From the NCBI GenBank assembly GCA_973895155.1, contig OZ316892.1, positions 22,111,168 through 22,175,167 of the forward strand: DNA of 64,000 bases, read 5' to 3'. Both the position numbers and the translations under genes were made by a program. Below the pieces are notes generated by a model. That model made no database searches and was not told the origin of the DNA. It saw only the letters and a program-made list of their open reading frames with translations. Below, piece after piece: positions 1 to 64,000 of this stretch (within the stretch, counting starts at the first letter, position 1; each line of letters starts with the position of its first letter). This stretch comes from Marsupella aquatica. Lineage: Eukaryota; Plantae; Marchantiophyta.

Positions 1-99
1 TGGATGAATTATCAGTACTCGTGCTACCTGCCCAACCCTTGCCCTTCCCTCCCTGCTGCTGTGGCGCCACGCCCTCCTCCTCCCCTTGCCACCCCAGCT

Positions 100-1338
100 G
101 TGAACCTTTCACTACAACAAACATATGTACCCAAGCATGGCTACCTCAGCAGCCAGTGATGGACTTTTCTGAAATCACTACTGCCTAGCAACGTTTCCTT
201 ATTGCGATCAGGCATCCAAACGTACCAATGATGTGACCCACCCAATCAAGAACACACGGGAGGGCTAAAAACAGAATCCTGTGTCCTCATCCTTCTGATC
301 AGCCAACTAGTGACCCTAATTAATCAGAAGCCGTGCTTAGTAAGCTTTCAGATCCGTGCTTGTCATCCTCTAGGGCTAGGGCATACCTGTTCTCTTAATA
401 AGCTCTTCATGCCCTTCCTCCTTCCATTCTAACTTTCCAATTCCAAGACGGTGCTTCTTTCTTAATTCTTCACAAGGCCGTCTCGTCGAGCTTCTCGGTG
501 TTTTTTCGCTTCCGTTGGTTCACACTTCGTTGTTTGCCACGATGGTTTTCTGCGGCAGATTGTCGGCTTCTTTGAGCATTCTGTTGCTCTGCAGTGTGGT
601 GAATTGTGTAGACGTTCTTCCTCGCGATTTCAGCAGCCTGAGGCTGGTTCCGAATGGGCTCAACGCCTTGGTTCCTCCTGGTGCTGCGAGGAGCCCGAGG
701 CTGGTTCGGACCCACGTTGTTCCTTCTCGTGCTCGTGCAGGATTACACAACTTTGTTCCAGGAGTCCACAACTTTACTCCTTCTCTTGCAGGATTATTAC
801 CGTGTCCGTGCAAGGACCCTACTACCCGGCCAAGGGGACCAAGAGTGCCTGAACCCATGCCTTCTCCCCCCCCTCCCTCGCCGCTCTCGCCTTCGCCCTT
901 GCCTATGCCCTTGCCTCCGCCTCTGCCCTCACCTCTGCCGCCCTTGCCTCCTCCCGCCCCTACTCCCTTGCCTCCTGCTGCCCCCACTCCCATGGCCCCA
1001 GGTTCGCAGTGTCAGTGCCAGAATTGAACAAGCGGACCAAGAGTGTCTGAACCCATGCCTCGTCCCTGGCAATAATGGAAGCAGATCGACTTTCAATAGA
1101 GCGGACGAATGTGGGGGACCCTTGGATAGGCGTGTGGCTCTGCTGGATCTCTTTCATCTAGGAAGGTATAGATTTGGCCGGCATCGACGTCCTCAAGGAC
1201 TCGAGATTGGATGTGCATTGGTGCGACTTGAGGTGATTCACGAAAGTTGGCTATTCCAGAGGCTCCTATGAACGGTTCGGTCAGCTGAGTTTGCCCCAAA
1301 GGCAAGGTTAGGTGCTTCTTAATTTTGTTGTGAAGCAA
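100..1338 (-). pseudogene. Possible decayed retroelement gag-like fragment (low-complexity, Gly/Arg-rich, degenerate Zn-knuckle-like stretches)
   Basis: Broken minus-strand frames with degenerate CxxC-G-x-H-like stretches near 120-260 and GRG-rich coding. A 27-bp direct repeat GGACCAAGAGTG(C/T)CTGAACCCATGCCT lies at ~836 and ~1034. No firm domain. Confidence 0.25.
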
Positions 1339-3488
1339 ATAATAAGTCGTATTGTGTTACGACTGCTTCTTAATTCTTTGTGCCGTGAAGCAAATAATAA
1401 GTCGTATTGTGTTAGGACGTTACCGTATGTTGTGAAACATCCAGAAAGTAAATTGAGCTATGTGATAGAATTGTCACCAATGAGCTCGAGCTAGTGTGAG
1501 TAGGCTCCTCTATGTAGCGAGGCTGGAAGAGAAGTGTCTGGCTATGACACAAAAATTCAAAATTGATGTAGAGGGCCTCACTTGCTGTGTTAGAGGACAA
1601 TGTCGAATAATGGCCTACATTTGTGCATTGATATTATTTGTGTAACAACTTCTTTCCATAAAAAATCTGTTCATCTCGATCACATCAAGACCGCTTGTAT
1701 TTTGGATTTAGTCTCGTCCATTCCTAGGCTTTCGTGTTGGAGTTTGCTTCCGACTTCAGGAGTGCTCTATTTAAACTCAAAAAGTGACGATTCATAATGA
1801 GAAAACGAGGAGTGATAGGCCGAGTGACAGTGCGGTCAAGAGTGTCGGTGAGTGACATATTGAACAAAGGAGGGGCCTCGCTCTCGATCAGCCGGCGTTC
1901 TGTGGGGAAAAACACTGAATTTATGGTCCGAAATACTATTCATTACATTAATGCATATATGTGTATCCATCTGTCTCAGCCTTTGATTGTTTCCCAGAAG
2001 TTGTGCCTATATCCCGGCCTATACAATTGAGTACGTGTCAGCCTGTATGCCCCCAATCAGCCAATATTCTGAAAATGCAGACAACTGCTACCCTAGACTC
2101 TAATTTACTATTAATTTTCTCTGATGAATAAAGGAGTTTCCGATTCACGCCTCTTCATTGTAATTCTGATATGCACAACATGCATGTGCTTTAACCAATG
2201 AACGCACCTGGAAAATACGTCATGGGTAGAGAAGCAATTTCGTTGGATAAAATTTAACTTTCGCAAACTGGTTCGGATCTTGCAACCAGTGGAGCAAGTC
2301 TTAGGAGATGACCAATTCCGGTTACGCATGCCATATATATATACAATGTATTTGTATTCGCATCCTCAATGGGTTGTGAAAAACACCTTGCTACTTACTA
2401 GACATCAACGCTAGCTATTAACTAATCCTCCTAATCAGCCTACTAGTCACCCTACTCAGAAAGCTTGCTTGCTAAGCATTCCGTACGCTGGACTAGCTTT
2501 CTATTGGTGTTTAGTACTGTCTTGCAAGTAAAGGCTGGGACATGTGGTGAATCCCCACCGAAAGGTGCCGTGGTTGGTTAATTCGAAATTCTACCAAAAT
2601 GTCACGGGGTAAAGAGGTCCAGCTGTGGTTGTATAATAGTTGGAGCAGCTTTTTATTGGTGCTTAATTAGCACTCTCTGGCAGGTCGAGGCAGGGCCGGA
2701 GACAGTGTTGAACCTCGACTAACCCCAAGGTAAGGCACGTGGCTGATCCTACTAAACTTCGAAAAGGATGGAGAGGTGAGGGTGTGGCTGCGCAATAGCG
2801 CGCAGGATGATTGGAGCAGCTTTTCACTGGTGTTTAGTAGCACTGTGCGCAGCCTGGCGAGTCCAGGTAGAGAAGATTTTAGTGAATTGCTACAAACTTT
2901 AGAACTGAATAGGGTGAAGCTAGAGGTGAGGGCGTAGCTGTGTAATAGCAAGCTGGTTGGATCCGCTTGTGATTGGTGTCTAATTAGCATTGACAAGTCA
3001 AGACAGGGACATGAGGTGAATCCCCACGCTAAGATAGAATGGGTGGTACTATGAAATTAACTTCCTAATCTGACGGTGAGGTGAGGATGACTGGCTAGTA
3101 CCTAGGCTCTTTGGGCTCGCGTTTGGGGCTGCTAACTGTACTTGGTGTCCCTGTTAGGGTCCAAACGGTTGTCCATGTTACTCCAGTATGCTCGAATATT
3201 TACAACAATGTAAAGGCTTGTTTTACTGAGTAATGAGCTCAAGGCTTTATACCTAGAGCCAAGTAAAATACAAACTTGTAATAGTACACATAAAATACTA
3301 TTCTATTGACATTTTTCTAACTACTACTATCCCCAATATATGTATCTATGTATGCAACATATTAATTACCACTTTAGATATACTAAATCACATCAATTTT
3401 AACCTAGTGAATCTAGTCTACCACCCTAGCAACTCTATTGTGGGGCAGCTCCGCTAGGTGCGGTGCGATGCGGCTCTAAATAAACGGC

Positions 3489-3570
3489 TAACAGGACACA
3501 CACGTAGTCTAATTAGATATTGTATCTGGCTAATAGGACACACACGTAGTCTAATTAGATATTGTATCTT
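3489..3570. repeat. Tandem duplication, ~42-bp unit x2
   Basis: AGGACACACACGTAGTCTAATTAGATATTGTATCT appears twice in tandem. Confidence 0.85.
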
Positions 3571-3682
3571 ACCGGGGACACGTCTATGTGATTATAATTA
3601 TTGGATCAGCTTGGCTCTAAAGAAACGGCTAAGTATAATCAGATATTATATCTGACCCTGAAAGTGTCTACTTGATTAGAGT

Positions 3683-3826
3683 TATTGGTGGATCAGATGA
3701 GATTGACTACAACTAATCTTCTGCATATGTAGTGTGTACTTTCAACACTCCCATTATTGGTGGATCAGATTAGATTGACTACAACTAATCTTCTGCATAC
3801 TTAGCGTGTACTTTCAACACTCCCAT
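3683..3826. repeat. Tandem duplication, ~72-bp unit x2
   Basis: TTATTGGTGGATCAGAT.AGATTGACTACAACTAATCTTCTGCAT...GTGTACTTTCAACACTCCCAT appears twice. Confidence 0.85.
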
Positions 3827-5406
3827 CCAAACTGCAATTTCTGATATCTGATCACCAACTACCCAAGATATATGCTTGATGGGCCCCAACCGCTAAACCC
3901 AGACGTCTATATATGTTGTTTGTGCGGGAGAGAAGAGAAGCGTCGGGTTTTGTCGATGGATTGTCGTCGATGATTGGGTTTGTTGATCTGCTGTCGATGC
4001 TCAGGTTCAATCGATGCTCGACTTTTGTGGATGCTCGGGTTCTGTCAATGATCGGGTTTGTCCACGGTCGGGTTCAATGTCTCACCAGCTGCATTTGCAC
4101 TGGATCAATGCGGGATCAATGCTTTTGCTGTATTTTCCATGAGTGCGGTACCCAGCCTTTGACATTGGAGACAAAATTATCAGTACAAGAAGACGGGTAC
4201 GTACGAGAGCGATCATTGACATCATCCTTTGTTACTGGTGCAGCACGTTGCAAAGCGCGGGGGTGCAATGTGGTTGCAAAGCTGCAGCCACTAAATGGAA
4301 GGATATAACACTGGACGACGTTCTCCACCTCGCAAACTGGCGACCCAATGTGTCTGTAAGTTTTCTCTTCTTTCTCCTCTCGATTCGGACTCCCAAACAG
4401 TTTCTCGGTCCCACAGTATGTATGTTGGAGGAGGATGCGTAGTGCAGAGTAGAAGACAAGTAGGAATGGAAAGAAGGGATGCAGTGCGAGATTGCCGGCA
4501 GGGGGAGAGATGGACAGGTTTGATGTATGTTGTTCTCTTTTTTGTAATGCAAAAACAAACAAATTGACTCGTTTGTTCGTCAAAGGCGATCGAGGTCTTC
4601 CTTTGCACACACATCGCAACCAGTACACTTCGCGTCACAAATGGCCATTGCGTTGGAGCGTTTCTCCAGCGTGTGGAGATCAATGCGTGGAGACCCTGGT
4701 CGTTTGGAAGGTGCCAGAGAACGAAAAACATTCATTTGGCTGCAGCAAATTGGCATTATTAATTCCATAGTATGCAGTTACGCTCACTTTTGGGGTGAGA
4801 TTTCTTCCGTCAATCCTGTCCCCAGTAAATGCTCTGGCATAGAAAGATTCGGCAAATCGGGGCAGGGGGGTGTGCTATTCAAGCAGGGCCCCATCTCTCA
4901 TCATCAGCCAGAATCGGTCCGGTGAGCTCTATCCAATACACGTTAGCAGAAAGGGATGATAATAAATCTAAAGGAATCCCAGGTGCCACAGTCATGTAGT
5001 GTAGATGTGAAGAATTGTGGGATCTACAATAGTCATTATAAATCATCTCGAACATTGAAAAAATTAGATAAGCTTCCAGAACGCAATATTGATGAGCGGT
5101 CCGACTTTAAACTAGATGACTGTTAGGATTTTGGATTTAACTTGTACCTACTAAGCTGCGTCACCAAAGAGCCTTTGGAGCAACACCCAAGGACAATCCT
5201 ATGCAGACACTAAGATCGACATACTATAGCAAAAGTAGTTTGTAAATGAGACTGCATCTCATGATAAATGAGAAAAAAAAAACGAAAGAAAGAAACTAGT
5301 ATTCTGGACTGATACATTTCATTAGAACATCTCCGGCAGTGCAAGCTATAACCCACCAGTAAAATATCATCTGTGTGTTGATCTAATGCAACAAATCATT
5401 GCAGAC

Positions 5407-5960
5407 GTGGCCATGACCTAGCAGCCAGGGCTGGAGATGCCAACTAATTGGAGAACTCCAACGAATTGCAATCTTCCAATTCAAAATTTCATTTTTAAGT
5501 CTCAGTGTTTGCCTTTCTTCTCTGAGTACTGACAGTGGTCCAGTACAACGACTTATTGGAGAGGTGGCCACTACATACAGACCAGGACTGGAGACGCCAA
5601 CAAATTGCCAATCTTCCAGCTCAAAATTTATCTCTCAAGTAAGTCTCGGTGTTTAGGGTTTCTTCTCTGAGCCATGACAGTAGTCCATTCAGTCTATGGG
5701 ACTGATGCGTCAAATTACCGTAGCGGTGGCCAGGACATAGAGGCCAGGGCTGGAAATCCCAACAAATGGCAATCTTCTAGTCTTGGCTCCTAGTTTTAAA
5801 ATTCCTCTTAAGTCTCACTTCTCTTTTCTTCTCTAAGTCACGACAATAGCCCATTCAGTCTGTTGGACTGACAATATAATTTGTTGTAGCCGTGGCCACC
5901 ACACACAGGCTAGCGTTGGAGACGCGAACAAATTGCCATCTTCCGGTTCCAAATTTATGT
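5407..5960. repeat. Diverged tandem repeat, ~160-bp unit x4
   Basis: GTGGCCA...CCAGGGCTGGAGACGCCAACAAATTG-CAATCTTCC recurs at ~5407, 5564, 5725 and 5892. Confidence 0.75.
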
Positions 5961-7274
5961 CTTAAATAAGCCTTTCTTTGCCGAGCATGACAGTAATTCA
6001 TCCAGTCTAAATGATCATGATGGCCTTTGTGTCTCCATTGTTCTACTTTTGATCGCTGCTGTAATTCTTAGGGAGCCCATATACTTGTTGAGAGCTTCAA
6101 ATATCGACAATGTGAAATCAATTGTAGTTGGGAAAGAATTTGCTATAGATTGTCTTGTGTTTGCTGCTATGGCTGTTCAGACCTGACGAGGTAGGACCCC
6201 AAGAAGTTTGCTTTTGTTTTGAGTGTATTGTTAGTGCCCATTTGTTAGAGAAGAATCTAAATTGGTCAGTTGCCTGAAATGTGGATTAGTATTGGAGCGG
6301 GCTCCAATATCAGGTTCAAAGAAGTCCGCAGAAGATGGTGCCCGTAGCAGGTATGATTTCCGGATGTTGCAACTCATTGTCATTAAGCATCGCAACTATT
6401 CTTACTGGAAAGACTTTTCATCCTGGCCGCTTATGTATGAGTCTATCGGGCAGGTGGTTAGTTAGCACAATGTAGGACAGGAAAGAGAAGCTTTGATTTG
6501 AAATGCGGGTACACTAAAAACATTCATGGTTAATGGTCAAAACAATTTAATATCTTTTAGTAAAAATTACAACATATGTAAGAATATTTTCTAATTTCAT
6601 ATGGAAAAAGAAGAAAACCAAACCTTTATATCATGACTAGAAATTTTTTTTAAGTGGAAGCAGGGTTGGTGCAAGCAGGGTTGGTCCTATTTGCTAGATG
6701 ATGCCATGTATGAGATGTTGCTGAAATTTCTGGAGTCTGTTGGCACGGCTCCTATTGTGTTTTGATGGATTGTTCAAATCAACCAGATGCCCATTGTGCT
6801 ACCAAGAGATGAAAAACTGGTAGCGTTAAAAACAACATTAGAAGCCATTTTATATGCCTTAAAGACTGGAATTTAGAAATTTTTCATAAGACTGCCTAGT
6901 AAAGCTGCCCAAGTCACATTTCCGTGCATTTGTGGGTGTGCCACCTCACCACTTGTGTCATCGGTGAAAGGAAAAAGGGAACCCACATTCCCTGAGCCCT
7001 CACTCCGTGTAAATGAAGTGGACCCTCCTGCGATCGGGCCCTTTTCTTGTTTACCCCTTGTTATTTCCATTTTACTATTAAAAGTTCCCTTATTACCAGT
7101 AATAATTATAATTATTAGTTCAAAATGAATAAAAATTACCCTTCGAGCGTTCGCACGTCCTCCACGTGTTAGTCAAGACTGAGGGCCCAGGGCCCACATT
7201 TAAAAGAAAGAAGGGAGAAAGTTGTGAGCGCAGACGGGACTAAGTGACTAACTGTGATCCAATCATTGCATTGC

Positions 7275-7530
7275 CTCGGGGATTTCACTTCCACAAAAAT
7301 GGCATATCACATGCGACGAAAGATAGGGTCATTTTATTGGTTCTAATGGAAAACTTAAGAATTTTTGTAGAAGAACAATAGGGTCTTTTTAATCCAATTT
7401 TTAGAATATTCCAAGAATATTCCAACTTTATAGGGGTTAAAAGAAATTTAAATTTCTGACATTTTAGGGGGTCCGAGGCCTAAAAACGTCGCAGGTGATG
7501 GGGAGGTCCCCATATAGTGAGACCCCCGAG
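7275..7530. mobile_element. MITE, CTCGGGG-TIR family (8-bp TSD), copy 1
   Basis: Ends are CTCGGGGATTTCAC... and ...GTGAGACCCCCGAG. Flanks TGCATTGC / TGCACTGC match 7/8. The first ~70 bp resemble the copy at 21646. Confidence 0.75.
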
Positions 7531-7902
7531 TGCACTGCTTTGATGGTTTTAGTGACCGTCTTTCAACTCTTCTGCAAGTTGAGGGAGCTTTGATCAATAC
7601 TTTCACTAATTCTGGACTATTATTCTCAATTTGGAATATTCATATTAACAACTTTTTGGAAACAAAAATATAGATAAATAAGAGACTTATCAAAGTCACC
7701 CTAGGAAAGTTTTGACCAAGATGTATTAAGCTTAACAAGCTTTCAAATGAATCTATGCACAACACATGATGTATTCTAGAACTCAAGTTATAGATCAAAG
7801 AACACCTTATGTAATTGGAAATTTCATGATCAACATTTGGACAAAAGAATGTCCAGAATTAGTGAAATTAGTGATTTTGCTGTTTCTGTGTATATTGTGT
7901 AG

Positions 7903-8420
7903 ATGATGAACCAACCAAATGTGAGAATGTACAGTGGGTAGGGAATTTTAGACTAGAGATGGTCAAAGGGATATTGCCTGTTGATGTTAGACCCGACATA
8001 CAGAACATTGGAATAGGGGAAGGAGTGTCTGAAGGCGAGGATGTATTACTAGCAGACCTTATCCAACTAGGTGATTTCTATGCTGTGCAAGCTAAGCAGC
8101 CAAATAATTGGAATGTAGATTTCTATGTCCTTCAATGTGAGGAGGTGCTGCACACAGTCGCGAAGAATTTTACAGATGGTTATGAGGTCCAGTTTGAGAA
8201 AGGTGACCTGGCATTGAAGGGAAGGTGGTTTCAGCCAATTCCAGGGCGGGAAACCAAATTTGTATTAATGATACTGCACCTTCAAGCTACACTCATGCAA
8301 AGTGTGTCGTTCACATTAGATTTGCCTTGACTCCATGTGTGGCCGGTAGGGGTCAAAAGGGTGGTAGTAGAATGTACTTCATAGACCCTGCACAATAGCA
8401 ACAATTGCTACTTCCTTGAC
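7903..8420 (+). pseudogene. Exon fragment of an uncharacterised, probably transposon-associated protein
   Basis: Acceptor-like TTGTGTAG at ~7902, then an open frame with protein-like composition (GDFYAVQA...VDFYVLQCEE...KGRWFQP) and a frameshift near the end. Family not confidently recognised. Confidence 0.35.
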
Positions 8421-8719
8421 TTTGCCAATTTAGTTGGTACCTAAGTGGTTGTGTGGGTATTGAAGGTACACCTGGTGATCCAGTGCTGGCAGGCTGTTCA
8501 GGTATTCTGCCCTCAAGTCGCCTTGCTTGAATTGTTGGTGATCTTGGTTTTGTGACTCCTAATACATGTGTTAGCTAAAGTCCTTTCTCTCAAATTCTTG
8601 ATTGTTGTGCTGATATCCATTCCTATGAACTGCCAAATGTGTTTATCCAAGTCCTTATAGGCTTAAGTGCAATTGTGAGCTTACATCAAGGATTCTGGTC
8701 GTTGTCTCCTTATGGTCTC

Positions 8720-9240
8720 AAGGACTTTAGTCCTACATTGAGCTTATGGTTGTAAAGCAATGTCTTCATTTGGCCTCTGAATAAATATCAGTCCTCAAGC
8801 GTAAAAGGACTATATTCCTTTATTGTCATGAGGAAGGACTTCAGCCTTGAAGTGTTAGGACCGTAGTCCTTTATTGTCCTTTATTGTCATGAGGATCGAA
8901 GGACTTCAGCCCTGAAGTGTTAAGGACCATAGTCCTTTATTGTTGTTAGAAAGGACTTAAGTCCTCAATTCTAAAGGACTATAGTCCTTTGTCGTGGAAA
9001 GACCCAGCCGTGAAAGGATGTAGTCCTCAATTCTGAAGGACTATGGTCCTTTATCGTGGAAGGAGCCAGTCCTCAAGTGAAAGGATATAGTCCTCAAGTA
9101 TTAAGGACCCAATCCGAAAGTCATAAGGACTAAAGACCTGTCCTTCTGTCCTGAAATCTTGAGGACTAAACTCCTTTCTCGTGCTTAGTAAAGACTTAAG
9201 TCCTCAGGTCTGAAGGACTATGGTCCTTTATTGTCCATCA
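8720..9240. repeat. Array of short inverted motifs AAGGAC(T)...(A)GTCCTT
   Basis: Many AAGGACTATAGTCCTT-like palindromes and half-sites, e.g. AAAGGACTATAGTCCTTT at ~8973-8990. Confidence 0.8.
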
Positions 9241-10991
9241 TAAGAACTTAGCACCCTTGCACATGATGACTTTGGTCATTTATGGTCCTGTGACAAAAAT
9301 AAGGCTAGAGGATATGTTCAGAATGAATCTTTGGTAGGGAATTCTTTGGTCCAAGATGGTCCTTTCTTCTGCAGGATTGTGGACTGTAACATGTTAGTCT
9401 GTGTGCAAAGGAGGATGGTCCTTAATTATCCTTTTGAAGGACTTCTAGAATAAGGTCCCTGTGAGTTGTACGTATTGTGGTAGTTAATTGTATTCTACAT
9501 GACCTTCATAAGAACTTTTTGCTAGTTCTTCAAGCAGAGTTAATATTTTCAGATTCTAACCGGCCAACAAGCTTAAATATTAAATGTACAATCATCTAAC
9601 CCAAAACTCTGTTGCGCTGCAGGGCTCTGGGAACAGGTTTTATAGTGGTGCACTAGTAAGAGCAAAGTGGACGAGTTGTAAGTGTAGAAAAAGAAACTTG
9701 TAGTTGTGTACCAAAGACAACCTTAGCTTCAGGCCACCATAGACAAAATAGCTGGTAACCACAAAAGTGACATACTAGTTTGATGGTGCCAATCTGTGGC
9801 CATTGAGATGATGCAGTCTGCATTGATCTCCCATGTACTTACTCTGTTGAAAGAGGACAACCATTTGTTTTGGTTTGTTTCTGAACGTACTGGATATATA
9901 AAGAAATTCAATCCAAAGACCATGACTTGATCCACCTGTGTATGACACTTTATGATCACTTCTGATCAACAAAGATTTCTCATTTCTCTGTGGGCTTCAG
10001 TGTTGTATTATTGTTTGTTTGTACATAATATTATTTTTGGTCTAATTTCAAGCACTTAGTTTTAGGCTACAGTCATCAGTCAATTGACATGCCCAAGTGC
10101 AATTTTTCCCTTGATTTCCTGTCAAAGGAAAGACTGGCCCACGACATGCACTCTCATTTGACAGATCACCAAAATTTTCCTGTCACCGTCAAACATAATG
10201 TTCCTTGCTCTGTGATGGGAAGAACATTTTGTGCTGGTTACTTCTCAACGGTGCATCGGATAGGAAGGATCCTTGAGTAGGTTCATTATCACCCCTCCAT
10301 GTCATTGAAAATTGAAAGACTCAGCCCAACCACGTTGTTTACAAAACTTTGACAATTTCATCAAAAGGGTCAAAGATCATATCAATCATGTACATTTTGA
10401 TTGAAGTCTATCAAAAACCTATCATGTACATGCTATGTGTATAAGCAAGATCTAGATACTAGATCAATGCCCAATTCCAACCACATGCACTAGCGCTTCC
10501 TGAGTGCTTCCATTGGTGCATGCAAATTCCTACTCTAAAATGCAAAATGACTTCAAAGAGGACACTATGTCCCCTGACAAATCACTAATAGCTCCCCTGA
10601 ATCTCCTAAATGATGCTACAAGTGAGCTTTGATCCTTAGTTGGATCAATTGTCTCTTCATCATCACTATCCCGAGCACTGCCCATATCAGAGCGCAACTT
10701 CCCCTCTTTGATATCTCGCTATATAGGGGCTTTGTTCACAACAGATATCCCATTAGATGCTATACAAGGGCTTCGTTCAAAACAGAGTGCTTGAGGAAAA
10801 TAATCTCTAGAGTCTTTCCTCACATAGCAGCTAACGGTCCACCACACACTCATCACCTGTTCAAAAATTCTTTGTGCCTTCTCCTCATCATTACTGCATG
10901 AGTCCTTGAAGGACTGTTCTAAAATCCCCATCAATTGCATTCCAATTGCTTCATTCACCTTGATGACAATATCACCAACTTTCATAGCAAA

Positions 10992-11337
10992 GGTCAATTG
11001 CAAGATTGAGGGGGGCAAAAGGACGCAAAAAGGATTAGCTCAAAAAGGAGAGAAAAAGGACTCAAAGATCATAAAGATTTAGTTGAACTCCACTTCCAAA
11101 AAGGTTGGACACACTTCCAAAATTGTTGTGCACACTTCCAAGAAGATCGAGACTTCCTAAAAGCCTGGACACACTTTCAAAGACTTGGCATGCAAGATCT
11201 CACCTTCCAATCTCAACTAACTAATCCTAGCCATTTGGTGTAACACCTTTCCACCCCTTGTAAATTGGGAAGGACTAGAATCCTTTTGGTGGAGAAATTG
11301 GAGATCCTTTTTGCCCCCCTCAAGCTTGCAATTTACC
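10992..11337. mobile_element. MITE-like element with ~32-bp TIRs
   Basis: Left end GGTCAATTGCAAGATTGAGGGGGGCAAAAGGA. Right end in reverse complement GGTAAATTGCAAGCTTGAGGGGGGCAAAAAGGA. Possible CAAA/CAAA TSD; boundary uncertain by 1 bp. Confidence 0.7.
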
Positions 11338-11388
11338 CAAAACAGTGCATGTATGTGCCAGTCCCATCCGCACAACAAACATGCTCCA

Positions 11389-14300
11389 TGTGATGCCTAG
11401 CCAAGAATCACTAGGCCAGTTAAAATGGTAAAACCAGGAGTGTACCCTGAAAACACATTAGTATAGTAACAAAAACAAGGAAAATATAAACAATTAAGGG
11501 TGACCATGGAACCCGAGCCGAGGCCGGAAGTAAGGACGCCACGGCAAGGAACACGATTAGGGTTAGGGTGCGCTAAGCACCGGCGGCTAGGGGTAACCAA
11601 CAGGAAAGAAGACCAGGCAAGGGGGGGTAAGGACCGATCGCAAGGAATGGCGGCTCATTTGCAAGCACAACTACTGTTAGCTGCTTAGGCAAGCACTCTA
11701 GGCAGGAGTAGATATCGACTATCAAATCAAGGAGGGTATGAGCAACGTCAATCAAGCTGCTCATTTCTAGGGATGCCTGTTGGAATGGGAAACTGAGTAC
11801 ATTGGGACCTACAAGGACAAAGAATCGGAAAGGGCAGCTCGAGAACGGCAGGAGCTCGCTCGACTGTGGGAGCTGAAGAAGTCTACCTTCATAGGAGGAG
11901 AGCTTATTAAGGCCAAGTTCTTGTGGACTCCTACTGCCAATCAGCTCGACGACCTTTTGTTTTGTGAAAACAGAATCATCGGCATCCGGGAAGCCATCAA
12001 CCGCTACAACAACATACACTGGGAGCTGAAGGGTAGCATGGAGGTGTGGACGAAGGCAACCATGCTCAAAGAAATATCCACGGTAGCCGATATGAAGAGG
12101 AAAGGGTACAACAACAAAGAGGCCACCCCTGCAAAGAGAACGAGGTCAGCAGCACCAAGGAAGCCGGCCGAGCAAGGAAGCAGGAGGCAGGGAAAAGCCA
12201 AAGAAGAGGAGGTCAACCCCATCAATGTCGTTCCAACAAGGGATGACATCTGGAAAGGCTGGGCGGCGACCCTCCCGAGGAAGTGCAATTACACTTTGCA
12301 CAAGAGGAGGATGCATGCTTTATGGCTATGCAAACTTGAAAGACCATGGCTTCATGGCCGGATCCGACTTGGAAGCCTTCATGAAATTACCATGGCTGAA
12401 GCCGAAGGTGCCGGATTTTGACTTATTAGAATTCGTGGGATCATGGGATCCCGAGACAAATTCCACCAGGGTGTATGGGAAGGATTTCTATCTTACTCCC
12501 CAAGTGATTGCCGAAGTGTTTGGCTTGCCAATGGGCAATAAGACCAAAGTAGATACCAGGATGACATTGCCAAACAAGGAGTTCAGGTAGTTCCCAGGGC
12601 CATCAACAAAGAATGGCTTCTTCTGGAACACCTGCACCAACCCGCACATTGGGGAGATGATCAATTTATTGTGGGTGACCATGCACTGCAACCTACCGAG
12701 GCCAGAGATTGGCAAGGCACAAGTCTACCTGGCTGAAAGGCCAGACCCAAGCTGGGCCTACAACGGGTACCTCCTCACCCAACTGAAGAAGATCTTGAAG
12801 GAGGAACAACAGGTGATAGGCAAGGGAAGTGTGTCCCAGCTTGGCTATCACATGCCGCTGTTGTGCCGATATGCTCGGAGTCAGATCTTTGCCCCAGTAC
12901 TTCCCCTACAGACAAGGGCACCAGAGGAGGTTTCTGAACTTTTAATAGTAAAATGGAAATAACAAGGGGTAAAGAGGAAAAGGGCCCGATCGCAGGGGGG
13001 TCTATTTCTTTTACACAGAGTGAGGGGGGAGAGCAGCCCAAAGCTCTTGGTCGCGATAGGGAGAAGGAGAGATCAGCTTGGAAGCCAGAGGAGGAACCAG
13101 GACCCGTGAGCTGTGTTTGGCAGGAGGCCCTGTTCATAGCAAGACCAGGAGAGCAACGGGGGGAGCCGGTAGTCCAAGCCGGGGAGGAGGTGGTGGAGGA
13201 CTATGGCAATGACAACTTCAGCTACGGGTTGGACCATCATGTCCCAGGAGTAAGGACCTATGGCCGTTTCATCCCCACGCTTTCTAGAGTAGTTTGAGGG
13301 GACCCCACCCAGCAGAGCAGCCCCAAGTCTCCCCCACCTGATGTCGCTCCCCCGAGATTTGACGGGATACAACAGACGGCAGAGGAGTTTTAGGAGCGAC
13401 TTAGGGAAGAAGAGGAGGCAACCCTGGCCAAGGAGAAGGATTTACCTGGGGGAGAATGGCCAGAGGACATCCGGTGGCTTGCAAAAGGACGAAGCAGCCC
13501 ACCAATCATGATAGAAGAGATCCAAAAGGCGGCTTGGGGACAAAGGCCGCGGTGGGTGATGCCGATGACTACTACTCACTCCACCTATGCGCAAGAAAGA
13601 GCAATGGAGTATGGGAAGATGTGTGGGGAACTTGTGCTCAGCATCTTTGGGGAGGAGTTAGAGCAGGGACCCTTTTTCCAGAGGGAGATGTTGGAAAAAC
13701 ATCAATTGGAGGAAGCGGTGGCTTTGGAGAGGAGGAAGAAGGACAAGGTCATCCAACGGCTTAGGAAGAAGGAAGCCAAGGCAGAAGACCTGAAGGCGGC
13801 CAAGAAAGCCCAAGATGAGTTGCGGATTAAGCGGCATGAGCTAAACATCATGCAGGGGCAACTAGATACCGCTCAGTCTAATAATCAAATTATCAAGGAT
13901 AAACTGACTCGGACCCAAGGGTAGTTGGCCGACGCGGTCAAGGAAAAGAAGAAGTGGAAGCGGGAGCTGAAGGACGTAGAGGAGGCCCACATAGAAACCA
14001 ACAATCGGGCCATGGCAGAGACACAGAGGAAGGAGAGGGCGTTGAAGGGGAAGCTCGAGGATCTCCGTAGAGCCCTTGAATAGAAGGAGGCCAAGTTAGG
14101 GAGATCCTATCAAGGGATTATTGTGCTGCAGCAAGAGCTTGCATCCCTGATGGCCAGCTTCAAGGCCGACCTGCGTGAGAAGGATGACTAGCTCGATCAG
14201 ACTTACGCCAAGATGAATCAGATGGAGTCTGAGGTCATAACGGAGCTCGACAAGGAGCTGAGAGCAACCCAAGAAGAGAGGGCTGCCTTAAGAAAGGAGC

Positions 14301-15872
14301 TGGAGGAGGCGCGCAAGGACCTGGATGAAACAAAGGAGGAGTTGGAGGAAAGCACGAGGAAGACGGAGAACTTACAACGGCGGGCCAACAACCAAACAGA
14401 GCGGCTGAAGAAACAAGCCGCAGTATTTAATAAGTGCTTAGCTTCATCAATTCAAACTCCAATTGTGGCAACAAAGTTGCCAGGGGTAGTGTTGGCCAAG
14501 GAACAAGCCGCAACACTCGCACCGGTGCCAGAGGTAAGTGGCAAGGGGAAGGGATCAACTGCCAAACCAGGAAAGAAAAAGAAGCGGAAACCTTCTGGGT
14601 CAGGGAGCAACGCGGCTTCTCAAGCCACCATGACCAAGGAGAACACGACACCAGCCTCAGGCAGGGTCACGACAGAGGATTCAACCGTCCTGGAAGGCGG
14701 GGATGGCAAGGCCGAGGCCGGGACAATCATTGATAAAGCCGGGGTATTGGATCCACCACTAGAGTAGGTCGAGGAGGCCGTAGCCAAAGTTGAGGCCGTA
14801 GCCAAAGCTGAGGCCAAAGCCAAGGGTGGACCCGGTCAGGCCGCGGGAGAGTTGATTGGGTCTAGGGTAGGTAATCTGTTAGAGGACGGACCTACGGTAG
14901 TGGCTGAGGAGGAAGCATTGGGGGCGTCCATTGAGGATCAGCCACGTACCGCTACCATGACGGTGGTGGAGGGTCGCTCCTTTTAAGGAGGGCAGATGTG
15001 GAGGGAGGAGGCATGAGTGGGCAAGGTGGGCGCAAATCTCTAAGTTTAGAAATTAGGATCAGGACCAAGAGGCGGCCCTAACACTTAGATTAGTGGGATT
15101 GCGGATCCACTGGTAAGAGCAACATTTGTGCTCCTGCCTTGCTGTACATAGGTAGATTACAGTTAGGATAGATTAAATAGACTTGCGCTGCAAGGAATTA
15201 GGTGGATCGACTGCCATGATAAGTACATGGGCAGCAAAGAGTTTAGGGCCTTCTTCTTTAGCAAGTTTTTAGTGCACCGGCAGGGTTGGGATGAAGTAGT
15301 AAAAGAAGCTCTTGGTTAGTTATACAGTGACCCTTGTGTATATTCATGTTTCCTCATGCCTAAGAGCTGAATAGAGTTGGCCCCACGGCTTAGTTTGCAG
15401 ATCTTGTGTATGAGAAGTATTGTTTGTATGGCAAGTGCATGGTATAACTTAGTCAGAAGGAGTCATTTTGCTATTTGTGTGTCGCATTAACTTGTTTGAA
15501 GATTGCCCACATCAACCAAGAGAGAAGGAAGTAAGCAAGGTAGTAAGAGTTGGATGTGTCGAGCTAAGAGAGGTCTTAGCGGCTAACCCAAGCCGGTTGG
15601 GGATCATTCCGGCGGTGGAATCCAAACATACTGTACCTAAAGGAAGACCAGGAGAGGAAGACAAGGGAAGACATAGAAGAGGCCGGCTACGTATCTCATG
15701 ACCCGATGAAGGATCTGTCTAGTATATCATGTGTATAAAATGTTAGTAGAAGAGAGTTAGCAACGTCCCATGCCGCTAAGCCGCGGAATCGGCCTCGCCA
15801 AGAGCAAAACCTACGGGAATCGGCTTGTGCAAGGGGGTTTCTTGGGTTTAGGGAGCCATGGGACGCACCACA
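11389..15872. mobile_element. Long coding LTR-like unit, copy 1 (4.5 kb, decayed)
   Basis: Termini TGTGATGC...GCACCACA. Reverse-complement homolog of 53713-58348 over its length. Flanks CTCCA/CTCCC are either a 4/5 TSD, or the right flank is a polypurine tract (GGCCAAGGGGAG on the minus strand). Confidence 0.85.
11500..14987 (+). pseudogene. Disrupted PMD/Transposase_32-like + coiled-coil ORF inside LTR-like copy 1
   Basis: ORF pieces 11780-12421, 12225-12590, 12657-12962, 13508-13924 and 14213-14767 align in order with the copy-2 protein. Several stops and frameshifts. Confidence 0.75.
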
Positions 15873-16674
15873 CTCCCCTTGGCCTTGAGAATTAGGACCG
15901 AGTGGAGACTGAAGATCCACCTTCCTAAGTCTGCGTTTCTGCTTCCTCAATGCATAGGGCCGACCATCCTTTAGCATAACCCCACAACCTTCATACACAA
16001 AAGCTCCAGCACAAAGTCCCCACATCTTCTCAATCTTACCCTTCTTGAGCGTGCAATACAAGTCGTGCTTGTGAGTCACGGAACTTGACTACCTTAACAC
16101 TTAGCTCCGGCGTCGCTGATTTTGACGCCAAGCTCCCTTATGGTCCAGGCCCGGATAGGCCATCCGGGAAGGACTTAGCATGGGAGACTGGTGGGCAACG
16201 AGACATGGCACTAGCAAAGGCAAGGAGCCAAGCTGGTGACACACTAAGGACTTGGACTAGTTGAGAGCTGGTCGGGTTGAGGGGAATGGGCCGGCCTCAA
16301 GGACAACCGTACGGACCTCCGGATGGACTTTGAATTGTAAGGGCTTGAGTGTGAGCTCCTCTTGGGCCCAAGGCCAATGGAGTTGAGGCCATGGACAACA
16401 AACGCTTGGGGTGCAAGGTTATGGCCCAATCCAGGTTGGCCCGGTCAGGGGTCCCAAGCGATGATGAGACCTGAGAGCCCAGGCATGAGCACTGAGTCAG
16501 CCCAATCACAACGGGCTAAGGCACTCCGCTTGCGGATGCCTAATGAGAAAGTTATAGACATTGTCGTGATAATTTAATTATTCATGATGAAATCATTACC
16601 ACTAAGTATATTATTAAATATATAGATTATATTTATATTTTGTTAAGGGGTAACTAAATAGTTTGACTAAATTA

Positions 16675-17075
16675 CTTATGTGCATGCAAGGTAAGCAACT
16701 ATGCAAATCACAAGATGCATGCACAAATTGTTTGGATGCATGTGCAAATTATTTTATTTGCATGCAATAGTCATTTTATGTGCATGCAAGATGAGCAAAT
16801 ATGCAATCCACAAGATGCATGCACAATTTGTTTTAGATACATACAAATTGTTTTATTTGCATATATTAGTTATTTTATGTACATGCAAGGTAAGCAAATA
16901 TGCAAGTCACAAGATGCATGCAACAACAATTATTTTAGATGCATGCAAATTGTTTTATTTGCATGCATTAGTTGTTTTATGTCCATGCAAGGTGAGCAAA
17001 TGTGCAAGCCATAAAGTACATGCATGCACAAATTATTTTAGGTGCATGCATTAATTGTTTTACTTGTATGCGTAA
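16675..17075. repeat. AT-rich tandem repeat, ~100-bp unit x4, rich in ATGCAT/TGCATGCA
   Basis: TGCATGCAAGGTAAGCAAATATGCAAGTCACAAGATGCATGCAC-like unit at ~16681, 16781, 16880 and 16982. Confidence 0.85.
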
Positions 17076-17887
17076 TTTGTTTTGATTGTAATAATATTAG
17101 CACACATTCCTACGTTGGATGTGTGTCACTTGACTTTCATCCAAGTATTTGGGCATAATCCATGCCCTCTTGGATTTAGTATAAATAAGTGGTGAAGGGC
17201 ACTCTTTCCTCATTCTCACATTTTGATAATTTCTGCATCGAAGCGATCGTCTTTTCTTCTCTCATCTTTTCCTTCTATTCTTTGCCTTATGTACATAGTA
17301 GTGGGGCATCATTTGGTCCGGATAGCAAATGAATGAGTGGTAGACTTATAGATGGGACATTAGGGAACAAAGTCTCTTTGGAAACTTAGGGGTGGGGCAT
17401 CCTTTGGCCCGGATAGCAAAGAAACAAGAGAGTCATTATGAATCCAGGAGGGAGAGATATTCCTAATCTCCCCCTTCGTAACCCATTTTTAGTTAGAGTC
17501 TATTTTTTAGACAAGCCATCTATGAGGCAACATTTTACCTATCATTTTAGAGTTCAATTTGCAGCTACTGTTATGAATTCTAATGAGCCAATAGTATATC
17601 CTGTAGTGTCTTACCGATAAGAGTGAGAGTGCATTATCTTTGTCCTTTATTGAAGTCATGGATCTAAATAGGAGTCCAGATGACATTCCTATTTTATTTT
17701 CTCTTGGAGATATTAGGATCATATGTCATAGAAAAATTAGTTTCCGAGAGGTGTTGATCCGTAAGTATATTAGTTTCACCTAAACTTTTCTTAATATCCA
17801 CTACCCTTCTTACAAGAGTTATCATTTTAGTTTTAGTATAGAATTTATGGGTATGCAAGGTTGACTTCATAAGAGCCAACATGCTCT

Positions 17888-20199
17888 GATATGGCAGCCC
17901 GTGTTATTCAGCCAAACAGGGACCTCCTCCATAGCCAATGGAATCACAATTGATTTCTTCAAATTCAGTCGAGCACCGCTAGCCTTCTCATAACAGTCCA
18001 GAGCAGTTGTTGCTTCCTCAAAAGCATTCTCAGTTGCAGGGATAAACATCCCCACATCATCCGCAAACAACCTGTAGCAAATAGTGAGATCAAGCGAGAT
18101 CTGCAAGCCACACAGTCTACCCGCTGCTAGCTCTGCATCAAGAAAATCCATAAGTGGCTGCGTGGAGATAACAAACAGCAACGGTGATAAAGGGCAGCCA
18201 TGTCTTACCCCACGCTTGAGCTCAAACGTGTTAGATAGTAAACCATTCACCAAGGCACGTGAAGATGCCTGAGCCAACAACGCTCTAACCAGTGAGATGA
18301 AACGTCCGCTTATCCCTAACAACTGCATACATTCCCATATATATTCATGCGACACACGGTCAAAAGCCTTCTCAAAGTCTAATTTCAGAAACAGTGCCTC
18401 TCGTCTCCTTTTGTGAACCCAATCACAGGCAAGCCAAGCAAGGGAAATATTTTCTAAGATGTGGCGTCCAGGGATAAATCCAGTTTGTTGCGGACTGATT
18501 ATCAGGTGTAGGATTGGTTTTAATCGCAAGGCGAGGATCTTGGCAATTAGCTTGTATATCGTATTTAGCATTGTCAATGGGCGCAGTCACTTAACAAACG
18601 TTTGTCCGGTTTCTTGGGTATGAATTTAACAATTCCTTCACAAATATCAGCATCGAGGGCACCTGTAAGCCAAAATTCCTGTATCATATCCACTAAATCC
18701 TGACCAATAAAACCCCAACATGCTCTGTAAACCTCTGCTGTCATACCGTCAGGCCCGGGTGTTTTGTCACTGGGCAAGAGCCACAGCACATCCTTCACCT
18801 CCTGGAATGTCGGGAGCTTCTCCATCTTTGAAATGTCCTCCCTTGAAAGGGAAAACCTTGTGTTGCTGAGCAGTCTATCACGAGCCAAACGTCTCTCTTC
18901 TGCCTCCGCTTCGGAAAAAGACTCAAGTGAGTACAATGTTTCACAAAACTCTTCAACCTCCTTCAGAATCAATCCCGAGTCAGAGATCGTACTCCCATCC
19001 ACCCTGCTCAAGGAAGACATAGCCTCCCTGGATCTCTTGGCTTTCACTGTGGCAAAGAAAAATTTAGTCGATTCATCTCCTTCCCCCAACCACTTAACTC
19101 TGGCTAGCCTGCGTCCTCTGTGAGCTTCCTCCAATTCTGAAGCATGCAGCGTGTCCTCAGCATCCATGAAATCAGCAATGTCCTCCTCCGATTGATTTTC
19201 TAGAATGGCCATCTTAAGTGTCCTCAGTTGAGCTCTCTGAAAAGCCAACTCCACCTCCGTCGTCCTTGGCTTGGCTTGTATCTCCTTAAGTGCTTGTCTC
19301 AATCTCCAACTTCCATTAGTAAATTGATTACGCGGGTCCACACAGTTCTCTCTTCCCACTCTCCAGGCCTCTTCGAGTAGTAGCATGTCCTCTCTTTTCC
19401 GAAGCACAGCCGAGTTGGCCATAAACAGTCTCACTTTCCCTCGCTCCACATTCTCAGTCAATCCTGCAATCCTCACATTCAGCAGGATTGGGTCGTGATC
19501 AGAAAGAGCCGATCCCCCATCGTGAATGAGTTCCACCTCGCTCAGCCATCCACCCATTTCACTTACATAAATCCTGTCAAGTCTGGACTGTAGCATCACT
19601 CCATTACGCTTCCTCCTCCATGTGAAATGCGGGCCAGCCGCTCCACCTCTAAGGTCCCACGCATCTGTCAGGTTCAATCTCATCTTCAAAAATCTCCAGA
19701 ACTCAGCCTCCCTACCTCGGATTAGTGGAGACGGTCCCGTTGAGTCATTTCTGCGTTCCGTCATGTTGAAGTCTCCACACAACAGCCAATCATTGTGCGG
19801 CAGCGTCATCTTTAAATCATGCCATAGAAGTGACCTTAATCTAGCTAAATTGGGAGCGTAAATGCAAGCAATCCCAAACGTCACATCTTCCTTCGCGACC
19901 ACGGCCCATACTGCCCTTCCTAAATCCAGTGCTCCTGAGCAAACCACCTTCAACTCAGGGTGTACCAGTAATGCAGTTCCTCCCCTACCCTCGTCAGGTT
20001 CTGAGGAAAAGTGTTGATACGAGGGGAGAATAGCCCTCAACGCCAAATCAAGCCGAAATTTATCAGCTTTTACCTCTTGTAAAGCCAACAGCGCCAATGG
20101 CACCTTCAGTGATCTTACCCAATTTTTAACAACATGCTTGCGGTTGGGCTCACACAGTCCGCAAACATTCCATGACGCCACTCTAATTATTCCATCCAT
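17888..20199 (-). pseudogene. LINE ORF2 N-terminal part: APE endonuclease + reverse transcriptase (frameshift at ~18580)
   Basis: APE motifs SWNVCGL, LQEVK, CGDFN, SRLDRIY, SDHDPI. RT motifs KTPGPDG, LDFEKAFDRV, RGVRHGCPLSPLLF, LFADD. Confidence 0.92.
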
Positions 20200-20255
20200 C
20201 CTCCCACTGTGCCCTTGTTAGTGCATAGCACAGCCACACACCTCCTCTGTCTCTC

Positions 20256-22033
20256 TCAGATCCTGGTGCGTCCACCCGGAGACCACCCTGTCAGCTCTCG
20301 GCCTATAGGTCCACTCATGTATCCACTGATTGATCCAGTGGGAGATACCCGCATGGGAGAGGCAAGATCAACCATCCCAACGCAGAGGGGAGCACTCCCC
20401 AGGCCCACAGTTGAATTTACTCTCCCTCCTTGGATGTCGCACTGCTGCCCGTCGTCCCTCTCCAGGCCTTCCGCTCCGCCTGCATCAGACATAACACCTC
20501 GTGAGAATCTTAGTGATCTTTGCTTCTTGGCCTCTCCTTTGGCCTTCTCGGTCTTTTCAGAAGGCGGTGTGCGAAGCTCCTGTTTGCGGGCTCTAGCCTT
20601 GAATTTACTGTGTGAGATATAAGCCTCGTATTCCGACATCTCAGCATCAGATTCCGCATGAAATGAGAAGGTCTCATCGTTCCCAGCACACGAAATGGCA
20701 GCCGGGGGGACATCTTGAACTCTGTCCGTTGCATTATTAGGAGTATAACTAGGCCCCAGTGCAGGGGCGATGGTAACATGCGGAGGACACAGGGTCACAG
20801 TGAGCTCCTGTGAGTCAGTAATGCAGCCAGCAGCTCCCAAGGATGGAGGCAGTCCCAGGTGAGCGGTCTCAACCCGAAAGTCATTTTTCTCCTTCTGCAA
20901 CCCCACAGGGGCCAGCAGCTCAACCCCCCAAGGCTCCGGGTGTTCCAAAAGCTGCTCCACCTGAGAAAAATCCTCCACCACCGAGAAGGGAATAACCTCG
21001 AGTGGGGGCACATTAGCCTCCCAAAACCGAGCCCTTGCTTCAGCATGGCTTCCACACGAAGCACCTCCTCATGGTCCGCCTCAGAGTGTCTCTCGTCGTC
21101 TTTCTCCTCCGGGGGGTCCACAACCGTTCTCCGTGCTCCAACAGCCTCCACGTCTTCTTTACAGTTCCTGGCCAGGTGACCTCTTTGGTTGCATCGATAG
21201 CAGTGATAAGGAATGTTTTTAAAAGTTACATGTTGCCAAATTACAATGTCTTCACGAATCCGAATCTTAACGCTGGCAGACACTTCTCTATCCGTATCCC
21301 AGAGTATGCAGGCCCGATCGTGAGGGTATGAGCTAAATTCGTGTCCCTGGATATAGTAAAGCAGAGTCCCTAAAGAGCTAGCTATCTTTCTTCTGCAGCC
21401 CTCCAATGCCAGGTCACGAAACGGGATCTCAATCCATACAGGAAGTTTAGTAAAGTTCTCACATTTTACATCAAATGATGGCTCCCATGGGAAAGTGTAG
21501 ACAAATTGTCTCTCCATGAACCAGGGCGCGTAATTGAGAGCTAGATCTCTATGGTCCGGGTTTTCAAAGACAATCATGTAGAAATTCTTCCCTATGAATT
21601 TAACTTGTAAGACAGGCCAATTCTCTTGATTCGTCATCACCTCATCTCGGGGGGGGTCACTTCCACAAATGTTGACATCATGTGCGAACGAAGTAAGGGG
21701 CATTTTATTCATTTTAGGGAAGTACTTAGAAGTAGCGAGGAAGTAAGTAAGGGGGTAACAATTCAAAAAGTGCCACTTGTCATCACATGATTCATTGCTT
21801 GCCACATGTCAATAAATGATTGATGGGTTTTTTGAGCTTCCTATTCCTTTTTGAGAGAGTGATTAAATAGGGGCGTTCGCACATGGTATACAACAATTTC
21901 ATAAGGTGAACCCCCCGAGCACCTCATCAACCCAAGCTTTGAAGTCAGTGAGGAGCGGCGTTCTTCCGGTAAAGTAACAGATCAGCGCACAATTATAAAG
22001 CTGCCTCACATTCCGTGCTGCTTCCGGTAGGTT
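20256..22033 (-). pseudogene. LINE ORF1 C-terminal part (DUF4283-like + CCHC zinc knuckle), interrupted by a MITE
   Basis: KFIGKNFYMIVF, APWFMERQFVYTFPWEPSF, LPVWIEIP and CYRCNQRGHLARNC. It lies directly upstream of ORF2. Confidence 0.85.
21646..21919. mobile_element. MITE, CTCGGGG-TIR family (8-bp TSD), copy 2, inserted in LINE ORF1
   Basis: TSD CACCTCAT at 21638-21645 and 21920-21927. TIRs CTCGGGGGGGGTCAC / GTGAACCCCCCGAG. Removing it restores ...KAWVDEV-MTNQENWPV. Confidence 0.88.
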
Positions 22034-22038
22034 CCATT

Positions 22039-22513
22039 TGTTGGGTATTTACTCTTACGTCTAGGTTAGGTATGACGTGGTTGGTACAACAACGTGGGTT
22101 GGTACAACTACGTGGTTAGGTACAACTACGTGATTAGGTACAACTATGTGGTTAGGTACAACTACGTGATTAGGTACAACTATGTGGTTAGGTACAACTA
22201 CGTGATTAGGTACAACTATGTGGTTAGGTACAACTATGTGGTTAGGTACAACTAAGTTGCACACTATATCATAAGAGGCATGTGTGCTTGGAGAGGGAGA
22301 ACCAAGGCTCATTGTTATGGAGCCACTTGAGAGATAGGGAGAGCTTACACTGTGGAGACTCGGTATAGCCGACGGGCTTAGAGTTCAGTAAAGCTCTCTT
22401 GTGTGTTCCCGTGGACGTAGCCTCAAGGAGGTGAACCACGTATCTCTTGTGTCGACTATTGTGCGTTGGATGGTTCATGGGCTTGCCGTTGCGATCGTCG
22501 TCTATGCTCAACA
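22039..22513 (+). repeat. Copia 5' LTR (475 bp; ten GGTACAAC cores of an 18-bp tandem repeat)
   Basis: TGTTGGG...CAACA. Matches the 3' LTR except for two extra 18-bp units. Confidence 0.95.
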
Positions 22514-22515
22514 AT

Positions 22516-22527
22516 TGGTATCAGAGC
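22516..22527 (+). promoter_or_regulatory. Primer-binding site (tRNA-iMet)
   Basis: TGGTATCAGAGC, 2 nt after the 5' LTR. Confidence 0.93.
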
Positions 22528-23667
22528 ATGCTTGGGAGGTGACGTGTGTTCGTGACGGGATTTCATGACGGTTTTTCCAGCGTTGAGTGTTGGTGGATTT
22601 TCCAGAGTTCCATCGCATGGAACTTGGAGTTTATGAGCTCAACGGATAGATCAGGGCAAGAGCTTTCTAACGGTGTGAAGAAATCGTTGAACGGAGCTCG
22701 TGGTGCAGAGAGATCTAAGTTTTCGTCGTTCTGGATTTTGTGAAGAAAGTTGGCAATCGACTCGGAGGGAGAAGCGTCAAGTGTTTTGACTCAACGGAGA
22801 GATTGAGGCAAGACGATTGTTTTTGAGTCCGGGATTGGCTCTTTGATGCAAAGAGGAAGGCTAAGCAAAATCAATTACCTTGTTGGACTTGGTGACGGCA
22901 CCAAGTGCAATTGATCAACATTCGTTGTTGACAAGGTACCATTTTTTTCTCTTTGAAAAACTGATTCGAAATTGGCTATGGCAATTGAGAGAAATCTGTC
23001 ATCTTTACCAATTTTTTTCTCCCTCGTTCTTTCCTTGTTTTGGGTGCTTCTTATATCGATCTTCATCGCCTCGGAGTCTAGTTTCCAAATCTGAAATCGG
23101 ATCTTGATTTAGTCAAAACCCGAGTGAGATATCTTGCGTTTGGTGTCGAGGGGTACATTCTGCCGTGTGTATTTTCTGCGCGCGCGACCAGATTTCGACG
23201 ACGAAGGGTGGTAGGGGGTTTTGGGGGTTCGAGGACACATGTCAGCCCCTCGATTGTTCTTCCAAAATTCCCACAGGGCCTGTACAAGGGTCATAGAATA
23301 TTCCAAAAAACCAGAGAGCTATTTTTTGACCGTCCGACAAAGATTTCATCCGCCGAACGGTAACTTTTTTGGTTATTTTTCGGCGAGGTCGTAGCCATTG
23401 AAGTTGGCAATGCAGCGCACCAATCACATCGCAATTCCGACAACGGATTGTACTTGGTATTTCGGTTATTCCCTGAGGTGGTCAAAACGGGGGAGTTTCC
23501 CAAGGTTTTACCCACCTCGACCGAAATTTGAATAACTTTTCCGTCAAATTTCGATTTTGATTTCGGTTTTCAGTATTGGACTCCTAGCTTTGTGGGCTAC
23601 GCGGCGGTGTTGAGTTTCGAGTTTTTTGAGAAGTTGTGAAAAACAACATTTTTTGTGACTTTCTCAT

Positions 23668-24702
23668 ATGAGTGATTCGGAGGAGTTTTTCGAAGACGTG
23701 GAACTTGAAGCACGAGGGTCACCGCGGAGGTTTCAGGGGCAGAGAGAGGAGCAGGAGGAAGAGCACGTGACACCGATACCATCACCGGTGCGGCGTGTGG
23801 TGGAGGAAGCAGTACTACTACCGGAGCTCACGGTAAAGAAGAAGATGGGGACTTTCAAGCTTGGGGGACCCAAGTATGAAGTGACAAAGTATGATGGGCG
23901 CTCTGACTACTTGCTATGGGAGAAGCAGGTGAAGGGAGTGCTTTATGCGTCAGGGATGGGCCAACTGCTGAGCCCTCGTGAAGACGATGTTGATGAGAAA
24001 CAATGGGACCGCATGCAGGAGCAGGGAGTGTGGTGTGTTACACTCTATCTCATGCCTCCCATCATCAAGCAGTTGGGTGCACATAAGGATTGCATGTCCT
24101 TATTTGCGGAATTGCAGAGCAAGTATCACCGCAAGGAGTTGTCGAACCGGCTCTACACTTCCTACAAACTGATGAGTTTCAGGATGAAGGAATCTGGTAC
24201 GAAGTTGCAAGACCATGTGGATGCTTTCAACGACATGGTCGTTGACTTGGAAAACCTTGGGGAGACTTTGAATGATGAGACGAAGGCTCTACAGCTTCTT
24301 AGTTCATTGCCTCCATCTTACCAGTCCCTATCACGAGTGTTGTTGCATCGTGATAGGGATACCATTTCATACAATGACGTGGTAAGTTCTCTGCTTAGTG
24401 ATGATCTTCAGCAGAAGATGCACATCACGTCACAGCCTTCATCATCTGGTGCTGCCCTCAATGTTAACCGTGGGAGGAGTATGCAGCGACCAACTGGGGA
24501 CCGTAGAACCCAGTTTAGATCTAAATCCAGATCTAAGTCCAAGGGTAAATCCCCTCAGAGGAGGCAGGTGACATGTTGGAAGTGCAACCAAGTTGGACAC
24601 TTCAAGCGAGACTGTAAGGGAAAGGCAGCGGAAACTTCATCGGCAAATGTGGCTAGGGCTGATGGAGAAGCTGATTTACTCAATGATGAGTATGTTTTAT
24701 GA
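23668..24702 (+). CDS. gag: Copia Gag (UBN2-type, CCHC knuckle)
   Basis: KYDGRSDYLLWEKQV, LLSSLPPSY and CWKCNQVGHFKRDC. Confidence 0.92.
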   Translation: MSDSEEFFEDVELEARGSPRRFQGQREEQEEEHVTPIPSPVRRVVEEAVLLPELTVKKKMGTFKLGGPKYEVTKYDGRSDYLLWEKQVKGVLYASGMGQLLSPREDDVDEKQWDRMQEQGVWCVTLYLMPPIIKQLGAHKDCMSLFAELQSKYHRKELSNRLYTSYKLMSFRMKESGTKLQDHVDAFNDMVVDLENLGETLNDETKALQLLSSLPPSYQSLSRVLLHRDRDTISYNDVVSSLLSDDLQQKMHITSQPSSSGAALNVNRGRSMQRPTGDRRTQFRSKSRSKSKGKSPQRRQVTCWKCNQVGHFKRDCKGKAAETSSANVARADGEADLLNDEYVL

Positions 24703-27700
24703 AGCCGGGGGTATGCCCTGTGCACGTCATCTAGGAGAGCAGATGATGTGTGGATTCTTGATTGTGCTTGCTCTTTTCATATTTGTTACATTCGTGAGTT
24801 TTTCAGTTCTTACTCTATTTCAAACGGTTCAGTTCTGATGGGAAATGATCACTCCTGTCAAATTGAGGGAATTGGGTCTGTGAAGATTCAAATGTTTGAT
24901 GGCGCTGTGCGCACAGTGTCCGGAGTCAGGTATGTACCTGGCATGCGTAAGAATCTGATTTCACTCGGTGTGTTGGATTCAAATGGTCATCAATGGAGCG
25001 TTATTGATGGTGAACTTCAAGTCAGGTCGGGAGAGACAGTGATTTTGAAGGGGAGTAGACAAAAGAATTTGTATGTGTTACAGGGCAATACTGTATGTGG
25101 AGAGGCCAATGTAACCAAGTCTCACGAGGAGATGACTCAACTGTGGCATTCACGGCTAGGCCACATGAGTGAGAAGGGTTTGGCTATCTTACGGAAGAAT
25201 GGACTCATTTCTGATTTGCAATCTTGTAAATTAGAGTTTTGTGAGCATTGCATTCTTGGAAAGCAGCATCGTCGTGCTTTTGGTGTTGGAACTCATCATT
25301 CCAAAGCGGTTCTTGAGTACATACATAGTGACGTGTGGGGTCCATCCCCGACTCCCTCACACTCTGGAAAGTTGTACTATGTATCATTTATTGATGATTA
25401 CTCAAGATTTGTGTGGATTTATTTCATGACGCATAAGTCTGATGTCTTGTCCATTTTTAAGAAGTGGAAGGCCCAGGTGGAGAATCAGACTGGAAACACG
25501 ATCAAGTGTTTGGATACAAGGGTGAAGAGTCTGAGGTCAGACAACGGCGGGGAGTACACTTCAATGGAATTTGAAGAGTACTGTTCAGAACAGGGGATAA
25601 CTCGCCATCTCACCACAGTTTATACTCCGCAGCAGAATGGTGTCGCTGAGAGGCTCAATCGGACACTGTTGGAGCGGTCACGGAGTATGTTGAGCCAATC
25701 AGGTTTACCACAAGAATTTTGGGCAGAAGCTGTCAATACCGCAGCTTATTTGGTAAATCTTTCTCCTTCTAGTGCTATCAATTTCAAAACGCCGTTTGAG
25801 ATGCGCTATAAGCGGCAAGCAGACTATCATGGCTTGGTAATTTTTGGAAGTGATGCATATGCTCTCACACCAAAGCAGAATAGGACCAAGTTGGATCCTA
25901 CCTCCAGGAAATGTGTTTTTCTTGGGTACCAGAGTGGTGTGAAAGCCTATAGGCTATGGGATCCTATTGCCTGTAAGCTCGTTGTCAGTAGGGATGTTTC
26001 CTTCAATGAATCCAGATTATTGAAGGAGGGGGAGAATACTCAGGTCTCCCGTACTGACAAAGGAAAATCTCCTATCCCGGATCTCGTTGAGGGGGAGATT
26101 GGTTATGAGGTGCATGACCGGAGAGAAGGAGTTGCTCCAATTATGGAGCTGGTTCCTGTGCCAGAGGAACCAGAGGAGTTTGTTGATGCTGGTGAGCAGC
26201 AAGTGGATGCTGTTGAGCTTCAAATTGTACCAGCACACGCAGATCAACCGGAGTCATCGGCTAGAAGAACATCTGGTCGCACTGTACGCGCTCCATCAAG
26301 GTATGGACAGTGGGTTGATTCATCTCAACTGCAAGAGGATGATTTTACAGCTGATGATGAGGGTGATGCATTAATTTTGGAAGAAGGAGAACCTTCTTCA
26401 TTTCATGAGGCAAGTGCTTCAAAGGAGAAGCAGAAGTGGACTGCAGCAATGCAAACGGAGATGCAGTCACTAAAGGACAACAAAACTTGGGAGCTTGTTA
26501 AGCTGCCTAAGGGTCAGCAAGTGGTGGACAACAAGTGGATTTACAAGCTGAAGGATAATTCCATAGGAGGTGGATCGAAGGTCTACAAGGCTAGATTGGT
26601 AGCAAAGGGATTCACACAAGAGAAAGGTGTGGATTACAATGAGGTCTTCTCACCAGTTGCTAAGTACTCTACAATACGACTATTGTGTGTACTTGTTGTA
26701 ATGTTTGGTCTGCTCCTAGATCAGATGGATGTTGTCACAGCTTTCCTCTATGGCACATTGGAAGAGGTGATCTTCATGAGACAACCGCTAGGTTTTGTGA
26801 AGAGAGGACAGGAGGAATTGGTTTGCAGATTGCTGAAATCCTTGTATGGGTTGAAGCAGTCACCAAGACAGTGGAACAAGCGGTTTGACGATTGGATTCG
26901 GTCACAAGGTTTTCACAGAAGTGTATTTGACCCTTGTGTGTATTTGAAACCGGTGAAGAATGTTGTCTTTGGGTTCATTGTTTTAGTACTTTATGTGGAT
27001 GACATGCTAATTGCAGCCAAGGATAGGTCTGAGATTGTTAAGCTCAAGGCACTGCTTAGTGCAGAGTTTAAGATGAAGGACTTAGGGCCAGCTAAGAGGA
27101 TTTTGGGTATGGAGATCACTAGGGACTTGGAGGCTGGCAAGCTATGGTTGACGCAGAGCAGTTATGCGAGGAAGGTAATTGCAAGGTTCAACATGGAGAA
27201 TAGCAAGCCAGTAAGTACCCCGTTGGCTCCACACTTCAAGTTATCATCAGCGTTCTGTCCTACGGATGACACAGAGAAGGGGTTGATGTCAAAGGTTCCA
27301 TATGACAAGGCAGTGGGGAGTCTAATGTATTTGATGACTTGCACTAGACCTGATCTTGCCATGGCTATGGGCAAGGTGAGCAGGTACATGTCGAATCCAG
27401 GGAAGGTACACTGGGAAGCAGTGAAGTGGATTATCAGGTACTTGAAGGGTACCGTGGATCATGGTCTTTTATTTGATGCGAATGCAAAGAATGCTAGATC
27501 ATTGATTGGCTATGTAGATTCTGACTATGGACAAGATTTGGACCGAAGGAGATCAACAACAGGATACGTGTTCACACTTGGCGGTGGATGCATAAGTTGG
27601 AGGTCTACTTTGCAGAAGTGTATTGCTTAGTCTACTACAGAAGCGGAGTATGTTGCAGCTGCGGAAGCAGCAAAGGAAGCGATTTGGTTGGATAGACTTA

Positions 27701-27975
27701 TCACTGAAATGGGATTGCCACAGGGGAATGTGAAGCTCCATTGTGATAGTCAAAGTGCGCTCCACCTTGCTGTGAACCAGGTGATGGACAGCAGAGTGAA
27801 GCACATTGACGTCAGGTACCATTTTATCAGGCAGGCTGTGTCTGATAATTTGTTTGAGCTAGTCAAGATTGATGGTAAACTCAACCCGGCTGACGCATTT
27901 ACCAAAGTGATTCCTTTGGAGAGTTTCTCTAGACACCGTGACGTATTGCAGGTTTTGCAATTGCATCACAAGTAG
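24703..27975 (+). pseudogene. pol: Copia Pol (PR-INT-RT-RNase H), in frame with gag; premature TAG at 27628-27630 in RNase H
   Basis: WILDCACSFH, LWHSRLGH, HSDVWGP, LRSDNGGEY, QQNGVAER, YKARLVAKGF, LYVDDM, GYVDSD, then IA*STTEAEY and KHIDVRYHFIR. Confidence 0.93.
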
Positions 27976-28155
27976 AGTTTTCTTAAACATTCATTGTAAT
28001 TACTGATATATGCTCTTCCTCATTCCTATGTATTAGGCTACGGCTTAGTTCTGGTTTGCTCTAGTTAGAGAGGGAAACCGGTTTGGTTTCTGTCCAGAAC
28101 TTCCCGCTGAGGGATCATATACATTGGCAGTATTACTCTCCCCTAGACCAGAGTC

Positions 28156-28166
28156 AAGGGGAAGAT
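28156..28166 (+). promoter_or_regulatory. Polypurine tract
   Basis: AAGGGGAAGAT immediately before the 3' LTR. Confidence 0.85.
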
Positions 28167-28605
28167 TGTTGGGTATTTACTCTTACGTCTAGGTTAGGTA
28201 TGACGTGGTTGGTACAACAACGTGGGTTGGTACAACTACGTGGTTAGGTACAACTACGTGATTAGGTACAACTATGTGGTTAGGTACAACTACGTGATTA
28301 GGTACAACTATGTGGTTAGGTACAACTATGTGGTTAGGTACAACTAAGTTGCACACTATATCATAAGAGGCATGTGTGCTTGGAGAGGGAGAACCAAGGC
28401 TCATTGTTATGGAGCCACTTGAGAGATAGGGAGAGCTTACACTGTGGAGACTCGGTATAGCCGACGGGCTTAGAGTTCAGTAAAGCTCTCTTGTGTGTTC
28501 CCGTGGACGTAGCCTCAAGGAGGTGAACCACGTATCTCTTGTGTCGACTATTGTGCGTTGGATGGTTCATGGGCTTGCCGTTGCGATCGTCGTCTATGCT
28601 CAACA
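28167..28605 (+). repeat. Copia 3' LTR (439 bp; eight GGTACAAC cores)
   Basis: TGTTGGG...CAACA followed by TSD CCATT. Confidence 0.95.
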
Positions 28606-28610
28606 CCATT

Positions 28611-29196
28611 CCACCTCTGTAAACAAACGTTTGTCCAGATCACCCTTTGATCTGATCGCAATTTCACGTAGGATCCTAATGCAGTCTTCAGGTTCTTCCT
28701 CCTCTAGAGATGCAGCTCGCCTCTCCTCATTCTCTCATGGCCCCGCTCTCCCCTTCGGTGCGCAACCAAAGCCCTCAGTTGCGCCTCTCCTCTCATTTCC
28801 CCAATCCCTGGGCTGAAAAACATCTCTTTTCGTCCCAGTTCCCTCCGTCTCCTCCAGGGTCCTTGGTAGTCTTGTTCCCCTCTCCGCGTTGAGCTCAGGC
28901 CTGGTTTCCATGGCAGGACGCTCAATGTCCATCACATTATCACTCAATGAGTCTCGGGCAGCGGTAGGTGTAGTCAAGGCCGGGTCAATCCACCCCGAAC
29001 GCGCATCTTGCGCAGAGAATTCCACAGGAGGTCCCTTGCCCTCACTTTCCAGCACCGGTGTTCGCTCCACCGCTACCTCGTTATAAGCACTAGGAGGCGC
29101 TTGCATCATCCTTGCAGCTCGTCCACCAGCAAGGCGCCCCCCACGAGAGAATCTACGCCCAGAGGATCCGTAATAGTCTATCCCCTGATCACCCAT
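28611..29196 (-). pseudogene. LINE ORF1 N-terminal part
   Basis: Starts MGDQGIDYYGSSG and has a frameshift. It continues across the copia TSD into the DUF4283-like region at 22033. Confidence 0.6.
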
Positions 29197-30276
29197 CTTA
29201 CTAACTTCTTCTATTAATCGATTGCCGTGTCATCCACTCAGGAAACAAAGAGTCAAAGTCTTCTCTTACTTACCCATGATTCAGTCGACAGTCCGCAGCC
29301 TCACGTAGCACACAGCGCCCGAATCGCCATTCTTCCCCTCGGCAGCGCTTAGACAATTCTCTTCCTGGTTATTCCTTACATATCCCAACAATCACAGAAG
29401 AAACAGTCTCCCCGACAAGGATGGCATTTTTCCCCACGATCTTCGTGACGCACCGTGGTACCCCAAAGAGATCCTAGTGAAAATTGCCACACCTCCTTCA
29501 ACACTCTGAGGTCGAGCATAGTAGATTCCAGTACTTCTCCGCAAACACCTTCCTCTTCACCCTCCTTTCTCAAATGCAATGAGGTCCAACTCCTACGTCC
29601 CTCCGCACGACGCACGGTCACCAGAGTGTCCATCCGCCATTTTTTGCGCAGGCACCCGAAACGCCAGTGCTTGACTCAGAGCTCCCGCGACCAAAAGATA
29701 AAGGGGTCACACGAGAGCCCGCCACTATTTACTCAACCAAATCCCCTCCTCCGACCTCAATCCCGCAGAACCAACATCCTCCTGCTAGAATTTACTGTAA
29801 CAATCCGTCCCCTCCCCCAAAAACCAAAGCAGAGGATCTCACAGTAAGTCCTTAAGTGTAGACACAGCCAGAGCCAGAGCCGCTGACACGATTCAGCTCA
29901 GCCATTTCCAATCCTCTTTGACTTCCCGCTATTCTCTCCCCCCGCAAACCTCGTTGTAAAACTGCCTTCCCATGCTCTGTTCCCACCACTGCCAAAACTG
30001 AGAGCACACAGTGTGCCCTAATACTCAGTCTCGACTTTGATCGCGCTCGTTTGCAGCTATAGCAGTACCGATTCCAAACTGTTAACAGCCCCAACAACTT
30101 CACTTGAATGCCAACGTAACCTACTTCACGATTCCTCTCGGATATCCAAGGTCCCTCCCGATCCCGCAGGGATCAGAACAAAACCACAAAAGGGAGAGCA
30201 CTTCTCAGCTCCGCCAATGCGCTTTCCAAGCTTTCTCCTTAGTTCTTCAGGACTCGTCTTGTTAGAGTAACTTTGG

Positions 30277-31884
30277 TGTCAAAGGGGGGAGATGCAAAAA
30301 TATCTTGGTGCACCATTTGGGGTGGGCTTGAGCACGGAGCAACTGCACAAATTCTGCCTCGACAAAATTTGTGCCAGGCTTGCTGTTTGGTCCAACAAGT
30401 TGCTTTCCTTTACTGGCCGATCATTACTAGTTAAACAGGTGCTGCTTGCTATTCCGATCTACCATGTTATGTATTGCAAGGCGTCTGCTGGTCTAGCCAA
30501 GAAGCTTATTGCTCTCAGTAGAGAGTTTCTATGGGGATACAATGACTCAGGAGGGAAGAAGGTCCCGTTGGTGGCTTGGGACAGGATGGCACTGCCACGA
30601 GTGGAGGGGGGATTGGGATTTCGGGATTTCCACAGCCACTCTGATGCCCTGCTCTCTCAATGGTTCACTAAGGCACTGAACTCGCCAGAACTGGAATGGT
30701 CCAAGATGTTGGCGGCCAATCTGGGATTGTTGGGGTGGATGAACTACAAGGTTATTAGGAGAAATGGATACTCCTTCCAGGACCAGTTGCTTTTATGTAC
30801 ACCTCGTTCCTTTAGTGGGCTCCCCTACACTATGGGTCTCTGGCGATGCTGGGAGCTAGTGAGAGCCCATCTATCCTTTGAGCCTGGCCGGGGGGGGCCG
30901 CCTGCCCGGTGGAGCATCACTGACACACTCAGATGTATGGTGGGCTTTCATTCTCTTCCTAATTCGGCCATTACGGACATTGCAACGATCTGTGGCCGGC
31001 TGGGAATGAGATCGATTGGTGATGGTTGGTCGGCGGAGGAAGGATGTTGGAAGGACCTCCCGCTTAGATGGAGCAACATGCGTGGATTCTCTGCAGAGCA
31101 TCGATTGCTTGCACGGAAGTTCTTGGAAAGTATATGGAGCGCTTCACACTGCCGGTCAGAGTACTTCCTGTATGCCAAACAGTGGAGGTGGACAGATAGA
31201 CCTGAACCATTGAAGGATTTCAGAATTCAGAACTGCAGAGTGTATGACTTCTTGCAGCCCAAGACCTCAAATCTCGAACGCCTGAATAGGATCTGGTCTC
31301 TTACCCGAGAGGAGAGAGGATGGAATGAGAGCTGGTCCAGACTGTGGAGATCGGATTTACCAACCAGAGGCAAGACCTTTATATGGAGGATCATTGTGGG
31401 GGGCTTGTTCACTAGGGCCCGTGCACTTAGATTAGAGGTGAGCAATGGTGACTGCAAGTTGTGCAGCGGACGGCTGGAAACCATCCCTCACCTTTTTTTC
31501 CAATGTGCACATGCTGTCTGTTGCTGGCGTCTCTGTTTGACCTCGTTGAGTGCGCTGGATATGCCAATTGGACAAGGGCTGATGGCCCTTTTAGATGCAG
31601 CCTGTGGGAGGGAGCCGATCCGAGTGGCGCAACTTTTTGTCTTGCACCAGATTCTCTGGAGGCTCTGGATTGGGAGAAACACTCACATGTTTCAGACGGG
31701 GGGGAGACGTGTGTTTGACCTGGGACTTGTACTGTCAGAGGCAGTGGAAAACTTATTCGCTGCTGGTCGGCGTTGCCCCTCGGGCAAGAAGTGCACTCGC
31801 CTGCTGCACGCCAAATCATGTATCGATGGGCTTCGCAGGAGCTGGCTTGGCAGCGGGGGGATCAGTTTCACTTCCGCTGGGTGA
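30277..31884 (+). pseudogene. LINE ORF2 C-terminal part (post-RT region + zf-RVT)
   Basis: KYLGAPF, LSFTGRSLLVKQVL, VAWDRMALPRVEGGLG and CKLCSGRLETIPHLFFQC. Confidence 0.9.
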
Positions 31885-32509
31885 CTTTGATTTTGCAGTG
31901 ATGTTTGAACGTTGAGACCAATGGATGTTTGGTTCTGGGGGCACTGATGCCCTCAAGCTGGTTGTGAGTTTGTGTGGTGTGGGTTTGGGTTGCTGGTAGG
32001 TGTCTCCGGGGAGAGTAATTCCTTGCCTTAGGTGGATTTGGGTTGGTTTTTTGAGGTTTGGCCCTCTGTTCTTTCTTGGCTGCCTCCTGGGAAACCTGGT
32101 CTGTTTGTGCGCCCTCCCCGTGGGGCTTTTCACGGGGGAACTGAAATGATTTATTTATGGCTACCATTCCAAGGAAGAGCCAACATGCTCTTACCAAAAA
32201 ATACGGTCACCCAAACAGCGTTGCTAGTTGGTGGCACGTCCATTATGCGCGATAGGATTTGGGGGTGACAGGTCTCCAGAAGCATATATGAAGAGAGTGG
32301 TGTCTCCCTGGTTGCTAAAGCAAGCCGAAGTCGTGAGCCGTGGCGGTCGCAACACTAAGGGAAATTGTCAAACGGAAATGACGTTATCTTCCCAACGGAA
32401 AGTCCGTTGGAGGACTTCTTGGATGTGTTGGAAAGCTCTCAAGAAGGGCTATGCCCTCTTGAGCTCATCTAGGTCAAGGGGCATCATGGATTCTTGGGGT
32501 TTGCGGGTG

Positions 32510-33087
32510 TGTGGTGCGTCCCATGGCTCCCCAAACCCAAGAAAACCCCCTTGCTCAAGCCGATTCCCGCAATTTCGTCCTTGGCGAGGCCATTTCCGTG
32601 GCTTAGCGGCATGGGACGCTGCTAACTCTCCTTCTACTACTATTAACATTTTACACACATATATTGGACAGATCCTTCATCGGGTCATGAGATACTTAGC
32701 CGGCCTATTCTAGGCCTTCCCTTGTATTCCTCTCCTGGTCTTCTATTAGGTATGTTTGGATTCCGCCGCCGGAATGATCCCCAATTGGCTTGGTTAAGCC
32801 GCTAAGACCTCTCTCAGCTCGACACATCCAACTCTCACTCCCTTGCTACTTCCCTTCATTGATGTGGGCACTCTTCACACAAGTTAATGCGACACACAAA
32901 TAGCAAAATGACTCCTTCTGACTGAGTTATACCATGCACTTGCCATACAAACAGTACATCTCATACACAAGCTCTACGAACTAAGCCGTGAGGCCAACTC
33001 TATTCAGTTCTTAGGCATGAAGAAACATGAATATACACAAGGGTCACTGTATAACTAACCGAGAGCTTCTCTTACTACTTGATCCCA
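32510..33087. mobile_element. Long LTR-like unit, copy 3 (first ~580 bp, cut by the CACTA insertion)
   Basis: Starts TGTGGTGCGTCCCATGG and is highly similar to 53713-54299 up to GATCCCA, where the CACTA terminus begins. Confidence 0.88.
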
Positions 33088-33294
33088 CACTAGAAGGAAA
33101 TCGGGATTTTATCACTACCTAATTCACTTGTTTCAGAGTGATAACGGACAATTTACAACTCAATGGTTTGAGTGCACTAATGTCAGTCGCTTTAGACAAC
33201 TAGTCGTATTGAGCATGAAGTCGTTTATAACAAGTACTCAAAATGTATGAGTGGTTTATGTCACCGTCGGTTTCAAACCCAACGGTCTTAAATA

Positions 33295-34099
33295 ACTAGA
33301 AAAATAACAGTTATTTAAATTTTGCCCAAAACAACTACTATGGTGACTTTTTTTGACAAATGATACTTAGACATGTGGCGGTCTCCACAATCATTGGGGG
33401 TGACATTTGCCAAAAGTCAATTGTGGTCAATGCACCTTGAATCTCAAACAACTTCTTTCATGACTAGAATTCAAGTAGAAACTATATAGCCCTTGCCACT
33501 ATATGACTAGATTTTGAGTCTTAAAGATACTTTGTGTCAAACTTTCAATACTAGTTATATGACTAGAAAAATAACAATTATTAAATTTTGCCCAAAACAA
33601 CTACTATGGTGACTTTTTTTGACAAATGATACCTAAACATGTGGCGGTCTCCAGAATCATTGGGGGTGACAATTGCCAAAAGTCAATTGTGATCAATGCA
33701 CCCTGAACCTCAAATAACTTATTTCATGACTAGAATTCAAGTAGAAACTATATAGCCCTTGCCACTATATGACTAGATTTTGAGTCTTAAAGATACTTTG
33801 TGTCAAACTTTTAATACTAGTTATATGACTAGAAAAATAACAATTATTAAATTTTGCCCAAAACAACTACTATGGTGACTTTTTTTGACAAATGATACCT
33901 AAACATGTGGCGGTCTCCAGAATCATTGGGGGTGACAATTGCCAAAAGTCAATTGTGATCAATGCACCCTGAACCTCAAATAACTTATTTCATGACTAGA
34001 ATTCAAGTAGAAACTATATAGCCCTTGCCACTATATGACTAGATTTTGAGTCTTAAAGATACTTTGTGTCAACTTTTAATACTAGTTATATGACTAGAA
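33295..34099. repeat. Tandem repeat, ~266-bp unit x3 (CACTA subterminal region)
   Basis: ACTAGAAAAATAACA...TTGCCCAAAACAACTACTATGG starts at 33295, 33562 and 33828, with a partial start at 34093. Confidence 0.92.
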
Positions 34100-37080
34100 T
34101 TGAAATCATAACCAAATTACATTTACAACTTGTAGTGTCACTAAATTTAAAGTGATAACATGACATATTAGACACATGTAGTACTTGCAGCTATATAACT
34201 AAGTTTAATGTAATAAAGATATTATTTTACAATTTAGTTCTTGATATATGTCTTAAATTGAAGTAGTAATTGTAAAGCTTTTATTATTTGTTATATATGA
34301 CTGTATTTACAGACCTATCATTCAGTCCATTATTATTTGCTATATGATTACATCTTAAGTGTTATAGATTGCTACGTTACAACTTTAAAATGGGTGATGA
34401 ACATCATATCTTTGATAACTATAGTTGCAGTAGTATGGCCATAGTCTAGTATTGATCACTTCAATTGTAGTGATTTGGGTGTACTATAGAACTTGAATGA
34501 TAGTACATTGGAATGTCGAATCACTAGATGTAGAGTCATTAGTTTTAAAGTTCTAAACCCTAAATAGCAATAGCAAAAACCTCAAATGTCTCACATACAC
34601 ATTCAAATAAATTTGAGAAATGACACAATCTTAGTAAGTCATCATTTCAAACACCAACAAAATTCCAGAGTGATACACATCTGGGAATCCAAAAACTGAG
34701 AGCCATAGTTGCACAATAGTATCCATGCTACCTATATGGGAACCTACATACTTCTTCAATCACATGGATTCTCTATTGCAAGCTCTACTCCTCAATTACT
34801 AATCCTACTTCCTCATTAACTTCTGCCTCCACAAAAATGGGTGCCCCTTCACATGTTTGAGGGCTACCAAGCCTTCTGGGTGCTTTTCTTGGAGAGGTGC
34901 ATCTTCATTCAAAATAGAAACAGCTTTGACAATCAAGAAGCCAGTAGGAACTGGGTTGTCATAATATCTGTAATAGAGGGGTTAAGCCCTTAAGGATAGA
35001 AAAGTTATCTTATGTGAAAAAAATAGTTTTCAATGACCATGTTGAGGGCCTTGAATGACTATTTAAGCATCTGTGAGTATATTAAGCTTGAATCATGCCA
35101 AGGTGCATATAAAGATGTTATGGTCCCTCATCCGACTCAATAGTGAAAGAGGAATAAAACCATAAATGGATTGGTATTGGGAAAATCTGATAGCGAGGAG
35201 AGACCTACTTCAAACCCTCAAGCAAAGGTTTAACTTTGGAATTGAGGTTCAACTTTTCACAAATTTGAGTTAGACGGCTAATTCTAAGGTGAATTAATCA
35301 GTGCATTTCAGCAACAAGTAGCTCAATCTTTTATCAAGGTTGTGTTACCCCACCTTCCAATAGTTCATGGGAAAAATTACACCAACTAAGTGATGGAAAT
35401 TGAGGAGTTATTTCATCCGGAATTTGAACCGGTTTCCATCCGGTTTTTGAGCCGGTTTTTGATCCGGTTTGGACATACCATCCGGTAGAAAAATTACCAT
35501 AACTCTCAAACCATTTATCCAAATCAAGATATGTAAAGTGTGTTGGAAAGCTCTTTCCGATGCGGTTAAGATATATATAAAGAAGTCTGAAAATGGACTC
35601 GAAATGACCCACTTAATATTATGAGACTCCAACCGGTGCAACCAAGAGATATCCGAGATTTCCGGACAAATAATAGAATGAAGATTTTGAAGCTTTGTTT
35701 CCACACCATTTGACCTTCAAGATGTCTGACTTTGGACCAATAGAAAGCATGATCCATGGCTAAAGACCTTAACCAATCAAAATGTTGGATAAGTATGAAA
35801 GGATACTATGAAAAGATATACCCATTCATTGGAAGATGGAGAGACTCGATAGTCAAATTCTTATTACTTTGGCACTCCTACATTTTACTTACACCAATGG
35901 ACATTATCTCAAGACCTCATTTTTGGAAACCTTTCACTTTGAAACCAAGAAATGTACTACTTACTTCCTATTTTACTACTACCTTTGGAGGTATCACTTT
36001 CATGCCAAACCCTCTCAACTCCATTGATCCAGTAGTAGACTCCACATCGGTGAAGCCTGACACTTCAACTCCTGAAGAGTAAAAAGTTATTCCATCCGGA
36101 AGTTGAACCGGCTTCCCATCCGGTTTCCCACCCGGTTTTTGATCCGGTTTCGTGTTTGAAGCCCTATAAAACTTAGTATAGGAAGAATTAGACTTTGAAT
36201 TTTTGTTGAGCACTTTATCTCATAGTCTAGTTTCAGACTTTAGCATTACTTTTTACTTTTACACTTAGGTTAGGAATTGAAGAGGCATACCTCTTCAACT
36301 TTTGTTTAGAGGTATTCTATTGTGCGAGCAAACAGGAGTTTTGCTAGCGAGGACAGCAGGCTAGCGAGGCAAGTTTGCGCGTAATCTGAGGGTAGTTAAG
36401 GCGCATTCCCAAGTAAGATTGTCAATATATACTGTGAAACAGTTAAGGAAAACAAAAATGCAGATACTTAAATATTCACAAACTCAAAAATCGAGATCTT
36501 CACTACACTGAACTGAATGAAAAGGCATCATCACTGTCAACAAAACCAGGTCAAAAAACCTTTCACAATCCATCTTTAATAAAACTTTGGTATGACAAAT
36601 ATCTTCTGGAATGAGATTGCATCTGAAATTGACCATGAGTCATTGAGAATCCTCTGATTCCAAATCATCTGAGGAATTACTAGGATCGCTACTGGACTCC
36701 CTATCAGTCTCCTCAGCCGAACCGTCAACATACTGTGCTACAGTCCCAGCCTCATCATCTATGAACTGAGGGCAGTAAAGGGCTTTCCGAACACCCCTCA
36801 CTGACCGCAGACCTTTCCCCTCCCAAGTCAAAACGACAAGCGCTTCATCAACCTCCTTTGCAGTCTTTTCAGCATAGCATGGAAGCGCAAATCCCTTGTC
36901 AGGGGTCACAAGAAAATGATCCTCAATTTCTTTCCGAAGACGGAATCTCTCCTCTGAAAACCAATCCGAACGCCTATCACTGAAGAAATCACCAGAATCG
37001 GATCAATACTAAACATCCAAAAATTCTACAAACAAAAGAAAAACACCAAATAGGGAGTTCTACATCAAAGGCCAAGTGCT

Positions 37081-40000
37081 TTACTCCAGGTCGAATTCAT
37101 CCTTCTCGTCTGAAGGTCCTCCCTGATCATCTCCTGGGATGGTGAACTCATCATCAGACCCTTCATCTTTGGGATCATCGTTCTTCGGGTCTGCGGCCCC
37201 TTTCAACTTCTGGGCATGTCTATCCAACACATTTGCCAAAGTTCTTTGTGCACACAGATGAAGAATGTCTCGATCTTCAACACCCACAACAAATCTCCCA
37301 GCGTATTCCCCAGCGGCAAAAGCACTTCCATCTCCAACAGTCCAGTCAATGACAATGTCCTTTGGCAAAGTAAGGATCTCCATTACGGCTTGCATGAACC
37401 CAACTGACAATCTATTGGAACCTGCGAAAGCCGCCCTGGGACTGGGATCAGTTTTTGGGTAGCAAACACTCAACATCGATTTATGGCGGGCATCCTCTGA
37501 GGAAGTCATTGGAACATATCCTGTATGTTTCGGGACTTTTGCCGAGAATTCCACCTTGCAGAAGACATCCATAATGAGAGTAACCACCTGAATTGAAAAC
37601 GATAATACGTAAGAAATGGGCACTTTTGGTTAGCGAGCTCGCTAGCAAAAATTGCACAAAAATATGGAGGATAACTTACCTCGATGTCCATATCTGCCTG
37701 ATACAAAGGAGATGAAAGCAAAACCGAATACTGCCGGACATGTTTAAATTTGTTCTTCTGTTCGACTGCAGAAAATTTTTGCCTCATATGGTTATAGTCA
37801 GAGCTGTGAAGAACTGCGACATAACCATCATCGGCAAGCATCGGACGCATGACTCCAAAGAAATAATATGGTAATTTCTCACTCCAAACATTCCACTTCG
37901 GGACCTCCCGGTCTGTGACGCTTGTTCGATGACCCGTGGGAAGGAATATGAAACCCAAGTGAGCACCAATTCCAGCGTAATTTTTTCCATTGATCATCAC
38001 GGCGTTTGGGTGTTCGCTCGATTTGCTCATTCCAGACAACCACTGATCCGCATCGCCCATCCAGGGAGGTCTTACTTTCCTCTGGCTAATTGAGTTTGCA
38101 GTTTCCGTGAGATTGCTCTTCGCCAAGAAATGCCTCTCACCGTCCTTCTTAAGACCACACATTCGTGCTACTCCTTGCGCGACGCATGCTTCCTCCTCAT
38201 CCGAGTCGGAGAGAATTTGGACATTGCGCTTCCTCTTTAAACGCTTGATTGAACCCAGGTCCACAGCAGATTTTGTTGTGACCTCAACATCAGGAGACTT
38301 GGGTTCTTCTCCATCATCCGCCCCACTCTTCAAACTGCCAGAGGCTGCAGCCTTTCTCTTCTCTGAAAAACATGTTAATGTCAGACAGGTGACTGAGACA
38401 AAATTACTCCGAATGAGGTATGAAAAAAAGAGGAGAAAAAGACTTACTTTGCTTCCCAGACAAGACTGATCCATCTTTGGACGTGTCCTTCACCGGCACT
38501 TTCTGAGGTCTCCTCGATCTACTCCGGTCCACAATGGCAGCTACACCAAGAACAGCGTTCTCCATTGCATCACATCCGCCAGCCTCGGCTTCTGTAGGAG
38601 CTAATTTGGACTCTGTAATGTACGACTCTGGTATCAAGCCTCGATTTATCATATGAAATGCTGCCTTCTCTGTTGTGTCAAATGTCACTGCCCATTTGTC
38701 TGATTCTAAATACCATGGACAGTGAAGGACTTCCCACTCACTCATCTTCCTTGGAGCCTCCACTCCCTCACATGGGTACATCGAGTACTCTCCATATTTA
38801 ACAGAGGTTGGATCCTCTTTCACTCCTGCTATCCAAGGCGAGAAGCAAGCAGGATAGGACCACCAATATGTTTTGTCAGCAACTTCTCTATCCACAAAAA
38901 AACGATACGTATATCTCTTCGCCCTCCTCCAAAAAAGTGAGATGTCAATCTTCTCACCCGACTTTGGTGGCCAAATCTGTTTGAAAAAACGAGATTTCAC
39001 TCTCGTTTGGAAATCTTCAAAGTCCTCCTCTATGTCAAGGATCAGCGATGGCTTTGTCTTCTCAGACGAAGTAAGGATCCTTGCATCTGGAACAGTTGGG
39101 ATCAACTCTGAAATAATCTCAGACATGAGCGAAGAACAAATTGACTCAACCTGCTCCCAAACAGCCCATCGGTGAAGCCAAAGTTTTGTTTTGCTGTCCG
39201 AGAATTGACCAGGGTGGAAGTACTTCTTGCGAAGCTCAGGTCTGCATTGTGCCTCGAGGAGTACACATCTGAGCTGGGGAGTCAACGATGAGACACCTGT
39301 AAATAGCCTCGCACGATCGAGACCACATGACACATTACCCCTTCCTTTATCGTCTGTTCGTTGGGCCTCCTTCCTCTCATGTTCGCAGTAGTTGTGCATC
39401 TCAACACACTTCTGGAAAAAGTCACCAAACTCAGGATTCAGGAGAGGTCCAATCTTTGGCACCTTCACATTCCAATCTGCCAGTTGCTCCTTCATCATGT
39501 CTTTGACTGCCATGTCTTGCGCAGCTTTTGAAAGAGGTTCTCCTTGCGCTTCTTTCAACTGAAACTTCTTCTTCAAATCTTCCGTCTGCGCTGCAATATT
39601 AGCAGCAGACAGAATGTACGTGCAGGCATCGAGTGTCATGTTCTTCGAATACCAAGCCGGTTTCCTGATATTTGCCATCTTCTGCTGGAAAAGTTTGTAG
39701 TTGTCTGCATCGATGATATCTTTGTATACAGAAAGGTCATTACTGAGAACCTTGTGGACTCTCTCTGCTTCAAGGACCCAAGAATTCTCAACGTGACATT
39801 GAGTCAACCTGAGCAAAAGAAACAGGTCAGCGAGATCGCTAACAAGAGAAAATGAAAGAATTTTATATACAATTCACAGCTTGAAGGAAAAGAAACAAAC
39901 CTATTCAGCGCATGCATTGCCGACTCAATCTGCACGAATGAGTTCTTGTCACCCTTGAAAATTTGACAAACAACTCGAGGATGATATTTGACATCATGGG

Positions 40001-40604
40001 GATTCTCGTCCGCAAGCTGCATCCATGAGTACAGACGATGATTTCCATCAAAAACACAGAACATTGTGTCTTTCAAAATTTTGAAAGCTTCGTGAGAATC
40101 ACATTCCCTCTCGAATTCTTCATTCTGAAGAATCCACATGTCATCCCACGACTCCCGAATCACATCCTCGCACATCTGGACAAGGCCATCTTCGCCGGTC
40201 ATTTGGACGTAAAATCGAGGCGCATCTTCGATGTATCCCTGCGTCCGGAATTCATTCTTGAGTGTCTCAATCGCAGTCGAGTTAGTTTGTAAGGACCGAA
40301 CGATCTGCATGTTTCGCATTCTGCAAAGGGGAATCCTCGGAGGAGCGAGCGGGAATCCAAATTTGTCATTTCCAAAAGGGAAAAGATGGCGATTGATGAC
40401 AACAGAATAGGGTTCTGAAGCTCCAGGTTGAAACGTAGGATTCACAACATCTACTTGGTTCACCATCTTGGGCCTCCTTGGTGTTTTCAATCCCGCCTGG
40501 AGCGCCTTCTTGTTCACTGTAGACCTGGTCTCCCTTCGGCTTGACTCGACTGACTTGAACGATCCTATTGATGACAAGCTCTCGGGTGAAGACAATGGCT
40601 CCAT
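37081..40604 (-). CDS. MULE accessory gene: ParB/Srx-like N-terminal domain + beta-class N6/N4 DNA-methyltransferase-like C-terminal fold (~1084 aa, 4 predicted exons)
   Basis: Exons 40604-39901, 39808-38448, 38362-37680 and 37587-37081 join through phase-compatible GT-AG introns with no stops. ParB-like: RIPLCRMR...VR...IETLKNEFRTQGY...VFDGNHRL. MTase-like: MRPMLADDGYVAVL and ILTLPKDIVIDWTVGDGSAFAAGEYAGRFVVGVE. A fifth exon at 36979-36640 is possible. Confidence 0.75.
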
Positions 40605-41279
40605 CAGGGGGTCCGTGAAGTGATAAGGGTATCAACAGGTCAAGGTCGAGGGCGACACGCTTTGCGAACATAAAAACACCCGAGAATCGATCTTCCAATC
40701 AAAGACAGAATCGTACCCTCGTCTGTTGCTTTCACCTGAATGCTGCGCCCGGTCGTGAAAAGAGATACAAATATTCTGTATGACTCTTCTCGCAATCATT
40801 TTTCAGACAACGTCAGGTATACATGTACTTCCAGAAATACGAACCACCAAACTCACGACTGAAAGAAAAGTATCTAATGACAATGAGACAGGTGTCCAGT
40901 ACTGTACCGTACTGTTGACATGTAGGTACCCGTTGACCAATTCCAACGGATATAAACGGTCACAATGGTCTCTTATGAGGAAATGTTTTTGCTAGCGACA
41001 TCGCTAGCCAAAAAATGACCACTAAATACATTAACTCCTAAAGGGTGTTTTGTAAGGATTTGAACAATTTTACTTGGTTCATTGAGCTAGCGAGATCGCT
41101 AGCTTTATCATTCCGCAAATAGAGTCATATAAGACAAAATAACGGTCAGATAACGGGAATAAGAGGCATTTATTAAATAAATACGTTGAGTCCAACACCT
41201 ACACAAGCACATTTCCTCATATGTATTTGGAGAAAGAAGAGAGCAAAGTATCTCACATTGTGGTTTGCTGTAGACTATA

Positions 41280-44200
41280 ATGTCCAAAACTTCCAGCATG
41301 TCTTCATTGGGATCGAAGGTTGTGATCGAGAGAAAGACGACGGGTGATGTTGTTGTTCTGGATGTTCCGGAGAATACTATTATCTCTGTCAAGGAGTCTT
41401 TTCTCTCATCGAGGTTTGGGCTTTTGAAAGATGATTTCATCTGGAAGTTGTTCGTTCTTTACTCTCGGGATGGATCCAGAAGTCACGAGGTGTCGGATAA
41501 TGGTTCAGGAATATTGCCAGAAAGAGCTTGGGACCTAAAGGGTGGTTCAGATGTAGAGCTAGTCTCATGTAAGGATGACATTGCACATATCAATGTTTCC
41601 GATCCAGAATCCCCGACTCGACCGTCACCTGCAGTACCAGAAATTATTGACATCTCCCCTGAGAGTGTGGGTAGGGATGTCTCTTCTGTGTCGACAAAGT
41701 CTTCTGAGAAATCCGTTTTTGAAGCAGTGAGTCAAAACGAGTTTCAATCTGAGCCAGTTCTTTATCGAGTTAGTGCATATGATGCCTTTCTCAATATTAT
41801 TGGGTCAAGCGAGTTGGCAAATTTCCGCAGGGGAAACGATTGGAAGGAGATTCAAGTGCAGACTTTGCCCACTTCATACAATGGAAACTGCGTTTTTGAG
41901 CTTCCTCCGGTGGAAGGTCAATTTCGTCGAGGATATGGTCTTCAGGACATGGATAGGGATAATGACGGCTATCCATGGACGAGACTTCTCACAACTTCAG
42001 CTAATCTCAAACCTCGCAATCACTGGTCTGTGTCAAAAGTCAGATGTGCCGGTGTACTTGAATGCCAAAATCTGGTCTGTAGAAAGTTGAAGCACACCGG
42101 TTCAAAAAATGACTCTTCCTTCCGAGGAAAGGGACAATTTACTGAGCCGTTTCATCTTGGTGAGCTTGTGGAGGAAGGAGGGTTGGTGTGCGGATTCTGT
42201 GAGGAGAGGCCTCTCTGCATCCGTGAATGTCCGGCTAAGCTTTTGTACGTCTATCCTAAGCCGTCTCTTGAGTCAAATGTTGCGAAACATATGTCTCGAT
42301 TGGCTGTTCACATGGGTTTCCATGACCACGTTGTTTGGAAGGGGAAATCTCGATTGGCAAAAAAGCAGGCGGAGGAGATAGTTTCTGGTGTTCATAAAGC
42401 GAATCCCGTGTGTATGTCAGGGCGTGTTCTTAACAAGTCTATAGGAAACCTGGTTTCTCTTTTGCATCCAGAGTCTTCTTCAGAACTATCAAAAGAAGAA
42501 GAGAGAGAGATTTGGGAATCGATGAAGGTTGTGTCCACTGTTGAGAAATTCCAGGCCATATTCCGGAGCGTGAAAATGGATAACCCAAAAAAGGGTGAGT
42601 TGGATTCTCTTCGTGAGATGCAAGCACGGAATAATTTTCCTTACGTTCAGAGGTACCTTTTCCCTGGGCAGGGGAGCAAGACCGATAGGGCTCATGTCTT
42701 CAAAATGAGTACAAATGGCCCAGGTTCTGGTGTCGATATTCTCAGGCAGATGAAGAGTGGAGGTGAGCTGGAAGGAGCATGGGTCAGTTCTGATATAATG
42801 CGGAGAATAAGCACTGGGTGGCTGACTTTCAGCGCCCATGTGTACGACCATAATTACAAGTCCCTTTGTACCATCTTCACTTGTGAGCTCCGTGCGGAGG
42901 ACTCCTTATCTCTTGAAACCGCATGGAGATATATGATTGAAGTTGCCTCTGATCATGATGTGCATGACCCACTCATTGGAGGATTTATTGCCGATAATGT
43001 CGAGGTTGGATGGATCGCCATTCGAAATGTTTTTTTTGGAGGTGTCCGTCACCCACAGAAGGAGCATAGTGACGCCTTTCACTTTGCTCAATCTCTTCGT
43101 CGTCACACATTGGAGGGTATTCGGGAAGATCGCCATCGAGAGCACTATAAACTGTGGGAAAGGCTGAGAACAGCACCAACATATGTTCAGGCCTACCGTG
43201 TTGCTGACGAAATCCATCGTTGGTGGAAGGAAGGAAACTGCTATGCTGGGAAATTGAAGTCTCTCCAAGGATGGTTATCTTGGTGGGTCGTGAGGTGGAG
43301 GCAGTGGGGGAACTTCATCCGCGTTGTAAGTGTCCAATTTCATTTCTCTTTGACGTCATTGTTTTTGCTAGCGACCTCGCTAGCATATCAGGTCTGACTG
43401 GGGACTACTTTTTGCAGACGCAAACCGCAATGGAGTTAGCCTTGATGCCAAATTGTACTGGAGCGGAATCAGTCCATGCATCCATGAGATCATGCCAAAT
43501 GAAGAAACTAGTGGGATTGATTGAAGCATGTGAGGTGGACCAGAATCGTGCTGCGGGGCAAATTGCTGCTTTTACTGCCTACAGTGAAGGTGTTCACAGA
43601 GGCCAGGGGCCGACCATTTTTGAATTAGCATATAGGAACGCCGATGCTATGGGATCCATGGATGCTTACGAAAAGGCAGCAAATCTTTTGCTTGAGTCTT
43701 CAGCTAAGTATGAATTCTATAGAACAGTTCCATTACATGGCGATCTCCGAACAACATCCACGAAGAGGAAAGGGAAAGCTTCAGCTGTAATCCACGAGAA
43801 TGACTCCCACAGACATGACAAGGTGTCACGCACAACAGCTTCTCCTTCAGGACTAAAAAGGCGTAATCTCTATCCTGAATTTCGCTTCGTCAATGTTTCG
43901 GAGACTTCTGCGGACCCAGAAGTAGCAAATAATACAACTTCGGCAACACCTGTCGGAGGTTGTTCTGCTGGAGTTATCCATATTTCAGATGATGATGGTG
44001 ATGATGCAAGTCGTAATGTCAATGATACCGTGAAGATGGGGACTCAACCTCAGTGTGATGTCGAGGATGACCATCGGGATGCCCCCCAAAGGATCCCTTC
44101 CATCCGAGAGGTTGATGTTCCTTATGGGACCTGGCATCTCAGGCGGAGCGGTAGAGGTGCTGGACCTGTTTGCAACGGGTCGGTTGACCGAAGCATTTTT

Positions 44201-44994
44201 GGAAGAGATGAATGTAGAAATCTCATCAAGGAGACTGGATGTAAGTCCGTGCAAGGGGGAATTGTTGGAGTCGCCATTCACGGGTTGCGATTATCGTCTC
44301 CACATCGCCAGTTGTTGTACTTCTGTCCTAATAATAAGTGTCACAAGAGCCGAGGACGCAGAACTCTAGCTCAACTACCCCCCCCCCACCCGAGTCGCTC
44401 AAGGTTCAGCGTGGGACTTGCCTCTCCCATCCCGAGATAGAGTTTCTGCTGGGATTAGGATTCCAGATCAATGGACTCTCCTATGTGGATGCAAATCAAG
44501 TTGGAGAGTTCCCGTCCCCCAATCGGGTCAACCTACGAATTGATGTTAACTCATTCCCCGAACGAATTGATCTAACTAATGTGGACCATCGGTTGAAAAC
44601 TCGAAATGGTAAGGGTGCAAGACAGCGTTTCAGCAATACTCCAGAGTTGCTCAAGCGCATCGTTTCCGCTACACAAGAATACATGAGAGTTGTCGGAAAT
44701 GAGAAGGTAACTACCGGAAATGGATGGGGTTGGAGATACTTGATCGCCACTCACGAGACTGATTCACAAGTTCCGCACACATATTGGGTGCAAATCTGTT
44801 GTTTCCCTTCGTGTTCTTGTGAAGACTTTTATAAGAGGCATACACGAGGGAAACCATACATGTCTTGTAAACATCTGCTGTGGGTGTATTTAAACAAGTT
44901 TTCACTCAACCTAGAGAAGGACGACCTTGTCAAACAGCCAATTCTGACTGTTGGGGAAGTGAGGAGTTTAATTCCGTTACAGATAGGGGACTAG
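41280..44994 (+). CDS. MULE transposase with GCM-like domain, DDE core and SWIM finger (intron 43326-43417; frameshift in C10 run at 44378-44387)
   Basis: GCM-like: DGYPW...VRCAGVLECQNLVC...CGFC...ECPAKL...GFHDH. DDE: WVSSD, FIADN, DAFHF (CxxH position), GAESVH. SWIM: CSCEDF...CKHLLWV. Confidence 0.82.
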
Positions 44995-45616
44995 TCGTTT
45001 ATTGGAGATGCTAATTATAGGGTGGTGGGATGGATTACTCGAGTTTGTGGTTTCACAAATATCAATTTGTTTTCACCGAGTGAATCATAATGTTAGCGAG
45101 GTCCACAATGGTAACTTTTATGGTGTTTGAGTTTTCTGTTTACGGTTAGCGATCTCTCTAGTCTTAGGAAGTCTGCTGCATCCTGACAGAAACATCCTAC
45201 TTTCATACGTGTTAATCTATCGACAAGTTTCTATAGAGTTCACGGTTTGATCATTAAAATGACGCCAGTTTTTGGCTAGCGAGATCGCTAGTCTGATCAA
45301 CGGAATTTAGGACAGGATGTGACAGGATGTTTAGGGTTTAGGGAGGGAAGTTTCCCCTGAAGTTGTTATGGTAATACTCCATCGAATTGATTATCAAAGA
45401 TGAACACAGTTCTATACTAGCGATATCGCTAGTCTGGGAAAGGTCCAACAGTGACTTCAAAATAAAAGTACTATGTGCGAAATGGCATTCCAGAGAAACA
45501 CATAGAAATGAAAGGACCACCCAAACTTTACTTCTCATACATATTGAAAGTATATGAGGACATGCGGTTCGCTTGTAACTACAAAAATTTCAGTAAATCC
45601 ACAACCTGACTCTACC

Positions 45617-46049
45617 CTCAGGGGCTGGACGCCTTCCATGCATCGGAGTCAGTGTCTGACTCTGAATCGTAATCCGAAGAGGCGAGGCGTTCCTCGGTCC
45701 AGTAGTCATAGATCTCCCTATCAATCCAATACTGATCCTCTTCTGTGAGCCTCTTCCTCTTCGATACAACCTCGCGCTATGTGGTATCCACCTTTGGCTT
45801 CGGTGGAGACTTTGCTGCTGGAATTAACTTTGGAGGAGTAGGTGTTCTCCTCAATGATGATGACGATCCAACAGATTGACCGAGTTCGGTTGGGACACTG
45901 CTGCCTAAGGAGACCTTCATAGTCTCTGCATTGGGTTTCTGCTTCGGAGGAGAGTCATCTTCAAGCGAGCCATCTGTCGCCGGGTTGTAACGACGGATCT
46001 CAAGTCTCCATTTCCCCTGAGGAGGATTGCTTGGAACACCAGACATTTC
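45617..46049 (-). pseudogene. Small low-complexity ORF in the MULE (Pro/Ser-rich, basic KRKR, acidic tail; one in-frame TAG)
   Basis: The frame continues past the TAG at 45777-45779 as REVVSKRKRLTEEDQYWIDREIYDYWTEERLASSDYDSESD. Confidence 0.3.
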
Positions 46050-47599
46050 TCTGCACTTACGAAACCCAAACAATGATTAAAGAGAACAGGATTCAACAAA
46101 TGGAAACATTATTCACGGTGGAATACGATGAATATCATGCCTTGTCGGAGAGTTCTTCCCTTAAAACAGCTCAAAGAATAGACCCGTGCTTACCTGAACT
46201 AGATCTGGAGAGTGTTGAGAACTTGGAACACTGATAGCAGTTCCGAATGAAAGAGATCAAGTCGGACGCGGTGGAAGTGATCGGGAGAATGATTTGGAAG
46301 ACTGGTGGTTTTTGGGCTAGCGGATTTGTTTAAGTGGACCGTTCGACGCCTTGGATTCGAGTCTGGTTCGAACGGTAAGTGTCCCGTTCACTTGCAAGTG
46401 ACTTAATTAGTGTCCAAACGGCCTTAATCCTCCTTTCCTCGGTAGTAATGACACGTTGATTCTTTTCACGCGGGAATCGCGAAGTACTTTTTTGTTATTA
46501 CTCTTCCTCGGGTGGGAATTTTCACATGTGGAAGCCTGTACGTGGAGACCGTACCTCGTATGAGTGGCTCAATGTGTTGGCATCATTAGACTAGCGATTT
46601 CGCTGGCCTGAAGATATGTCATTTTGATCTATTGCGTTCACGGGACTAGAATCGTCCATGGGTAGCCGTCTATATTTATTGATCGAACAGGGTCTCCATG
46701 CTAGCGAGGAATATTCCAGACCTTTTTTGGGCCCCAATACAAGGTGACATCTTGCCCGTGCGAGCAAAAATTCTACTGTTTGCTCGCACGTTACAATTAC
46801 CCTTTTGTTTAGAGGAAACTTGTCCCTAAGTATAAGAGGGAAAGTTTCCACCATTTTACTCAGACTTGCATTTCACTTGTGAAAGTCTCCTTCTTTGAAG
46901 AGAAGTAATAGATTCATAATTTTGGTGATCTATGCTTTGTGTTTGGACATTAGTGTGTGACCATTCTTGCTAGAAAATCTATGGAAAGTGACTAGCAATG
47001 TCATAGTTAACCTTTAGGCTGACTGGAAATGCATGCCTGAGACCATGCAAAGGTCTAAAGATTCATGTTGACTATGGAATACTTATGGCTTATTAAGTAT
47101 TAGTGGAAGAAGCATCATACGAGAACTCACAAATTGCGTAGTACTAAAAGAGCAATCTGAAGGATTGAATCGAAGAATAAGTTAGTTCGGAGTGATGAGT
47201 ACCGCCTTGCTTTGACCTGGCCATAAAGTTAATACGGGCTATCTTATATACATCTTTTACAAATTCTTAGATGGTTGGCTTTAAGGATTAGCTTTAGGCA
47301 TCAGCCTAATTTAGTCAGACTCTCTGTTGACTCTTAATCGTGCCTAACTTAGTCCTGGATTGCTAAGTGGCGAGAGGAGATGAGACATTTAAGGCTCGCC
47401 TAATCCTCTCTTTACGCCTCCGGCTTTTGGTTGTTTTGTTATAGTTTTAGAATTAATTATTGCACTGTTGATGATGCAAACATCACAATACCTGAGGATG
47501 TATTAAAAATTCCTTCCACCTGACCTAAGCATGTCGGTAAAGGCTTAAAATCTGAGATAGGTTAGCTTAACTATCTCAAAGTATATTAATATCATCTTT

Positions 47600-50499
47600 T
47601 AGGTCTCACAAGCTCTTAACGGGAACAAATTCTGGTTGTTTAAGAGGAAAGTAGTTCATATTTCCTTAATCCCTACTCTACAATATCGATCAAGTCCACA
47701 TACTCCATCGATTTTGGTAATAGCAATCACCTGCTGATCCACTGGTGATTTCAATTTCACCATGTCTCCTACTTTAAACTGTCACACATCAACAACATAA
47801 CACAGCCATTTCATTACTTAGACTTGTTAATGACAAGTTACAGCAAATAAACGAATAGGACATGTATTGAAAGCAATCATTTGCTTTTGCTCACCTTCAA
47901 GACAAAAGGTGAAGGGATCGACTTTGAAAACTCTGTAACAATGGCTTCTTCAGATGACTTTGTCAAAACAACTTCACGTGTCAAAGCTTCTATTATCTCC
48001 TGCAAAACAAATTAGGGTGAGACAACTTACATAAGCATGCCCTACCAGGTTCACATTACAAATTCATGGGATAATGAACACATTAATAGTACAAAGTTTA
48101 GGGTTTAGATGGTATTCCAACCTTATCTTTGCCTGCTTGATCATGCTGCGCAGGCGAACTGTATACCACCTCTGTTTCTTCATTGATCTCTTGCTTCACA
48201 ATCACTGGGTCATAATTGTATTCCATAGCAGCATTGAGATCAATCCCCTGATCATCTTCAACTGCCCATTAACATTTCAAGACATTAGAAAACATTCACT
48301 AATCCAAGTCATGCATGCTTGATTACACATACTTTAACTGTCCTCTGTAAAGAACATACCTTCTTTGGTCAAGTCCACCAAAAAGTCTAGTTTCACAGCT
48401 GAAGTACTACGGCCTGAATGACTTTTTGGAACTGAACTCATTCGTGAGGGCATTGAAGACTGTCCCGGCCCAACTGGGACAGTTCTGGTTTCTTCCAGAT
48501 CTTGACTTAGGCTAGGTTTTGTCAAAACAGTTAACATTTGCTTAAACCCAACACTCATCCCTGTACTTATTGCATTCACAATTGTACTCAACATATGCTC
48601 ATCACGTCCTTCCTCGTCTCCCATCATAGCCCTGGAACCTAGTGTCTGCAACCATTGAACAATCATACAAAAGTTAGTGGATATCACCTAGACTTGGCAA
48701 TTTGGAAATCAAAAATTGGACTTGTGAACTAATACTCACAATTGACTTTCTGCCTCTCCGATAAGATGGTGTGGTCTGTCCTGTGACAGATCTCACACTT
48801 GATACTCCAAATCTATCATCTTTTGAGCGTAGCTCAGACAGAGGTGGACTTTCCCCTCTTTTTCTCTTCTGAGCAATGAAACCAAACAATACATATTAGA
48901 ATGAAACTTCTTGCTTCTTTGCATACCAATTGCTAAAACAAAGGAAGACACATGCTGTAAGCCTACTTGTTGTTTACAAACATTCATAATAACTGTAAAT
49001 GAATCTTGTATACTTACAAAGTCAGACTCCTTCCCACGGTAGCCACCTTGTCCAACCCTTGATGGATTAATGACTTTAGATCTTGCATACTTCATCTTGT
49101 CAATGCTAGACATCCCTTCTGGAGACAGCCACCACTCACACAATGCCTTCCAATGTTCAGGCTTCACATTCTCAGGGGGCTTCTTGTCCAAGTGTCTTCC
49201 ACCTTCCTGAAAATGTTTGTGGAGTCTTGCTCGCTGTGCTTTCATTACTGCTGAACAATGAGACCTGAACTTCTTCATTGACAGAGTCCCCTGTACATAC
49301 TCCCAATCGTTCTCCAACACAACATAAACATGAAGAAGAACCCCTGAGTCTTGCTTCTTAATCTCACGGATAGAAGGATTCAGTTTACCCATACACACAG
49401 CACGAAGATCATCTCCCCAGCGTGCCCGATATGGATCATTGGGATCAACATCATTGTTCCAAATATGCACACAATGCATCATAAGAGACCAATAATAGAG
49501 GACAAACAATAAATCACAAGCATGATCTTTCACAAGCAACATATAGTGATTGCAACTTTCTTCATGCCCAACTTGCGACGCTCGCTTGTGTACTCTTCCC
49601 ATTGTTTCTTTGCAGCACGAGATGATTGTCGTACGTGTGTCTGTTCTGATCTTTCTGTGACAATTCCATCATCCAGATCACGAGCAGATGCTCTAGGCAA
49701 GGGTGTCACTACCACAACTAAACAAAGAGATTCTGTTAGCAAGTCAAACATTAATGTAACTTGTGACAATCAATCTGCAACTGTGAGAATCTCTGAACTC
49801 AGGATTCACTTGGCAAGTCAAAAACAAGTTCATGGCAAGTGAGGTAATGAATAAATTACTTACACACACTCACTTCCTTTGTCCTAGGATCCACATAATA
49901 TTTAAGCCCTGACTTTCGGGGAGCCTGAGGATAACAGTGTGCACATTCAAGTAATTAGTAACAGTAGCACCAGATTGAGATATACAGAAATTGGACAATT
50001 AATGCAATTATTTAGCTTCAAGTGAAGTAGAAAATGACAGTGAGTCTTCTCTTACCTTACGTAGCTCTTGAACACCATCTGATTCGTGATCATCACTTAA
50101 ACCTGCCCCATAATTTGTGTCAGCTGATTTTTCAGACTCATCACTCCCACTGTTGTCACTCTCCATGATTTTCTCCAGGTGCTTGCCAAGTAATCGTGAA
50201 CTCCTACGCTTTGCTATAGACGGCTGATTCTGTTCAGTCTTCTTTGACAACTTAGATAGACGCTTGACCCTTGCCTCACCTTGTAAACTGCAATCACCCT
50301 GGAAATATCATGAGTGTGAACCATTAGTAATAAAGTCAAGGCATAAATTCAAAACTATACAGGGATAGAGTACATACTTTAAATCTCTTGCAGCAGTTCC
50401 TACGAACTGGTCAAGTATAGCTTGGTTGGCTGCTATGTTCTTATTCCTCTGTGCCTCATAGGCATTCTCAGAACCTTTCACCCCAGACCGATCATGCAT
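47600..50499 (-). pseudogene. CACTA TnpA-like multi-exon gene (Transposase_24/Ptta-like)
   Basis: NAYEAQRNKNIAANQAIL at the N-terminus, PPENVKPEHWKALCEWWLSPEG...ARSKVINPSRVGQGGY, and VGDMVKLKS near 47750. Exon structure not fully resolved. Confidence 0.7.
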
Positions 50500-53400
50500 T
50501 TCAATTCAAAACTGCATAAAAAACACTATCACCAAAGAGCAATCAGTACTTCCTGCCCCAAGTGGCACATTCTCACTCTTCATCTGAATCTTCTTCATCT
50601 TCCCAGACATCATCATCATCACTATCACTTCTTGTCAACACTACCATCTCCTGAAAAACTACAATTTCTCCTTCATCCAAGGGCACTCGTCTGTTAGCTG
50701 CTGCAACAAGCTCAGCCTCAACAGCCTCATGACGATCCACAAGATCATTAAACTCAAGGTCATTTATACCCTCAACAACTCGTCGAGACCTCCCTTCCTT
50801 ATGGAGGACATGTCTCCAAGAGGCCCTGGCTGTGTTTGGGTAAAAGAAAACCTGCTCAATCTGACTGGGCAAGACATAATCTAATTTCTCAGCTGAGGGA
50901 TAAGCCAGTCTCATCATGTTTCATTGATGGATTAGACCTGTCCTCTCCCCACTTAGACCGCACCCACTTTGCCTTCAAGATTATGGCTGGTTCAGAATGT
51001 AACACAGGTCCATAGTCAAGCACAAGTATCTGTGTCAGAACCCCCACATATGTAAGCTTGGCCAAATTCACCCCGGTTTCTTCCCTGCTCTGCTCATGGA
51101 AAGTTGTGGCCACCCCGGAATCAAATGTAGCATATCCTTGACAATCAGTGTCCCTAAGAGTGGACATCTCACGCCATTCACCATTCCTATCTTTGCAGCG
51201 CATCACTCTATAATGGTTCCCAAAAGCCTTCATTGAAATGTAAGACAAAGCCTTCTGGCTTGGTGGAAAAGAAATTGCAGTCAACAACAACTTGTCCTCA
51301 TTGTCATCCAGGTTAGCCTTGTGTATTGTATCCCTGAACCACACTCCAAAAGGAATGGAAGCAAATTCAGCAGGACAGGCCATTGCTTGACGTCTGCCTC
51401 GTTGTCGTTCTGCATTATGCTGTCTTAGAACAACTTCTCTTTCTATCCTTTGCTCCTCCTCTTCTGACTCATACAACCTTCCAAGCAAGCAAAGAACAAT
51501 ATCAGATACCACAAAAGAAAGACTGTCATATTGTGACAATGCATTTAGAACTACATTACTGAACACTCAGACAGCCAGCAACAAAATGATGTAGTTATTT
51601 CATGTACCTGAGCCATGGTGCAACCTGTACATGGTTCTGTAGATAATAGGTGTGGGCAGCATCTTGATCAGCAACACTTAGAGACAATTTACTTGAGGCC
51701 CTTCCAGGACCACACCTTTAACCCCTGCCTCTTCTTCAGAGTCCCAGACCCGCTGCCGAGTTACTTCGCACTGAACCATATACTCTACAGTGAGAAATCC
51801 CAATGCCTCCTCTAGGATATAACCCTCAGCCATAGATGCCTCTGGTTGTGCCCTATTTCTTACAAAACCCTTTAGTTTTTTCAAGTATCTCTCAATTGGA
51901 TACATCCACCGTTGTGACACAGGTCCACATATATCTAGCTCTTCCACTATATGCACCATCAAATGTGTCATGACATCAAAAAATGAAGCAGGAAAATGCA
52001 TTTCCAGAGCACACAAAGTATGTGCCACATCTGTCATCAGTTCATCCTTAGTGCTAGGGTCCCAGACCTTACAGCAAATTTTATGCCACACACGACACAC
52101 ACTAATGATAGCCATTCAAGGTCCTGTTGCCATCAAGTCCTTCAATGCCAAGGGAAGTATCTGCTGCATGAGGCAATGGTAGTCATGAGACTTGAGGCCA
52201 GCCAACTTATTGCTGGCTCTCACACACTTTGCCAATGAGCTACCAAAATCTGTGGGAACCTTCAAGTTCTTCAAAGTGCCCAGGAACTTCTCCAGCTCTG
52301 GTTTGCTCATCACATAGGGCGCCTTGGGCTTCACAAAGTGATCCTTCTTATTGTTTGGATGAGGCTTCATCCATAGCTGCTCATGAATGCCTTCAGCCTC
52401 CATATCATTCCGCACAGCAGTGGTATCCTTCTTCCCAGAAGTAGTGTGAATCAAATTCTGAGCAATGTTCTTCTCTGTGTGCATGGGATCCAGCACATGG
52501 TTGATCAGAAGTTTCTGCATGCAAACAACAAAAAGCAAATCAGTCCAACTGCAAATTGACATGTGTGTACAATGCTGGTTGCAATATCTTCAAGTAAAAA
52601 ACGTGAATGCAAGTGTGATTTTACTCACCGACCAGTATGGCAGCATTGCAAGACCTTGTGTCCTCTTCACCCCATGAAGCTTCGAAGGACAGTTCTTGCT
52701 TCCTTGTTTGGCCCCAGGTGTTTTCAAGTACTCTTCCACCTCAGCAGCAAAGGCTAATTTTTGCTCACAAGTCATCCTTTGGGGAGGCCCCCGTGGCTCG
52801 CACTCCCCATCAAATTTTGCTGCATAACTTTGGGAGCGGTACTTATGGTTCTCCTCCAACCATGCACCTTCTACTCCCCAGAAATACATTCTTGGATAGA
52901 GCAGCAGACCTTCTGCAGCTCACATTGGGACCACACACAATGCATCCATGATATCCTTTTGTGACTTGACCCGATATGAGACCCAAAGCTGGATAGTCAT
53001 TCACTGTCCACAATAGAATGGCCCGCAGATTGAACCACTTATTCAGGCCAGGCCTATCAAGTGAATCAAAGCATGGAACTCCCTCCCAGAGCTCCAAAAG
53101 CTCCTCCAACAATGGAGCCATGTAAATGTCAATGTTGCGGTCAGTCACTGAATCAGGCCCAGGGATCAGCAAAGATAACATAATGAAGAACTTCTTGGTG
53201 GACAACCAAGGGGGCAAATTGTAATTCAACAATATTACCACAGGCCACGTAGAATGCTTGAGATTGTTTTCCCCAAAGGGATTCACACCATCCAGAGCCA
53301 ATCCAAGGTGTACATTGCGAGGCTCTGCTTCAAATGTTGGATCAATTGTTGTATCAATCTCCTTCCATGCCCTAGAATCTGCAACATGCCGGACCTTTCC

Positions 53401-53712
53401 ATCTGTGCTTTTACTGTCCTTATGCCATGTCATCAACTCTGAAATAGCCTTGCACCTATACATTCGTTTCAACCTGGGTATGAGGGGGAAATGTCGAAGG
53501 ACTTTCACAGGTTGCTTTGATTGCCCAACCTGCTTATACCTAGGCTTTTTGCACAGTGGACACTCATCGCAATCAGCATGCTCCTTTCTGAATAGGACAC
53601 ATCCATCCTCACAAGCATGAATTTTGACATAATCCAAGCCAGCATGACTGATCAGCTTCTTGCATGCATACAGGTTTTTAGGCAGCAGATTCTTAGCAGG
53701 CATCAACTGTTT

Positions 53713-56700
53713 TGTGGTGCGTCCCATGGCTCCCTAAACCCAAGAAACCCCCCAGCTCAAGCCGATTCTCGCAGGTTTCGTGCTTGGCGAGGCCGTTTCC
53801 GCGGCTTAGCGGCATGGGACGCTGCTAACCTTCTACTACTACTATTAACATTTTACACACATATACTGGACAGATCCTTCATCGGGTCATGAGATACGTA
53901 GCCGGCCTAATATAGGCCTTCCCCTGTCTTCCCCTGTCTTCCCCTCCGTCTTGTTAGGTATGTTTGGATTCCGCCGCCGGAATGATCCCCAATAGGCTTG
54001 GTTAAGCCGCTAAGACCTCTCTCAGCTCGACACATCCAACTCTCACTCCCCTGCTTACTTTCCTTCCTTCTGTTGATGTGGGCACTCTTCACACAAGTTA
54101 ATGCGACACACAAATAGCAAAATGACTCATTCTGACTGAGTCATACCATGCACTTGCCATACAAACAGTACATCTCATACACAAGTTCTGCGAACTAAGC
54201 CGTGAGGCCAACTCTATTCAGCTCTTAGGCATGAGGAAACATGAATATACACAAGGGTCACTGTATGACTAACCGAGAGCTTCTCGTACTACTTGATCCT
54301 AGCCTGGCTGGTGCAAACTAAAAACTTGCTAAAGAAGAGGCCCTGAGCTCCCCGCTGCCCAGGTACTTATCCTGGTAGTGGATCCGCCATTCTTTGCATC
54401 GTAAGCCTAATCTACCTGACAGTAATCTACTTGCCCGAATCTACCTATGTACAGCAAGGCAGGAGCACAAATGTTGCTCCTACCAGTGGAACCGCAATCC
54501 CACTAAGCTAAGTGTCAGGGCCGCTCCTGGTTCTGATCCTAATCCTAAACGTGGAGATCCGCGCCCGCCCTGCCCACTCACGCCTCCTCCCTCCACGTCC
54601 GCCCTCCCTAAAAGGAACGGCACCCTTGCACCGTCACGACACCGGTGGTGGATCCTCAATGGACGCCCCCAACACTTCCTCCTCAGCCACTGCCGTTGGC
54701 CCGCCTACTGACAGATTACCTGCCCTTGACCGAGTCAACTCTCCATCGGCCTGACTAGGTCCACCTTCGGCTTCAGCCTCGACACCGGCCTCGGCAATAC
54801 CCACGGCTTCGGCCTCAGCCACTCCCACGGCTTCGGCCTCCCCTTCCCCTAGGGTAGTTGGATCCTTAGCCGTGACCCTGTCTGGGGTCGGTGCTGGGTC
54901 TACCTCCTTGATCACCACGGCCTGTGAAGTCGTATTACTCCTTGACCCTGAAGGTTTCCGCTTCTTCTTCGTTGGTGGCTCGGCAGCTGGTCCCTTCCCC
55001 TTCCCACTTACTTCCGGCACTGGTGCAGTTGACGCGGCTTGTCCTTCGGCAATTACCACCCCTGGTAACTGGTTTGTCCCAACGGGAGATGGACCTGCTG
55101 CAGCTAAGCATTTAAATACTGCGGCTTGTTTCTTCAGCCGCTCTGTTTGGTTGTCGGCCCGCCGCTGTAGGTTCTCCATCTTCCTCGTGATTTCCTCCAA
55201 CTCCTCTTGGGTTTCATCCAGGTCCTTACGTGCCCCCTCCAGCTCGTTTTTGGCCTCCTCCTGCTCCCTGTGGGCTTCCTCCAATTCCTTCTTCAAGGTA
55301 GCCCTCTCCTCCTGGGTTGCTCTTAGCTCCTTGTCGAGCTCTGCAATGATGACAGACTCCATCTGGTTCATCTTGGCGTAAGTCTGTTCGACCATCTCGT
55401 CCTTCTCCCTTAGGTCGGCCTTGAAGCTGGCCGTCAGGGACGCAAGCTCCTGTTGCAGCGCCATAATCCCTTGATAGGATTTCCCTAACTCGACCTCCTT
55501 CTGCTCAAGGGCTCCACGGATTTTCTCGAGCTCCCCTTTCAACGCCCATTCCTTTCTTTGGGTCTCTGCCATGGCCCGGCTGTTGGCTGTTATGTGGGCC
55601 TCCTCTGTATTCTTCAGCTCTTGCTTCCACTTTTCCCTCTCTTTGATCGTGTCGGCCAACTCTTCCTGCGTCTGAGTCAGTTTATCCTTGATATTCTGAT
55701 TATCAGCCTGCGCGGCGTCCAACTGCCCCTGCATGATGTTCAGCTCATGTCGTTTAATCCGCAGTTCATCTTGGGCTTTCTTGGCCGCCCTTAGATCTTC
55801 AATCTCGGCTTCCATCCTCCTAAGCCGCCGAATGACCTCGTCCTTCTTGCTTCTCTCTAAAGCCACCGCTTCTTCTAATTGGTGCTTCTCCAACTGCTCC
55901 CTATGGAAAAAGGGTCCTACCTCCAACTCCTCTCCAAAGATGCCGAGCGCAAGTTCCCCACACATCTCACCATACTCCATGGCTCTATTCTTAGCGTAGG
56001 TGGAGTAAGTAGAAGTGATCGGCATCGCCCATCGTGGCCTCTGCTCCCAAGCCGTCCTGCGGATCTCTTCAATCGTGGCTAGAGGTTTGCTTCCTTTTTC
56101 GGCTAGCCGCCTGATGTCCTCCGGCCAATCTCCTCCTGGTAAATCCTTTTCCTTAGCCAGGGCGGCCTCTTCCTCCTGCTTGATTCGCTCCTGAAATTCC
56201 TGCACCGTCTGTTTTATGCCGTCAAAGCTCGGGGGAGCAACATCTGGTGGGGGAGACTCAGGGCTACTCTGCTGGTTGGGGTCCCCTCGCACTACCCTTG
56301 GAAGTGTGGGGACAAACCGGCCACAGGTCCTTACTCCTGGAACGTGATGGTCCGACCCATAGCCGGAATTATCATTGCTGCAGTCCTCCACTGCCTCCTC
56401 TACCTCTTGGACGTCCGGCTTCTCCCTCTCCTCTTCGTCGGTAGGAGCTTCAGGCAATTCTGCCTCAGATTCGGAGCTTGAGGTTCCCACGTACATTCGA
56501 ACACCTGGCTTGGATTCCGGCCTGATTCTCTCCTTGTTTCCAGCAAAGGGGTTTTCTCTTGTGAGCCGGTGTAAGCCTACCTCTGTAGTAGTGTCCTGCA
56601 TTGTTGCCGTTGCCGTTGTTGTTGCCGATGCCGATTTCTTTTCTTTCTCCAGTAGTTTCAGCAGACTCTGCATGCCTGGTTGCTGCATCGGCAAGTCCTC

Positions 56701-58348
56701 CTTCCTGGGCCTAAACACCTACTCGATCGTAGGACTAACAGGTGGTTGAGGCTTCTCAGCCAACGGCCTCGGCGTTGGAGCTTCCTCGGGTGCCCTTACC
56801 TGCAGGGGAAGTACTGGGGCAAAAGTCTGACCTCTGGCATACCGGCACAACAGCGGCATGTGATAGCCAAGACGCGACACGCTCCCCATGCCGATTACCT
56901 GCTGCTCCTCCTTTAAGATCTTCTTCAATTGGTTGAGGAGGTACCCGTTGTAGTCCCGGCTTGGGTCTGGCCTTTCTGCCAGATAGACCTGTGCCTTGCC
57001 GATCTCTGCCCTCGGCAAGTTACAATGCATGGTCACCCGCAAGAAGTCGATCATCTCTCCTATGTGTGGGTTGGTGCAGGTGTTCCGGAAGAAGCCATTC
57101 TTCGTTGATGGCCCGGGGAACGACCGGAACTCCTTGTCAGGCAAGGTCTTCCTGGTATCAACTTTGGTCTTATTGCCTATCGGCAGGCCAAACACTTCGG
57201 CAATTACCTTGGGAGTAAGATAGAAATCCTTCCCATATATCCTCGTGCAATTGGTCTCGGGTTCCCATGACCCCACGAATTCTAATAGGTCTGACTCCGG
57301 TACCTCCGGCTTCAGCCATGGTAATCTTACAAAGGCCTCCAAGCCGGATCCGGCCATGAAGCCTTGGTACTTCTTGGTCTGCATGGCCATAAAGCATGCA
57401 TCCTCCTCCCGTGCAAAATGTAGTTGCACCTCCACCGGTAGGGTTGCCGCCCAGCCCTTCCAGGTGTCATCCCTGGTTGGAATGGCCTTGATGGGATCGA
57501 CCTCCTCCTCTTCGGCTTCTCCCTGCCTCCTGCTCTGCTGCTCGGCTGGCTTCTTTGGTGCCGCCGACCTCGTTCTTTTTGCCGGGGTGGCTTCATCGTT
57601 GACGGCTCCCTTCCTCTTCATCTCTGCTGCCGTGGAGGTTTCTCCTAGCACCGTTGCCTGGGTCCACCTTTCCGTGCTACCCTTTAATTCCCAGTGTATG
57701 TCGTTGCAGTTCTTGATGGCCTCTCAGATGCCGACGACGCTGTCTTTGCAAAACAGAAGATCGTCGAGTTGATTGGAAGTAGGCGTCCACAGGAACTCGT
57801 CCTTGATGAGTTCGCCTCCTAAGAAAGCCGTCTTTTGCAGCTCCCACAATCGAGCGAGCTCCTGCCGTTCTCGAGCTGCCCTTTCTGACTCCTCGTCCTT
57901 GTAAGTCTTGATGTACTCAGTTGCCCGTTCGAACAGGCATCCCCAGAAATGTGCCGCTTGATTGACGTTGCTCATACCCTCCTTAGGTCGATCGTCGGTA
58001 TCAATTCTCTCCCCGAGTGCTTGCCTAAGCAGCTGACAGTAGTTGGCCTCCCGTAGTCGTCTGCCTAGTTCGTGCTCGCAAATGAGCCACCATCTCCTGC
58101 AAGCGCTCCTTACCCCTCTCCTCTGCCGGTCCTTCTTCCCGTTGATCCTTCCTAGCCGCCGACGCTTAACGCGCCCTAACCCTAATCGGGTTTTCACCCT
58201 CAGCCTTACCTCCGGCCTCTGCCCGGGTTCCATGGTTGCCCCTAATTGTTTATATTTTCCTTGTTTTGTCACTATACTAAGGTGTTCCTAGGGTGCCTTC
58301 CTGCTTTACCCACTTAACCGGCCGAGTGATTCCTGTCTAGGCATCACA
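53713..58348. mobile_element. Long coding LTR-like unit, copy 2 (4,636 bp, solo, inserted in TnpD)
   Basis: TGTGGTGC...GCATCACA termini. Perfect 5-bp TSD TGTTT at 53708-53712 and 58349-58353. Excision restores TnpD LLSLMGKQLMPAKNLLP. Confidence 0.93.
54634..58272 (-). pseudogene. Single ~1200-codon frame (PMD/Transposase_32-like domain + long coiled coil) with two in-frame stops
   Basis: ORFs 57724-58272, 56719-57651 and 54634-56718 share one frame. Motif DLLEFVGSW...IYGKDFYLTPKVIAEVFGLP, then an E/K/Q/L-rich coiled coil. Confidence 0.75.
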
Positions 58349-59293
58349 TGTTTCCCCATCAACGAAAGCAGTTCATCAACTCCAGAGTTGGTGAAACCAT
58401 GATTATGGCATTTGTTTAGAAATGTCAACACAAATGACAATTGGGAAGTAGTGAACCCCTCATACAAAGGGGCACACGCCTCTTCAAATGCTCGCATCAT
58501 CTTCTCCTCTGCCTATTGGTCCCAAATCTGAGGTGTTGCTTCTCCAGATGTACTGTCCGCCTCCAGAAGATCATCCATGTTGAAGAGACCATCTTCACTT
58601 TCCTGCAGAGTGGGCTCCTCTGCAGTGGTTTCTTGGACAGGTTCACTGGCATTAGCAGTTTCACTTGGTATTGCCAGGTCCTCTAGTATCCCAGGGATAT
58701 CTATGCCACAATCCATATCATTGGCAAGTTCCTCTGCACATCTTGCATTGTCCACAGGGCCCTCAAATGCACCATCCCCCTCCATGCAGCGTGCATTCCA
58801 CTCATCATCAGAAGAGTCACAGTCCTCTCCCCACCAATACCTTTGCGATGGGTGGCGAGAATTCTGAATGAGGTGCTTTTTGACCGTCCCTAGACTCACA
58901 CGATTACCCCTACAGTTGCAAATGTAGCAAGGACATTTTATCTTTGTCATCCCAGCAGCTCTACAAACTGTAGTCTGTCGACGCCATAACTTATCATCCC
59001 TCCTATTCAAGTCATCTTGGCTACCACGAAAGTTCCTCAACATTGTTTCAGCCACTTCAAGTCAATCCAATCAATGTCTTCCACTCAATTTGCCAGAATG
59101 CAGAGAGGACCCACATACCTTGCAACCTCTGCAAGCTCTCTGGATACTGCAATCCTCCACTCTAATGGTACCAGCACTGGACTCCACACCTCTAGGCTAC
59201 TCTGCACGTACATCCATGACCATATCAGAATACAATGGTGTATAGTCATAGAATCCCACTCTACTTCATATCAGATCTGTGAATCTTATCAGA

Positions 59294-59818
59294 TCAGTAC
59301 AAATACCACTCCTGTGCTTGATGATAGTCAACCCTCAGGTACTCAGGCAGGTACATTAAGTCATCTAAGTCTAACCCAAGATCATGCCATGGTGGTCTAC
59401 GATCTGTGCCTACAAGTAGTGGTTTCAATGCCTTCCATTGTGGGGACATGGCTACCAAGTCCCTCCATTGGGTACTAATGAGTCGATATTGGCAAATGTC
59501 CTGTGCTGATGACATGGAAAGAACTCTAGGCCATACATTTGTGACTACTAAATCATATGGCAAAACATGTAGCAAACTACTACATTCCTCATGATCCTCT
59601 TCACACCCAGCTTCACACTCATCTGCCGAAAAGTAATCCTCCTCCTCATTTGCCCTACAATACTGTAAAACAGATTCAAGGTTGACAATGATTCTGCCAG
59701 GTGGGGGTACAAATTGTCGGATTACCAAACCAACGAGCCAAACCACCACAAAATACATCCATGTAGCCACCCGTATGAGGGGTCTACATATGGTGTGGCA
59801 GTCTAGAAAAAACAACAT
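59294..59818 (-). CDS. F-box-like ORF (start uncertain)
   Basis: LLHVLPYDLVVTNVWPRV...QDICQYRLISTQWRDLV fits the F-box pattern L-P-x-D/E-L...I...L...R-x-V-(S/C)-x-x-W-R-x-L. Confidence 0.6.
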   Translation of the reverse strand: MLFFLDCHTICRPLIRVATWMYFVVVWLVGLVIRQFVPPPGRIIVNLESVLQYCRANEEEDYFSADECEAGCEEDHEECSSLLHVLPYDLVVTNVWPRVLSMSSAQDICQYRLISTQWRDLVAMSPQWKALKPLLVGTDRRPPWHDLGLDLDDLMYLPEYLRVDYHQAQEWYLY

Positions 59819-60428
59819 ACCAAGTGTAGTGTTTCACCTCCAACATTCACTGGTGACAACCTACAAATAGACACGACAATAAGCTCAGTTCCCTCATAAT
59901 CTGTACTTGCCACTCCCTAGTTGTCTCTTTGAGTTCATACTGTGAATTTTTATTTGCAGAAAGGTTTTACGTTTTATGTCTTACGTTTCATGTGTTTAGG
60001 ATGCTTCTTTCAAACTTGAAACTCTATTTCTACCCACAGACAGCAGGTTGAAGAAAATACCCCATTGACAATGCCCCATCCATGACACCCAACAACCAAG
60101 ACAACCGTATAAACACTGGGTCCAAACAGTTCAATCACATCCACAGTATTGACATCCATAAACATCAACTGGGATGGTCCTCATACTGGTATACATAATA
60201 ATTACCAAATAAATAAGTAGAGTTTGAGTACTTTGATTTTCCGGAGCCTTAGTCAATTAAACCCGGAGCATTGTCTCGATCCATGCTCATGCTAACCATT
60301 CACACAGTGAACAAAATGTGTGAAGAAAATGTGTGATGCAGACAAAACGTCATTGTTCCATTAACTAAGTGTATCGATGTCTATAGTAGTACTGATGTAT
60401 TTGAACCAAAATGGACCAGGCACGTCAA

Positions 60429-61082
60429 TCAAAGCCAGGAGATGTGATCATGTGCCACTGTGCCTAGAGCAGGGTCAATAGGATGGTCAGGACAGTTAAT
60501 CATCCAACGTCCCTGGTCATGTGCAATATGATGCCAGGGCACTCTGTCCGGTGCAAAACATTCACGCTGGCTCTTGGCTAGGCAAGTACAATGCCAAGTT
60601 TTGGGACATCTCAAACACTGCACGGCCTCTGCCAGATGAGGGTCACGATGGTCTTGCTGGCATGCAACACATGTATGGATGGGGCAAGACTCCACATCAA
60701 GTGGCAAGCATCCATGACAATAAAAACGAACACAATATGGCTGGGGGCACTGCCTGGCTGCAGCAGAGACAATGCCACACTGAAAACACCTGTATGTCTT
60801 ATCCTTACACTCTGGACAATACCAAGGATCGTCATCCTTGCCTGGTGCAATAAATACGGCAGGGCAAAGGCCGACAGCCTCACCAACTTTGGAAACATGG
60901 TGGAAGTGCCGATGGCAAGCCCCATCACACATGGCCAGATCTCCATGCCAGTCACAAATGCCACAAAGCTGGGGACTACACTGACGTTTCTCAATGTCTG
61001 ACCACAATTCAATCATCAACACATCTTCCTCCTTTCTCGTCCGAGTATCATTCTTTCTGGCTTTATGCTTGGTCCTAGCCAT
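60429..61082 (-). CDS. EDM2/NSD-type PHD-finger cluster protein with H3-tail-like N-terminus (217 aa)
   Basis: MARTKHKARK, then CGICDWHGDLAMCDGACHRHFH...WYCPEC...CFQC...CPIHTCVAC...CLRCPKTWHCTCL...INCPDHPIDPALGTVAHDHI. Intact, no intron needed. Confidence 0.8.
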   Translation of the reverse strand: MARTKHKARKNDTRTRKEEDVLMIELWSDIEKRQCSPQLCGICDWHGDLAMCDGACHRHFHHVSKVGEAVGLCPAVFIAPGKDDDPWYCPECKDKTYRCFQCGIVSAAARQCPQPYCVRFYCHGCLPLDVESCPIHTCVACQQDHRDPHLAEAVQCLRCPKTWHCTCLAKSQRECFAPDRVPWHHIAHDQGRWMINCPDHPIDPALGTVAHDHISWL

Positions 61083-63419
61083 TATGACCACTGGACATGA
61101 ACAAGAAAACTTGAAGAGTTATTAAACTGTTACATTGGATGTCATAAAACACGTACACAAACTCCCATATTGCAATCCAATGTGGGGCCAGAATGCAGAG
61201 GACTCACCAACTGTACTCAACCAAGAGGAAGGCAATGAAATTGGGAGATTGTCCTGATCGATTTCAGATGTAGATCTCAATCTCCTCTCACATCACAAGA
61301 TGTAAAAACAATGATTCATAATCTGCAACAACACAAATGTGACACAAAAGAGTCATTGGACTACATACATGCATCTGATGTTTTGTTTCAAACTCCTTCT
61401 GTACCTAAAGGTTACCTGAGACTCATGGAGTACTATTCCAATTCTGCAGAGGACAATAGGCTTGCCATTGAACTCAGAAAAATATAGACATAACTTTTGT
61501 CAGTTGGGAAAAAACCAAACAAATTCGAATGTGGGTAATCGCTCTCTAGTTTTGTTTTAGAGCGAATTACATAGCCACACTCAGACTACTACCGAACAAT
61601 TGGTGCACCATTTAAATGACCAGTAGATTACAGAGCCAGGGTCAAATTGCTACCAAAGGATTAGTGAGCAGCTAAGCCATGGGCATGAATCCTGTATCGT
61701 TTAAATGGAGCCACTACACAGAGCATTGGTTTGAGTTGGAAAGGACTATGCATAGACAAACATCACATGGACACTCTTCAACTTTCTTCATTCACAATAC
61801 TCTAGAGCCATAAGGCATATCTGCCGGGGGGGGGGGGAGTGGGAGTCATTGACAGAGACTTTAAGTATTGCATTCTAAATTCATTTAACAGTAGATTGTG
61901 GGCCTTCTGGAACAGAGTTATTGAACAAAGATGTTGAGTGGACTGGTGACATCTTAGATTAAAATGTCAAACTCCAAACGCAATCTCTCTATAGTGCCTG
62001 CAAGACTCTGAAAGTGAGCATTACGAGTCCTCACCATAGCTATTGTTGAACACGTCCTCTGCCCACGTCCACAACAGGTCCACTCGCTCCTAAAACTAAA
62101 CGACCATGGTTAAAAAACTAGAGATTTCATGACTGACCCTGAATTTAGTAAACGTTTTAAAGGACAAGCTCAGATAGGCTGAAGACTTTGAAATTCCAAT
62201 AGATGGTAATTCTATTTACCCCGCACACAAACAAGACTCCATTAACCATACCAGTGTACTGAATAGGAGGCCGACCTAGGGAGTAGGTAGCATTGATCCA
62301 AGATTCATAGAAAGAGAAGCAACAGCACGAGACAAGATGAAGAAACTCAAAACAGACCTTGAAACAGACTTTGAAATTCATAACTTACAGCCAGCCAACC
62401 AGCATAGGTGAAAATGAATATTCTCATGTGTAGATGCATAAGGGGACTCAAATATGGCCTGCATGTTGTCTTACGATAGTTCCACAGGGAATGGTTGAAA
62501 AAAGTGCAGCACAGGTATTGAACACAAGGCGAGAGCAACAAAACGAGCAAAGTTCAAGGCTTCTAGCTCTCCAGGGGCCGTCCACACTAGACAGTATCCG
62601 TGGGAGACCTCAGAGTTTTGAGGAAGGAACTGCAGAGGCACATCATGATGAGCATGGGCAATGTTGTTTAGTGCTATCTTGCAAGCACATTCATGAGAGT
62701 ACAGGTACATCTTAGGCAGAGCACAGCAGACGCCCTGTCAAACAATGCAATGCACAAAACAGAGAGTGGAAGAGAGAGAGAGAAAGAGCACATAGGATGA
62801 GCAGCCGAAGAGAAACTGTGAAGGAAGTGAGAGAGAGCTCCCAGAAAAGTGAGATTGCAGTTTTCAAGTAAATGGCTTCTTGTCTATAGACTCACAATTT
62901 GTCTGTAGTTTAATTGTCAACCCGTGATGTATAGAGCAAGACTACAAGACTTCCATCCTGGACGTTCATTCCTGATTTCAATGGGCATAAGGCACAGACT
63001 TGTTTCTCTCGTTAATATATTAAACTGGTCATACTTATAAACCAATATTCCTTCACATTCACATTTTAGCTCAAACCATGATCAGCCAAGAAGTCTGATC
63101 TGCCAGATCTCTATGTACAGGGCAATGAAGTAGAGCTCTCAATGAAACTGCCAATCAATCAGAATCAGTTTGTCTCTATTTCAACTGTGAACCAGTAGAC
63201 AGTCTCTATTTAAACAATTAACGTGGGACATGGAGAGGAAGACTGCACTCAAATCACATGTACAGTTACATAACGCAAAGACCAGTATGTTGAATAAGTA
63301 AACGCCAACTCTGCACTTGGAGATTGCTCACGCAATAGAGGTTACTTAGGGAAACTCACCTCGGTCCTTCCGATGTACTCAAGCTCCACAGAGCTAGATC
63401 ACTTACTTAGCTCCACTGT

Positions 63420-63512
63420 TGAAGGCTTGCCTTCAAGCTTGATTGGAGGCAGCTTGAAGGCTTGACTCGGCAGCTTGAAGGCTTGACTCGGCAGCTTGAT
63501 CAGAAGCAGCTT
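63420..63512. repeat. Short tandem repeat, 21-bp unit (GCAGCTTGAAGGCTTGACTCG) x2-3
   Basis: Two exact copies plus degenerate flanking copies. Confidence 0.8.
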
Positions 63513-64000
63513 TAAGGGTTAACTACAGCTTCATCGGAGGCAGCGCGGAAGTTAGAGACAGCAACAACAGTACGTGCGCGGAATCACTTTGTAACAGACA
63601 ACTGAAAACAAAAACATATTACCATACAAATCAATAGTAGACAGGCATAATGCACATTGTGCAGAATAGAAGAACTAGCAATGGATCTGCTCAGAACAAT
63701 TGCAAATGACGTCCTCCACCTATTTCATTTGATGAGGATGCATCTGTTCCTGCTAACTCTCCCGCTAAATCTGTCTGGACTCAGCATTACATGATTGAAA
63801 ACTAAGATACAAGAATGAAATAACTAAGCACTGAATAGAAGGATTATGTTTAAAGAGAATCATGACAGATCTGCTGGTCATGCAACCTGATCAATCCTTT
63901 GGAACTATTCAAGCATATCACAACAGCAGCAAACGGAGGACAAGACGGAGCAGGATGGAGCAGACGGAGGACATGGACACCAGCAGAGGGACAGAGGACA

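Follow-up and report, generated by a model that had tools for sequence, protein, structure and literature searches.

Beside the transposase of an En/Spm (CACTA-type) DNA transposon, the liverwort Marsupella aquatica carries a stand-alone gene for an EDM2-type PHD protein that opens with a peptide resembling the tip of histone H3. The gene is found in a window of 64,000 nucleotides of contig OZ316892.1, which is the whole stretch of DNA analysed here and to which all positions refer. We put at roughly 40% the probability that its product, P0001, serves as an accessory adaptor of the transposon, with an H3-like tip that would engage host H3K4 readers or writers. The features of the gene and of its candidate leader are as follows.

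60429..61082, minus strand: whole ORF of P0001, a stand-alone EDM2-type PHD protein of 217 aa (translation, homologues)
61053..61082, minus strand: start codon and H3-like tip, residues 1-10, M-ARTKHKARK (translation, shuffle test, family count)
61008..61052, minus strand: variable linker, predicted to be disordered, residues 11-25 (entropy 3.0-3.7 bits at motif positions 10-22; pLDDT <50)
60981..61007, minus strand: aromatic-S/T-x-x-E-x-x-Q segment, residues 26-34, specific to the family of short relatives (alignment A3 against EDM2-like sequences)
60441..60968, minus strand: PHD cluster (residues 39-214) that corresponds to the EDM2 PHD region and to NSD PHD1-3 (Pfam, PDB, EDM2 alignment)
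61091..61207, minus strand: candidate 5'UTR intron, predicted (donor at 61207; the acceptor, rich in pyrimidines, ends at 61091 and leaves 8 nt to the ATG)
61208..61322, minus strand: candidate non-coding upstream exon (acceptor chosen by eye; its ATG at 61319 runs into an in-frame stop)

The ORF (61082-60429) is a single open frame, and its translation reproduces the opening M-ARTKHKARK-N described in an earlier, sequence-only reading of this DNA; 7 of 9 positions are identical to residues 1-9 of H3, taken as M-ARTKQTARK from that reading. The ATG at 61082, which the same reading took as the start, is the first Met in frame, whether the candidate upstream exon is included or not. It is likely the start codon, because the frame of the ORF, once the exon 61322-61208 is joined on, meets an upstream stop with no in-frame Met after it, and because the Met of homologues sits at or near the motif (1, 3 or 7-8 residues ahead of it). 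The ATG at 61319 stands in the frame of the ORF in the candidate spliced product and is closed by an in-frame stop; in the main X3 and X5 copies, known from contigs of sequencing runs, a 1-nt deletion is found at 61315. In homologue P0003, the same acceptor region is translated in frame. Among the listed contigs of seven sequencing runs, of which X7 covers scraps only, no joint across the candidate intron 61207-61091 was found.

The body of P0001 is a three-finger PHD cluster resembling that of EDM2, as had been proposed. P0175, a protein named ENHANCED DOWNY MILDEW 2, aligns with residues 39-214 at 30% identity (E 8e-25), and this alignment includes the C-terminal segment in which a likeness to the end of the EDM2 PHD region had been noticed. 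The PHD region of NSD3 was matched in a search of the PDB (E 3.7e-7 over residues 38-169), which returned no solved plant homologue of the EDM2 PHD region. Pfam gives PHD-1st_NSD and PHDvar_NSD, both under the curated cut-offs. AlphaFold2 models the cluster with a mean pLDDT of 80 and a pTM of 0.75, and the fold search retrieves PZP and NSD PHD5-C5HCH structures with whole-chain TM-scores of 0.18-0.31, which are no more specific than "tandem PHD". We agree with the sequence-only reading that P0001 has no histone fold, none being detected by Pfam, PDB search, fold search or AlphaFold2. Residues 1-24 have a pLDDT <50 in one AlphaFold2 run, as have nearly all of residues 1-25 in the other, and the tip was left unplaced in both of these monomer runs.

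P0001 appears to be derived from EDM2, yet it is not EDM2. Only 38 residues precede PHD1, and the C-terminal methyltransferase-like ELP domain is absent, the stop codon lying three residues past the PHD region; most full-length family members end at the same place in alignment A3. The DNMT1-RFD domain, which Pfam finds in P0175, is present in 0 of 34 family rows of the domain search. Since the family lacks RFD-like and methyltransferase-like domains as well as the acidic run before PHD1, the specificity of EDM2 need not carry over to it. In the short family, the aromatic segment replaces this acidic run (window 60963-61007, minus strand), usually together with a His placed two positions ahead of the first Cys, and in the sub-clade of P0001 a W or F occupies the place where an acidic D/E-D/E-G-G loop otherwise stands. 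The histone specificity of the short family may differ from that of EDM2.

The relatives of P0001 are stand-alone proteins that measure ~210-245 aa in their complete form. Alignment A3 shows them to be 24-73% identical to P0001, and databases give them no names. They form a single clade, reaching down to ~30-45% identity, at which level the zinc ligands are still kept (alignment A3). A tree was built from 67 PHD regions, chosen by hand among 174 collected proteins (P0008, P0010, P0036, P0135, P0148, and P0171-P0173 being outside it). In it, a single branch (SH-aLRT 95, stem 0.51) sets 29 short proteins off from the full-length EDM2-like proteins. Two long branches join the short family to the rest, and the tree does not fix its attachment point. 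The best-scoring named long relatives come from Riccia, Calypogeia, and Marchantia. A search for longer fused forms gave, among 4163 candidates, two matches at E<=1e-20 (25-27% identical), neither belonging to the family, which is a weak piece of evidence. Viral contigs yielded no locus, and metagenome contigs yielded nine loci, eight of them distant and one, L001, a member. The latter (positions 529-1200) starts with M-S-S-ARWKAKSK, and its frame is interrupted by a stop at codon 22; within its 1867 nt, no transposase or F-box ORF was seen by eye and no neighbouring gene was recognised. A liverwort clade of six proteins (SH-aLRT 99), also devoid of the C-terminal domain, is separate from the short family. 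It includes P0037, a stand-alone PHD protein of 280 aa from Marchantia polymorpha (MARPO_0172s0021 / MPTK1_4g03050). Its residues 21-29, PRPKMKASK, lie 58 residues ahead of PHD1 and are nearly the same as the motif of P0161, through convergence or shared origin; tested on its own against shuffles, P0037 gives p 0.13.

Conservation at the tip was counted in the 30 members with an N-terminal region, after dropping the near-duplicates P0008 and P0171-P0173 and the truncated P0006, P0010, and P0036. The motif [AST]-R-x-K is found 29-48 residues before the first PHD Cys in 26 of them, the other four being motif-less. The longer form [AST]R.K..[AS] is present in 24/30 short-family proteins (mean of 0.29 and maximum of 3 in 2000 shuffles). 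Within 80 aa of PHD1, it also occurs in 3 of 100 long homologues, all three with D-K-x-x-A spellings that are not the family form, and a start M[AST]R.K is seen in 0/113 long homologues. In P0001 itself, shuffles of the 27-residue pre-PHD segment never reach its H3 score (0/2000, p 0.0005); tested separately, 22 of the 31 pre-PHD segments surpass their own shuffles in matching H3 1-9 (p<0.05). The shuffle figures overstate independence, since the pattern was derived from the same sequences, positions 1, 2, and 4 are the anchor of the count, and the members are kin; in P0157, moreover, the script anchored on a match earlier than the aligned one. The non-circular evidence consists of position 7 and the N-terminal register.

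Among the 26 motif-bearing members, position 1 is A in 16, S in 7, and T in 3, and position 7, which is not an anchor, is A in 18 and S in 6 (24/26 A or S, 1.22 bits). Position 3 is P in 11 and T in 4, position 5 varies (Q 4, H 2), and position 6, where H3 has T, is K in 16 and T in none. Positions 8 and 9 are K in 11 and 14 and R in 6 and 6, respectively, and positions 10-22 are unconstrained (3.0-3.7 bits, with 3.6 bits at position 10). Thus A/S1-R2-K4-A/S7 is conserved against a drifting linker, and the alignment argues that the tip motif is under selection. The conserved positions 1, 2, 4, and 7 equal those of H3; the apparent mimicry is of the K4 type, the K9 context (ARKS) not being kept. 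As to the sequence-only suggestion that ARTK..ARK is conserved, a motif is indeed maintained across a divergent family, whereas the full ARTK..ARK is not (T3 4/26, R8 6/26, K9 14/26). P0163, with ARTKQKAYK, is also identical to H3 1-9 at 7/9 positions. With its near-perfect match, P0001 stands at the extreme of the family and overstates the shared likeness to H3, because positions 3, 6, and 8 usually differ from H3.

The Met directly precedes Z-R-x-K in 13 of the 30 members, and these 13 occur in each of the four top-level branches, although the database gene calls of two of them, P0003 and P0031, begin further upstream. In the other 13 of the 26 motif-bearing members, 1-7 further residues separate the Met from the motif, mostly in two sub-clades. 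From this distribution, the Met-adjacent state is likely ancestral in the family, and from the extended forms it follows that a free A1 amine is not required.

The main alternative, which we find rather unlikely, is that the tip is a basic arm that serves nuclear import or holds on to DNA or to the acidic patch of the nucleosome (an arginine anchor). P0001 would then be a transposon-borne mini-EDM2 reader without true mimicry, and its likeness to H3 would be partly due to chance and greatest in this copy by drift. The prevalence of K at position 6 (16/26, T 0), the K or R that mostly fills positions 8-9, and the P that is the commonest residue 3 all agree with such an arm. So do the N-terminal extensions tolerated in 13/26 and the occurrence of T3 at three separate places of the tree (P0001; P0031 with P0147; P0163), as drift could give. 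Against it stand the small residues kept at positions 1 and 7 (24/26 at the latter), order outweighing composition, and import signals do not usually need a fixed residue order. P0001 is also devoid, by eye, of the import consensus K-[KR]-x-[KR]. An AT-hook was considered separately and rejected: its G-R-P core was seen by eye in 0/30 pre-PHD segments.

The tip could also act through residues 7-9, as an H3K9-type decoy (A7-R8-K9) absorbing KYP/SUVH methyltransferases or K9me readers or, in this copy, as a mimic of the CENH3 tail for centromere targeting, which we deem very unlikely. P0001 does have A7-R8-K9, A7 is found in 18/26 and K/R9 in 20/26, and the first six residues of P0001 are MARTKH, the conserved start of plant CENH3 (PMC9842635, PMC10264360), described as invariant in the former. 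Across the family, however, R8 (6/26), K9 (14/26), and H5 (2/26) are found in part of the members and position 10 is variable (3.6 bits). The A-R-K-[ST] form of the H3K9-type, or G9a-type, mimics (PMC8166343) is likewise absent from P0001, which has A-R-K-N. CENH3 mimicry as a family trait was rejected, H5 being present in two members; P0001, moreover, is without the histone fold of CENH3. The titration of H3K9 writers that the sequence-only reading had envisaged is poorly supported, since T3, R8, and K9 are kept in 4, 6, and 14 of 26 members and position 6 is mostly K, the mimicry being K4-centred. As the tip is attached to a reader module, we favour local recruitment over global titration.

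The place of the motif ahead of a PHD cluster raises another option, in which the tip folds back onto its own cluster, or onto that of a second copy, as a built-in competitor, which methylation or a preferred mark on the nucleosome would set free. The distance kept between tip and PHD1 (29-48 residues in 26/26 motif-bearing members) and the motif ahead of the PHD cluster of P0037, in another clade, are in its favour. The acidic residues located just before the first Cys of PHD1 in EDM2-like proteins, which usually bind K4, are missing from the family, and the motif is rare in long EDM2-like proteins (3/100); both points argue against it. A complex prediction of residues 2-31 with residues 32-217 and zinc scored 0.01, which speaks neither for nor against it. 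A precedent exists in BAZ2B, a histone-like linker of which lowers the affinity of the PHD finger for H3 (PMC5663869). On balance, such self-inhibition appears improbable.

The PHD gene lies on the same strand as the En/Spm transposase, 1.4 kb upstream of it. Downstream of the PHD gene, the following features were recognised.

59294..59833, minus strand: F-box-like ORF lying between PHD gene and transposase, 179 aa from stop to stop (Pfam F-box E 0.0013, 19 bits for a cut-off of 20.5)
58351..59061, minus strand: 5' part of the En/Spm transposase, with the transposase-associated zinc domain (Transpos_assoc E 0.018)
53713..58350, minus strand: unrelated high-copy element inserted in the transposase gene (79-81% match to 11387-15877; depth jump; junctions)
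50573..53712, minus strand: 3' exons of the En/Spm (TnpD-type) transposase (Transposase_21 E 5.9e-60 at 52846-53733; DUF4218 E 2.3e-34)
48334..50307, minus strand: probable TnpA-like second gene (Transposase_24 E 0.069, a weak match)

The transposase of this copy is broken by an in-frame stop (58513-58515) in its 5' part and by the 4.6-kb insertion that separates this part from the Tnp2 core. At 58515, each of the four runs has a letter other than that of the window, and the stop seems confined to this copy. In run X3, the contigs that cover the transposase 5' part, the F-box ORF, and the PHD ORF reach depths of 2433, 2309, 2400, and 2485 (the first two overlap by 30 nt), in contrast to 35.6 and 35.7 for the near-identical contigs 62490-62758 and 63470-63784 further upstream. 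In X5, the depth is 225-262 from F-box to PHD. The PHD gene is thus very probably carried in one multi-copy element with the transposase, a conclusion we infer since contig depth does not give a copy number and the two genes are bridged by no contig. Decayed copies exist, as indicated by an X5 contig of depth 2.3 with 19 gap letters over 60912-61090 and by the in-frame stop of L001. The two contigs that cover the ORF in the main X5 copy have 14 gap letters, every one of which corresponds to a listed indel outside the ORF; none falls inside it.

The CACTA carriage proposed in the sequence-only reading is supported by the Transposase_21 and DUF4218 matches and by the depth shared with the transposase, but not by terminal repeats: a pattern search, a self-comparison, and an inverted-repeat scan of the 64-kb window located no element ends. 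Matches to CACTA-type end patterns occur at chance level (7 against 7.4 expected; 7 against 7.9 in a second scan). The 5' end of the element likely lies beyond the window, since diverged X3 contigs continue to about 63900. Three contrary outcomes had been named beforehand, namely an upstream coding exon, an unconserved motif, and a single-copy host fragment outside the CACTA element; none was found. The unlocated ends, the missing bridging contig, and the decayed copies (L001 and the depth-2.3 X5 contig) would agree with a piece of host sequence that was captured, or with a host gene next to the element, in either case with no role for the transposon. This is scarcely probable given the zinc ligands kept at 30-45% identity, the main X5 copy with indels in its flanks and none in its ORF, the depth matching that of the transposase, and the long stem of the family's own. 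Pfam detects no DNA-binding domain in P0001 or its family. As to motif arrays of the kind that VANC-type factors bind, a 21-bp repeat of 2.5 copies is the only repeat seen upstream.

The F-box-like ORF (59294-59833, minus strand) has an acidic Cys-rich stretch before the F-box and a contig depth like that of the transposase; it is possibly a ubiquitin-ligase adaptor carried by the element. The inserted high-copy element (53713-58350, minus strand; also at 11387-15877, plus strand) harbors long coiled-coil ORFs without a Pfam enzyme match, and its ~590-bp end segment stands alone at 32510-33085. Two head-to-head ORF sets, 36640-40631 (minus) and 41274-44994 (plus), have no Pfam match at E 0.01. 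One of them possesses a D-G-N-H-R motif, which we take to be ParB-like, and a methyltransferase-like tail, and the other ends in a Cys/His motif, presumably SWIM-like. To their right, an imperfect palindrome around TAGCGA/TCGCTA is repeated at 45274-45297, about 45418-45434, and 46585-46608 (inverted-repeat scan, partly by eye); these are perhaps binding sites of the element to their left. The window also holds a Copia-type LTR retrotransposon (22038-28605, plus strand) with LTRs 92% identical and a coding region in three in-register pieces split by stops. Fragmented LINE-type ORFs are located at 17867-21808 (minus) and 30271-31884 (plus), with endonuclease, reverse transcriptase, and a C-terminal zinc region recognised by eye. 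A 266-bp tandem repeat of 3.1 copies (97% matches) spans 33288-34099.

Coming back to the accessory adaptor, the gene would be an accessory gene of the En/Spm (CACTA-type) element, and its PHD cluster would hold the protein on chromatin, by analogy to EDM2. Removal of the Met would expose a free A1, following the rule given in PMC8166343. The tip could then be read as H3 A1-R2-x-K4 and dock into host H3K4 readers or writers, which in turn may help to keep the element expressed. A broader proposal, to which we give less credence and which we regard as doubtful, is that DNA transposons of early land plants share an old cassette. This cassette would join an EDM2-derived heterochromatin reader to a true H3K4 mimic, dock on the silenced element, and recruit host writers or readers of the H3 tail, so that the element is reopened.

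Histone mimicry is known from viruses and host proteins; if the above reading is correct, it would become an anti-silencing tool of transposons as well. To our knowledge, few transposon-encoded anti-silencing proteins have been described in plants. What is new here is an EDM2-like PHD protein, likely transposon-borne, with an H3-like tip, the H3TM class and transposon accessory chromatin factors being already known. In the literature covered, which did not extend to subscription journals, Repbase, and supplements, no transposon-encoded EDM2-like PHD protein or histone-tail mimic was found, and the accessible text of recent plant transposon papers has no match for PHD. The motif is only nine residues long, natural variants with and without it exist, and the motif-bearing related gene P0037 is annotated in the model liverwort Marchantia polymorpha. 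P0001 would also provide a minimal, soluble form of the EDM2 PHD region.

Among known systems, EDM2 of the ASI1-AIPP1-EDM2 complex shares with P0001 the whole PHD region (PMC7529245, PMC9910501, PMC3632883). It binds H3K9me2 (PMC9910501). Together with ASI1 and AIPP1, it furthers the production of full-length transcripts from genes with heterochromatin in their introns (PMC9910501, PMC7529245). In contrast to EDM2 (1374 aa), P0001 has 217 aa and possesses neither the RFD-like domain nor the acidic run nor the methyltransferase-like ELP domain, whereas EDM2-like proteins are devoid of the H3-like tip of the P0001 family. The PHD1-3 cassette of NSD1-3 (PDB 7crp, 7cro) displays the same three-finger arrangement; NSD proteins, unlike P0001, have SET and PWWP domains and do not have the EDM2-type C-terminal segment. 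The linker of BAZ2B is likewise a lysine-rich H3-like stretch in one chain with a PHD finger. However, it is an internal, compositional mimic in a host protein, whereas the motif of P0001 is position-specific and N-terminal (PMC5663869).

The H3TMs, such as VRK1, BCL11B, PCLAF, and TSHZ1, are defined by iM-Z-R-x-K (Z being small) at a disordered N-terminus, and the pattern is found in 48 of 20,996 human proteins (PMC8166343). With its inferred start codon, P0001 fits through M-A-R-T-K and an N-terminus that is disordered by prediction, as the class requires, and 12 more of the 30 members fit as well. In vitro, H3TM peptides are bound by PHD and Tudor readers when K4-methylated and by NuRD when unmethylated; three H3TMs are methylated by Set7/9, in vivo methylation not having been shown in that work (PMC8166343). 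In contrast to these human host proteins, P0001 has its tip joined to a PHD cluster, is likely transposon-encoded, and adds A7 and K/R9, and half of the family has extra residues in front.

VANC of VANDAL (PMC5735166), for which a capture from host MAIN has been proposed (PMC13547354, bioRxiv 10.1101/2025.02.11.637652), TnpA of Spm, and PAG2/PAG3 of Plavaka share with P0001, as we read its context, a place among the additional genes of a DNA transposon, and the source of such a gene was likely a chromatin regulator of the host. VANC and TnpA bind DNA motifs and cause hypomethylation (PMC13547354, bioRxiv 10.1101/2025.02.11.637652, bioRxiv 10.64898/2026.08.24.746577), and PAG2/PAG3 are predicted enzymes (bioRxiv 10.1101/2025.02.11.637652). 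As far as these sources describe them, P0001 has no domain in common with any of them; it consists of a predicted reader and a histone-like peptide, with neither a DNA-binding nor a catalytic domain. If the proposed role is correct, its route would pass via the histone-reading machinery, unlike the route of VANC and TnpA through DNA motifs and DNA demethylation.
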